Below, piece after piece: positions 1 through 64,000 of a stretch of 64,000 nt of DNA (positions are counted from its first letter, which is position 1; every line of letters starts with the position of its first letter). Made by a program: the position numbers and the translations under genes. The DNA lies in assembly GCA_051294905.1 (NCBI GenBank), contig CM119371.1:23624001-23688000 (forward strand), read 5' to 3'. Under the pieces are notes generated by a model. It was not told the origin of the DNA, did not search any database, and saw only the letters and a program-made list of their open reading frames with translations. Source of the DNA: Botryllus schlosseri (taxonomy: Eukaryota).

Positions 1-180
1 AGAACCCGAGTTTACTCTAACGATGTGAATAAATTCAACTTCATTTCCATTAATTTCACAGAATTGTATGCGTACAATCTGCATTTATCTTCTCAAGGCT
101 TGATGTGGTCTGTTATACAGCCTTAGAGACTAAATGCCAGCCTGGGTCCTTCTGATACTCCTAAATGATTTTTCTTGTCG

Positions 181-629
181 AAGTTACAATATGGCATCAT
201 CTGTTGGGGGCTGCCAGTAAAACTGCACTGAAGCCGCTACAAAAACTACAACACCAGGTCCTCCGTATTATAGCCAGAGCCCCAAAGGGACCAGGATGTG
301 TTTCCATGAAATCACTGCTCGGAACATTCGGTGTCCTAAACATAAAAGATATGCGAAAACTAGAAATTGCAAAGTTTATGTATCAGTTCCACTGCGGCCA
401 CTGTCCCGAAAACTTCAATGACTTCTTTACCTCGGTATCAAAAGTGCATAACTACGACACACGCGCGTCCACGTCGTCCAACTATCATATGGTAGACAGA
501 GAAGGTCATCGCTCTATCAAATATGCCTGACCTGAAGTATGCAACAGTATCTCGCCGGCTATCTGAAAGTCGTCGCGCATGTCCACATTCAAGTCAAAAT
601 ACAAGCAATTTCTGCTGAGTGAATACTAG
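181..629 (+). pseudogene. 3' end of a non-LTR retrotransposon (CR1/L2/Crack-like) ORF2, 5'-truncated and decayed
   Basis: Reads KLQYGIICWG, a frameshift, then AASKTALKPLQKLQHQVLRII...LNIKDMRKLEIAKFMYQF...FNDFF..VHNYDTR...FKSKYKQFLLSEY*, with in-frame stops. This is the typical post-RT C-terminus of CR1-group LINEs. Confidence 0.8.
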
Positions 630-2126
630 TCAGCCGTACCACGACCTGATATATCGATCTCGCCTTCCGTCACTTGCCCCATGATTTTATCGCTTGTCAC
701 TTTATATTATCTTCTTTTACTTTCAGTCAGTGTGCTTGACTCTTCTTTACATCGCCTAGGCCCGGGTGGGTGTCTGATCTCAAGACTACTCCTAGTCGTT
801 TCGGCATCTTCCTATCATTCATTGTATTGCAGTCTTGTGATGTTTTGAAGTGTTGAAATTTTATGAATAGGGCTGTTATCTGTGAAATCCATTTACCGCA
901 TTGCGCTTTCGATTAGGTGAATATCATTGGCGAAGTGTTTAGCTCATGAATGGTAACTATACTTTTTACTACGTTCGTTTCACGGTACTCGATCGCGTGT
1001 CCTATTAATAATACAGGTATAAAATTATGTAACTGATAACTCCACGCATCCGCTACTGTTCAAAGTATCGAATATATATTCCTAAATTGCTTTCCTATGC
1101 GGTACATATTCCTCGATGGAATGTTGTTTTGTGTGTTTCTACAGATAAGTCGCATACAATTTCCGGACGGAAGTCACCATTACAAGCGTGTGCGAAAGAT
1201 CGTGTCAAGGGTGTGTCAATTTGGTTAGTATCAAGATTAAATGAGGATAAAGTACCAATAATATTCCATCGAAGCGACGACGTCAAATGAACACATTCGA
1301 AGGAATTTTAAAGTCAAAAAACGCAAGAAGAAAAATACTCTAAAGAAGTACCTTCGAAAATTAATAATGGCAGATGTATTACTATTAGCAGCAATGTTTA
1401 CCATTATTATTTCGAAAATTTACGATTAAACAATAGTCATCAATACTAGTTTTCAAAATGTTACTTCAACTTATCTCAACTTATATCCGAAAAAGAAACA
1501 TAAGAATAGATATGTAAGAAACTATCATAGGCTATGAAGAATGACAATATGATCATTGCCCCTCTTCAACGTCAATATACCACTCTACATGTGTGAAATT
1601 TCATCGGGGGCATGGCCAAGGAATATTTGTAGGTTAGAAAGTTACGAAAATTTCGGGAGATAAATAATTGACATGCCGTGAAAATGACGTTGAAAACACT
1701 TCAAATTAGATTATCGTGGAAGCGACTCATCATCGAAAATAACTCTTTGATTATATTCTAATAAATGCATGATAATGTAATACTTGTAGTGTTGTAGTGT
1801 TTAATACTCTCAGACTCCGGAATTAGTTTCTTACATCACAAGATGCTTAAATCCTTTATTTGATGAACGATAAATACTAAAAATAGAACGTATTTTTTTA
1901 TTTGTTTGCGTATTGAGTTTACGTATCTATAGAGATGTCTAATACAGCAGTGTATATTGATCAATAAATATTTAATCACCACCGCACAGCCTTTTAAAAT
2001 TGTATCTAATGAATCTGGGTTGGACAAAAAACTATTAGGCCTATATTTACCTATCCAACAATATGGTATATTGGGATTTAGAAGTTCAGTCTAACCAGGG
2101 GAACTAGAAATTCTGAAACTAGAAGC

Positions 2127-2468
2127 AAAATTCACGAGTCAATTTCAAGTCATCAATAACTTGTGTAGATAAAAATCACTGTATCGTATGTTCGGATTGT
2201 TCGCGGAACGCTGGTGTAACCCGGGATAGCGACCAATGATTCTATGATCGTGTGTTTTACCGATCTTCCACTGCTGTATCACAAATAAATTGACCACAAA
2301 CGAAGTGATCGAAGCTTACAGCTTACGTTGTCGGTGAAGTAATTTAGCAGCAAAATAACTATTTCTGTTCTCGGTTCTTACCTTAACCAAACCTCTTGTT
2401 TTATTGAAATTGAATTCATTCGAATACAATTTATATACTCCTCAACAATTGGCTCAGGCTCGAATTGT
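2127..2468. mobile_element. Internal fragment of the GACTCGAGTC-rich MITE family
   Basis: Colinear with about 61397-61728 of the full copy; no termini. Confidence 0.75.
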
Positions 2469-2658
2469 GACAATCGGGGGTGACAAACTTCCCCCGATTG
2501 AGACTAGGGTCACCAAACATCCTATACCTTGGGCGCTAAATTATTCCGAGAAGACGGGACTTCCTTGGTCCCGCTGGCGTCAGTGGGGCTTCCGCACTCG
2601 ACGCTAAATAAAATTGGAGCATCCACCGACCCGTAACCAGTTGTAGCGTAGCTAGTAC

Positions 2659-3634
2659 CAGTGTTGGGATGACTCAAGTCAAGTAATGACTCGAACTTTT
2701 TCGTATGACTCGACTTGACTCGAGTCACTTTGCAAAAATGACTTGACTTGACTTGACTCGGCGCTTCAAAAATGCGAATTGACTCGTGACTCGGAGCAAA
2801 ATTTACGAGTCAATTTCGAGTCATCAAGTAAACGGTATCGATTGAATCACTGAATTTTGTGAATGTTGTGTTGAGTAGCCTATTGTGCGCGGTACGCCTG
2901 CTGTGTCACATGCGAGAGTAACGAGTCATTCACTGATTGTACGTTTCACTGATCCTCTATTGTTACACCACAAATAAATTGCCCACAAACGTAATGATCA
3001 CAGCTTACGTTGTTAGTAGGAGTAGCAATAGATTAACCGCATAACAACGTATCTCTATTTCTTAGACGGCCCGGTGTCTACATTCCGCAGTGACCCCCTT
3101 TACCAATCCTGTTGTATGATTCAAATCGAGCGAATATAGTTTGTGCGTTTATTTCCTCGCGGATGGGTAGTGTATTGTACCATATCATTTTGGTAAACTT
3201 CTCGAGTCTTCGAGCCTATTGGCTGCTAATAACAGACTGTTGCATGTTGCTTTACAGTAATTCATGTATTTTATTTGCGAGACTACATGTGCGTGAGCGA
3301 TACAACGCCTTCTTGCAGGCATATTCAAGTTTATATTAGTTATTTTATTCAAGATAAATGGCCAATTATTCTGTCTTTCACACAGCTAGCAAAATGTAAT
3401 AACTGTGAATCGTCACTGAAATACTTCGAAAATTCAATTTGACTTGAATTATGACTTGACTCGTGACTCGACTTCACTTGACTTGACTTGACTCGAGTCA
3501 CCTCCAAAAAACGAGTGACTTGACTTGACTCGAGTCACCTTCGAAAATCGATTGCCTTGACTTGACTCGAGTCAAAATCTGAAATGACTCGAGATGACTC
3601 GTGACTCGAAGGTAGTGACTTGATCCCAACACTG
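2659..3634. mobile_element. hAT-type MITE (GACTTGACTCGAGTC subterminal arrays), copy 1
   Basis: TIR CAGTGTTGGGAT...ATCCCAACACTG; exact 8-bp TSD GCTAGTAC at 2651-2658 and 3635-3642. Confidence 0.95.
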
Positions 3635-4594
3635 GCTAGTACTACTTCCAGCTTCGGTTGTTTCACCGTCAAGAAACGCGGGAAACGTCAATTCGTTATT
3701 AACTGTATAGCTGGGTCATTAAAAACTTCGCCACCTGTCCCTTTTGAACTCCCATGCCGGTTGCAAAGGAAACTGGCGACTCATAGAGAACGATTGATCA
3801 TAGGGACTTCACGTGGGATTAACCCCCTATTCTATGCCGTCGCATTTTAAGGGGTAGTTGTTCAGCCCAGTAGAGCAAGTATGTTTTAAGTACTGTTCTC
3901 ATGTGCCAATTCCGTAATAGAACGTTACATAATTATTACAAATTGCAGTCCATAAAATTTGATTATGGCGGGCAGTAGACATAAGTAACAAAGCATTTAT
4001 TTTTCCCGGGGCACCTAATTAGGTCTTGTCGACCCGTACAATTTGATATGACATTATCCTTTTAGACTGCTCCCACTTCTACTCAACAAGTTTTAGCGCA
4101 AAAACTAACTTTCGGCATTTTATTTTCAGTAAAGTAGACAGCAGACATGGCTTGATTAGGCTACTTCAATTCAACTCAATTCCTTCACGATTACTGCAGA
4201 ATCACACGAATGCACTTACAGCAAAATCCTGCAGCAGTCAACCACGATTACATGGAGCAGTAATCACGATTACTATGACTTTTGTTCTTATTATTAATAT
4301 TGCTGGCGACGTCACAATATATCCATTGCCAAACTTTACAGCGGACGATTTCCGCCCAACAATTTTCATTATATCTACAACCCATGCTACAACATGTTTA
4401 TGAGCTAAAGCGGCAGATTAAAATGTTAAGTTGAGAATCGCGTAATAGCTATTGGTGCTAGTTTCAAGTATATAGGCCAAGTAAGAATAAAATAAATTGA
4501 ACGTTAAATTCTGCCATAAGGAATAATGCTCCTTGTAGTTGAACATGAAGAATGAACATGTATGCCTATTGCGACCAATAGACTTCATATATAG

Positions 4595-4635
4595 ATATCG
4601 CCTGAGGTTACGGCCAACGGAAGAGAAGAGTTCGG
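4595..4635 (+). CDS. Possible small upstream exon of the ZU5-UPA gene (YRLRLRPTEEKSS)
   Basis: atatag acceptor and G|gtatga donor; ends in phase 1, compatible with the 6780 exon. Confidence 0.3.
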
Positions 4636-6779
4636 GTATGATATATACCAGTAAGCATCAATCATCAATTTTTTTAACGATTCGATATGGAATTCGTCGT
4701 GTTTTATTTGATGAGTACAAAATTTCCAATCTCAGTTCGGTACCTACTCCTCGATAATTAGCCTCGTTCGCATCGTGTTTAATTAAGCATAACCAAACAT
4801 CAACAATTACGTAACTATTGAAAATTATAGGCAGAGTGTTGATATCATTCCGGTTGGGGAAAATCGAGTATCTTAACGATTTGATTTCGAATGTAGCCTC
4901 AGGTGTCAAGTCGAGTATTCGAGCCCCGCTCAATATGACGTTACATCACCATGAACGATGCAAAAGTTCAAACACATATCCCCGATGCCAGAGGTTTTTA
5001 ACGGGCAGCCAGTCAGTCCATAAAATATATTATAATTATATGTCAATTCCCGATTGCAACAAGTTGGACGCTTATCCATTAATTGGAGAAATAAAACACC
5101 AACTTTTAAATTGACTTCTAATTTAGAACTTATTTTTCAGCATAGTGTCGTAATAGATAGACCATGGTCTACTTTAAGCAAACATACAAGTGTTGTGGAA
5201 AACTCCTACACTATAGTTTACAACGTGTGTCGGGCAATTTGCATGTGAAAGCTACGGGGACTTGTCCACAATCCTCGGTAGGTTTCGACCGTGCAATCAA
5301 GCGATCCAAGCAACCGACCCATTTTAATACCTGAGATAAGGCATGGTGGCTCTTTCAATCACACAGCAACAACAAGGATATCTAGTTACCATACGTGTGG
5401 ATAATTCGTTATGGTACGTAATTCGATATTTCTGCCATCAATAACCTAAGATGGCGCAGCAACATTCCTTATTAATTTTATGTAATAAATCTATGTACAA
5501 GCGACAATTCTTAATCCTTATAGAAATCTGTAAGATATGTCAAAGAATCGTTTGACATTACGATCAATTGAAGATGCTGCAATTGTCGCAATCAACTACG
5601 ATTACAATTCACGGTTACCCCGTGTCTGGTAAACAGAAGTTTTGGAATTGGTTTGTTATACTTTTACGTGTGAAGCTGCGTGTCACATAAATTTGATGAA
5701 ATAGTTACTATATGATGGTAGGAAAATACTGCCCTATGTGTATCAGTGTTGGGATAAAGTCACTACTTTCAAGTCATGTTGAGACATAGCGAATTTTGAC
5801 GCTAGTAAAGTAAAGTCATTCTCTTTTTAAAGGCGATTCGAGTCAAGCCAAAACAATTCGATTCACAAAGTCATATCTGATCCGGAGTAAAGGGCTTGAT
5901 GCAAGTTAATAACATCACACGATATGTAGAAATTGGGTAGAGTTTAATTATTTCAAAATGAATTTTGTACCTGTATTTATTGTCTTTAAAATCCACGTCT
6001 TCGATTGGATATGAACGAGTGCCGAAAATCCATTTCCACAAATATACATTGTTGGCGAATGTAATATTAACGCGTAATTCTTCCGACGACAGCTTTTGGT
6101 GTGTGTTTTATTGAAAATATCACGTCTAGCCCAGTCATTTCTATCTAGCAACTTATCTTGAAGATATTTAGTGGTTACATCACATGAGAAAATGGATTTC
6201 GGGACGAGGTTTCAATTCCGTCATTGAGGAATATATATTTCAAACCAATGTGTAAGAATTTGCTATGACTGACCACTCCAAATCCAAAATGCTATCACCA
6301 GCATCTTCCAACAAACCCCCAAAACATCTCTAAACAGCAATATGTTTGCATCGGCCTGCTATTGGCAAATTAACAATTAAAATGAGTTTGCAAAATCGGA
6401 TATTTCATCTCAGGCGATCATTTTATTGATACGAGTCCCAAAGTTTTAGCAATTATGAAGGGAAATGGTCCCATGTTTTGCCTAATTGAAAATAAAATAA
6501 AAATTAGGTTATATGTTTCGCGGATCCCCTGATAATGCTTCGCGGACCCTCAGGGGTCCGTGGGCCCCTGGTTGAGAACAAACGTAGTATTCCCTTCACC
6601 ACTGCTAACAATGTTATATTCTGCCTTCTCATTCACGTTGTACCCTTATTACGACCAAGTCTTACCGCATCTTTATATACCACAATCCTGTAAAATAACC
6701 TCTCTGGAGCTATAAAAACCTTACAGTTTTATTCGTTCACTGTTAACGAACTTTCAAACTGGTGTACATTATTTTGCAG

Positions 6780-7601
6780 AACTCCCCTTCGAAGAAATCA
6801 GTGTTGATGTTGGGCATACCAAAAAAGAAATTGAAGTAGGCGGATGTAGAGTTTTTTTTCGCGACGGCAGTTTCAGTGAAGTTCAAGAAATTAGTATCAG
6901 GGCAGAAGTCAATCCTGCGATATACCCTCATGAGTGGGAAGCTATTACCCCAACGTTGACAATCAAGGGACCAAATTTGAGATTACCAGCAACCGTGAAA
7001 CTTCATACTTGGTGTGTCGCTAGAGAGGGTAAAGAGAAAATCGACATCATGCGATGTGATGAATCATCCAATCAATGGAGGAAAATTAAAAGCATTGATT
7101 TGGGATGTTCAAGATATGTTGAATTCAGCACTTCTAATTTTTCAATAGTTGGGGCGTTTCGACGGTTATTTGGTAGAACTCGTGCGAAATCCTCGTCTCA
7201 GCCGACCTATTGTTTGCAACCGATAGTATATTACAAGGAATTCAACTTTTCTCTTTCGGTATTCATTGACACGCCGCTTGTCTGGAAAACTCTCCAACGA
7301 GTTATGGAGAACAACTATGGGACAGATGTGAAGCAATTCCGAATTAGAACTTTGGATGTTGAGATGAATAGCGACATCCAAATGCTGATAACCTGTCCGG
7401 AGCAACAAAATCTCAGCTTCAGGCCAAATAATAATTTCTATCACTCACTCAGTGAGATAAAGGGAAAACGGATGCCCATCTATGAAGCAATTACCCTGAC
7501 AGGCTCGGAATTGGAACAGAGGAAAAACATCATCATGCAGTTTGAAGTTAAAAATAATATGGAAACGGTAGTCAAAGCGGCATTTTCTTATATAAATCCA
7601 T
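6780..7601 (+). CDS. Internal exon encoding a ZU5 + UPA-like module (UNC5/PIDD/ankyrin-type supramodule)
   Basis: ttttgcag acceptor at 6779 and gtaagt donor at 7602; 822 bp, phase 1-1, 274 codons with no stop. Translation: LPFEEISVDVGHTKKEIEVGGCRVFFRDGSF...EAITPTLTIKGPNLRLPATVKLHTWC...W...VEFSTSNFSIVG, then a beta-rich UPA-like half. Extends the 6956..7612 ORF. Confidence 0.75.
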
Positions 7602-7904
7602 GTAAGTTGTAGTAGGAAATTACTCATTTATACGCTTCAAGACTAATGGGTTGTACGATGACAGTAGCTCCAAGACTTTTGATTGTCGCATCCCAAATAA
7701 CGATTGGTTAATGCCCCGTGGCTCACACCTCGATTTGTGAACTGATTGAAAAAGATGAGTAGTTAAGCCCAAAATAAAGTGAAAATGTCTGCACTGTCAC
7801 CCAGGCATACTTAAAGGCCTACTCGGAAAGATGATACCTTGAAAAAATATATTCGCGAGGCACAGGTTGGCAACCACTTGCTGTATACTCGAAGACCTAC
7901 GTAC

Positions 7905-9517
7905 ACGGGATGGTGCGAGCCCCTAAAAGGTTCAGGTTCGTGTGAACGCGAACCTTATGACGTCACGTGACCTCATATTGCCTATTCCAACCCTTCATTT
8001 TATGTCACATAAGCCACAATGCCTAATCAAGTAGTTGCTGACGTTTTAAACGTCCCTAAATGTATCAACTGGAGCAATCAAATGGTATATATCAATATCT
8101 TCCGTCGCTTTGCGAACAATTTCGACGAGGACTGACAAGGGAACATAAACTTAGACCTTAACGGTCCAGGCCATACCGGACCGGACACTGTATTCAGCGT
8201 CTGACTATTTCTACATTGATATTGAGCAGAGTGTGAAACGGGTTTCTATGCTTTATATCAGGGGTGGCCAACCTTTTTAGCCAAAGGGCCACATTTGATT
8301 GACGAACTATTGCGCGGGCCACTAGCCGCGCCAAGCGCAAAACTTTTTCGAAGTTCATAGGTCAATAATATTGTCCCTTGACTATATTGCGGGCCTGCTC
8401 TATATCGCTGGGCTCAGTTTGCTAGAAATGGACTATTCGGCGCCTGGACATATCGATATCGAAAGCTTCGACCAACATGCGTAAAATCATTGTGTGCCTA
8501 GGTTTCATAGTCGACGGTCTTTCTGCGAGCGCAAACGCAAGGTAGCATATGTTGAACGACACTTCTCGTAATCGCGAATATAGTTAGACTCAATTTCATA
8601 CATTAGGCGTTCTTTCGTTTTCACAATGGGGTAACAATATTAAAAGCAAGAAATCGAGTGACAACATGTTGCGCGAAGCATGTAGAAAAATTTTACTTCT
8701 GATAAATCTAGCGCAAATCTTTCTGAATTACTGTAGTGTACGAAGATCTACCAACATGTGACTGGCTCATGAATCTGCCAATGCGTCGGAACTGATATTT
8801 TAGTCATCACATCTCAAGTGTTGCGGCCAGACTAATCACATTTTTGGTTGGCCTTGCAAGTTCACAATCTGTGCAGTACATTTTTGATTGTATTACTAAT
8901 TTCGGAAATTACCTCGCGGGCCACTCAAAACCTTCTCGCGGGCCACATGTGGCCCGCGGGCCACGGGTTGGCCGGCCCTGCTTTATATACTCTATTATCC
9001 CCTTAAAAAGTGATGCAGTAACCATCACCCCAATCGCAAGCATATCAAATCAAAATGCATCCCGTACGCCTGCTAGATCTTTTACATTAGAATACGATGT
9101 ATTTTTTATATCATTTTCACTGATTGTTTGAATGAGCATCATTCGCTAACTTCCCAAATGTAATGTTTTTCGTGCTTGATGTTGTGTGATTGCGGGTCAA
9201 GCTCACAACAGGGAGTCCTTACATATCCACAACCGGAAAGGTGAATATTTCGAGCGAACTTTTGTAACAAAGCAAGTAAAATATTTGAGATAGCCAAGGT
9301 GCATGCACGTTTAGTGTTGATTTTTTATGCTGCCAGCGCCATGCATAGACTGGTCCGAATTTGAACCAAAGATGTTTTAATGATATGAAAAATGGTAATA
9401 TATGCAAAATATTCACAGTCCAGAACCTAGCGAAGCTTGTTTATGAACGTGAACCTCTGCATTTCTGAGGTTCACACAGAGAACGCGAATGTTAACGCTG
9501 CGTTCACACCATCCCTA
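7905..9517. mobile_element. hAT-type MITE (GTGAACGCGAAC repeats) hosting the 8259-8980 element
   Basis: Ends (AC)GGGATGGTG...CACCATCCCTA; exact TSD CTACGTAC at 7897-7904 and 9518-9525. Confidence 0.85.
8259..8980. mobile_element. hAT (Buster/Charlie-like) MITE, CAGGGGTGGCCAACC family, copy 1
   Basis: TIR CAGGGGTGGCCAACC / GGTTGGCCGGCCCTG; exact TSD CTTTATAT; 4 copies in the window. Confidence 0.95.
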
Positions 9518-9697
9518 CTACGTACAGCTCACTGAAAACATCAACATGGTTAATATCGGGCAATGTCCTGTAGGATACACAAAGATGAACCACGAATGAA
9601 GCCAATAAATTTACTTTTCCTCACAGTCTACAACCACAGGCATAGTCACTATGATAACTATATTTAGTCTACGTAACTGCTCTACATTGGATTACAT

Positions 9698-11869
9698 CAG
9701 GGTTGGCAACCCCTGGCACGCGTACCATATTTGTACGAGAGATAGTTGTTCATCACTCGTTGAATGATACGACATACTACAACCATGTTTGTTAAAGTAA
9801 GCAGAAACACAAGTTTTCTAAATGTAAAATTACGATGCCCACAGGACGCGAGCTCATCATCTATGATTTTGTTAGCTAGCCAGTAGACTACACCAGTGGT
9901 TCTCAACCGCCGGTCCGCGGACCGGTGCCGGTCCGCGAGGAATATTACAATTTTGTACTTTAATTTCAAGATGCAATGTTGAAGGCTTGTCCTTTGATAA
10001 AATAAATAAAACATCTACTTTTAAACTGATTCAAAACTTCGTGAGGTAACATTAGGGCTAGAAACATGTTCGATTTGACTCAAAGTACGATATGCGAGCG
10101 ACAAATACAGAACAAATAAGAGTTCACTCATCGCGCTAAGCAGCGCAGTTTGATCATTGGTTTTCGATTCATTTATTTTGTGCAGGACCGTAACTGGGGT
10201 TCCCCAAACCGACCAATTGGAGAGGGACCGAGCTTGAAAGGGGCATAAAATTATTCGCAAATGAATATAAATCATAGCGTTCTATTTGAAACTTTTTCCA
10301 TGATTTTTCTATTTCTTTTCGGGATTCGCACTATTTAGTGTCCCTAAATGTCTTGCTTATTAGGTGCCCTTCTCCGAGAAATACGCATGATTCATAGATG
10401 CAGGCATTGCCGCACCACGACGTATCCACGCATAATGAAGTTTAGGTTAACATATGGGACTCCGAAATTTGGGCCTAAAATTCGACCGCGAGAAAAGCGC
10501 TTGAGTCGTGAATGATCGAAAATTCTCGCCATTGTCGCGATAAGCTACGTAAACTCTCTGCTTACGCTGAGTAGAATGGATGTGATCACAAGTACAGGTG
10601 AAAACATCCACCCAAGTGTAGGGTCTTGGGGCGAAGGCCCCTTCGCCCCCGGAAGTTTGGCTTATCGCCCTGTGGGGGCTCCAAGATCAACGTTTTTGGG
10701 GGTGGGCTGACGAAATACTTTTTCGGCCCGGATATGCGGATGGCCAGTAAAGCTGCTGTAATGTGTTTTCTTGCGGCACGCACTGTATTCGCAGTTGCCG
10801 GAGTAGCCTGCGTCTGGTGGCAGTTGGCAATGAGCAAGGTAGCTCGACAAGGTGCTTGGTTCGACTCCTATACGTTTCTTCGCTTGATATTGTCGGTCGG
10901 TATTGAGTTGGCGTGGCCGTTTAAACCCACGGCATTTTGGCGCAAAAGACTGTAAACGACTCTCAGCGGTATAGCACGTTTATCTGGACAAGGCAATTTT
11001 ACCTCGACTTGGCAGACTCACTACCATAAAATCACATGCATGCCATCATGAATATTATTAAACACGATCAAAACCCTCCAAATATCACTCTCTAGCATCA
11101 TATAATTGCAAAAAACGGTTGCATACTTTACATTTTGACTTCATTTCAATTTTGACAGTTCACCGGTCCGCCAGAATTTTTTTAAAAATTTTACTGGTCC
11201 GCAAGGCGAAAAAGGTTGAGAACCACTGGACTACACAACGGACAAATGTGGTCTGCGGTAAATGCCAAAACAATATGTTCAACTTTTCTCGAATCGAGTT
11301 TTCCTGTAGTGCTTTCGATATTAAGCCCAAAGGTCGTCAACATCAATGTGGCACGATGCAACTCACGGGCTCTCACACTTTCTAGAGTTTTACTAACATA
11401 TAGCGACCCACGCCTCGTACACCGAATGAAGTGCATTTATAAAAATGGGAGTATATGCTATATGTTTCAGGTGCATATTGGGTACAGCCAACCAATTGTA
11501 CGCTTCGTAGTTCTATGATACACGAACCAAAACAATAAGATTCGATAATTTAGTGAAGTTGTCGTTGAAATTTTTCAAATTTCCATATTTTCTCATATCT
11601 TGCAAAGGTAATTTTTAAGCTCACCATAAACCATGCATCATTTGAATTTGAATAAGTAAAGAAAACGATGTGTTCCATTATACTAATATTCATCGCAGTG
11701 CCTTGACCGCTTCTGGACTTGTTCCAAACTTCGGATAAGCGTTTGGTGGGATTCATTGTCTAGAACGATAATAATGACAATAAAATAATAAATGTTTGGC
11801 ACGTGGGTTTATGATATTTTGACAGATTTTGACATTTGGCAAGTGCATACGAAAGATTTCGGACCACTG
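9698..11869. mobile_element. Older degenerate hAT-type MITE hosting 9894-11228
   Basis: Left end CAGGGTTGGCAACC, right end GACCACTG; flanks GATTACAT and GTTTACAT (7/8 match). Confidence 0.55.
9894..11228. mobile_element. hAT MITE, CAGTGGTTCTCAACC family, copy 1
   Basis: 15-bp TIR; exact TSD GACTACAC; inverted homolog at 16271-17528. Confidence 0.95.
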
Positions 11870-12416
11870 GTTTACATTGACTAGGTTTTACCTTCATTTC
11901 TTTGGTATTCTTTGTGGACCAACATGTCAAATTTGCCCCTGATTTTACATTATAGCTTGGTAATCCCAGAAACAGATATGATGTGAAAATGATTGTCATG
12001 ATATAATGAAGGTGAATGCAAATGGCGATATTAGGTGAATACACACGTGAAAATTACTTCACATTCAGCTATTTCGATACCCCAATGCAATGAGCCCAAT
12101 AATTGAGTAGATGGTAGGCTACCATTGATGTCCAGTAGAAGTACGTTAGAATCATGTTGTGAAAGAGAATGAACCCTATCTGCTGATAAAACCCAAATTA
12201 AACCTATGCACTTTTGAGTAAGGTTCGGATCACAAATTTGAAACCAGGGTGTCTGCGACTCCCCCTTTTTAGATATAATTTTAGCAAAGTCGCATTCTTG
12301 TTGGCCTTGTGAGACTTGTCGATGAATACGCAGCCTGAACTCACTAGTCCGAAGTTTCTAAAATCACGTGTCGTAATCTCATGCCAGACAAATCACGTGG
12401 CCTTCATATATTTTAG

Positions 12417-12586
12417 CATTCAGCGGCATGCAAGAGAACGTACGTCAGTCATCTACCGGCCATCAGACAACTGTTCGGGTGAACCACGGTCCTCAAATTA
12501 CGGCGGAAACTGTGGTTCAAGATGGAGGAAATTACCGTCAAACTAAGGATAACACAGAAACTATCATTTCTTCAAAAAGTACTTAA
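12417..12586 (+). CDS. Probable downstream (terminal?) exon of the ZU5-UPA gene
   Basis: atattttag acceptor. Phase-1 splicing from 7601 gives the open frame SFSGMQENVRQSSTGHQTTVRVNHGPQITAETVVQDGGNYRQTKDNTETIISSKST* (TAA at 12584-12586). Confidence 0.45.
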
Positions 12587-15500
12587 CGATAACTCTGCCA
12601 ATATCCTAAGCCGATCACTTTTTAGTGATATTATATAATTGATGTGTAGGACAGCTTATGTACCAGGTATAATTTTCTCCGCAGATATGGTATAAAACAT
12701 TTCCTTTATCATCAGACTAATTATTTTTGGTAATGTTCTTCGACTTACTCATTGGTCAAGTGTTACGTATAGGCCTACATGTAATTATCATACGTATTCT
12801 ATGTAAGAATACAATGTTATGATTGCTCAAAATACTTTTTAAGAAACATGTAGCAACAACTGCGGACGACTTGCACTACTATAGTCATGTGTATAACATG
12901 GAATGAATGAAACCTTCGACATCGTCGTCAGCTGAGCAGTTAGAACACGCGGTAATAATCGCTCAAATCGGCTGGATGTTCTGATGACAGCAATCGCACG
13001 CCAAACAAATGCTGCAGTACTGGTCACAGATATATTCTGGTCCATTTAAGACAGGGATCTGGAACAATTTACGTCAAAAGAGCCATACTGACCCTATATA
13101 GTTTCAATTGTAATTCCCAAAAACCCATGTAACGATTCGATTAACGAGGACGTTTGTGACGCCATCATAAAAGACAACAAAAACGAATGAAAATATTGTA
13201 AAACTGACTTATGCCATGCTAATATAGCAGGCAAATGGAAGAATCTCAAATAATGTCTATGTTGACTATATATATGAACGCATTGAAAAGGAATATTAGG
13301 AATATTTTAAATTTATAAATGACAGTTAAGCTGTTTTGATGACACCTGACCAATTTGCCATCGTAGCTGTGCGCGTGCGTGCGTGCAAAGAAAAACGTGT
13401 GTCACGCACAAAAAAAAATCAACCGGTGGTCCGAAAAATATTATCACTATGGCACTGATGATCATCAGACCAAATTGACGACCATTATAGATGTACAAAT
13501 GTACATCACTAATTTGTAATCCGTACTTCGTAATCAGACGAAGCGACACTATCTCTTTTTGTAGAAATGTATTAGAATGCGATAAAAAAATCGAGTCCTT
13601 GGCCCGCTGCGAACGTCAGCACCGCACTCTTTTTACTGTCTGGTGTCCGACATAAACATAAGGCCGTGACACATTTGTACCAGGGTTACATGTGCATCCT
13701 TGTTGTCTGACCCCTAAGAAACACATAATATTTCAAAGCTGACACATATGAATCATATATGATATATGATCCAATCGTGCTCTTGATCTTGCATCAATTC
13801 AATGTTTCTGTATTATTCTCAATATTTGTATAATTCACGAAGACTGACTGAGTGTGCAATTGTTACTGCTTCTACGACGTCGGCATTTTGGAGAATGCCA
13901 CAATTTAGGATTATTTTTAGCTACCAATAGGCATCTGCCATTTCCTTGAGTTGTAAATCGGGATTCCTAACTCCTCCAGTAATCCATGGTAACAGTATCA
14001 CGGCAATGCCAGTATCACGGCAATACAAAAAGCTACCGAAAGTAGTAGGTCTACTAAGAAAAGGCTTGTTCTCCTGATTGAAAGTTAGATAGTATCTCTA
14101 CCTTGCCAAGTAATCTTTTCTCACTTCGCGAGGATGTCAAAAATCCCGAAGATTTCTATTCCAAGTTGCAAAGCCGATGTCAGATCAATAACTTGTGTTT
14201 ATAAACTACTCTACGTTCTGAATCATCTTCGATTTCAAAATCTTCATCGTTCGCCTGCTATCCCTAAGATCTTCATTTTGATCCAAATTATCGAGCGTTA
14301 GGAGTTTCAAGTTACACTGGATAACCGGAATTGGGCATTGAACCTATCGCTGATAGTAAATGATATGTTTATTTGTCTTGCCATATCCTGCAGTTTGCAT
14401 CAGATATGTGTGTAAAATATCCTCGGATGATTGCATCCTCAACCAAAAATGATTGAAAGCATCTGCCTTGGTCGACACCAGTACCTGTCTTCTTGATAAT
14501 TAAATTGAGCCCTTGCCCATTTACCTTATTATTTTCTAAAAGTGTGGATTGAAGATGGCATCTAAAAGTAATATGGCTAAATTCCTGGAAATTTACATAT
14601 TTTGGCGAAGTATTTTTCTTTTGACAGGATGTCGCGTGGTCCCAAAGGTTGAAAACCACTGTAATAAACCATAATCAGCAAGGACATGGCCGAAGTTTCC
14701 TCGCGATTTATAAAATCTGAACACCCCTAATTGGCGTCACCGTTATTCGAGTTCAATATTCGACAATATCAAATATATATATCGTTCATGGAATTCTCCC
14801 GGTCTATATTGCGCATGAATTCGTTTTGCAGTGTTACGATCAGGGCTTTGGAGCCGGAGCCCGGAGCCGGAGCCCCGGAGCCATGCATTTTTACCGGAGC
14901 TGGAGCCGGAGCTCTATATAAAATTCAGCCGGAGCCGGAGCTAGTTATTTGAGGGGTAGCTCCGGCTCCGACGTGTTTCATATGATGCTATTATATATGC
15001 AACAATCATATCTGCTGAGTTCACATAATTCAACAGCAGGCCTTCGCGAAATTAAGAATATTTTCCGCTTTGGCGCTACCTTATCCAACTAACCATAATC
15101 CAGGGGATTTAACAGCAGAGCAGTCATATGTTCAATTTTCAATTTTCATACATGAATGCTGAACCTCGGTATGCTAGATATGCCTGTGAATATTGTGGGT
15201 ATTCGGCATGCCCGCAATTTCATCATCGGCACAACCTTGTTGGCCAATAGTACGGTTCGAAAATAATGATCACCATGTATTACGCGAAATTGGAGAGAGG
15301 ATAAAAACGTGATTTCGCCGCACAATGCACATGACGATATGACGAGCAAAAGCCGAGAAATTCCATCTCATTGTTGCTATCAATCGGATGAGCAAATACT
15401 CGTTCTTTCTTGATAGTTCGTTAATCGGGCCGCGAAATTGGACAGTGTTAGTGAGTATGCAATTATGCATGCGAATTGGAATTCCTTACTGCGCATGATC

Positions 15501-16270
15501 GTCATTCACTCGAGTAAGGATTTTCGAGCGTGAATAGGGGATGACAGAAGAGTAACCCAAAACGCCGTTACACTCAGCGAACAATTGTCGCGGTGCGAGC
15601 TACTCAATGCGATGTCAGCAGGACCCCAGGGTATTTATGTTGGAGACAAATTACTGATTTGATACGCGATTTCCAATTTGTAATCATCTGTTTCGTAAAT
15701 TCATTCTTGATGTCTGCTTGATACTCTAGTATTCCCGGATTATCGCTCACTGTGACTTGTAAATGTGCAATGTGCATACTGCATAGTTTAATTCGTTATG
15801 GGCATGGTGCAATGTGCGTGGCACGGTGTTTAATTCGATTATTCGATTCGTTTCAATGGGAAAATATTATATTCCGATAAACTTGATCGACACCCGGTGG
15901 ACTGGTAACGAGTGCACCAATATCGAACGTCAAACCATTGGCCATTTGGTAGAAATCGAATTTTTATTGATGAGGTCGTGATCTCCGCCCATATTGCTCT
16001 TACTACAGTTACAGTTCAATAATAATCGCTTATTCAAAGATTGAATTGAGCTGTATGGCTTAATGTTAACGAGTGCAGTGCCAGTGTTAAAACGCCGCAT
16101 CAGAATTTTCATACCGTACACAGCAATGGCATGAAGTAAAGTGAGTTCTGGAGCAACTATGATGTTATCGACAATTGACAAGTATTCATTATGACGTCAC
16201 AAGCCGACACGGCGGCACCTATGTCTTCGTTGCTGCATCCGATGTTACTGACGGCTGACAGACTCTAGAT

Positions 16271-17528
16271 CAGTGGTTCTCAACCTTTTTCATCTCGCGG
16301 ACCGGCAAAATTTCAAAAAATGTCTGGCGGACCGGTGAACTTTCAAAATTTAAATGAAGCCAAAATGTAAAGTATGCAACCGTTTTTTGCAATTATATGG
16401 TGTTAGAGAGCGACATTAAGAGGGTTTTGATCGTAATTAATTATCTTCATGATGGCATACATGTGATTTTATGGTAGTCAGTCTGCTGAGTTGAGGTAGT
16501 ATTGCCTCGTCCAGATAAACGTGCTACCGCCGTGAGTCGTTTACAGTCTTTCGCGCCAAAGTTCGTGGGTTTAACCGACCACATCAACTCGAATAATATT
16601 TTTTTTTCTTTGACAACATCGAGTTAAGAAGCGTTTCGGAGTCAAACCAAGCACCTTCTCGTGCCACCTTTGCTCATTAACCACTGCGACCGAACGCATA
16701 GGCTACTCTGCCAACTACGAATACGATGCGCGCCGGAAGAAAATACCTCCCTGTACATGCAATCCCCGCCGAAAAAGCACTTCGTCGGCCCACGCCCCAA
16801 AACGTTGGCCTTGGGCCCATAAGGCGCCAATGGCGAGAATTTTCGATCATTCATGACTGAATCGGTTTTCTCGCTGCCAAATTTTCGGCACGCGTTTCAG
16901 GAGTCCCATGTTAGCCTAAACATGATTATGTGTTGGTACGTCGTGGAGCGGTAATTGCTGACGCCGAAATGCCTATTTCGATTTATCATGCGTATTTTTC
17001 GGAGACGGGCACCGAATAAGCAAGACATTTAGTGACAATAAATCGCGTTAAGTGCGAAAAGAAAATGGCAAATGTTGGGAAAAGTTTTTTTAAAAGTACG
17101 CTATCATTTATGTTCATTTGCAAAATAATTTTGGGCTCTTCTTAAGCTCGGCCCCTCTCCAACTGGGCGGTTTGGGGTGCCCCAGTTACGGTCCTGAACA
17201 GAATGAATGAACTAAAAACGAATTATCGCGCAAACTGCGCTGTTTAGCGATGAGTCAGCTCGTATCTGTTCTGTACTTGTCGCTCGCATGTCGTCAAATG
17301 ACACGTCTTGAACTTAATAAGTCCAATCGAACATGCTTTTAGCCATAATGTTACCTCACGAAGTTCTCAATCAGTTTATAATTTGATGTTTTAATCATTT
17401 TATCAATGGACAAGCCTTCAACATTGCATCTTGAACTTGAGGTATAAAATTGTAATATCCCTGGCGGACCGGCAGGAATGACGTCGCGGACCGGCACCGG
17501 TCCGCGGACCGGCGGTTGAGAACCACTG
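16271..17528. mobile_element. hAT MITE, CAGTGGTTCTCAACC family, copy 2
   Basis: Exact TSD CTCTAGAT; uninterrupted empty site present in the paralogous segment near 48115. Confidence 0.95.
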
Positions 17529-17582
17529 CTCTAGATTACTATAGATAACTAACATGCGGGTAAATTAGTAATCTATATAGAC

Positions 17583-18265
17583 CAGGGGTGACCAACTGAC
17601 CAACCGTTTCTGCTAAAGGGCCACATGAAATTGTCGAACGAGTGCGCTGCCCACTAGGCGAGCCAGGCGCTTAAAATTTTCAAAGTTAATATTATTATTA
17701 CTTGGATATATTGCGGGTCAACTGTATACCGCCCGCTGGGCTCTGTTTGCAAGGACAGGACTATTCGGCATCTGGACATATCGATATCGAAGATTTCCGC
17801 TAATATACGACAATCATTTTGTGCCTACATTTCATCGTCGACTATCTTTCTGCGAGCGCAAACGCGAAAAGACATTCTCTCGTAATTGCGTATATAGTTA
17901 GACTCAATCGGCTAAATCAGGCGCTTTTTCATTTTCAGGAGGGGGTAGGCTACAAAGCAAGAAATCGTGTGACATTTAAACACTCGAAACGTGAAGAAAA
18001 ATTTTACTACTCTTCTAGTCTATTGTAATGTACGACGATTTACTCGAAATGTGACTGGAACCTGGATCTGCCAATGCGTCAGAACTGATATTTTAGTCAT
18101 CAACATCCCAAGTGTTGCGGCTAGACTAATCATATTTTTCGTTGACCTTGCATGTTCACAATCTGAGCAATTCAATTTCGATAATATAACAGGATTTCGA
18201 TAATACAATGGGAAATTAGCTCGCGGGCCACATATGGCCCGCAGGCCGCGGGTTGCCCACCCCAG
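17583..18265. mobile_element. CAGGGGTGGCCAACC-family MITE, diverged copy
   Basis: Internal homology to 8259-8980; flanks ATATAGAC and ATATACAC (7/8 match). Confidence 0.85.
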
Positions 18266-20649
18266 ATATACACAGGCACCTTCGATAGTTTACAGATCCG
18301 GAGCCGGAGCTAGAGCCGGAGCAGTGGTAACAATGCGGCTCTGGAGCTGGAGCCGGAGCTAGTGTATGATAGAAGATAGCGCCGGAGCTGGAGCAATGCC
18401 AATTTATGGCTGCTCCAAAGCCCTGGTTACGATGAATCTTATTTGCAAGTTATTGTAATGACATCTTCAATGTTACAAGATTACTATATCGACAGAGCAA
18501 TGCCGTAAGCTGTCTCTAAATGTCACTTGTAGCAGTCGAGATAGAGTGGATAGACGAGAACGAGCGTTGCAATCCAAATACTAATTATTGGTTTCTATCG
18601 CCGGATTACAATGTAGCATCGGGGTTACTGCACTGGTTCCCAGATCCTGTTTTATGAACGGTGCCAGACGCTAGTACAGTGGTCGGGAACCTTTTTTGTC
18701 CGAAGAGCCATATGGCCTTATTTTTTTCCACTTTACCTCCCAAAGAGCCATACATGTCAATCAGCTGTTACGTCACAATTCGAAATTCCTGACGTCATGG
18801 TAGCACTAATTCGAACTCACTACACGGGATTCGTCATGTGCATCACACTTTCTCTGTAAAAACTCGTACTAATCATGCTGGTTGGCTTACTTCAGCATGA
18901 GAAATTTGAGTTACCAGAACGTAGATTCGTCGTGATGTTCCGCGAGAACCCATGATCATTGACCACTTGCCTAGGTGGAGCCAAACATTGTCACTGCAGC
19001 AATCTATATAGGCCTACCACGCACTCTAAGCTGTTAGCGAAAGGTATTTTCTATTGATGTTCGAATGACTATATTTTAAACATTTTCTTCCAAATTCACA
19101 CAATTTGCATTTTATTGTTCGAAAATGAAGCGCGAAACGAGATGTGAGGCACATACGGTCCAGACCTCATCATTGATAACGCAATTCATCATAAATAGCT
19201 TAGAGTTTATTATAACTGATATTAATCCAATGTAACTGTCGCACTGATTCCGAAAATCTAAATACTGATCGACTTCTCAGTTGTCAAAATATTCGGCGGC
19301 AACATTGCGCCACATGCCTATTTTATCGCCGGTAGAGCTATATACTTGCCAATCAAGAACGTGGATAGCTATGGCGTTGTTTGTAATTCGAGTTCGTAAC
19401 ATTTGTAACGGCAGTTCATTTCGCGTAGTCGATCAAAAAGACAATGTGTGTTTGAAAACTGCGTTGTCATATGGGTGCTATTCTCTTTGATTAATCAACG
19501 TTTCGCGCAATCCAAGATTTCGAGTCGGGTAGCGGGGTAGGCTAGATTGAATTCGCGAGTGATACTGGTCGCTGGCGCGACAATAACTTGAATTTGAGGA
19601 TTTTGAAAAGAGTTCGAGCCCCTGAACCTGAAGACCGCTTTACGTTTACCTCTCAAAGACATGTTTATACTGTCACAGGAATGATTATTCTGCCATATAT
19701 GTGAATTGACTATCTGATTTTAATATAGGTACCATCAGAAATTGTGTTGAAAATAAATTTTGGGCTGCTAGAAATCTTATTAGTAGCATGAAGGGTGCGA
19801 TCGCTAAGGCCAAGAAACAATGCTATTACTATGGCTAAAGTTGTTATTGATATTTTCCAATAATAATCGAAGGCAACAGCTAATTCTGAATTAATTTGAC
19901 TTCGGTAATGACAGTAGCAACAGCCTACTTATCACGACTATATCAAAACCCGGCTTAGGCTACACCGCTCAAATGCTCTGATACCAGATCAAATTTCAGT
20001 AGATTTTAAAATACTGGACATAAAACTGTGACACGTCAAAGGTCCACCAACTGCAATATTATAACCCAGAGTTTGACGATGTCATGATGCATCCTATTGC
20101 ATTATCTCTATAACTCATTATTTTAACAAATTATGTCCAGCACAAAAATAATTTCATTGAAATATTCAAAACTGTGATTTTTTTCGTGTCAAACGTCAAT
20201 AATACAATAGTAAATTGCATTCTCGAAATGCCTGTCTGCAAGCTCCCGTCAAATAAGGCCTACATGGAAATTATACATTGAATATCCCTATCTTGCTGTG
20301 TCGTCAAAAATCCTGAAATTGACCTGCCACCACATTTGAATTTGAAGCCTCTGCTCTATATGATGTGACAACATTATGAACAAGGAGAAGTTGAAATATC
20401 GATCTCGTATACGACTTCAAAGAAAATGAATACCGGCTCTACATCATATCAAAGAATGTTTTTTAGATTTAGGATAATTCCTATTTTATTGTACTTCGAG
20501 ACAATACAGTTTTCATTCACACGATTGTGCGTAGCTACGTCCTACATGTGCCGTGTTCTGCGATATGACCAATCGATGTTTTTAGGCCTCGCAGTGGTAC
20601 ATAGAATCGGAATTCTAATTCTTGTTGAGTACAATTTATGTACCCGAAA

Positions 20650-21989
20650 AGATCAGCTGTTTCGACTTATCGTTACTCTATTCAGATTCGTGGCAAGCCC
20701 TAGTTGTAGTAGTACCGTACTAAATAGTATAAATAGCGATTTACAAGACATCAAACTACTTTCAAATGTCGACACGATCAAAATATGGAGACTTGCGGAA
20801 TGTCGTAGTTGTATGCTTTTAAACAGAGATAAGGAAAGCAATCATTTTCAGCACTCAATTAAAAATATTTGTAGCGTCAGTATTCTAGTACAAGTAAGAG
20901 TAACGCAATGTATTTCTACTCGGGTTCAAGCACTCAAGCAGCTATATACACGGCTTATCAAAACTATTTTAAGTAAAGTAGAAGTTCTGGAAAGTACTGA
21001 AGTATGTACTTGAGGTGTTTCAACAATTTAATTTGATTGACGGGTCGCATACTCCGTATCACAACGTCAGAAGCTCCCCGCACTCGAGTAGACATGGTAG
21101 TATCGTCATAAATTCACAAGACATGTCACAATTAATGCATGAGGAAATAGAAATTTCATGTGCTATGTCAGCAGAGTGGCTCTACAAATGATTTGCTGAC
21201 ATTGTTGTATATGTTTCAGGCAAAACAAAGAACAAGAAGAAAACTGTTGTTGCGACCAAGTTTTTTGCGAATACGCGCTCGCGCTCTTAACATGATGCGG
21301 TGCAAATGATCCATTGTTTTATAATATGCAATGTAAATGATTACTTATGATTGCTCCATGCTTTTCCCTGTTTTAGCTGTATTAGTTGTATTAGCATTTG
21401 TACTTTTTCAAAGTCATGTGACACGTTTATTTCTAATTTCATGATGCACTTCAATTGAAATGTTTGTAATGGTATTTTAAAATTGACTTAGAACTTGCTG
21501 TTATATACAAAATCCCACTGACACATTTATTCGTAGTGATTTCCTGATCGATTTTTCACGTAAGCCTGAACTTTTTTAACAAGTAATAGTTCATTAGTTA
21601 ATGTTGTACTTGTATTTTGCAATTGTCGTTTTTCAGTAAGCCAATATAAACAGTTCGTTAGTTTATATGATGTTGAATTCCATTTAATTGCACCAGGTCT
21701 GAAGGGGAGTCCTGATATGATAATCCTGAGGAATAGAACAGGTGGTAAATGACATATCCATAGGGAGTCACGTCACGTCCACAGTAGGTCTGACGCATCC
21801 ATAGGGAGTCACGTCACGTTCACAGCAGGTCCAATGAGTCCATATGGAGTCACTTCACGTCCATTGTAGACGAACTCAGGAAGTGTTTAGGACGCTTCTA
21901 GTAGTCGACAAATCCACTCCAGGGAAGTAACGCTGGGCGCCCTGCGGCTATTCCGCAGGAAGTCAACTGGAAATCGAGTGTTTGCTGGG
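20650..21989. mobile_element. Remnant of a CMC/EnSpm-like element; right end CCCAGCAAACAC on the minus strand, left boundary unresolved
   Basis: GTGTTTGCTGGG terminus at 21978-21989 coincides exactly with the loss of Gypsy pol homology. Subterminal ACGT-containing 41-bp repeats are present. A decayed plus-strand peptide STNDLLTLLY/VSGKTKNKKKTVVATKF resembles DUF4806-type accessory ORFs. Confidence 0.4.
21756..21863. repeat. 41-bp tandem repeat, about 2.6 units (CCATAGGGAGTCACGTCACGT core)
   Basis: Core starts at 21758, 21799 and 21840. Confidence 0.9.
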
Positions 21990-24713
21990 ATGATATTCGG
22001 TAAATAGTTTCCTACGCAACGACATGGGCATAACAATTTGAAAAGTTGAATCACAGCCGGGATTAACTTGCAAATATTCACGATACAAAACACCATTACG
22101 CAAAGATAAAAACTTCCAATGAGAACACAAGACTCTGACCATGTGAGAATGCAGTAGCAACTCTTCGGAAGAAGGTTTACCACTGGCAGATTCCTTCAAT
22201 GATATTACCGTCCCAATGTCCGAGTCGACCATCTGCAAATCGCGCAACTCTTCATTGGACAAAGTATGCAACCAGTTAGGCGCAGGCGAAGGTCGATCAA
22301 CAGAGTTTGTAACGGAGTCGGTGCCCGCACTAACGGGAGCAACAATTGCATGACAAACAGAATCATGTTCATTACAGTTCAGACATTCTGCACGGCTACA
22401 CTTCCTTCTGTAACGCCGAGACAACCCATCAGCATTTCCATGCTCTTTTCCTTCTCGATGCTCAACATCATATTCAAAGCTACTCAGGTACGTTATCCAT
22501 CGAGCAACAACCCCGCTCGGGTCTTTGAAATTTAGAAGCCAACGCAACGAGGAATGGTCAGTACGTAACACAAATTTCCTCCCATATAGATAGTGGCGAA
22601 AATGCTCCATCGCCCACCGAACAGCGAATAGCTCTCTGTATGTCGCGCAATAGTTCTTCTGCTCCTTGCTTAACGCTTTACTGGCATATCCAATCACTTT
22701 CTCTTCACCATCTTGCAATTGAGACAACACGGCTCCGGCAGCAAACCCGCTGCAATCAGTGTCCAAAATAAACGTACCACCATCCCGTTGAGGATATGAT
22801 AAAATCGGAGTCGAGGTAAGGACTTTTTTCAACTCATCAAAAGCAGCCTGACATTTGTCCGTCCAAGTGAACTTCACACCTTTTCTCATCAGGTCCGTCA
22901 ATGGACTGGCAATAGAAGCGAATGAAGGAACAAATTTACGATAATATGTTGCGGTCCCAAGGAAGCTTTGCAACTCCTTCAGTTTTGTAGGGACTGGCCA
23001 GTCTCGTACCACAGCAGTCTTATTTTCGTCACACTTTACACCATCAGCTGATATAACATGACCCAAGTATTCGACTTGGCGACGAAACAGTTTACATTTC
23101 TTCGGCTTGAACTTCATCCCAGCACGACGTATCCGTGAAAAGACGCCACGGAGATTTTCCAATTCACAATCAAAATCATTACTATAAACCATTACATCGT
23201 CCACAAAAACAAGTGTAGTTTTCCACAAAACGTCTCGAAGAATATTCTCCATCAAGCGTTCGAAAAGGGCCGGAGAATTTGACATACCCATAGGCAGAAC
23301 TTTGAATTGATAGTGATTTCGACCAGGCAAGGAAAACGCGGTTTTATAGCGATCTGCTTCCTCTATTTCCACTTGAAAAAATCCACTATCCAAGTCTAAA
23401 CAACTGAACCAAGATGCTCCACCCAATGAATCCAGTATATCGTCAATCCTGGGCAGGCTGTACGCATCCTTCACAGTAACAGAGTTCAGTTGGCGATAGT
23501 CCAAAACGAGGCGATGTGAAACACCATCCTTCTTGGGTGTCAAAATCAATGGGGCATTATAAGGAGAATTCGATTCTTCAATCACATCTTGCTCAAGCAA
23601 TTTGTCAATTTCTTTGTTTGCAGCGTCCCACTTCGCCCAGCCAAGCCTACGAGGAGGTATTTTCACAGGTTCCAATTTAGTAGTCTGGATGCGGTGCTTA
23701 ATGGCATCAGTTCGACCAAGCTTTCCACCTGGTACCGTAAATACATCTTGAAACTCACGTAACAGTTCTTCAACTTTTACCCTCTGATCGACAGTTATAT
23801 CCTCAATATCATCAAGCATGGCCTGCAATGACCCAGGTAACGGTGTAAGTACTCCACCAGAACTCTCCTCGAAAACCTCTGTAGGTATGGATTCTTCATT
23901 CACGTTTTTCATCATTTTCTCATCGCCAGTAATTGAAGAGACCATTTGCACGGAACCACTATCATCGGGACGCATCAGGGCAATCAAGCAGGAGTCAGGA
24001 ATAACAACATCCTCTTCTGATAAATTCGCCAATAACAATGGCACTTTTGCGCAATCCGGGTTCACAATACCAGAAGAAAGAAACACACCTCGAGCACCAA
24101 ATTCAGAAACAAAAGAGCCAACTGGGTCAACCACAGCTGTCGCATTACAGTCATTTTCAGTCCAAGGACAAAAAATACTGCCCCAAATCAATTTCTCACT
24201 CCTTTTCGGTATCACGTATGATTGTTGAGTACTAATACGACAACATACAATCTTTCGATTGGGCTTAACAATGGGCACCATTTTGCCAGCAACACTTATA
24301 CACTCGTCTCTCGCGTACAATACTACATCAAAATCACGAAGAGCATCAAGGCCCAAAATACCAACAGGAGTGCCGAGTTTAGCAACGTTAACAGCCATTT
24401 CTTTACACACATCATTAATACAAAGCTTCAAGCACAATCTACCAACAACGTCTAGCTTGTAGCCATTTGCCACAGTAAAGTCCCTCGTAATGGGCTCCAA
24501 CATATTCCAAGAATAACCCAAAATATCAAAAAGTTCGACGCTAATAAACGTTTCGGGACTACCACTATCAATCAAAAACTGGAAAAAATAACCATCAACA
24601 CCGATACTCGCATACCAGTTTACCTTTAAATCAAGCGCACAAATCAACTTCTCCAAGTCAGGGGCATACCAGTCAGGTGCCAATTGTTGGTCACCTATCG
24701 TCTCTCTAAAAAA
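21990..24713 (-). CDS. pol: Ty3/Gypsy Pol (aspartic protease, RT, RNase H), truncated at the start of the integrase zinc-binding domain
   Basis: Motifs LIDSGS (protease), LDLDSGFFQ, LPMGMSNSP and VFVDD (RT), LDTDCSGFAAG, YRELFA and RTDHSSL (RNase H), ending at LFTEYH. Frame is open and -1 relative to gag. Confidence 0.95.
24675..24713 (-). promoter_or_regulatory. -1 programmed ribosomal frameshift signal (U UUU UUA plus stem-loop)
   Basis: gag codons GAT TTT TTA place the heptamer at 24707-24713 in the correct phase. Hairpin AGGUG-A-CCAA/CAA/UUGG-CACCU (24675-24696) lies 10 nt downstream. Confidence 0.8.
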
Positions 24714-26245
24714 TCCTTCGGAGCAGTAGGCTGTTCGGTAAAGGTGTTCCTTTGACCAATCCCGTCATTCATATTATCGTTTGGAAGTAGTTCCCTGCAT
24801 TCATCCTCCCAGTGTCCATTATTCCTACATCGAGCACATACAGGCACACGGCAGAACTTTGCGGAGTGACCATACATTCCACAATGGTTACAATTCCCTT
24901 GAAACCGTCTTCTGTGACCGTAGCTGTCTTGCCTACGCGCTGTAGAAAATTTCAATTCCTCCATCTCCTTTGAAAACATATTCTTCAGTTGCCTCATTTC
25001 ATTTTCGTCGGCTACCATCTTTGTAAACTCAGGTTTTCCACCAGAAGTACAACCGTCACTGCATGTCTTGCCTGTCGCAATCGGGGCAATCATGGGTTTA
25101 CGTAGTACTGAGGACTTTGAAGTTTTAAGAACATCCAATACATCTGTTGCTCGGTCGACCAGGTCCCATAGCGATGCTTCTTTGTTTTCAATCGACAAGG
25201 CCAAGGCAACGCTTGCATCTCCATACCCCGTAGCAAATTGTCTTTTAGTCAAACTCTCGACTTCCATTTGGTCACGCCCAGGAAACGCCTTCCTCGCCAA
25301 CTTCTGTAGTGCGATAGCGAAATCAGCAGGAGACTCCTGAAGGTTTTTCTCACGAGCATAAAACTCACGAACATAGTCCTTCTCATGGGTTGATTTACCC
25401 AATCGTTTCTTCAGATGCGACACCAACTTGTCATAATCGCGACGATCTTCTTCTTGTAGTTCTAAAGCCAATTTCTGAGCATGGCCTTCGAGGCATACCT
25501 CTAATTGCAATGCAGCGATGCCTCTATCCCAATCATGTAGTAATACCATGGCCTTGAAATGTTGCAAGTAATCTTCAAAAGGTTCTTTACCATCACCACT
25601 GAAGTGTCTCGGTGAGGTCACACCGATCGAGTGGACAGCCAAACCATTACACTGACGAGGTGTGCTTGCCCAAGCAGACTTCCCAAAATTGCTAAACTCG
25701 GGTACCGGTACCATACCAGATGCTGAATATACTTGCTGTTTTGAAGATCTCTTCTGTTCCACTCTCACATCATTCTCTGGTCTCGGAGCACACAAGGAAG
25801 ATGAATCGACCGACTCATGTTCAGTATTTATCATTTCCTTCTTTGCAATGACCATATGAGCATTCAACAAGTCCAAAATTTGCTGGCTTTGTCCATGCAG
25901 AGCGTTCATTTCATCACGGAATTCCTCTTGATTTCCACGCATAATACGCAATTCCTGGCGCAGTTCATTGTTCTCCTCACGCAGAACATGCAATTCATGG
26001 CTCATGCGCTGGTTTTGACTGCACATCTGATTCTGATTTTCAAGCAAAGTGTTCATTTCCTGGCGCAGAATCTTCACCTCTTTCCCCGATTCAACTGCTA
26101 CGATTCTTGAACTCTCTGCATCATTTTGGACTTTTGCAAAAGTTCTCAATAACATAGTACCAGTATCAATTTCTTCGTTCTCGCCGCCTACTGCAAACGG
26201 TTCATCTCTCTCATATTCAGAGTCAAGTCCTGGCGTGCTCGCCAT
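24695..26245 (-). CDS. gag: Ty3/Gypsy Gag (coiled coil, capsid-like domain, two CCHC zinc knuckles)
   Basis: 516-aa ORF with FSGDGKEPFEDYLQHF, QESPADFAIALQKLARKAFP, CNHCGMYGHSAKFC and CARCRNNGHWEDEC. Confidence 0.95.
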   Translation of the reverse strand: MASTPGLDSEYERDEPFAVGGENEEIDTGTMLLRTFAKVQNDAESSRIVAVESGKEVKILRQEMNTLLENQNQMCSQNQRMSHELHVLREENNELRQELRIMRGNQEEFRDEMNALHGQSQQILDLLNAHMVIAKKEMINTEHESVDSSSLCAPRPENDVRVEQKRSSKQQVYSASGMVPVPEFSNFGKSAWASTPRQCNGLAVHSIGVTSPRHFSGDGKEPFEDYLQHFKAMVLLHDWDRGIAALQLEVCLEGHAQKLALELQEEDRRDYDKLVSHLKKRLGKSTHEKDYVREFYAREKNLQESPADFAIALQKLARKAFPGRDQMEVESLTKRQFATGYGDASVALALSIENKEASLWDLVDRATDVLDVLKTSKSSVLRKPMIAPIATGKTCSDGCTSGGKPEFTKMVADENEMRQLKNMFSKEMEELKFSTARRQDSYGHRRRFQGNCNHCGMYGHSAKFCRVPVCARCRNNGHWEDECRELLPNDNMNDGIGQRNTFTEQPTAPKDFLERR

Positions 26246-26620
26246 TGTGGCCGTTCTGTCTTTTGTTCTTCTAATAAGCTATCTACCTCACAGAAGATGA
26301 TGCCACTGTCGTTCAGGTTCGAGACTGAAATGAGAGGTTCCACCGAATGCGAATTCACAGTATGTATTGCTCAAAAGCAGCAGTCCAGTACAAAAGCCAG
26401 CGCAGCAGAATACGAATAATACTAGTTCCTCATTTTCCCGCCTGCGTGCTCTCCTAACCGGAGATCACCCAGCCTCCGGATCCGAGCGGTTACATATGGC
26501 TTTACGGCTGAATATGGCCGTAAGTCCGCTGGTTGAGCACCCCTGGCCCAATCAAAATAAGGATGAACATTTGAGCAAAGCTGCAACGTATAGGAAATGC
26601 TAAATACGAATTAGGGCTCG

Positions 26621-26637
26621 AGGTTACTGGACCACCA
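26621..26637 (-). promoter_or_regulatory. Candidate primer-binding site TGGTGGTCCAGTAACC
   Basis: TGG-starting tract about 390 bp upstream of gag, preceded by GTTAGA (possible LTR-end remnant) and then a MITE terminus at 26645. Confidence 0.4.
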
Positions 26638-26986
26638 TCTAACGCAGTGGTTCGCAAACTCGACCCCCTGGCTGCGCAGTGCGCAATAATGTATTATGCG
26701 CTATTTATAAGCTTGCCGCTGGAAGCACTAATTCAAAATATCTGAGCTATAGCGGTGATTTCCACGAAAATAATTAGACAGATATCGCGAGCTGACCACC
26801 TGCTAACTCCACCCTGTCCGACTCCAAAATTAACTAATAAGTCCATTACCAAAGGTTAAATGATGAGAAACATTGCTTATGACACCACATTGTACGATAT
26901 TACACATCCAGTTCACCTGTTCTGAAGCATAAACTGGAGTATTTATTGTGATAGCAATAGTCCTCGTCTCATCGGTTCATCATAAT

Positions 26987-28138
26987 TAGGGCTGGGCAAA
27001 ATCGAGTACCTCAGTGATTTAATACTGAATCACGTATTAATATTACCATAGTGTCCTATATGGTGTCGACACAAGCAAATCTCACGGCTCAGTGAAATTG
27101 TATCACGTCACAATTTCCATTTGGCTGCAGGTAATTTGACGGTCATTTTTGACCGGCTTGCCGAGCATTAAATTTGGTAAAACGGGTATCAATCGAAAGC
27201 TGACTCTGCACTGATGACGAAAATATAAATTTTATTCAGCTTGCGGCCCTGGAACCCCCACAATCAGCCTCGAATTTTTCATTGTTATGGAGGTTGGCAT
27301 TGGGACGCAACAATGCTTTTTGAACCTTTTTCTCTTGAGCTACACTCTCGTTTCGCCAGACAGCATTGTTGCGTCATGAGCTTCTCTCTCGTTTGGCCAG
27401 ACAGCACTGTTGCGTCCCAATGCCAATCTCCATAACAATGAAAAATTCGAGGCTGATTGTGGGAGTTCCAGGGCCGCAAGCGGAATAAAATTTAAATTTT
27501 CGTCATCAGTGCAGAGTCAGCTTTCGATTGATACCCGTTTTACCAAATTTAATGCTCGACAAGCCGGTATAAAATGACCGTCAAATTGCCTGTAGTCAAA
27601 TGGAAATTGTGACGTGATACAATTTCACTGAGCCGTGAGATTTGCTTGTGTCGACACCATATAGGACACTATGGTATTACGCTTCGAGTCGAGCATTCAG
27701 GTATCACTCATTATGATGTCACAACAGAATGTGACCTGTCAAAGTTCAAATATGTAACTTTTATGCCACCACAAACAACATAATGCCTGCTATCCGTCAC
27801 ATTAACGATACTTTGGTGGCATTTTTTCGACCATACCGATTTCATTCCAGGTTTGACAATGTTGTGGGATGATCAGGACTTCGGAAGTGTGTGATTTCCA
27901 GTAACGTTCGTAGCTTTGTACTATGTCTCGTATGCTGCGACACGGCCAATCAAGGTTTCAAGGCATCCTCAGTTGAAAATAGTCTCGAAACTATGATCCT
28001 CGTTGATAAATTAACTTTCAGTTGCGAGGAGCGTATAATTTCAGTGCTCGAACGTATCGTCTTTTACTACTCGACTCGAATCATCAAAATTAATAGTCGA
28101 TTCAGATTTGAGTACTCGAATCATTATGCCCAGCCCTA
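26987..28138. mobile_element. hAT-type MITE, TAGGGCTGGGCA family, hosting a fold-back element
   Basis: 12-bp TIR; flanks ATCATAAT and ATTATAAT (7/8 match); homolog at 52677-60490. Confidence 0.9.
27046..27674. mobile_element. Fold-back MITE with about 270-bp inverted arms
   Basis: CCATAGTGTCCTATATGGTGTCGAC...GTCGACACCATATAGGACACTATGG, flanked by TATTA on both sides; single-arm relative at about 51498-51720. Confidence 0.9.
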
Positions 28139-28541
28139 ATTATAATGCGGATCTGGTACACCCCTGTACACCCCATCCGAGTTGTACACCCTTTAAAAAT
28201 TATGGTACACCCTGGGGTGTACGAAATCCCGGTTGAAGAGCACTGGTCTATTGTCAGAATTTCATATTTGAGAATTCTCTCGTCAATAGCCAAAACCTTC
28301 AATGCCATCAAACTATCCGCTGGGATTGCCAGCAATCTGATTTCTCTCTTTAATATTTCGTAGTATCACGAGAAGACGACGCGAATTTTTTCACCATCAA
28401 AAAGAGGGACGTATCTGAAAAAGTTTGAGAACCACTGCCCTTTAGTATACTGTAAATAGTTTTTGGGATTATTATCAGCTTTGGGCATAGGCCACAGATC
28501 TGTGAACTGATCAGATACAAACGTTTCACTGCACACATGGG

Positions 28542-29842
28542 CAGGGCCGTAACAGTACTTCGTCAGGCCCCCCAAAAAACTTTGGTCTTGGGCCCCCCAT
28601 AGGGTTATAGACCTAACTTCTGGGGGGGTTCGCCCCCCAGACCCCCCTCCGGCGATACACTGTTTACCACTATTCATCTTGTTAATTGGGAGCTTGTTGA
28701 GTGAGCCGCCTTTTGCCGCCTAAGCGCGCGAAGCGCGGAAAATTTCTAGAATTCATGATTCCATCGGTCAGTATGGTCGGGAATTGCATATATTGTTATC
28801 AATTTTTATCTTCTCTCTGCTCACGGAACCAGATTTGCCGATAGAGCTGATTTAGGTGTGTTTGAAAAGGTAGGACCACTCAATAATAATTAAACATCTT
28901 CGGGCGTATACCCGTTGGCAGGAGCGAAACTGCACCTCGTAGTCGTCGGGCCCCCAAAAACGTGTGGGTCTTGGGTTCTCATAGGGTGATAAAACGATTC
29001 CCCCCATCACGTTGTTCGCGTTTGTCACGGAATTATCTGTAGGCTACTGTGTTGTGAGCCAGCGCGAGGCGCGAAAATTTTCGATAATTGATGATAAAAT
29101 CGGTCAATCAGATCGGCTATTGCATATATATTATGCTATCAATTTATTGTCCTCTCTACTCACGTAATTAGATTTACCGGTAGAGCTGAGTGAAGTGTCT
29201 TGAAAACGGGAGGGCCCGTAAATAATGATTAAACATCTTCGGGCGGGCGGACCTGTTGATATGACTTCGTTACATGATGTTATTTCGTGACTTCCAGTCT
29301 GCTATATCAAAAAATATAGAATCGCCCAAATAGGCTTCTAAACTAAGAGACGCACACGATTTCAAATTGGTATTTCTTCACTGGCACAAAAAATATTTCC
29401 CAGCCGGATGATATTTGTCTTGTGAGGTTCAGATTGCAAAGACGACAGGAACATTCGGCGCCAGTCATTTAGGCGCCTATGGACAATTAAACCTATATGC
29501 ATTTTGTATAGCCTTCGGTCTGCATAAGGGCTTAGACCTTTTCGGCCAAGCTTTTCTCGCTGTCGATCGTTCTGGCACACTTCTTGGAGTCGCATGTTAT
29601 ATGGCCTAAAACTTGATTTTATGTCATGGTGGGTCGTGGCGCGGTAATGGCCCAATACCCAATAATATAGAAAAACCGCTACTTAAATTCGCGCGCAGCG
29701 CGAAAAATTTTTAAAAAAATTGCATAAATTTTCAAAAAAATACTCCATGATTTATGCTAATTCACGAAATAATTTTGGGCCCCCTTCGAGCTCGGGCCCC
29801 CCCATCAATTGGGGGGTTTGGGGTGCGGCAGTTACGGTGCTA
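28542..29842. mobile_element. hAT-type MITE, CAGGGCCGTAAC family, copy 1
   Basis: Ends CAGGGCCGTAAC / GTTACGGTGCTA; exact TSD CACATGGG. Confidence 0.9.
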
Positions 29843-31280
29843 CACATGGGTGCAGTTGAAAACTGACCATGGTTAGCTTTTCGAGAAGTCATTTTAAAAT
29901 TCCCAGTAAAGCATAGATTACGAAGCACAGGTCAAGAGCTGCTTGAAAACTTTCAATCCCTTGGACCCCTGATGTCTGTGTAAATGCAGTTTCTGATTTC
30001 TCATTAGGATTACCTTCCAGGCAATTGTGGTGATCAGGGCTGTGGAGTCGGAGTTTGGCTAATTTTCGCTTGACGGAGTCGGATCCGTAGTCGGGAATAC
30101 TGTAGTGGCTGCTGTTAGATTTATACTACACTTTCGCGCGCTATACATAACTCGAACGGAAATATGCCTTTTCATCTATGGTATCAATTAGCGACCCCGA
30201 GACCTCCCTAAATACATATTCATGTGAACTCTTATTAAAACGGATCTTGTGATTTCAATCACACCATTAAGCATGCGCCTGAATAACAACGTATATGCGG
30301 GAGATCCAGTTGATTCTCGCTAATTGGAAGTACTGGTGATACGAATTGCTGAATTGAAAATGAGCTAATAGGCCTAAATATCAGGGACACGATCGGCATT
30401 TCATACAGACGTTTAATAAACGAGGTTTTAGTGATGTAAAGATTTTTGTTACAAGTGAGTCTATACCCAACCAGAAACCCCTAAATTACCCACCGGTTCG
30501 AAACCACTGCATTAGAATATATCTTAGAACATAAATTTACATCCCTACAATCATTTTGGTACAGTGGATCAAATGTCCATTTGCCCCGTTAATTTGCGGG
30601 CCATACATTAGATTCATTAGCCAAGATCATGGTGTCTATTCTTTTATCAGAGAAAGCCAAATTTTATGAAGTTTATTGCGTGTTGGAGGCCGGCATATCG
30701 TCACGTCGATACAAGACAAGCTACATATTTTTGAATTACAATGATGGTTTTGTCAAATCGATATTGCGTGATGATCATCCTACCAAAGCGCAGAAAATTA
30801 TTTCCAAGTTCAGTCATGTTACTTTTACATTTTCAGAATCGATGATAGTTTACGGAGTGGAAGTTACATTAAGCGAAATACAAGTTGTAACGCGACAGCG
30901 GTCGAATATCATTGGTTTTTATGATATTTAGATTGGATTTCGTTTGAATATTGATTATTAACATTATTTTTCTTCATTTGCGCGTAGAGCTACTTTGTTG
31001 TCCTCAAATAGATGTCGAACGGGGTGGGTGAGTGATAAATCGCAATTTTAGATATTGAAGCGGGATTTCCGCTTCTTGCGAGCGAAGTTAGTAACTGTCG
31101 AGTAAATGCATTAACATGCATGCATTGAAAAGGGACGCGGAAGCATTCACAAATTGGTAATCAAATAACCGACACAATCGACGAGCGCGCCTTGTAAAGA
31201 CGCTACAATATGAACGTAGACATAGACAGTGAGCGATTTTTCGAGGCATGTAATCAATTTTACAAATCGAAAGTATAAAC

Positions 31281-31993
31281 CAGGGGTGGCCAACCCTTTC
31301 AGCCAAAGGGCCACATTTGACTGACAAACTATTGCGCGGGCCACTAGCCGCGCGAAGCGCGAACATTTCTCGAAGTTCATAGGTCAATAATATTGTCACT
31401 TGACTATATTGCTGGCCTGCTGTATATCGCTGGGCTCAGTTCACAAGGAATGGACTATTCGGCACCTGGACATATCGATATCGAAAGCTTTGACCAACAT
31501 GTGTCGATCATTTTGTGCCTAGGTTTCATAGTCGACGGTCTTTCTGCGAGCGCAAACGCAAGGTCGCATATATTGAGCGACGCTTTGTGTCGTAATCGCG
31601 AATATAGTTAGACTCAATCTGATACATTAGGCGTTCTTTCATTTTCACAAATGGGTAACAATATTTAATGCAAGAAATCGAGTGACAACTTGTTGCGTGT
31701 AGAAAACTTTTACTTTTGATAAATCTATCGCAAATTCTTCTTCTTCTAGTGTACGAATATCTACCGAAATGTGACTGGTTCATGGATCTGCCAATGCGTC
31801 GGAACTGATATTTTAGTAATCACATCTCAAGTGTTGCGGCCAGACTAATCAAATTTTTGGTTGGCCTTGCAAGTTCACAATCTTTGCAGTCCATTTTTGA
31901 TAATATTACTAATTTCGGAAATTACCTCGCGGGCCACTCAAAACCTTCTCGCGGGCCAAATGTGGCCCGCGGGCCACGGGTTGGCCGGCCCTG
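31281..31993. mobile_element. CAGGGGTGGCCAACC-family MITE
   Basis: Colinear with 8259-8980; flanks GTATAAAC and GTATAAGC. Confidence 0.95.
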
Positions 31994-32764
31994 GTATAAG
32001 CATTGCCACGATTCTGGCAAAACTGTGAAAGTATGGAAAAAGTATGAAAGTATGGAAAGAACATTCCATACCATACGCATACTTGCACTCTTCCATATTC
32101 CATACCGAAATTTCGTTCCATACAATACCATACCATGCCCTACGCGTATCTATAGTGTAAGATATTAACTTCTAGCTTCATCTGTTAGGTTGAGCGCTAT
32201 TGAACAAAATTATGGTTTCTTGGTTCGTTGTAAGTGCCTTTATTTCAACTATCTTATTATATTTTAGTAGTATTTAAAACGGCTGTCTTTGGAAAACCTT
32301 GAATTCAAATAAAAATACCATCTTGCAAAAATTGAGAACATGCATGACCAATGACCATTATGACCAATTAAGCTATACCTCAGAAATTAGTTTCATTGTG
32401 TAGAATAATGACCAAAAGATAGCATAATTGAATATGCCGTGGAGAAATATAACTTGACATGATTGACCTTGGAAAGTTAATTTTCAAGCGCAGCACATTG
32501 TAATGATTCATAGGTAAACTTTGATTCCGACCGATGATCACGTCAAAATGTCTTCTCGAGTGTTTTCGATTACGCATTTCATTTGTTAATCTTGATTTTA
32601 GTAATCATTTATAATCAGGCCTTTTCAGATGGGCTGTTCTTACCGCTACATAAAGCGTCTGCGAACCATCATTTCTTGGTTATGTACGTTGACGCAAAAT
32701 TAATTGTAAATCTTTCTTTGGTTCCTTCCTTACGTTATTCTTAATTCTGTTACGTTCGTCGGCC

Positions 32765-32940
32765 GTATGTTGCTGTTGCTGTGCCAAGTGTCAGCAATCT
32801 TCATCAAGTTGTATGTTGCTGTTGCTGTACTACGTACCTGCTATCTTTATCAATTCGAATGTTGCTGTTGCTGCACTACGTGCCTGTTATTTTCATCAAG
32901 TTGTATGTTGCTGTTGCTGCACTATTTGTCAGCTAACTTC
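32765..32940. repeat. 46-bp minisatellite, about 3.7 units (ATGTTGCTGTTGCTG core)
   Basis: Units start at 32766, 32812, 32858 and 32904. Confidence 0.9.
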
Positions 32941-35900
32941 CACCAAATCCGACTTGAGCGTGTTATTGCGTTATTAAAGTTATGGAATACGTGTATGAAT
33001 TACAACGATTAGCACCCGTAGATAACCCCTAGACAGGCTTCTGCGCGTATAATCGGAAGCGTGGGATTCAGACTGCCGCTCAGAAACATCGGGAATAGGA
33101 GGTCTATCCAGGTTCGTCCTCGCCATATTTTCCCCGTAAGCGGTGTTTTAAACAAGCCTAGACGTGGCACTTGATACCAGCTAACAGATATCGATTCATA
33201 ATAAGAAAGATCCGCCTGGTTTAAATATACATATCGTAGTCATCCAGCTAAATCGAAAGCATGCGGATAGACTTCTATAGCTTCTACACAGGTTATTTTA
33301 GCCAGGGCCGTAACAGCACTTCGTCAGCCACCCCCAAAACGTTGCTATCAATTTTTATCCCCTATCTGCTGACGTATTCAGATTTACCGGTAGAGCTGAG
33401 TGAGATGTATTTAAAAAAGTAGCACCCCTCAATAATATAATTAAACATTTTCGGGCGTATACCCGTTTGACAGGAACGAAACAGCACTTCGTCAGGTCCC
33501 AGAAAAAACTTAGGTCTTGGTCTCCCATAGGGTCATAAACCGACCGCGGTAACCGACCCCCTACCAACTTGTTGAATGCTCCAGGAAATCTGCCGCACCG
33601 TTCAGCGAGCCAGCGCGAAGCGCTCAAATTTTCGATAATTAATGATAAAATCGGTCAATAAGATCGGGAATTGCATATATATTGCTATCAATTTCTTGTC
33701 CTCTCTGCTCACTTTATTAGATTACCGTTAGAGCTGAGTGAGGTGTCTTGGAAACTGTAGGGCCCGTAAATATAAATTAAACATCTTCGGCGGGCGGATC
33801 CGTTGGTATGACTTCGTTACATGATGTTATTCCGCGACATCCTGTGACGTACTAAAATAAGAGACGCACACGATTTCAAATTGGTTTTTCTTCACGGCTA
33901 GGCTATGGACAATTAAAGCTATATGTATTTTATATACATAACGAAGTTTTCGGTCAGCGTAAGAGCAGTCCTTTTCGGCCAAGGTTTTTTCGCTGCCGAT
34001 CGTTCTGGTACACTTATTGAAGTCGCATGTACACTGTAAATTCTGAAGTGTTGCTCAACCCGGAAAATTGAACACGAAACGTGATCCAAAAATTGAACGC
34101 CTAGAAGTGTTGCGAAGTGTTCAAATTTAAGGTGTTTACCTAAAAAGTGTTCAGTCTCAAAGTGGCTGGTTGACTAGTCACCGGAACGCAGGGCTCAAAG
34201 TAAAATCAGATTTTATTGATTCATGAATAAATGACGCTTATAATACCCAACCTGGGTGATTAAATACGTGCAAACATTGAAATTTCCAATAGCTGCTGTG
34301 ACAGGGTTTCATAAATTCAGATCAGCAGTTGAAACCGTTCCCGGAAGAGTCGATGAAATTACGAACATCACAAATGATTAAGAGCAAACTTACTACAAAT
34401 ATCATGCAAATCGCTCAATGATGAAAATGAATGCATAGGGAATTAGGGATAGTGATAAAAAAATATCATTTAGTATCCTGAACTTTCGTGACAGGGGCAT
34501 GGAATCAAATTCATTGGTTACGCCCGTTAGCGGAAAACATGATCAACACAAATCATTACAACTTATTTAAAACTGTTCAAATTACGGCTTGTAAATTTCT
34601 GATTTTATTGTAAACAAACAAACAATGAATGTATCAGTATCACTACCACTACCACGATAAACAACCATAAGTATTTTTTCACTCTTAATGAAATTGGGCC
34701 TGCTAAAAATATCGTAGGGCTTGCATTAGTAGTATTTATATCAGCTTAATGCCAATCACTTTTGTTTAAATCACAAAGAAATCGTTTCTTTGAGTCCATA
34801 CAAATTTTGCAGATTTACAGAAAAGATTTTGTTGTTATTTACCAGTCTGCTGCAAAATATGAAATATGGAAGTCATTAGGGCAGTGGTTCTTAAAAATTT
34901 TTGGACACGCTCCCATATGATAGCAAAACATTTCACACACTCCTTGTTGTCGTATAATAAAATTTAAAAAAGCAACCAGAACGCTAGAAATCCCAACGGA
35001 TAGTTGGATGGCAGTGACGGTAATGGTTGTTGATGAGAGAATATTCAAATATTAAATTCTGACCATACACAGAGAAATAACTACAAGCTGCCATGCATGC
35101 ATGTGCGAAAAAGATTTTAGTTTACAGCGGCTTCACGTCGCTTCAAATGCTTTCTCCTGTTTGACAACCACTCCTTTAGGGTATGACAATCCAATGCGTA
35201 GCAGCTCAAAACGTCAAGAATGTTTCTAAATACTCCATTTTCACTGAAGCAGTTTTATATTCTTGCCATCAGCTGCAATCCAGGCTCGGTCAATCTCTGA
35301 TTCGTGGCGTGCCATGGCGTTTGTTTCTTTTCTACTGGTCGACTCCAAGTTGTGCTCCTTGAAAATGTGAATAAATTCCAAAGTTTTGAATATGTCAATG
35401 AAAATTCTAAATTTTATGCAGAAATAAATATAAAGATTTCACACACGCAGGTTACACAAGCTTAGGAAAGGCGTTCGGATACAAGTAAAATAGGGTGGAG
35501 TGAAAAAAAGAAAAATTTGAATTTCAAAAAGTGCCTTTGATATTTGGTCCCAAATCTCAAATGAATCACTTCTATCATAATTTCAGGTTTTTGCACCCTC
35601 TAGTGGCCGTGCAATTTCACCGAACGAGCCGAAAATAGCTGATTTTGCCATATCTCAATAACCGCTTATGCTAGAAAGCTAGTTTTGGGCTTAAAAGCTG
35701 CGGAAGCACCATGTTTCTATCTCACTGCCATAGAACTTTGTCTTGAAAATGTACGGAAAAAAAGTTATAAGCAAATTATTGATTTTTATAGCGCCATTAA
35801 AAATGTTGGTTAGTTTTACCAAGTTTGCAATGCCAATTTGCATGTTACAATTTGTTACATTGCTGCTTTAACAACAAAATCATGGTCGGCGGGATCTATC

Positions 35901-36013
35901 AATTAATTTCTATATGAACGTAGCACAATTATGATGAGGAAGAGAGAATGATTGAACTTTCATCATAGTACATCATCACAAACCTTTATGTCATGAACTT
36001 GGTGGAACGGGTA

Positions 36014-37303
36014 TCTTCCTGTTCAACACTACAACAAACGATAGGCCTGGATTGTTTCAAAAGTGAATCAGTTACAGCAATTCAGCTATATAATTCACAT
36101 ATACCTCATAACAGTATGTTTTGTTGAAGATGATGATTTTCATGTCACTTGAGACATTGTTAAACTGTTTTTATATATTATACATATTGTACAAGCTGCT
36201 GTACTCATCTTTGGAATATTCTAGAACTTTGATAGTCAACCTCGAGTCTTCCAGTAAGAGTGATGATAACTCATTTTGAAAGTGTTCAGGTTTCTGGTGT
36301 ATCTTGGAGTTGATCATATAATAACTCTTGTATATTGGTTTCAAAACTGACTCCACCATGTGTAGTGGTTCAGGCCGCTGGCTGTATGAACAGGTCACGG
36401 TAATACACTCTGCTATGTCTGTGAATTGAACTGTCATTGTCTAGTAAAAGTACAGATTCAGAATTTCATCATGCTCGACTTACTGCAGATTGTGGTTTAT
36501 CATATGTACAAGTTATTGAAGTAATGTTAACAAAAAAAGATCCAAGACTGTTGTTGCTTGCAAGAAGTTGCATATTGGAGAAACTTTTCAAGGTGTTGAT
36601 GGTTTTCCTCCTGGAATACGCCCAACTAAAAGACAAGTCACTGAGGGTATGCTCAACTTTAATCACTTTAGTTGTGATCAAACAACTCTCTTTATCTGTC
36701 TACCAGAAGGAAAACCATCACCGCCTAGAAAAGTTTCACCACTGTGCAACTTCTTGCAAGCAACAACAGTCTTGGATCTTTTTTTGTTAACATTACTTCA
36801 ATTACTTGTACATATGATAAACCACAATCTGCTGTAAGTCGAACATGATGAAATTCTGAATCTGTACTTTTACTAGGCAATGACAGTTCAATTCACAGAC
36901 ATAGCAGAGTGTATTACAGTGACCTGTTCATACAGCCAGCGGCCTAAGACACTGCACATGGTGGAGTCAGTTTTGAAACCAATATACAAGAGTTATTATA
37001 TGATCAACTCCAAGATACACCAGAAACCGGAATACTTTCAAAATGAGTCATCATCACTCTTACTGGAAGACTCGAGGTTGACTATCAAAGTTCTAGAATA
37101 TTCCAAAGATGAGTACAGCAGCTTGTACAATATGTATAATATATAAAACAGTTTAACAATGTCTCAAGTGATATGAAAATCATCATCTTCAACAAAACAT
37201 ACAGTTATGAGGTATATATGAATTATATAGCTGAATTGCTGTAACTGATTCACTTTAAGAACAATCTAGGCCTATCGTTTGTTGTAGAGTTGAACAGAAA
37301 GAA
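36014..37303. repeat. About 1.3-kb fold-back inverted duplication (about 560-bp near-identical arms, diverged but still inverted centre)
   Basis: Mirror ORFs 36171..36437(-) and 36880..37146(+) differ at 4 of 88 aa; no TSD seen. Confidence 0.95.
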
Positions 37304-37970
37304 GGACTAAAATTAGCATAACGACTAATAAAAACATCTTGAATCAGGTCTGCGTTTTTTTTTCAATTCGGCCATTTTGACATTTACATTGACATTCAGA
37401 CGCACAGGCAACAGTGAGAATGCAGAACTGTAACTCAAAATGACAGTTATAGCAGAACGTTGCAGGTCTATGTAAATTTGTATGGTCCACAAAAAAGAAA
37501 GATTACGGTACCTGTTTCAATAAGACATGCGCTTGGGTCTTGGATTATATTCGTTTGTCTCTCAATTTGGCTTTGAGATGACAGTTGACTTCATCAACCT
37601 CGTTTCGCTGAAAATGTAATTGATTGCAAACAAGATCCGACAATAAATGTAGTAGAATTGTTATCCCTATGGGTTCGGTTTTCCATTATTATAATTGACA
37701 TATGGTAGGCTTTACATATAACTTTGATTCCAAGATTTTATAGGTGCTTCGAATTGAGACGAGAAAATATACCAGACAAAGGACACATTGATTGTCTTTA
37801 GTACGAAAACTTTGTGACATCTTATCGAAGGTGCTGAATACTTTTCCTTCATTGCGGTAATTGTAACTGTTCTCAATCTTTCAAAATCCTTCATTCCTGA
37901 TTAAATTTAACTAACAAAATTAATTGGAATTAGCACGACATGGGAAATGATCTCCATTTGATGTTCCAAG

Positions 37971-40619
37971 TATAGTTCAGTAAGCGGTAGTTTAAATACA
38001 AGTTACACCAGCTCTTCACATTCAACAACACCTCTGTTCAATGTACACTAGGGCTGTTCAAAAATAACCTTTTTTCCTGAATCTTGCAGGTTACTTGATT
38101 AAATCGTTAGGTTGCCTTGAAAAACGACGCACACCAAATTTGAATTCATTCCAACCAATATTCGCGGATTTCGTAGAGTTCGAAAATTTTGAATTTGCCT
38201 AGAAATGCAAAAAAATATTTTTTTCAAATTTTTCTGCCAACCCCATGAAATTGTTGCGCTGTATTCAAAAACGACGGAAAACAAATTTGACTCAATTCCA
38301 CGCTGCAGAAGCGGAGTTATTCAAGTTTTTTGATGATAATTCTGGGATGATCCACCAATCAAGGATAATTCCAGAATTATCAAAGAAAAACTGAAATAAC
38401 TCCACTTCTACGGCTTGGAATTGAGTCAAATTTGTTTTGCATCGTTTTTGAAGACAGCGCAACAATTTCATGGGGTTGGCAGAAAAATTTGAAATTTTTT
38501 TTTTTCGCATTTCTAGGCAAATTCAAAATTTTCAAACTCTACGAAATCCGCGAATATTGGTTGGAATGAATTCAAATTTGGTGTGCGTCGTTTTTTAAGG
38601 CAACCTAACGATTTAATCAAGTAACCTGCAAGATTCAGGAAAAAAGGTTATTTTTGAATAGCCCTAATGTACACAGATCAAGCCTCTCTTCAGCTGATAT
38701 AGCATATATAGATAGTTTTTTGAGAAAATTGGGACTGCAAAAACCGGCACATTACATAATCAATGGTGATATATGAAATGAATAAATAGACTTACATAAT
38801 CACATGTTTCCATGGGTTCTTGAGGCAAAAGTATGTATCACAAAAGATGACTGCACCGGTACAAAATCTGTTCAGATGACTGCTCAGTGCTCACGTCACT
38901 ATCAACATTGTCTGTTAGCAGAGGCACGGTGAAACCAGGGTTCTTTTCGAAGAGTCGACATCAGTTGGATGAATTTGAGGATCAATCTAAGACTGTTGAA
39001 AAGAAAATACTTGTTTTAAAAATTTGCAATACAAGGGAACTATTCAATATTCGAACAGCTTCTTCGAGGTACAAAACTTCAATATAAAATTGAATAGTAT
39101 ATAATATATTAATATATAGTATAATCGTCAGCAACTAGTGGAGAACTCGAAAGAACGTTGTACATCAACAATATTATCACAAAATAAGACATTACCAGCA
39201 TTCAGTATTTACTTACGCAGATATCAGACTGGATGTATTGTATGTGACAAAAGGGTGTCTTTCATAGAACAATTAATTATTGTAATGGAAAGTTGCATGT
39301 GACCTTAACACCAATTTTACTCCAGCCCGAGTACCATACTTTCCTGGATTGTTAATCCTTTTAGTGAAATTTTACCAGCAAACATTCATAAAAATAACCG
39401 AATGCAGCTGAATCAAATTCATTATCTAAGGATATACCAGTTTACTTACGAAACATGGCGATGCTTACCAGTATTTCAAACAACAAATCTTTTTCAAAAA
39501 AGTGCCATTTGCAATACATACTACCTGCACTTTAGGGCATTTTTCATATTCTTTCCATCGGTCGCAACCCAGGCTTGATGAGTCTCTGATTCGTGGCATG
39601 CCATGGCGGCTCTTTTTCTGTACTGGTCAAATCCAATTGCTGCTCCTAGAAAATACAATAAATACCAAAGGAAAATTGTAAATTTTATGCACAAGTAAAT
39701 ATAAATATTTCACACAGGTAATAGGTTACAGAAGCGCAGGAGAGGTGCTCAACCCCCCAGGTTGAGAACCACTGACCTAGTCCATTATAGTTCAGTAAGC
39801 AATAGTTAAAGTACAAGTTACACGAGCTCATTACTTTCAACTACATCCCTTTTCAGTGTTCAGAGTATACAGTTCACTGTACACTGTACAGTGTACACAG
39901 ATGAAGCCTTTTTCAGCTCATATCGAATAGTCCGTAAGCTACTCTGCGAGATAGTTCGTGAGAAAAGTAGGACTGCAAAAACCAGCAAATTACATAATCA
40001 ATGGTGATATATAAATTGAATAAATAGGCTTACATAATCACATGTATCCATGGGTTCTTGAGAAGGTCTGCATCGCATAAGATGACTGTGCTGGCACAAA
40101 ACCCGTTACGAACGACTCCTCACGTCACTGTCAACATTGTCTGATAGCGCAGGTACGGTAGACCCAGGGGGCTCTTTTTAAAGAGTAGACATCAGTTGGA
40201 CGAATTTGAGGATCAATCCAAGACTATCGAAAAGAAAATATTTGTTGCGAAAATTCGCAATACAAATGAACTGCTCAGTAATCACGCAGATATCATACTG
40301 GATACAGTTATTTTTTTCTGCAACAAGTTGTACGTGACAGAAGGGTGTCTTTAATGGAATAGAAAGTTGCACATGACGTTACCACCAATTTTACTCCGGC
40401 ACAGTTAGTATACTTTCTGAATTGTTAACAATTTCTGTGAAATTTTATCAGCAAACATTCATAAAAATCTTTATCACAAAGATAACCGATTGCAACATAA
40501 TCAAATTCATTCTCTAAGGATATACCAGTTCACTTTACAAAACACCGTGATGCTTACCAGTATTCCATACAGCAAATGCATATCAAAAAGGTGCCAAGTT
40601 CAATACATACTACCTGCAA
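37971..40619. repeat. Diverged internal direct duplication (about 37971-39530 vs 39787-40619; also about 35266-35475 vs 39555-39745)
   Basis: Shared blocks such as TATAGTTCAGTAAGC, GGACTGCAAAAACC, GAATTTGAGGATCAATC, GATGCTTACCAGTATT and TCTCTGATTCGTGGC. Confidence 0.85.
38049..38666. mobile_element. Fully palindromic hAT-type MITE
   Basis: TAGGGCTGTTCAAAAATAACC...GGTTATTTTTGAATAGCCCTA; exact TSD ATGTACAC; empty site in the duplicate near 39891; degenerate relative at about 45150-45443. Confidence 0.95.
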
Positions 40620-41466
40620 AATAGAGTTTAGTTCAGTTACCGTATCACAATAAACTCAGAAAAGTCAAATGGGGGATTGGGCAGAACAAATACTACCCCT
40701 TGTGATCCATGGTTTGTTGAAAAGATTGTTTGTTTGGCTGTGCTATTATTGGGGCGATTTTTTGGACCTAAAAAGGTAAGACTTTGAGTAAAAAATTCAA
40801 ATTCACACATATTTTGATGATGAAAAACTTAATTTTGACCCCATGTACTTAAATTAGGTGTTTCTCACATAGTGTTAGAATTGTATTACCGGAACTTATC
40901 TTTATTTCTGACTGGGGCTGTCTGTTCTTCCGAAGTAATTTGACCTGAAAAAAATCTTTTAGCATGAAAATTGACAAATTTTTACATGAAAAAGAACTTA
41001 TTTTATCGAAATCTCGACCCATGAATAATTCTAGTATTAGTTACATCTCGTATTATGGTAGAAATAATTAAAAATTTGTTGTAGTACAACGAAAGATACT
41101 TTCCTACATTTTCGGGTAGAAAGTGTCTGTCCTAACTAAGTAGCGTGGCAAGAATTAAGAAAGAACGTTCACCAGCTGCAGTTGTTGGCCGGCAACACTG
41201 AAGTTGTGCGTCCACTGCACTCTTTCTCTCATTATGACAAAGTTGTCTACATCGCAATTTTTCATCATACGGTTTCTAATAGAAAAACCAATGCCCACGC
41301 AGTCTTGCTTCAGTTAGGATAGTGCAATAGGCTATGTTGAGTATTTGTTTCATTTGACAATTTATGATTCACAATGACCAGACGATGGTCCGTCTACAAC
41401 GGTGGGACTATAAAGTGGGCTACAAGATGTAAATTGTAAAATGATAAGTTCACCGACAGTGCAATT

Positions 41467-42048
41467 ATAGAATGTAAACGTGGAATGGCAGCGACCGATT
41501 TTGCAGCCTCGTTCCGCTTCGCTGAAGCTTTACTCAGACTTATTTTACGGCAGCTACTGTAGGATTTATGGCAATCCAAAAGTCGTCTTCCAGAGCGTAG
41601 AATTACCTGAATCTGGTATTGATCGAAAGCTACTGTCACACTGACTCAGAAAATGTAAATGAAAATATGATCAGGCACTGAACCGCTTAGAATTCGCCCT
41701 TCAAGTCTGAATTATCGGCATTGTCCGAACAATCGAAGAGCCGCAATGGGTCATTGTTATGGTCATTGTTGTGCGTTCATCCGATTGTTCTGAACAATGC
41801 AAATTTTAGATGTTGAGGGTGATTTGTCATCTAAGTGCGGAGCCTGACCCTATTTTGATTGATATTTTCGGAATCCGTGCGACAGTAGCTTTCGATCAAG
41901 ACCAGATTCAGTAAATTCTGAGCTCTGGAAGACAACTTTTGGATTGTCATAAATCCTACAGTAGCTGCCGTAAAATAATGAGTAAAGCTTCAGTGAAGCG
42001 GAATGAAGCTGCAAAATCGGTCGCTGCCGTTCCACGTTTACATTCTAT
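41467..42048. mobile_element. Fold-back MITE, possibly Mutator-like
   Basis: ATAGAATGTAAACGTGGAA...TTCCACGTTTACATTCTAT, arms over 190 bp; flanks AGTGCAATT and AGTGCAATC (8/9 match). Confidence 0.85.
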
Positions 42049-42641
42049 AGTGCAATCATCTATGATACAAACGAAATGCAAGTTGCCAACAAAATTTTGA
42101 TTTTGTAAAGAATTTTGGCAATTTTTGACCTAACGGTACAATTTTGACAAAATTTTGACCTTATTTTGACATGTCAAAAAAAATCGCTTTAGTTAACACC
42201 TTACCACTTAGAATAAACAGGACAGTGTAAAATGTGTTGCAGTTGAAAAACAATGAAAACCGTTGCATGACTGTCATACCGGCATTCAATTGCTGACGTT
42301 GCAGTACTTGTCCACAATGGACCACAATATCGCCTACATAGGGATATTTCAGTGTGGATAAAGAGAACATCCCTTTATCCTTATGTCAAAAAAGTTACTT
42401 CTATAGCAGCTTCCCATCAGTACCGTAGTACTGGACCTGGTCGCAGCATGATATATTATCAGATTCGAAGCTCGATCATCCAGCAATAAGATCAGACGAA
42501 TCATATACTACAAAACATCTAAAGAACATTCATATGAATGAGCGATATCAGTAGCCTACTAAAACATCTAAAACAAACGACCTTACTGCAATGTCAAAAC
42601 GAGTTCATTTTATGACTATTCTCACATTACATATATTCAAT

Positions 42642-45600
42642 TGGGCTCGAAAGTCACGTGACTTTTCAGCATAGCAACCACCGTCTGGGGCCAAGCGCGT
42701 TTCTGGTATCATCTTCTCTGCGACAGTAATGCATTTGTATGTCGCAATTTCTGCTACTGCGCTGGTCTTTGCTGTCACATTATGTGTTTGTGTTACAGGA
42801 TTGATTTTTTTTCGTGCAGATAGATGACAATGTATAGTATTCAATTAACATGATGGAGTATAGAGCAGTTTAAGATAGCCTATGTCAAACAAGTAATTCC
42901 AAGGTTTAGTACTTTCATCTGGACCTACTAACTATTCATCGTATGGCTGCAGCATTATTATGCTTCAAGTGTATACTTATCGACACGGAGACAGTGATCA
43001 GTCAACATCGGAGATTATTAATATTGTAACATTACCAAACCGTGTTAAATTTGATTTCAGATGGATTGGGTTAAGCTACTTTTACGATTTGCGAGTTCTT
43101 CAAAAATAATCCGAATCTAGTCAAAAGAAGTCAAAATGATTTAGACAACGACCATCCAATATCAGCAATGTATGGTGGTGATGGCAGAGAATTGGGAAAT
43201 ATTCAGTTCAGCCATGAGTATAATGAAAGTTTATGACGTAGAGGTTGGTAACTGCAAAATTACCTGAAAGATTGGGGAAGCGTTGGAATTGAGTTCGAAT
43301 CCCACTTGACGCAAGTGGGTCGGAGGCTTATCTGGACTCCCCACTGCTTACCTAACTACATGAGCAGCGTCATGTAATCAAGCCCAGATGGCTAAGTAAA
43401 GCCGATGAGGCTCAAAAAATCGGCACCACTTACGAGGACGTATGGAAGCAAGCAAGAGAAGAAAGAAAGAAAAAGCTTATCAAAAAGCAAAGAGACCCTT
43501 GAACTTTAAAGCATTTATGTTGTGGTGCAAACAGACGATCATCATCATCATCATCATTGGTTTATTAGCAATTTTATCAGTTCAATACACCACAAAATGC
43601 GATACAATGAAAAGACAGGAAGATGTCGAAGCGACTTGGAGTAGTCTATGGAATTAGACACCCATCTTGACCTAGGCGATGTAAAGAGGAGGCATGCACA
43701 CTGAATGAAAGTAAAGAAGATAGTATTTCCACCTTTTCAGAGTACTATGTACTATTGCATACTTGCCGGAGTGTTATATTTTTTAAAGTAGTTTTAGGAC
43801 ATGTTTGAGACACTTTTGTGATGTGTGTATTGATAGATATCAAGTGTCCCTATTCTACCAAATCAAGATCATTAATAGACTTGAGCGTTTAGAAGAAAGT
43901 CTTCATTTTGAAATGAGTCGGTGATACTATAGTACTTGCCCAGCATCACAAGTACTTTGACAAGTGCAGGGCAGCTTGTGCATTGCATACTCAAAACTTA
44001 TGCCATTTCTTCGTTTTTGACCCGACGATTCCCTCAAGATTCTGAATAGAAGAACTACCTAATTCTGATATAATAATATTTCCACAACAATACTTTCCTA
44101 ATCTTGCATAGTTGCATACTCTCGCTTGATTTTACAAAATTCTAAGAGTGCTGACAAAATCAATAACTGGCCAATAAATTCGACAAATTCACAACTTGAG
44201 AATGTATTTCCTTTGTACCGAGAATGAAACAAATAGAATGTAGGTATTGGTCACAGATTAGGTATTCCTGATTAATGTTGCCAACTTGCCATAAACGGAT
44301 GCAGTTTTGACTTAAGCTATACACTGCTACTGTGGAGGTAGTCTTAAACTGACGACTCACTTAAACACACAGAGTTGGCTTGAAAATGGGCAGCCATAAG
44401 CAATACAATCGATAGGACTGTGTTGGTATATCGAAATTGACGAGAATAACAGCAAGCAGTGTAACTGTGAGTACTCCATGGCAATGTGTAGTTATTGCGT
44501 TTCTGCATCGAATCGACGTAAGTATCTTCCATTGACAAGCCAAGATCCTGAACGGCGGTTGTGTAAATTTACGGTGCTCTAGCCCTGAGAACGACGGTAA
44601 GGGATACCAGGTTTGTTGGGTCCGTATGGTTACGAGGCTGGTCTCACACAAATGACCTACTGGTGGCATTGATGTACCATATGTCGACAACAATGTCAGT
44701 TCCTTCCAAGCGTTTTGCGTGGATTTCTACAAGTTCAGGAAGTATATGTGGTCCCGACTTTTAAGGCCGGTAGCGTCTTGAAGTGTGTCGCTCCACCTCC
44801 CTACGGTGACGTCATTCCATAGACAGTTGAGCTGCATTTTCTCACAGTTCAAGGGGTAGATAGCGTGCGTGTGCTTCTCGTTCTTGCGATAAAGGAGATG
44901 GTGTCTTCTGGAGAGCAGTTTTTGGCTGAGATACCAATTGCATCATGCAAGATGCCGGGATCAGAGATGCCCCGGATATGGTTTACATATAGCGCACAGT
45001 GCAACTTCACTAGCACAGCAATCAGGTACAGATTAGTGAGGCTAGCATCAATGTTTGCATTGATTTGTTAAACATCTAAAAGTATCTATAAAGAAAATAA
45101 AATAGTTATGAATTACCCTCTGATTTTTGTTCAAGAAATTTGTGTAAATTTTGTATAGAGCAATGCAAAAGCTACTAAAAGTAGAAAATTTTTAATTTGG
45201 CTCAACTAGCCAAATTTGCTATACATTTTTTGAAAACTCAACAATTTCATGGCATAGCCAGTAAAATTTAATAAAACTATTATATTTTTTCAATAAATTC
45301 AATTTTTTTTGAAAATCTGATAGCTTCACTTCTGCATGTTGGAATTGAGTCAAATCTAGTGTGCAACCTTTTTTCAAGCCACCTAACAATTTTGTTCATG
45401 AGCCAGTGAAATTTGAAAAAAAAGGTATTTTTGAACAACACTGATGTATAGAAACTTGACCAAAATTTAGAAAAACATTGGCAACAGTGCCAGTACTAAA
45501 TTATAGGAAGTAGTGTCATGAGTAACAGCAAGACCTGGTTACATTCCAGTTAGAATGATACCAAATTGTAAATTGCTGCATCATAAAAAAAAAAGTCGAA

Positions 45601-46332
45601 AGTACGGTACTCTTGTCCTTGTCCGGCAATAGCAGTCTTCTCAGCACTATCCTTGAAACAATCAATAACTTCCTTCTGATTGGCATGGTTAAATTTAAAT
45701 TTGGCTGACCGAAATTCTTGATTATCTTTTTCGATAAATGGCACAGATATCTTAAAAGCTAACCGATGCCTGCAGTTGATGCATCTATTCTTAGGCCACT
45801 TTCACTATATAAACACTTTAAAAAAAAATCTAATAATTGTGGCTTATCTTAAATCATTTGCTATTGAAGCTGACTCGATTACGCTGTCTTGGGGCACACG
45901 AGATACCGGTATGACATTTGATACCACCAAACAAACAAGTCAACATAGTTCAAATGTTAATTATATTTATCATTCTCACTAGCTTTATTAATTTCAGTCA
46001 CTTTCCTGTCGTTTTCTGGCAATTCAGAAGTCGATGGAAAGACTACTCCGGATTGTTTTCTCATCCATTATAACAAATTGGCACGTTATACCCTGGCATT
46101 TTGCGCAGCTGCAAAACAACATAATCCTACCTAGTTAGTATCTAAAAGTCCTGAAACTAGCTAATAAGTCATAGAAGATAACATAAAACCCAGAACTGTA
46201 CTTCAAACAACCTCACTGAGACAGAAAATACGATTTAAAAACAGACCAATATCGCAAATTAACACAGGCAGCGGCTATCTCAGATAGTTGTTTGGCCCCA
46301 GCGAAGCAGAAGTCACGTGACTTTCGAGCCCA
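42642..46332 (-). mobile_element. 3.7-kb TIR element with a decayed KDZ (Kyakuja-Dileera-Zisupton)-like transposase
   Basis: TIR TGGGCTCGAAAGTCACGTGACTT at both ends with AT flanks. Minus-strand remnants in order: CSCAKCQGITCQFVIMD, WYPLPS, HCHGV, YRLYCLWLPIFKPT, KEIHSQVV. Confidence 0.6.
43270..43557 (+). mobile_element. Possible tRNA-derived SINE fragment
   Basis: B-box-like GAGTTCGAATCCC at 43291-43303, a GC-richer body and an (ATC)n tail. Confidence 0.4.
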
Positions 46333-46868
46333 ATAACATTTACCGCATTTCCATACCTTACAGTACATGGATGTTACGATCCTTTACGCCATCAGGTAGT
46401 AGAAACTGCTTCAATATATCCATTTCGTCAAGTTTTATCGTGTACCCTACTCTCTGCCTGAAGCCTGACGAACCACTAATTCAAATCCAAACTTAAATCG
46501 AGCGCGCTCTACCGTAACGAAGGTGGTGACCCCTCTGCGTCACGGAGGAATATGTATATTTCAATGAAATATTACCCTTAAACTTAGTGCTGGGTCAAGT
46601 GAGTAATATTATTTTACATATAACATGATTTAATGTGATCTCCAAGCGTACCGATGGTTTATCAATGCGAAATTGATGATACATTATCAAGTATAAATTT
46701 TCTTGAAAATAAGCCGCAGTGGCGAAGTGTTACAAGTAAACGGAGAAATACGCAGAAGCGTTGCGACGATAATGGCCCAATGCGTTTATATGCCCAAAAA
46801 GTGTGTCTGTACGCAGAAAAAAGTGTTATGAAGTGTTCAATACGACCTTGCGGATTTACAGTGTAATA

Positions 46869-47227
46869 TAGGCTAACCATATTTTGGAAATAGAAAGAGA
46901 GGACACTTTTCAGAAATTCGAGACTTGCAAAAACGGCGAAGAATTTTCAAAAACCGGTGAATTTTTCTCACTTCGTGATCGGTTGACTAAAACAAAAAAA
47001 AGGTCAACTTGCCGCTCAGAGCTCAAATCACCGTTTCACTTTGAAATACCCGCCGGAGCGTCACTTCTGTGCTGATTTACGGCATATCACTCGCAATTTG
47101 CTCTAAATGTGACCTAAATTTTCCAATAAGAGGACAAATCTCAAAAAAGAGGACAAAAGGGGGTCCTCCGAGGACACTTTCAAAAAAGAGGACACATCCT
47201 CCTAAAAGAGGACGTATGGTAACCCTA
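46869..47227. mobile_element. Short hAT-type MITE (AAAAGAGGAC repeats)
   Basis: TIR TAGGCTAACCATA / TATGGTAACCCTA. Right TSD is ATGTAATA; the left TSD is split as ATGTA (34027-34031) plus ATA (46866-46868). Confidence 0.88.
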
Positions 47228-47708
47228 ATGTAATATATCCTAAATCGTTATATGTCTTGGTGCGTCGTGTCGCGGTATTGGCAAACGCCGATATGTCCAT
47301 TTCTAAAAATCTTTCGTGTTCATTTCTTGGGGGGAGAGTACCAAAAAATCATGATATTTGGCACCTTGAAATCGCGCGGAGGGCGAAAATTTTTTAAAAA
47401 GTTGCATAAATTTTCAAAAAATATTCTATAATTTATGCTAATTCACGAAATAATTTGGGGCCCCCTTCGAGCTCGGGGTGCGGCAGTTACGGTCCCGATT
47501 TTAGTATTGATACACACAGATTAGCGAGTGCACATTGAGATAATTAATACAACATACTAAATGTTGGAGGTTTATCTAGGCTACTCCTCACCATCTCATC
47601 CATGTAAGCGGTGTCTTACAGAAAGCCTATAAGTGGGCCGTTCTACAAGTCGGCAGCTATACGGAATAAAAATAAGGAATATTGGCCTGTCTTGAGATGG
47701 GGGAATGA

Positions 47709-48155
47709 GAAAATATTATATTCCGATAAACTTGATCGACACCGGATGGACTGCTCACGAGTGTACCAATATCGAACGTCAAACCATTGGCCATTTGGTA
47801 CAAATCGAATTTTTATTGATCAGGCCGTGATCTTCGCTCATATTGCTCTTACTACTGTTACAGTTGAATAATATTCGCTTATTTAAAGATGGAATTGAGC
47901 TGTATGGCTTAGTGTTAACGAGTACAGTGCCAGTGTTAAAACGGCGCATCAGAATTTTCATACCGTACACAGAAATGGCATGGAGTAAATTGCGTTCTGG
48001 TGCAACTACGATGCTGTTATGGGCAATTGACAAGTATTCACAATGACGTCACAAGCTGACATGGCGGCACCTATGCATTTGTTGCTGCATCCGATGTTAC
48101 TGACGGCTGACAGACTCTAGATTACTATAGATAACTAACCTACGGGTAAATTAGT
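47709..48155. repeat. Dispersed repeat, paralog of 15860-16270 plus 17529-17569
   Basis: Colinear sequence with matching ORF translations (15930..16181 vs 47779..48033). Confidence 0.9.
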
Positions 48156-48411
48156 TGTATTGTTCTTGATCTTGTTTAAACAATGACTCAATACGACGAG
48201 GTTACAATATGAAATCAGTATATTATCAGCAGAATACCTCTAAGAGAGGCGACACGATCCAGAGTACAGTTAAACGAAGGACTACGTGAAAACAGAACAC
48301 ATGGTATAAATACAAGCACGACACACGAGGAAATAATGATTGGCTGTAATTACTAATCCCATAGAAAGAAAGAGTTGTGCGACACCAAGACGCAAATGCA
48401 CGAACATTACA
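48156..48411 (-). mobile_element. 256-bp 3' LTR of a second Gypsy element
   Basis: Minus strand TGTAATGTTC...GAACAATACA, immediately preceded by the PPT AGGGGAGGAC (48412-48421). Confidence 0.85.
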
Positions 48412-48675
48412 GTCCTCCCCTATACGTTGAGAGGGTTGCCCACATTTACGTAGGTCTGTAGAAATCGGTTGACTTTCTATGTCTACGCGGATAATGTCTA
48501 CCCGACGTAGGAACAGGACTAGATGTAGAACGTTGTGCCCTATATCTAACCAATGGTTGCTCAACTTGTGGTTGCCGAGGCTGAGCAACTTCCTGCGTGG
48601 CTGTATTATTGCCAGCTGAAATCAAGCGTGGTTGGAGTTGGTTCTATTGCCTTCTCCAATACCCATGATCTGTTT

Positions 48676-49385
48676 TTATAATGTACAGTAGTGCACAACA
48701 CGTCCAAGTATTTCCGTCACCACGGCAGCAACCCACTTTGGTCCGCGTCGGTAACTGCGAGCGTAAACCGAGGAACCAATCTCGAAATGAGTGACTGATT
48801 GTCCAGGCGTAACAGGTTTCCATTTATCGAAGGACGAGCACAAACTTAACAAATTGCGCGGCTGACGACCATGTAAAATCTCAGCAGGCGTTTTCCAGTC
48901 TATGCCCGGGTGCGGTCCACATCGGTACGTAGCGAGAAGTGTTTGGAGCGCGAAGTTGAGATCTTTTCCCCCGTCGCAATTGTTTATCACTCCAGCTTTC
49001 AAAGTATGGACGAAAGGCTCCGCTTCCCCGTTCGAGGCAGGGTGAAAAGATGGGGATACAATATGGCTGATTGCCCAATTCGTACAAAACGTATCGAATT
49101 CATTCGATGTGAATTGCGGCCCACCATCCGTGACAATTGTTATGGGCAAGCCTTCGATAGAAAAGACTTCCCTCAATGCGTTGACTACACACAAGGTTGT
49201 GGTAGATCCGACATTCGTTACTTTAACGAAAGGATATTTCGAATGCGCATCGACGACGACAAGAAACATTTTATTGTTTATTGGACTTGCCAAATCCAAG
49301 TGAATTCGTTCAAAAAGCTTTCAGAAGTTTTTGGCCATCCGTGATACTGACGAACAGGCGCTTTCATTACCTTACGGCAAGGGTC
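48676..49385 (-). pseudogene. Ty3/Gypsy integrase core fragment (5'-truncated, frameshifted)
   Basis: WPKTSESF, a frameshift, then ERIHLDLASP...VVVDAHSKYP...IVTDGGPQF...HPASNGEAE...TPAEILHGRQPR. Confidence 0.92.
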
Positions 49386-52300
49386 GCGACGGTTGTAGTT
49401 ATTTAGTGTGGCTGTTCAGAAACTCGGAATATTTTGTTTTTACAGTGTATCATCAGCTTACCTTAATGATTTATGTATTGTTTAAATCTTTGAAGCGGGC
49501 TTAGAGGCTGGTGTGCCTCTGTGAGCGGATCTTACTAGCGAAAATTCGTCGCAGCGTCATTAAATCATTATAACACATTACATAAGTTATTATTGTTTCA
49601 ATCCAGAAATTCGCTTGTTATATATATATTTCTCACTGATATAAAAGTAATATTGATTTAACACTACGACATCTGCAAAGTGCAAGTACGATGAAAGTTG
49701 CGAATAGTTATCACAAAAGTGGTATCGGATATTATCTTGTTTCAACTGATACCAATGTTGGGAATAAATACATTTCACAAAGTGGACCTATTACTACGTT
49801 AAATGTCATCAGGATAATGGGATCTATTCCGTTATGATCATGAACTTGCTGGAAGAATCAGGGTAGCTAAACGTTGTACCATTGCGAAGCCCCGCTGTAT
49901 GTTGCTGATTGTAAATGTTTCGCACAATTACTGGGGTAGCATGAAAATCAGTCGCCAGACAAATACGCAAGGAGGAATGTGACTATAGAAGACTGCAATG
50001 ACAGCAACGTTGAAGATTCTGGAGATCTTATCTCATAATACGGTGACATTCAGCTGTGGATTCGAAGACTGCATCTTAAGGCAGGGAGCAAATGATGCAC
50101 TGCGAATGATATTGGGCGCCTTGAATATTGTGAACTACAGACACTGCTCAACGAAAATGGCTTGCAAGATAACTAGGTTACTCTCCAGTCTCCAATTGCA
50201 GTGCAGATGGCTCAGTTTTATGCACTTGGCAAGCATTTTTGCATGTTACCCGTCATATTACAACTTTACAAGGTGTCATCTGTCTGTGTTTTGGTTTGTT
50301 ATCAATAGTGTCTTCTGGTAAGATCTATCGAAAGATATTGGAAGAAAAACTTACAACACTCCGGAAAAATATCTGTAGTAATCTCCGAGTCCACTCCGAG
50401 TATCACAAAATTCGCAAACCTCCGCTCCGAATACAATCCGACTCCGCTCCGATGCTCATCACTAATATACATTAAACCAGAGGTCTCAAACACGCGGTAT
50501 GCGGGCCGCATGCGGCCCGCCAGAGCATTTTCTACGGTCCGCGACGACATTTTAGATTTTTAACAACAATGGGCCGTTCGGCGTTCCGACATTTCAATCA
50601 CTAGGACACATTCTTTAATATATTATATTTATATTTATATTTGTTTCTGCTCCTATATTTGAAGATACTTGGCCATGAGAATAATAGCCTATTATACCCG
50701 AATCCTGGATTGGAATTACAATGGTCAACCTAAAAATGTTTTGATATCAGATCAGTCTCTATTATCGATTTATTAAATTCAAAATATTCATAGTAGCTGC
50801 AAAATTATAACCCGGTAGCTTTTATCATGGCATCATACATTTGTCCGCCTGTCAGGGGCGGGCAACATACGGCCCGCGAAGGGATTTTGTCCGGCCCGCG
50901 GACAGTTTTCCGTCTTATATGATAATGTGGCCCGCGGCTACAGTCTGCCGAGATACCCCGCTACTTGCTTACCACGTGAAATTTTAGTGACTGTTTGTTA
51001 TTTTATACATGTATGCGCAGTGCGCAGCGTGCATGCGCAGTGCGCAGTGGGCGAGTTGAGCTTGCGCGTAGGTTCATCGCAGCGAGAAGACTTGCATTAT
51101 CGGCATTTACGATGTACTCAACCCTAATATCGTTTGTGGTAATCATGGTGTTTGTAGACTACAATGGTCATGTACACCAGACCGATATTTCTAATTTTTG
51201 ATTCCGTAACCGCAGACTTGTAGCACGGCACATGCACTTGTAAGCTTTTGTAAGACACAGCTTATGCCAGGACTCGCCAACTCAAAACGGGTCGCGGGTC
51301 ACTTTTCAAATTTCGTAGAAGCCGCGGTCCGCATGAATTTAATGTCGAGATAAAATAGGCCACGCAAATGAACAACGGCGCTATCTCATCACCTACTCAG
51401 CCCTAATGAATTGATATCCTGGTAAATTTGGGGTACCGGGCTTATCAAACGCCTTGAAATATTAATTAGGGCTTGCACCGTGTGTTGATTGATCACAGCA
51501 TGGTGTCCTATATGGTGTGTACACAAGCAAATCCCACGGCTCCGTGAAATTGGTCGACGTCACACTTTCAAAGGCAATTTGACGGTAACTTTTGACCGGC
51601 TTGCCGAGCATTAAATTTGATAATACGGGTATCAATCAAGCTACCGTGGTACTGATTGCGAAAATATAAATTCTATTCTGCTCGTGGTCCTGGAACCCGC
51701 CCAAATCAGCTTCGAATGTTGTATCGTAACGAAGTTTATGACGCAACCATGCCGTCTGGGAGCAGGTGAGGAGCAGAGTAAACCGCAAGCTTATTGGTCA
51801 TTGCTGTGCATTCAATTGATCATTCACACTCTTAGGCCCTTTTCATACCAGATTTACGAAACTCTTTCGGGAACAAGTTCCGAAACAGGCGATGTTCACA
51901 TAGAGAAAATATTACCGGAACAGTTCCGGGAAAAGGACGCGTTCATACCTATTTAGAGTTACCGCGAACTTATGTTCACACAGGTCGTGTTTTCGGTAAA
52001 TTCGCGGGAAATTATGGCCAGTATGAACGCGATTCTCCGTAACTGTTGATGGTTACGAAACCATGTCTGTGGGGTGTTCCAGTATTAATATGCTTGTGGA
52101 AAACAATGTGGGAGAGGCATATACGTGAGATGCGGAGAAGTTGGCTCCAACTTTTAGCTATGGGATGTTGCGGATATGCCTTCTCGAAGTGTATGGGGCT
52201 CTATACTCAATATCTGTATCAGTAATAGAGCCCGAGTATGTTCCTGACTTGTATATTATCAACCGAAGCTGAGAGCAGAAACTGAAAGCCAGCAAAGAGG

Positions 52301-53783
52301 ATAGAGTCCTGGAATGAAAAGAACCACCGATCAGGCGATCACATCTGCGTACGAGGTACGACAAAGTCAGTTTATCTTTGTGATTGCTGTATAATGGTTT
52401 GGGTAGATCTAATCTTATGTACACTATACAGAGAAACCAGGGAAATCGAGAAATTCGTGAGAGAAACATTTGGTATACTCTGCGACGAGCTTCGAGACCA
52501 TAACGAAAAGCAGCAAGCAAATTACACGAACTCAATTTCTCTTGCTTGCTGAGTAGCTGTCGCTCTTTGGCGGCTAGCCAATGAAGCCAATCGTTTATAG
52601 ATCCAGGTAAACATCAGATGTATTTTAAGAATGCAACTGTCACAAGTTGATTTTAATAAAAATTGCTGGTGCCTAGTAGGGCTAGCCACAGTGATTCGAA
52701 TACTCAAATCTGAATCGAGTATTAATTTTATTGATTCGAGGCGAGTAGTAAAATACTACTTTTCGAGCAGGCTACTGAAATTATACTGAAAGTTGATTTA
52801 CTAACGAGAATTATACCATAGTTTTGATAAACTTTACCACTGAGTAAGCCTTGAAACCTTGATTGGCCGTGTCGCAACATACGAGATATAGTACAAAGCT
52901 ACACTGTAAAAAATCTGGTAGATTTACTGGGAAATCTCTGTAAATTTTGCAACGAATGACCGGTCGCAGCCAATAACTGTGCGTAGCTTGTAATGTTACA
53001 TTTTGATATGTAATATTACCTCAATTTAGCTGTAAAGTCAAGTAACCAGAATTTCTTCGCAAAATTACTGACAGTTACTCGTTACTGAAGTTTACCAGGC
53101 TATTGGGAAAATTGATTAGCTTGAAAATCTCTGCAGCCAATTTATACGTGGAACTGAATGTTACTGATATCATTCTCGTGGTGATTTGACCTGATTCAAC
53201 CTTGTTCGCGAGACTGGGGTCTGTCATACGGAAATTGTTGGCCCTAGTACCAATTTCAGTATAGTACATAGTAGGGTAAAAGAAACAACTGGCAATCGTA
53301 GCTAATGTGGTACACCATAGCCACTATATTATATTATAAGGCTATGGCCATAATGCCGGTCTCGCTGGTTACATTCGTTGTCACGGATAGGACTGATGAG
53401 TTAGAATATCAGTTTAGGATGCATAATATTGTTCGGGAAACTAGAAATATCAGCACCGCATGCTCTGTTGACCATTTGTTAATGGCGAACAAGGCGACCT
53501 GTAATAGGTGACATTAGGTTCTGAGATTCGTAGTAAACAACCAACGCACAACTGTGACATCACAAGCATCGTCTGGTTTAGCAGGTACGGTAAGTAGTGA
53601 ACAACATATGGAATAAACATCAATTTATACGCAATTAGATGGAGAAGAAAGGGACTATATGTAATGATAAATGTTTCTGTATGAAAAAAACGACCTAAAT
53701 CAGACATTATAACGCAGTGGCCAGTAAATATTATTGGTGGCATGTCAGCGGATGAATACCGCTTATTTCGAAATCGTTCGAGT

Positions 53784-54881
53784 CAGAGATGCCACTCCTG
53801 GGTTTTTCCACCCAGATCTGGGTTTTTTGAGCGTCACCTGGGTTTCTGGGTTTTTATCCTTGAAATCTGGGTTTTTTTTCAACATCCAGTTCGCCAGGTC
53901 AGTTTTACGCTCGAAAATTAATTATTAGATTAGTATGGTCGCAATATCGTAAAATGCACGCACTTCAGTTCGCCATTGTCGATGGATTTTGCTGTTATTG
54001 TAACGACAGAGTGTTGAGAATCTATTTCACTACTAAAATGAGAGGCTTCGGCTTGATGCGATGGAGCTTCGTTTAATGGTAACTTCCAGGTCGCAGAAAG
54101 TCATGTTCATATAGAACGATTGCCAGTAGCGAACTCGGCACTTGGTGAACTTGGTGAACAATTCGGCATGTATCGATAAATATATCATGTAACTGTATGG
54201 TATGCACGCAAGCACATGAACAGACCAGGTGATGATCCGACTAATATAATCCTATTGTTATCTGAGTATATTTAGTTCCTACAGGGACACTCAGAGAGAG
54301 AGAGAGAGTTAGTTAGTTGGACACCCCTAGCAAGTTAATCAGAGGCATTGGTTATCAGCATATTCGAAACCTAACCCTAACCCTGAATTTCATGATTTGG
54401 CAGTTATTCATTTCCACTATAGATTGGTCTGTGATTATTACAAATAAAAGTGATTGTCGTCGGATCAATCAATCGAAAGCTACTTTTAAGCTGTTCAGGT
54501 CGCTGAAAATACATGAAATCATCCTTAGAAATAGGGAATGGATGGCATTGCATTGAACTTTCGCAGCGCGATGATATAATTAGTACCGGTACACTATTAA
54601 GTATTCACGCTGCGCCACAATTGTTTCATTGCAACGTGTCGAGAGGAAAACAACATGTTTTTAGTGTGATTCGCAGTGTTAACCAAGCAAAATGTGTATT
54701 ATGAACTGTTGTAAATTCAATATCGAAGGCTGCAATGACTGAATAAGTGTATGCGACGACTATCAGGCACCACTTTCACAGGTATCTCGTGTCTTTTGAG
54801 TGAAATATAGGATCTGGGTTTTTCTGGGTTTATTTCGCCTCCACATCTGGGTTTTTCCGAAATATCCCAGTGGCATCTCTG
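53784..54881. mobile_element. hAT-type MITE (CTGGGTTTTT arrays), left copy
   Basis: TIR CAGAGATGCCACT / AGTGGCATCTCTG; left flank GTTCGAGT, right flank GTATAGAT. Confidence 0.92.
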
Positions 54882-55095
54882 GTATAGATAACTAACCTAC
54901 GGATGGATACGCAACACCCGACGTCACGCTTGCTTGTCCGGAGGTAATTACTGCTCAGCAATCTGAACGCAACATAAATTGCTAAGCCCATAGCTGACGA
55001 CCCGCGCGCGGAAGAGGAGCCCAGATAAACCAACGACGGGAACCGAATCGAATCCGATCCGTCAGATTGGTGGGCGCTTATCGTAACCACTACAC

Positions 55096-56339
55096 CAGGG
55101 GTCACCAACGTGGTGCCCGCGGGCACCAGGTAGCCCGCGAGGAACAGACGAGTAGCCCGCGAGACTGTTTTAAAAACAGATCGAATAGCAGCATTTACCA
55201 ATGTTCGTCAGATTATTACCAGCGAGCTTTTAAATATATAGATTGAGATTTAGCTATTCTTGTTTAAATCACATTGTAGCTTACAAATGTCAATACATAA
55301 TTAACACTCAAAATGATGATATCAAATTTTCATCAATTACAATTAGTAATATACCAACATGTAATAGAACCACAAGATATCGAAGACGTAGGATACGGCG
55401 CACTTCCTATACAATCGACATGACGGAATGCCATCCACGGTCTTCTTGAAATGGCGGGGGGTTCCGTTATGGTAGCTCGACGTCCAGGACAATCCCAAAG
55501 TAGTAAACAACATTACTATTCGGTAGCAGATAGCGGTGAAGTACTAGCAGATTTTCAATATGTGTATGTCCATTTCGTATTGCATCTTTTGACACGGCTC
55601 ATTTCTCTTACACTCAACGCAGTTTAGTACCATATTTCTAACTTTTCGTAATCGATGCTGCTGTCAGGTATATTGAAATCTGTTATGTCTGGATGCTGAA
55701 CAGTTAAAAATTGAAATTGTAACACTGCAAAATGACCTCCACCTCAAAGCCCACAAGGCTGCAGCTAAACTTTTGGTTCCTTGTTGACTTGGAAACGTAC
55801 AGTGGCGTATGCGCAGCAGCTATGACGGCTGCAAGCGTGCTTGGTTCAACTTATCGCTGTGAATCAGCCTTTGCGGACATGAACTTAATCAAAAACAAAT
55901 ACAGAACAGAACTCACTAATGCACATCGGGAACACTCACTCAGAGTTGAAGTGTCAAGTTACATCTTACTACAGTACAGCGCACTAGTTGATTGCATGCA
56001 ATGTCAGGCCTGCCACTGACTGATATAGAAACAGATAACATGGTGTCCAGTCTAAAGTGTGACATAATTTATTTTAAAATTTGACTTGACTGTTGCTGTA
56101 TAATTTATATAGACACGGTGCGAAGTAATTCGTGGTCTTAGTGCTTAGCTGGTTGAAATGTGATGTTTTGATTTAGACTCTCGTAGGATTCTTACCGCAA
56201 TGTGATTCCTGCCCAGTGTTATGAATATCAAAGCGGAAATTCAATCTGGTACGGGTAAACGGCGGGAGTAAATGGCAGCCCGTCACTGCAATCAATACCC
56301 AAAAGTAGCCCTTGGTTGCAAAAAGGTTGGTGACCCCTG
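55096..56339 (+). mobile_element. Deleted hAT Buster/Charlie element retaining the transposase C-terminal dimerisation region
   Basis: TIR CAGGGGTCACCAAC; flanks CACTACAC and CACTACAT. Peptide at about 55690-55975: EQLKIEIVTLQNDLHLK, a frameshift, then NFWFLVD...GSTYRCESAFADMNLIKNKYRTELTNAHREHSLRV. Confidence 0.92.
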
Positions 56340-56664
56340 CACTACATTATCTCCCACGCCATCTTTTGGTGGTATGATCTGATGAAATTTTAAATAAAAC
56401 GAATGAAGCAGTATCTCAACCACTGGTGACTTTTGGGGTTGTCGACGGGCCCCCTCTTTGGTCAATCATCAACTCTCTGCATTTGTTAGAAAAGTCACAT
56501 ATCCCGATAATCATCAAGTCTTTGCATGCGGTAGAGGTAATTAGTTTTGATGTAGTCTATCCTTTCAACCGTGCAATCGTTGATATGACCTAATGCAGCG
56601 CCTGGCTCAAACCTTGACGTGGTGTGCTGGCTAATCGCTAATATCAGCCGATAGCTTACCAGAG

Positions 56665-57743
56665 CAGGGATGCCACTCCTGGGTTTTTCCACCCAGATCT
56701 GGGTTTTTCGAGCATCGCCTGGGTTTCTGGGTTTTTGTCCTTGAAATATGGGTTTTTTCAACATTATGTTCTTCAGGTCAATTTTAAGCTCGAAAATTAA
56801 ATATTAGATTAGTAAGATCATAATGTCGTAAAATGGACCTCTTTCAGTTCGCCATAGCAAGGATATATAGAACTGTAGAATTCTACAGATATCCCTCCGC
56901 CATTGTCGATAGATTTCGTTTTCATTGTAACAGCGTAACGAGTTATCGTAACGAGTCTTGAGACACTGTCTCACTCGCAAAATGAGAGGCATCGGCGTGA
57001 TGCGATGGAGCTTCATTGAAGACGGTCAATTTCCAAGTCGCAGAAAGTCATGCGATGTTCATAGGGCAACACATTGGATTTTGGAACCGTCGTATTGCTA
57101 TTTAAAACGATTTAAGAATCGAATGCTAGTATCATTCCAATGGATTTGTCATGTATCAATAAGTAACATGATAACCTTATATTATGCAGATGGGGATCTA
57201 AGTATATTAACTTCCAACAGTGACCCTCTGAGAGAGACGGTCGCACACCTTCAGCTATTGAGTTAGTCTGAGGGGTTGGGTATCAGCACATTCAAATATA
57301 CCCTGAATTTCATGATTTGGCAGTTTTTTTTTCGACTAAGCTTGCCTGTCACATTATCCCAGGAGTAATGGTCAGGTCGCTGCATGGAAATATTGAAAAT
57401 CACCCTCAGAGATGAGGAATGGCATTGTTATGAACAACATTCGTGGCACGGTGATATAATACATTGTTGATCAATGACGCCGCGCAATGCGTTGAGAGGA
57501 AAACAGCATATTTTTGTGGGATTTGTTTAGTTAACCGGGAGAAATGTATAGTATGAACTGTTGTATTTCCATAATCAAGGGCTAAAACTTACTTCTATTA
57601 CTGTATGACTGTAATAATGACTGTCAGTTTCCAGTTTTACAGCTATCTAATAGCAATTTAAGTGAAATATAGAATCTGGGTTTTTCTGGGTTTATTTAGC
57701 GTCCACATCTGGGTTTTTCCGAAATATCCCAGTGGCATCTCTG
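56665..57743. mobile_element. hAT-type MITE (CTGGGTTTTT arrays), right copy, same orientation
   Basis: TIR CAGGGATGCCACT / AGTGGCATCTCTG; left flank TACCAGAG, right flank GTTCGAGT. Confidence 0.92.
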
Positions 57744-58653
57744 GTTCGAGTGTCGTATCGTCGTCTGGCCATTATTGAGATTTGAGCAAAGGGTGGAGCG
57801 AAGCTTGTTGTGCTTGAAGAAAGTGGACACGATCGTTGAAGATTCCTAGGAATGCTGAATGGCATACGCATCGTAAAAGGTACAGTACTACATAGTATTC
57901 TTTACCGTGAATCTCTACGACTGTGCACACCACCGGGATGACTTTGATTTCATGATTGAAATATTTCATTCGCCGCATTCTCTGTTCTATTTTGGGATAT
58001 TAGTCGACTTATAAAGTGACCTGTGACACCACATACTCCGCCGCGGAGGAGTTGAAACTGTAGGTATGTTTATGTCATTTTCGGGCCATAGCATAAAGAT
58101 GTTTTCATCCACTTCTGGATTTGTTTGGCACACATCCAACTCAAATGAGGAACCTTTTGCTTCAATACATGAGGCTAAACATGTGTTTCTCAACCATTTT
58201 CAGAAGACGATTGTTGAAGATGAAAATTATTTCGTATTCAAGAAAGATCGCCAAATTCAAACTCCAGCAGCCGCGCTCAACTTCATTTGAGCAAATTTTT
58301 GATATTCTTTGAAGATTTAGAGGAATTCCCACGTGGAAGTCATTCATTACTTCATAGCTTCCCTTGCCCTTCATAGCTTGCCCTCAATTAAGCTACCCTA
58401 TATCAACACAATTTACTTCAATTCCAAAACTGATCAAATTGGGCATGGCAGTACAGAATGATGCCTTGTTCTCTGTAGTCACTTCCAGCATTAGGATTAG
58501 TCTCAGTGCAACCTACCTTGAAATAAATTGATGTCCTGCTCAATGTTTCTTTTGCTATTTTCAAACAAGTTTGGGGAAATTAGTCAGAAATGATAAAGAC
58601 TCGAATACGGATTCAAACTTGGCGTAAGACATCCCATATGTATACTAATAGAT

Positions 58654-59465
58654 CAGGGATGGGCAATCTGCTGCAGTAGAAGGGAGTTTGTGTGGCCGTC
58701 GACACCTAATTCAATTAGTATGTGTTAGCATCCGTCGACATGCAAATTGAAATTACTAATTCATCCCAATTTTTCAAGAGATTTTAATTAATCTTGAAAT
58801 TTTCTTCGCGCTCCACGCAATTCAACGTAACTAAATTTTTCAATTCTAATATAGTAGCGCCCTTCTAAATCTGAGCAGACATCAGAATCGTGTGCTCACG
58901 AAAGAAATTTTTCTATGGTACATTTGGGCGATTTCAATATATTTCCACTACTGATACGATGGACAATCCTGATGGGGGGTCAACAAATAACAGCATGCGA
59001 CAAAGTGCATGACTAATAACAATTGGCCCACACAAAGATACATTATCAATTATAACTTGCCCTAAATTTTCGAAAGCACTCCGTCCATGAACCCTACCGG
59101 TGAATCTGATGATATGGGCTGAAAAAGGATAAATATTTGACAGTAATATGTAATACTGCTACTATTACTTAAGGTATTCATTCGTGAATCTAAAAAAAAT
59201 TCGCGCTCCGCTCTGCACGAAAATATGGAATCCCAGCAACTACTCATAGCATTGCCACTCGCGATTTCGGTGTGTACAATAGCCCTTTGTGAAAAGTATA
59301 ATGGTCCAGAGTTCACCGGGAAAGGATATGGACATTGGACAGATTAACATAGCCTATCTCTATATTAGATGATGTGCTCTTTTTGACATGACAATAAGTG
59401 CAGGGGGCGCAATTTTTTTGGCCATCGCCAAGGGGGCGCATGTTCAAAAAGGTTGAGAACCGCTG
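58654..59465. mobile_element. Degenerate hAT-type MITE
   Basis: CAGGGATGGGCAA...GGTTGAGAACCGCTG; flanks TAATAGAT and CATTAGAT (6/8 match). Confidence 0.4.
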
Positions 59466-60932
59466 CATTAGATGAAGTAAGTCATGACTCATGCTATATC
59501 ATGTAAAAGGCGGAGCCGTCATCACACAATGTACCAGTACCGGTACTTCAAAAATTGTGATATTTTTGTTAGCCTATTTGTCTTAGTAGTCTTTATAATG
59601 TCATGTCTAGGCTATAAACTTTGCTTAATATATCAACTTATGCATGAATTCTTTTTAGTGGAACTGCAAGATACTAGTTACACAGAAGGAATGAGGACGA
59701 GAAAAAGAAACAATTGGAAGTTTGTCCGATGGTGGGAGACCACCCGTTTTACTGCATGTCTCCTAAAGAAGAATTAGACCTCCAGCAGCAATACTTTTCC
59801 ATCGATAACCTTCTCATCGTGAATCATGAATGAATATACAGTTTGTTCCAATGTCGTTTTGGGGGTGTGAAGAAGCTTTTGCGATATTTTAGCATCGGGT
59901 TGCTTTGCGATAGGTATGGGGTGTACGTTAATTTACAAGCTGATATGTAATCCTGATTTACACAGACAGCATGTAGGTTGGTAGGCGGTAGAATTACAGT
60001 CTCAGGGGCAAATATACAGGAGAAAATGTAGATTGGATATACCGGAGGTGACTGTAACATTACAGTCTGGCGTGTAAAGTGAGATTACCGGACGAGTGTA
60101 AGTTAAATTTACATTGACTAGCGGTAATGTTACATTACCACGAAATGTCTGGCTACCGTGCTTCCAAACATTTCGCGGTAAATCGAGGTATTTTTTTTTA
60201 CAGTGTACGAACGTTGCTGGAAATAACACATTTCCGAAGTCATGACCATCCCATAAATAACACTGTCAAGCAGTGCAATGAAAACGGTATGGTCGAAAAC
60301 ACATTAAAGTATCTTTAATGTGACGGGCAATAGGCGTTATGTTCTTTATGGTGGCATAAAAGGTAGCCTACACATTTGAATTTTTGGCATGGTACATTGT
60401 GTTGTGATGTCATCATGATGATACTCGACTCGAAGCGCAATAAGTGATTCAGAATCGAATCACTCAGGTACTCAATTTTGCCCAGCCGTAGTGCATAGTA
60501 ATATTTCTATATTTGTCATGGCAGAATGTCAGCCAGTTTTTGCGTAGCATACCACTGCAAAAAGGTCAGACAAATTTGGTCTTGAATCATTATGTCAGAA
60601 AAAGAAGTCTGAAAGACCAATTGTTCTTGCCAAGTAGGCTACTTTCTGTCTCAAAAGTAAGACCCAAATTGATGGAAAATAGACTTAAACTGGAAACTGA
60701 GCAATCAACACAATGACTTGGACTCAAGTCATAAAACCATGACTCGAACTCGACGCTCTGCTCGATGAGTTGGACTCGGATTTGACTCGGTGATAAATTG
60801 AAAATGACTCGACTTGAATCTAGTCAAAACTATTGAAGTGGGATCGACTTGTGACTTGGTTACAACCCTGCTCACTTGACTGAAATTGCGGAAAATGAGA
60901 CCAAATTTGTATATTTTTTGTAGTGTAGTCAG

Positions 60933-63136
60933 CAGAGGTGGTCAGTAACGAAGTACTTCTACTTTTTCGAAGTACTCAAGTAGTTTTCCTCTACTTCTGG
61001 TACTTACTCAAGTAGATCTGATTTTAGCTACTTCTACTTCTACTTCGTAATATTTTGTGATCTGCTTACTTACTTTTCGCTATTTTGAGTTTGTCAAGTA
61101 GAAGTAGTTCAATCTTCCAATCAGGAAGAGAACCTGAGGTATTTCGGGGCCGTTTTCACGGAGTATCAACATATAATTTTCATAAAAGTTTATAAAGCCC
61201 AGAATTTTCGTCGCACTTCGCGTGCAGTGCTGGATACGGAGCAGTGTTGGGATGACTCGAGTCATGACTTGACTCGAGTCAGACTCGAGTCACCTTTTTT
61301 GAATGACTTGACTTGACTCGAGTCACTTTGCTAAAATGACTTGACTTGACTTGACTCGGCGTATCAGAAATATGGATTGACTCGTGACTCGGAGCAAAAT
61401 TCACGAGTCAATTTCGAGTCATCAAATAATCGGTGTCGATAAAGATCACTGAATCTTGCATATGTTCGGATTGTTCACGAAACGCTGGTGTAACCGTGAG
61501 CGCGACCAATCATTTATTGATCGTGCGTTAAACTGAGCCTCCATTGTTCCCTCACAAATAAATTGACCGCAAACGAAGTGATCGAAGCTTACAGCTTACG
61601 TTGTCGTAATCTAGTATAGTAAAGTAATTAATCTCTGTTTTTTACCTTAACCAAACCTCTTGTTTTATTGAAATTGAATTCGAATATAGTTTATATAATC
61701 CTCAACCATTGGCACAGGCTCGAATTGTATCATATCGATTTGTAAATGGGTAATGTATTGCATCCTATCAATTCGTATCTATCCTCTATTTAGGCTGGTA
61801 ACTATCAACTGTGGTCTAGCAGTTCTACGTATCTGTGAGCGATACAGCGTCTTCTTGTGTGAATATTAAACTCTATATTCGTTCATCGGTTCAAAATCAA
61901 TGACTACTCAATCAGTTTTTCAGACAGCTTTCAAAATGCAATGACGTTATCATGCCTCGTGCTTCGAAAATGCAACTTGACTTGAATTGTTACTTGACTC
62001 GTGACTTGACTTGACTTGACTCGAGTCACCTCCAAAAATCGATTGACTTGACTTGACTCGAGTCAAAATGAGCAATGACTCGAAATGACTCGTGACTCGA
62101 AGGTAGTGACTTGATCCCAACACTGATACGGAGTAACCAGTATGATTTCACGAAGTATCGGTGAATATAATTTAGGTAGAGGGTTGGCGTTGCTCCGTTC
62201 ACACCACATTGCCGCCATTCGTCCATATCAAATAATTCATCACAGTATATATGGCTCATCATAACGTTTGAAACTGATGTTTCGCAATCTAGCATTTACT
62301 TATCATATCGTAATCTAGCATGTCCATTGTCCATGGCGTGTCCAAATCCCGAAAAGTGGACTCTGATATTTTTTTAGTTTCAGAGCTATTTAGCATACCA
62401 CCTTTGAAACTTTCTGGACTAAAAACATGAAATACATGTTCTGCTTTCAGAAGTAGTATTTATATTTCACTTTCAATTCCCAGTATCATATACTTTGAGT
62501 TATAATTATTATCAGTTCTTTTGTCTGGATAACATACATGTTTAAGTATAAACGCAAGTGTAGTAATCCCTTTAATTTCTGGAAATAAAGCTACACAATA
62601 TGGCATTTTTACGGTCCACCATTTTTTTTATTTACGTTTACTAATCGCGCAAAGTGTTTACACCGTATTCCATACAACTTCTCCGTATTGCTCTTCGACT
62701 AAACTACAGGCCTTGTAGTATGGGGAGCGGCGTCATATCATGCTATTTTCTAAAACGTGCTGCTCGAGAAAACAGTGCATTAGCATCACATTTTCATATC
62801 AATACTATCATTTTCATCCCATGATGTGGACGAATACTTATGCTATCGAAAATTGGATACCTGTTGGTATGCATCAATATGAATCAAGCTCGTCACCTTT
62901 CGCATAGCTCAATTTGCACCTTTTTACAATCCATGTGAACGAATTAGGATCGTTTTCATAACTACTTACTTACTTGAGTACTTTTAAAGTCAGTAAATTC
63001 TACTTCTACTTCAAGTAGTTTTAGGTTGCTCATGGAAGAAGTACTTCTACTCGTACTTGAGTAGATTTTTTTCGTCGCTACTTCTACTTCTACTTGAGTA
63101 GATTTCTTGACTACTTGGATTTCTTGACCACCTCTG
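60933..63136. mobile_element. hAT-type element with TACTTCTACT/AGTA subterminal arrays, hosting 61242-62125
   Basis: TIR CAGAGGTGGTCA / TGACCACCTCTG; exact TSD GTAGTCAG. Confidence 0.93.
61242..62125. mobile_element. GACTCGAGTC-rich hAT MITE, copy 2
   Basis: Same TIR as 2659-3634; exact TSD ATACGGAG. Confidence 0.95.
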
Positions 63137-63297
63137 GTAGTCAGACATGTACATCAACCTACTTATTTAGTTACTAAAACTATGTAGTTCTAGTTGTGGA
63201 TTTGAAAAAGTGAATGGTTTCTGGTTCTAGTTGCGAATATTTGAAAATGAGTAGTTCTAGTTCTAATAGCAGATTTTGAAAAGTTGATGTTCTAGTT

Positions 63298-63955
63298 CAG
63301 GGCCGGCCAACCCGTGGCCCGCGAGTTAATTTCCGAAATTAGTAGTATTATCAAAAATGGATTGCACAGATCGTGAACTTGCAAGGCCAATCAAAAATTT
63401 GATTAGTCTGGCCGCAGCACTTGAGATGTGATGACTAAAATATTAGTTCCGACCCAGTGGTAGGTCTATGAGCCAGTCACATTTTGGTAGATCTTCATAC
63501 ACTACAATAAAGCAGAATACTTTGCGATAGATAAATCAAAAGTAAAAATTTTCTACACGCTTGGCGCAATATCTTGTCACTCGATTTCTTGCTTTTAATA
63601 TTGTTACCCCTTTGTGAAAATGAAAGAACGCCTAATCTATCAGATTGAGTCTAACTATATATATATTCGCGACCTCACGTTTTCGCTCGCAGAATGACCG
63701 TCGACTATGAAACCTAGGCACAAAATGATTGCCGCATGTTGGACGAAGCTTTCGATATCGATATGTCCAGGTGCCGAATAGTCCAGTCCTTGCAAACTGA
63801 GCCCAGCAATATACAGCAGGCTAGCAATATAGTCAAGTGACAATATTATGAATTTATCAACTTCAAAAAATTTTCGTGCTTCGCGCGGCTAGTGGCCGGC
63901 AGAATAGTTCGTCAATCGAATGTGTTGATTTGGCTGAAAAGGTTGGCCACCGCTG
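63298..63955. mobile_element. CAGGGGTGGCCAACC-family MITE (inverted), inserted in a TAGTTCTAGTT-rich repeat
   Basis: Reverse complement of 8259-8980; exact TSD TTCTAGTT. Confidence 0.93.
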
Positions 63956-64000
63956 TTCTAGTTGCTAGTTTGAAAAATTGAGTAGTTCTTGTTGAAGTTG

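Follow-up and report, generated by a model that had tools for sequence, protein, structure and literature searches.

Can two neighbouring non-coding transposable elements carry the DNA between them to a new site as a single unit? The question is raised by a locus in the 64-kb stretch of DNA that was analysed, here called the window, where two MITEs bracket about 1.8 kb of cargo inside a multi-copy host element. It had been proposed in a first-pass annotation that this 3.96-kb block moved as one piece, a claim now supported by an empty site, by the outer target-site duplication (TSD) and by the lack of exchange between the interiors of the two copies. The mechanism of macrotransposition is already known, and the MITE block is a clean natural case from an animal. 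Drosophila transposons flanked by foldback elements may be an older animal precedent. Natural macrotransposition has been documented mainly in maize and is seldom caught in animals, although animal composites may be recorded in the supplements to the Pack-TIR and KolobokP studies. Judged by title, the studies of macrotransposition among the matches listed concern plants, save those on Anopheles P MITEs, Teratorn and Galileo.

Table 1. Features of the MITE block, its host and related repeat copies in the window.
Feature	Position	Strand	Remarks
Host element, multi-copy, CACTG-ended	52902-60205	+	TA on both sides; both flanks of high depth
Left target-site duplication GTTCGAGT	53776-53783	+	abuts copy 1 TIR; single at empty site
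MITE copy 1	53784-54881 (1098 bp)	+	hAT-type, non-autonomous; supplies outer left end
Left cargo	54882-55087	+	GC-richer; starts with GTATAGAT
Left duplication of nested element CACTACAC	55088-55095	+	
Nested non-autonomous Buster-type hAT element	55096-56339 (1244 bp)	+	both TIRs
Transposase C-terminal remnant in nested element	55723-56016	+	PF05699, E=0.044, 14 bits, weak
Right duplication of nested element CACTACAT	56340-56347	+	
Right cargo	56348-56664	+	right half high-copy repeat; ends in TACCAGAG
MITE copy 2	56665-57743 (1079 bp)	+	family of copy 1, other subfamily; supplies outer right end
Right target-site duplication GTTCGAGT	57744-57751	+	abuts copy 2 TIR
Reference copy of inner-flank repeat motif	48126-48145	+	different upstream sequence; MITE absent
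Second window copy of inner-flank repeat motif	17540-17559		18/20

The coordinates and 8-mers first given for both MITEs proved exact on recheck, and their description as two diverged copies in the same orientation with complete TIRs holds: all four ends are intact, and pairwise alignment gives 72% identity over 992 ungapped columns. By alignment block, identity is 93% in the first, 97% in the last and 33-88% in the intermediate blocks. The ends are 94-96% alike across about 90 bp; the interiors are about 70% alike, with a longest shared identical run of 42 bp. The 13-bp TIR matches at 13/13 positions in copy 1, at 12/13 in copy 2 and at 13/13 in the outer pair formed by the left end of copy 1 and the right end of copy 2. 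Both MITEs have CAG..CTG termini, and the subterminal motif CTGGGTTT is found five times on the left and three times on the right of copy 1 (four and three times in copy 2). The family is multi-copy, its read depth lying far above that of single contigs; this statement is qualitative, as depth was read throughout as repeat versus non-repeat and never as copy number. No stop-to-stop frame of 120 aa lies within either copy. An 8-bp TSD, which belongs to the definition of hAT MITEs (PMC3942097), is accompanied here by TIRs in the range of 10-25 bp, conserved ends with subterminal repeats, a non-coding interior and many copies. Among the contig records listed there is no solo MITE with both flanks; record 16 of run X11 (993 bp) has a right end like that of copy 2 and departs from the window sequence just beyond it. 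The MITE end motif had no matches in metagenome and viral contigs, collections that are not expected to contain this animal. The ends may resemble those of Blackjack-type hATs, a candidate subgroup, the naming of which would call for a cognate hAT transposase with the same ends.

Direct comparison of all four flanks confirmed that the outer 8-mers are identical and that the inner flanks differ. On the + strand of the window GTTCGAGT occurs at those two sites only, and the chance of an 8/8 outer match is 2e-5 for one pairing, or 8e-5 for any of the four left/right pairings. The inner flanks agree with the outer 8-mer at 3/8 and 1/8 positions and with each other at 3/8. As in a macrotransposon, the outer ends have one common duplication and neither boundary MITE has its own.

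Contigs from four of 15 sequencing runs (X1, X5, X11 and X12), the best of which contains 0.53 of the sampled words, were compared with the window. The empty GTTCGAGT site proposed for other copies of the CACTG-ended host was found as contig joints in all four. This joint leads from 53775 to 57744, omits 3968 bases and retains a single GTTCGAGT, with eight letters that fit either side. It is carried by 2, 1, 1 and 1 contigs in the four runs, with 29, 27, 36 and 37 letters on the shorter side, and passes the threshold of 31 letters in two of them (organism D and a metagenome); the two organism A runs reach 27-29 letters. A variant joint from 53783 to 57766 is present in three of the four runs, and contigs that leave the window sequence behind 53783, 20 of them in X1 and 3 in X11, run on into the right flank of the host. 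Because the host is joined across the block with a single GTTCGAGT, the 8-mer is a genuine target duplication that belongs to the 3.96-kb unit as a whole, and in the empty state the outer flanks adjoin directly, again as in a macrotransposon. The host in turn lies within an older repeat, which has no such interruption at 27675-28138. Coding continuity of the host across the empty site was considered and rejected, the frames there being stop-ridden and the host fragments having no Pfam match.

The inner flank of copy 1, GTATAGAT, is the end of an unrelated high-copy dispersed repeat, and copy 1 therefore came from another locus. Positions 54883-54902 match the reference copy of this repeat at 20/20, and in X1 and X5, 72 and 57 contigs respectively have a loose end ahead of 54883, with an agreement of 0.38-0.39 and high depth. 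Against the loose-end consensus and the two copies of this repeat in the window, the inner 8-mer of copy 1 matches at 7/8 positions, its first letter being G in place of C. The outer duplication opens with G as well, an agreement expected about 1 in 3 times by chance. The inner flank of copy 2 has no match to the host within the window, and the inner flanks are in this respect foreign to the insertion site. The last five letters of TACCAGAG (56657-56664) are the first five of the TIR, and the whole 8-mer is the exact reverse complement of CTCTGGTA (54877-54884), which straddles the right end of copy 1. About 0.3% of window 8-mers would give such a match by chance, a figure obtained post hoc, and the match is unpredicted by plain macrotransposition. 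The donor duplication at copy 2 may be TAGCTTAC instead of TACCAGAG, and the donor 8-mer at copy 1 may be GTATAGAT or, alternatively, CTATAGAT.

The cargo contains no gene and is mostly high-copy repeat, a patchwork of at least two such repeats; around the nested element it amounts to 531 bp. A stretch of it that had been called GC-richer and unique is indeed GC-richer (52% GC) but belongs to a high-copy repeat, other copies of which match from the TA at 54883 onward. In the right cargo the high-depth bin is 56463-56639, and the loose end found at 56465 shows that a separate repeat is present. The supposed Buster remnant is instead an entire nested element, non-autonomous and with both ends preserved; its duplication, CACTACAC/CACTACAT, matches at 7/8 positions and has a central TA, in keeping with the Buster target consensus nnnTAnnn (PMC3517528). 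The putative transposase remnant within it scores below the PF05699 cut-off of 21.4 bits. The junction of the nested element with the right cargo is held by a 194-bp X11 contig (record 14) with 3 differences; the one listed contig over the nested-element/cargo junction has a depth of 83, in line with other long single X11 records (36-158), and further rows may include more such contigs. No Buster-free joint from 55095 to 56348 is found among the 15 joints listed (369 further joints exist); given this and the repeat patchwork, the cargo may not have been contiguous before the move. The only stop-to-stop frame of at least 120 aa in the block, a 125-aa frame at 54833-55207, was rejected as a gene, since Pfam yields nothing for it up to E=1 and it crosses three elements. 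The cargo was also rejected as a single element with inverted ends, as the window holds no inverted copy of its start with up to 4 mismatches. A motif of the left cargo had no matches in metagenome, prokaryote-genome and viral contigs, which are not expected to contain this animal.

Taken together, the geometry of the locus is that of one event, and its features support entry of the block into the host site as a unit, with its outer ends placed as a hAT transposase would place them. The block is probably a non-autonomous hAT macrotransposon that came from a donor ordered copy 1, cargo, copy 2. At the donor, two MITEs of different subfamilies would have been separated by about 0.5-1.8 kb and oriented alike, each in a separate target site at another locus. 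A hAT transposase acting in trans would have brought together the outer ends, copy-1 left and copy-2 right, and bypassed the two inner ends; the block would then have been excised and pasted into one copy of the CACTG element, duplicating GTTCGAGT, and the inner flanks would be orphan halves of the two original duplications. We infer the transposase, the donor order and the continuity of the cargo, and the Buster-type element may have entered before or after the move. Neither a donor locus nor a second full copy was seen among the contig pieces listed in the four runs. The donor search is weaker than first proposed, because the cargo is mostly repeat, cut-and-paste can erase a donor, and the copy-2 duplication is possibly TAGCTTAC. 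None of the 32 contig pieces listed crosses any of the four MITE junctions (45,582 further pieces and 3073 further loose ends exist), and the evidence for the filled allele is therefore the assembly itself.

Two other routes would give an end state identical to that of macrotransposition. By one of these, which we regard as unlikely, an earlier solo MITE whose lone insertion made the GTTCGAGT duplication was later extended by recombination, the rest being added by a circle of MITE and cargo, or by gap repair whose template switched to an ectopic MITE-cargo-MITE locus; the crossovers would lie in the conserved ends. The TSD would be left unaltered, as modelled for KolobokP circles (PMC9587614), and gap filling accounts for most single-copy animal Pack-TIRs (PMC8277862); the similarity of the MITE ends and the G at 54882 would also suit this route. 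Chimeric MITEs, first raised as an alternative to a joint move, nevertheless find no support in the interiors. In 40 of 567 variant rows, the partner copy carries the other copy's private letter at 0/20 MITE sites and the family letter at 12/15 ungapped MITE sites. Interior depth in X1 is 8.7-11.0k for copy 1 and 0.26-1.5k for copy 2, with no switch, a contrast that is clear in X1 only, since X11 overlaps at one bin, X12 is weak and X5 is reversed. The longest identical run would presumably offer little substrate for homologous recombination, and a crossover within the near-identical terminal 90 bp would leave no visible trace. A donor with both inner junctions is still required, moreover, so that events are added and none removed. 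Three joints from copy 1 to copy 2 (53878 to 56767, 54012 to 56996 and 54662 to 57542) might be taken for a solo-MITE allele but were not accepted as evidence of one. Two of them are listed with additional letters at the joint, the letters at the third are unspecified, and the shorter side measures 22-25 letters in each; all three fit further MITE subfamilies.

The other route, composite insertion by reversed-ends transposition and re-replication, seems to us improbable. Copy 2 would have lain upstream of copy 1 at the donor; the facing ends (right of copy 2, left of copy 1) would have inserted in an unreplicated target, the elements and flank would have been re-copied and the broken forks joined, leaving a cargo made of two flanks that had no prior connection and met at a new junction. 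The same order of TSD, element, flank, junction, flank, element and TSD results (PMC4270019), and the cargo patchwork, with no Buster-free joint among those listed, would agree with it; yet such patchwork is normal for the window, no internal junction was located, fork breakage and repair are two extra steps, and the process has been demonstrated, as far as the literature examined goes, for maize Ac/fAc only. It is very unlikely that the MITEs moved or formed as an abutting dimer, joined via a short palindrome in which the right tip of copy 1 is mirrored before copy 2, and that cargo entered at the centre later. The mirrored 8-mers and the start of the left-cargo repeat at the TA are what such a pair would leave, but the cargo is not one mobile unit, given its lack of inverted ends, the separate repeat at 56465 and the missing Buster-free joint among those listed; a 5-bp terminal duplication, or insertion in the tip of a third family member, with a putative GT..AC-like target preference, is a simpler source of the mirrored 8-mers. 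Misassembly of a repeat-rich region is hardly credible. Every part of the locus is a repeat, the best run is incomplete in sampled words and no listed contig piece spans a MITE junction, but misassembly would not yield a perfect 8-bp duplication at both outer TIRs when other host copies have the 8-mer once, the MITE copies are too diverged for collapse, and the nested-element/right-cargo junction recurs in the short X11 contig.

Macrotransposition, the reading we favour, gains support from the fact that the features which defined Tam3L, a natural maize hAT macrotransposon at White Cap (10.1101/082677), also apply here. As in Tam3L and the maize Ac/Ds macrotransposons (Huang and Dooner 2008 and Wang et al. 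2022, as cited in PMC9910405 and PMC3260210), two elements of one hAT family have outer ends with a common 8-bp duplication, the boundary elements are without their own duplication and the empty site joins the outer flanks directly. Unlike those, the present unit resides in an animal and is 4 kb long. Its two MITEs, each about 1.1 kb and without coding sequence, belong to subfamilies that agree at only 72%, its repeat cargo contains no gene, and no donor locus was identified among the contig pieces listed. According to PMC4270019 and PMC9910405, Ac/fAc composite insertions have the same final layout and 8-bp TSD and can move again as macrotransposons, but they presuppose facing ends at the donor and a repair junction inside the insertion. 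Animal KolobokP elements likewise have an internal region between direct repeats with TIRs and a TSD outside only, and solo repeats exist; theirs is a stable lineage whose ends are RR..YY and whose TSDs measure 3-5 bp, and it encodes a transposase and a nuclease in the internal region (PMC9587614), whereas the MITE block has CAG..CTG ends, an 8-bp TSD and diverged repeats, encodes nothing and looks one-off. Identity with KolobokP was rejected on its termini and TSD length and on the lack of a match to a DDD/E transposase or His-Me nuclease. Animal Pack-TIRs, also TIR elements with host DNA, are mostly single-copy and capture DNA by template switching inside one element (PMC8277862); this identity was rejected because they have one pair of ends, whereas two complete elements, with four complete ends, bracket the cargo here. 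The AgaP2-P12 MITE of Anopheles gambiae is an animal element with ends from different subfamilies and a proposed macrotransposition origin; it belongs to the P superfamily, has lost its inner ends and its origin is hypothesised only (PMC1562414).

All four ends survive in the MITE block, which thereby supplies the intermediate merely hypothesised for that chimeric Anopheles MITE. With its empty site confirmed and its subfamilies about 28% apart, it indicates that conserved tips suffice for end pairing across subfamilies. As the cargo has no gene, the locus itself is probably without effect. More tentatively, and with somewhat less than even confidence, the block may be one of many, transposases in this animal routinely bringing together ends from nearby, diverged MITEs that lack coding capacity and moving the intervening DNA; some of these cases would be re-replication composite insertions, shown in maize only in the literature examined. 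If so, MITE pairs would be a general route for DNA shuffling, exons included, in an animal genome, with a frequency countable from orphan and shared duplications. The signature of a common outer duplication can be counted genome-wide, and would give the frequency with which animal MITE pairs move host DNA.

The two MITE copies lie at the positions and in the shared orientation given by the first-pass annotation, and both carry 13-bp TIRs and a clustered CTGGGTTT subterminal motif. They share 72% identity over 992 ungapped columns, ranging by alignment block from 93-97% at the termini down to 33% in the interior. As had been claimed, a single TSD is found at the outer ends alone: GTTCGAGT, with no other + strand occurrence in the window, adjoins both outer ends, and the inner flanks are identical to it at 3/8 and 1/8 letters. 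The chance of the outer 8-mer match is 2e-5, or 8e-5 across the four pairings. TIRs match at 13/13 positions for the outer end pair and 12/13 for copy 2's own two ends. The hAT definition applied here, including the 8-bp TSD, follows PMC3942097, and the Buster definition, with target consensus nnnTAnnn, follows PMC3517528.

Features of the block and its host element
Feature	Positions	Remarks
MITE copy 1	53784-54881	same orientation as copy 2
MITE copy 2	56665-57743	same orientation as copy 1
Complete non-autonomous Buster-type element	55096-56339	1244 bp; duplication 7/8, central TA
Host, CACTG-ended element	52902-60205	TA either side; contains block

The host interrupts an older repeat that is unbroken at 27675-28138, in window DNA that is repeat-rich. 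Contigs from 4/15 listed runs (X1, X5, X11 and X12) were aligned to 53100-58400 at 88% likeness. The empty site proposed for other copies of the CACTG host was found in 4/4 runs with a single GTTCGAGT kept, as a joint from 53775 to 57744 that skips 3968 bases (3960 + 8), 8 letters fitting either side. Per run, this joint has depths of 39.9, 2240, 48.3 and 7.85 from 2, 1, 1 and 1 contigs, with 29, 27, 36 and 37 letters on the shorter side; the bar of 31 letters is cleared by the 36- and 37-letter joints alone, from organism D and a marine metagenome, both organism-A runs being below it. In both organism-A runs, loose ends behind 53783 (20 and 3 contigs) carry on with sequence from the right flank of the host. 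A joint from 53783 to 57766, a host variant, occurs in 3/4 runs. Because the host is high-copy, the empty-site contigs are probably paralogous host copies and not an orthologous allele. Paralogous or orthologous alike, the host normally has a single GTTCGAGT at this position, and the 8-mer is therefore a genuine target duplication around the whole block. A second hAT-like non-autonomous element is nested in the host at 58654-59465 (6/8 duplication, central TA). Near host position 58170, X11 and X5 contain loose ends that start with hAT-like termini, which suggests more insertions in other host copies.

The duplication and the empty site largely uphold the proposal that the 3.96-kb unit moved in a single piece. 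We consider it probable that the block arose by macrotransposition: hAT transposase supplied in trans would have brought together the left end of copy 1 and the right end of copy 2 and then moved the whole block out of a donor in which copy 1 was followed by the cargo and then by copy 2. Hermes, a hAT transposase, assembles on the left end via subterminal repeats and then captures a nearby right end (PMC10368747); members of different subfamilies would accordingly need no more than conserved tips to be paired. The left end of copy 2 bears a mismatch in its TIR, one fewer motif and an extra pentamer, flaws that may, speculatively, have favoured use of the outer end. A composite insertion through re-replication is unlikely; under either of these routes, a single transposase event would have used ends from two different MITEs, and that such an event occurred is likely.

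That a solo MITE was already at the site and gained the rest by recombination or gap repair is as unlikely as re-replication. Of the 40 variant rows listed (of 567), 20 lie within the MITEs and flag private letters of the copies here; the partner copy has the private letter at 0/20 of these sites and the family letter at 12/15 ungapped sites. In X1, copy 1 keeps an interior depth of 8.7-11.0k along its length and copy 2 one of 0.26-1.5k, and neither shows a switch; in the other runs the contrast has a one-bin overlap (X11), is weak (X12) or goes the other way (X5). The copies share no identical stretch longer than their final 42 bp. With no shared private letters, no X1 depth switch and so short a stretch, an interior crossover is unsupported; the terminal 90 bp would be too alike to reveal one. 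Misassembly is highly improbable; the filled allele depends on the assembly, since none of the 32 contig pieces listed (45,582 further) crosses any MITE junction.

The cargo of 1783 bp comprises the nested Buster-type element, 8 bp of its duplication and 531 bp of other DNA. That other DNA had been described as including a unique GC-richer stretch; contig depth indicates instead that it is repeated, with bins 54870-55046 and 56463-56639 at 0.7, 3.3, 5.4 and 16.8 times and 0.7, 1.9, 3.1 and 1.7 times the depth of the host's left flank, run by run, ratios interpreted as repeat versus non-repeat and not as copy number. The cargo's opening bases match 48126-48145 (20/20) and 17540-17559 (18/20), which have other upstream sequence without a MITE, and contigs starting their match at 54883 (72 in X1, 57 in X5) have diverse upstream letters (agreement 0.38-0.39). 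The inner flank of copy 1 is therefore the terminus of a different dispersed repeat, which fits an initial insertion of copy 1 elsewhere. That an abutting MITE pair acquired its cargo later is quite improbable. No Buster-free joint was found among the 15 joints listed (369 further), so the whole cargo is unlike an amplified element. Open-frame and Pfam searches found no gene in it. The repeat family carrying the 20-bp motif at its end (47704-48155; 15855-16270 + 17529-17569) could, judged by eye, form a short hairpin there; nested elements interrupt one of its copies at a CTCTAGAT duplication, and other relatives diverge beyond 54917.

The nested element had been called a Buster remnant; it is a complete Buster-type element. 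Its transposase remnant scores under the Pfam cut-off. Many relatives lack ~157 bp at 56050-56213 (joints in 4/4 runs), making it a longer variant. A 194-bp X11 contig spans its junction with the right cargo (3 differences; depth 83, inside the 36-158 range of other X11 records listed), which suggests that the block arrangement, or its donor, is present at low copy in another sample.

Copy 2's inner 8-mer (56657-56664) is the exact reverse complement of 54877-54884, spanning copy 1's right end, and its final five letters equal the TIR start, giving an extra TIR-like pentamer at the left tip. In this post hoc test, ~0.3% of window 8-mers (185/63,677) would match some 8-mer near the four ends. 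The match is most simply explained by duplication of 5 terminal bp, making TAGCTTAC the true flank, or by a donor insertion into the tip of a third family member. In copy 1, the inner 8-mer has an initial G versus C in other copies of the dispersed repeat to which it belongs. These oddities leave the outer geometry unaffected and alter the donor's expected appearance.

Ac/Ds macrotransposons were reportedly treated by Huang and Dooner (2008) and Wang et al. (2022). In three structural criteria the block resembles the Tam3L macrotransposon at White Cap in maize (10.1101/082677): neither boundary element has a duplication to itself, the outer ends have one in common, and the sequences outside them are contiguous. 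PMC9910405, PMC4270019 and PMC3260210 describe Ac macrotransposons and composite insertions, and PMC1562414 proposes macrotransposition as the origin of a chimeric Anopheles P MITE. The literature listings searched show few animal precedents, which does not establish that others are absent. The kind of event is already known; the block adds an animal member, a clean example in which a pair of diverged MITEs entered together, with a cargo devoid of genes and a putative donor. KolobokP was ruled out by ends, TSD and coding, and Pack-TIR by the presence of four ends.

Elsewhere in the window, 21963-26278 (-) holds two long open frames of 527 and 933 aa, which, judged by their motifs, resemble the gag and pol frames of LTR retrotransposons. 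Pfam gave nothing convincing for a 298-aa open frame at 6716-7612 (+), the best hit having E=0.29. Four elements are largely palindromic, 80-91% self-complementary (27041-27679, 36014-37302, 38042-38673 and 41466-42049).
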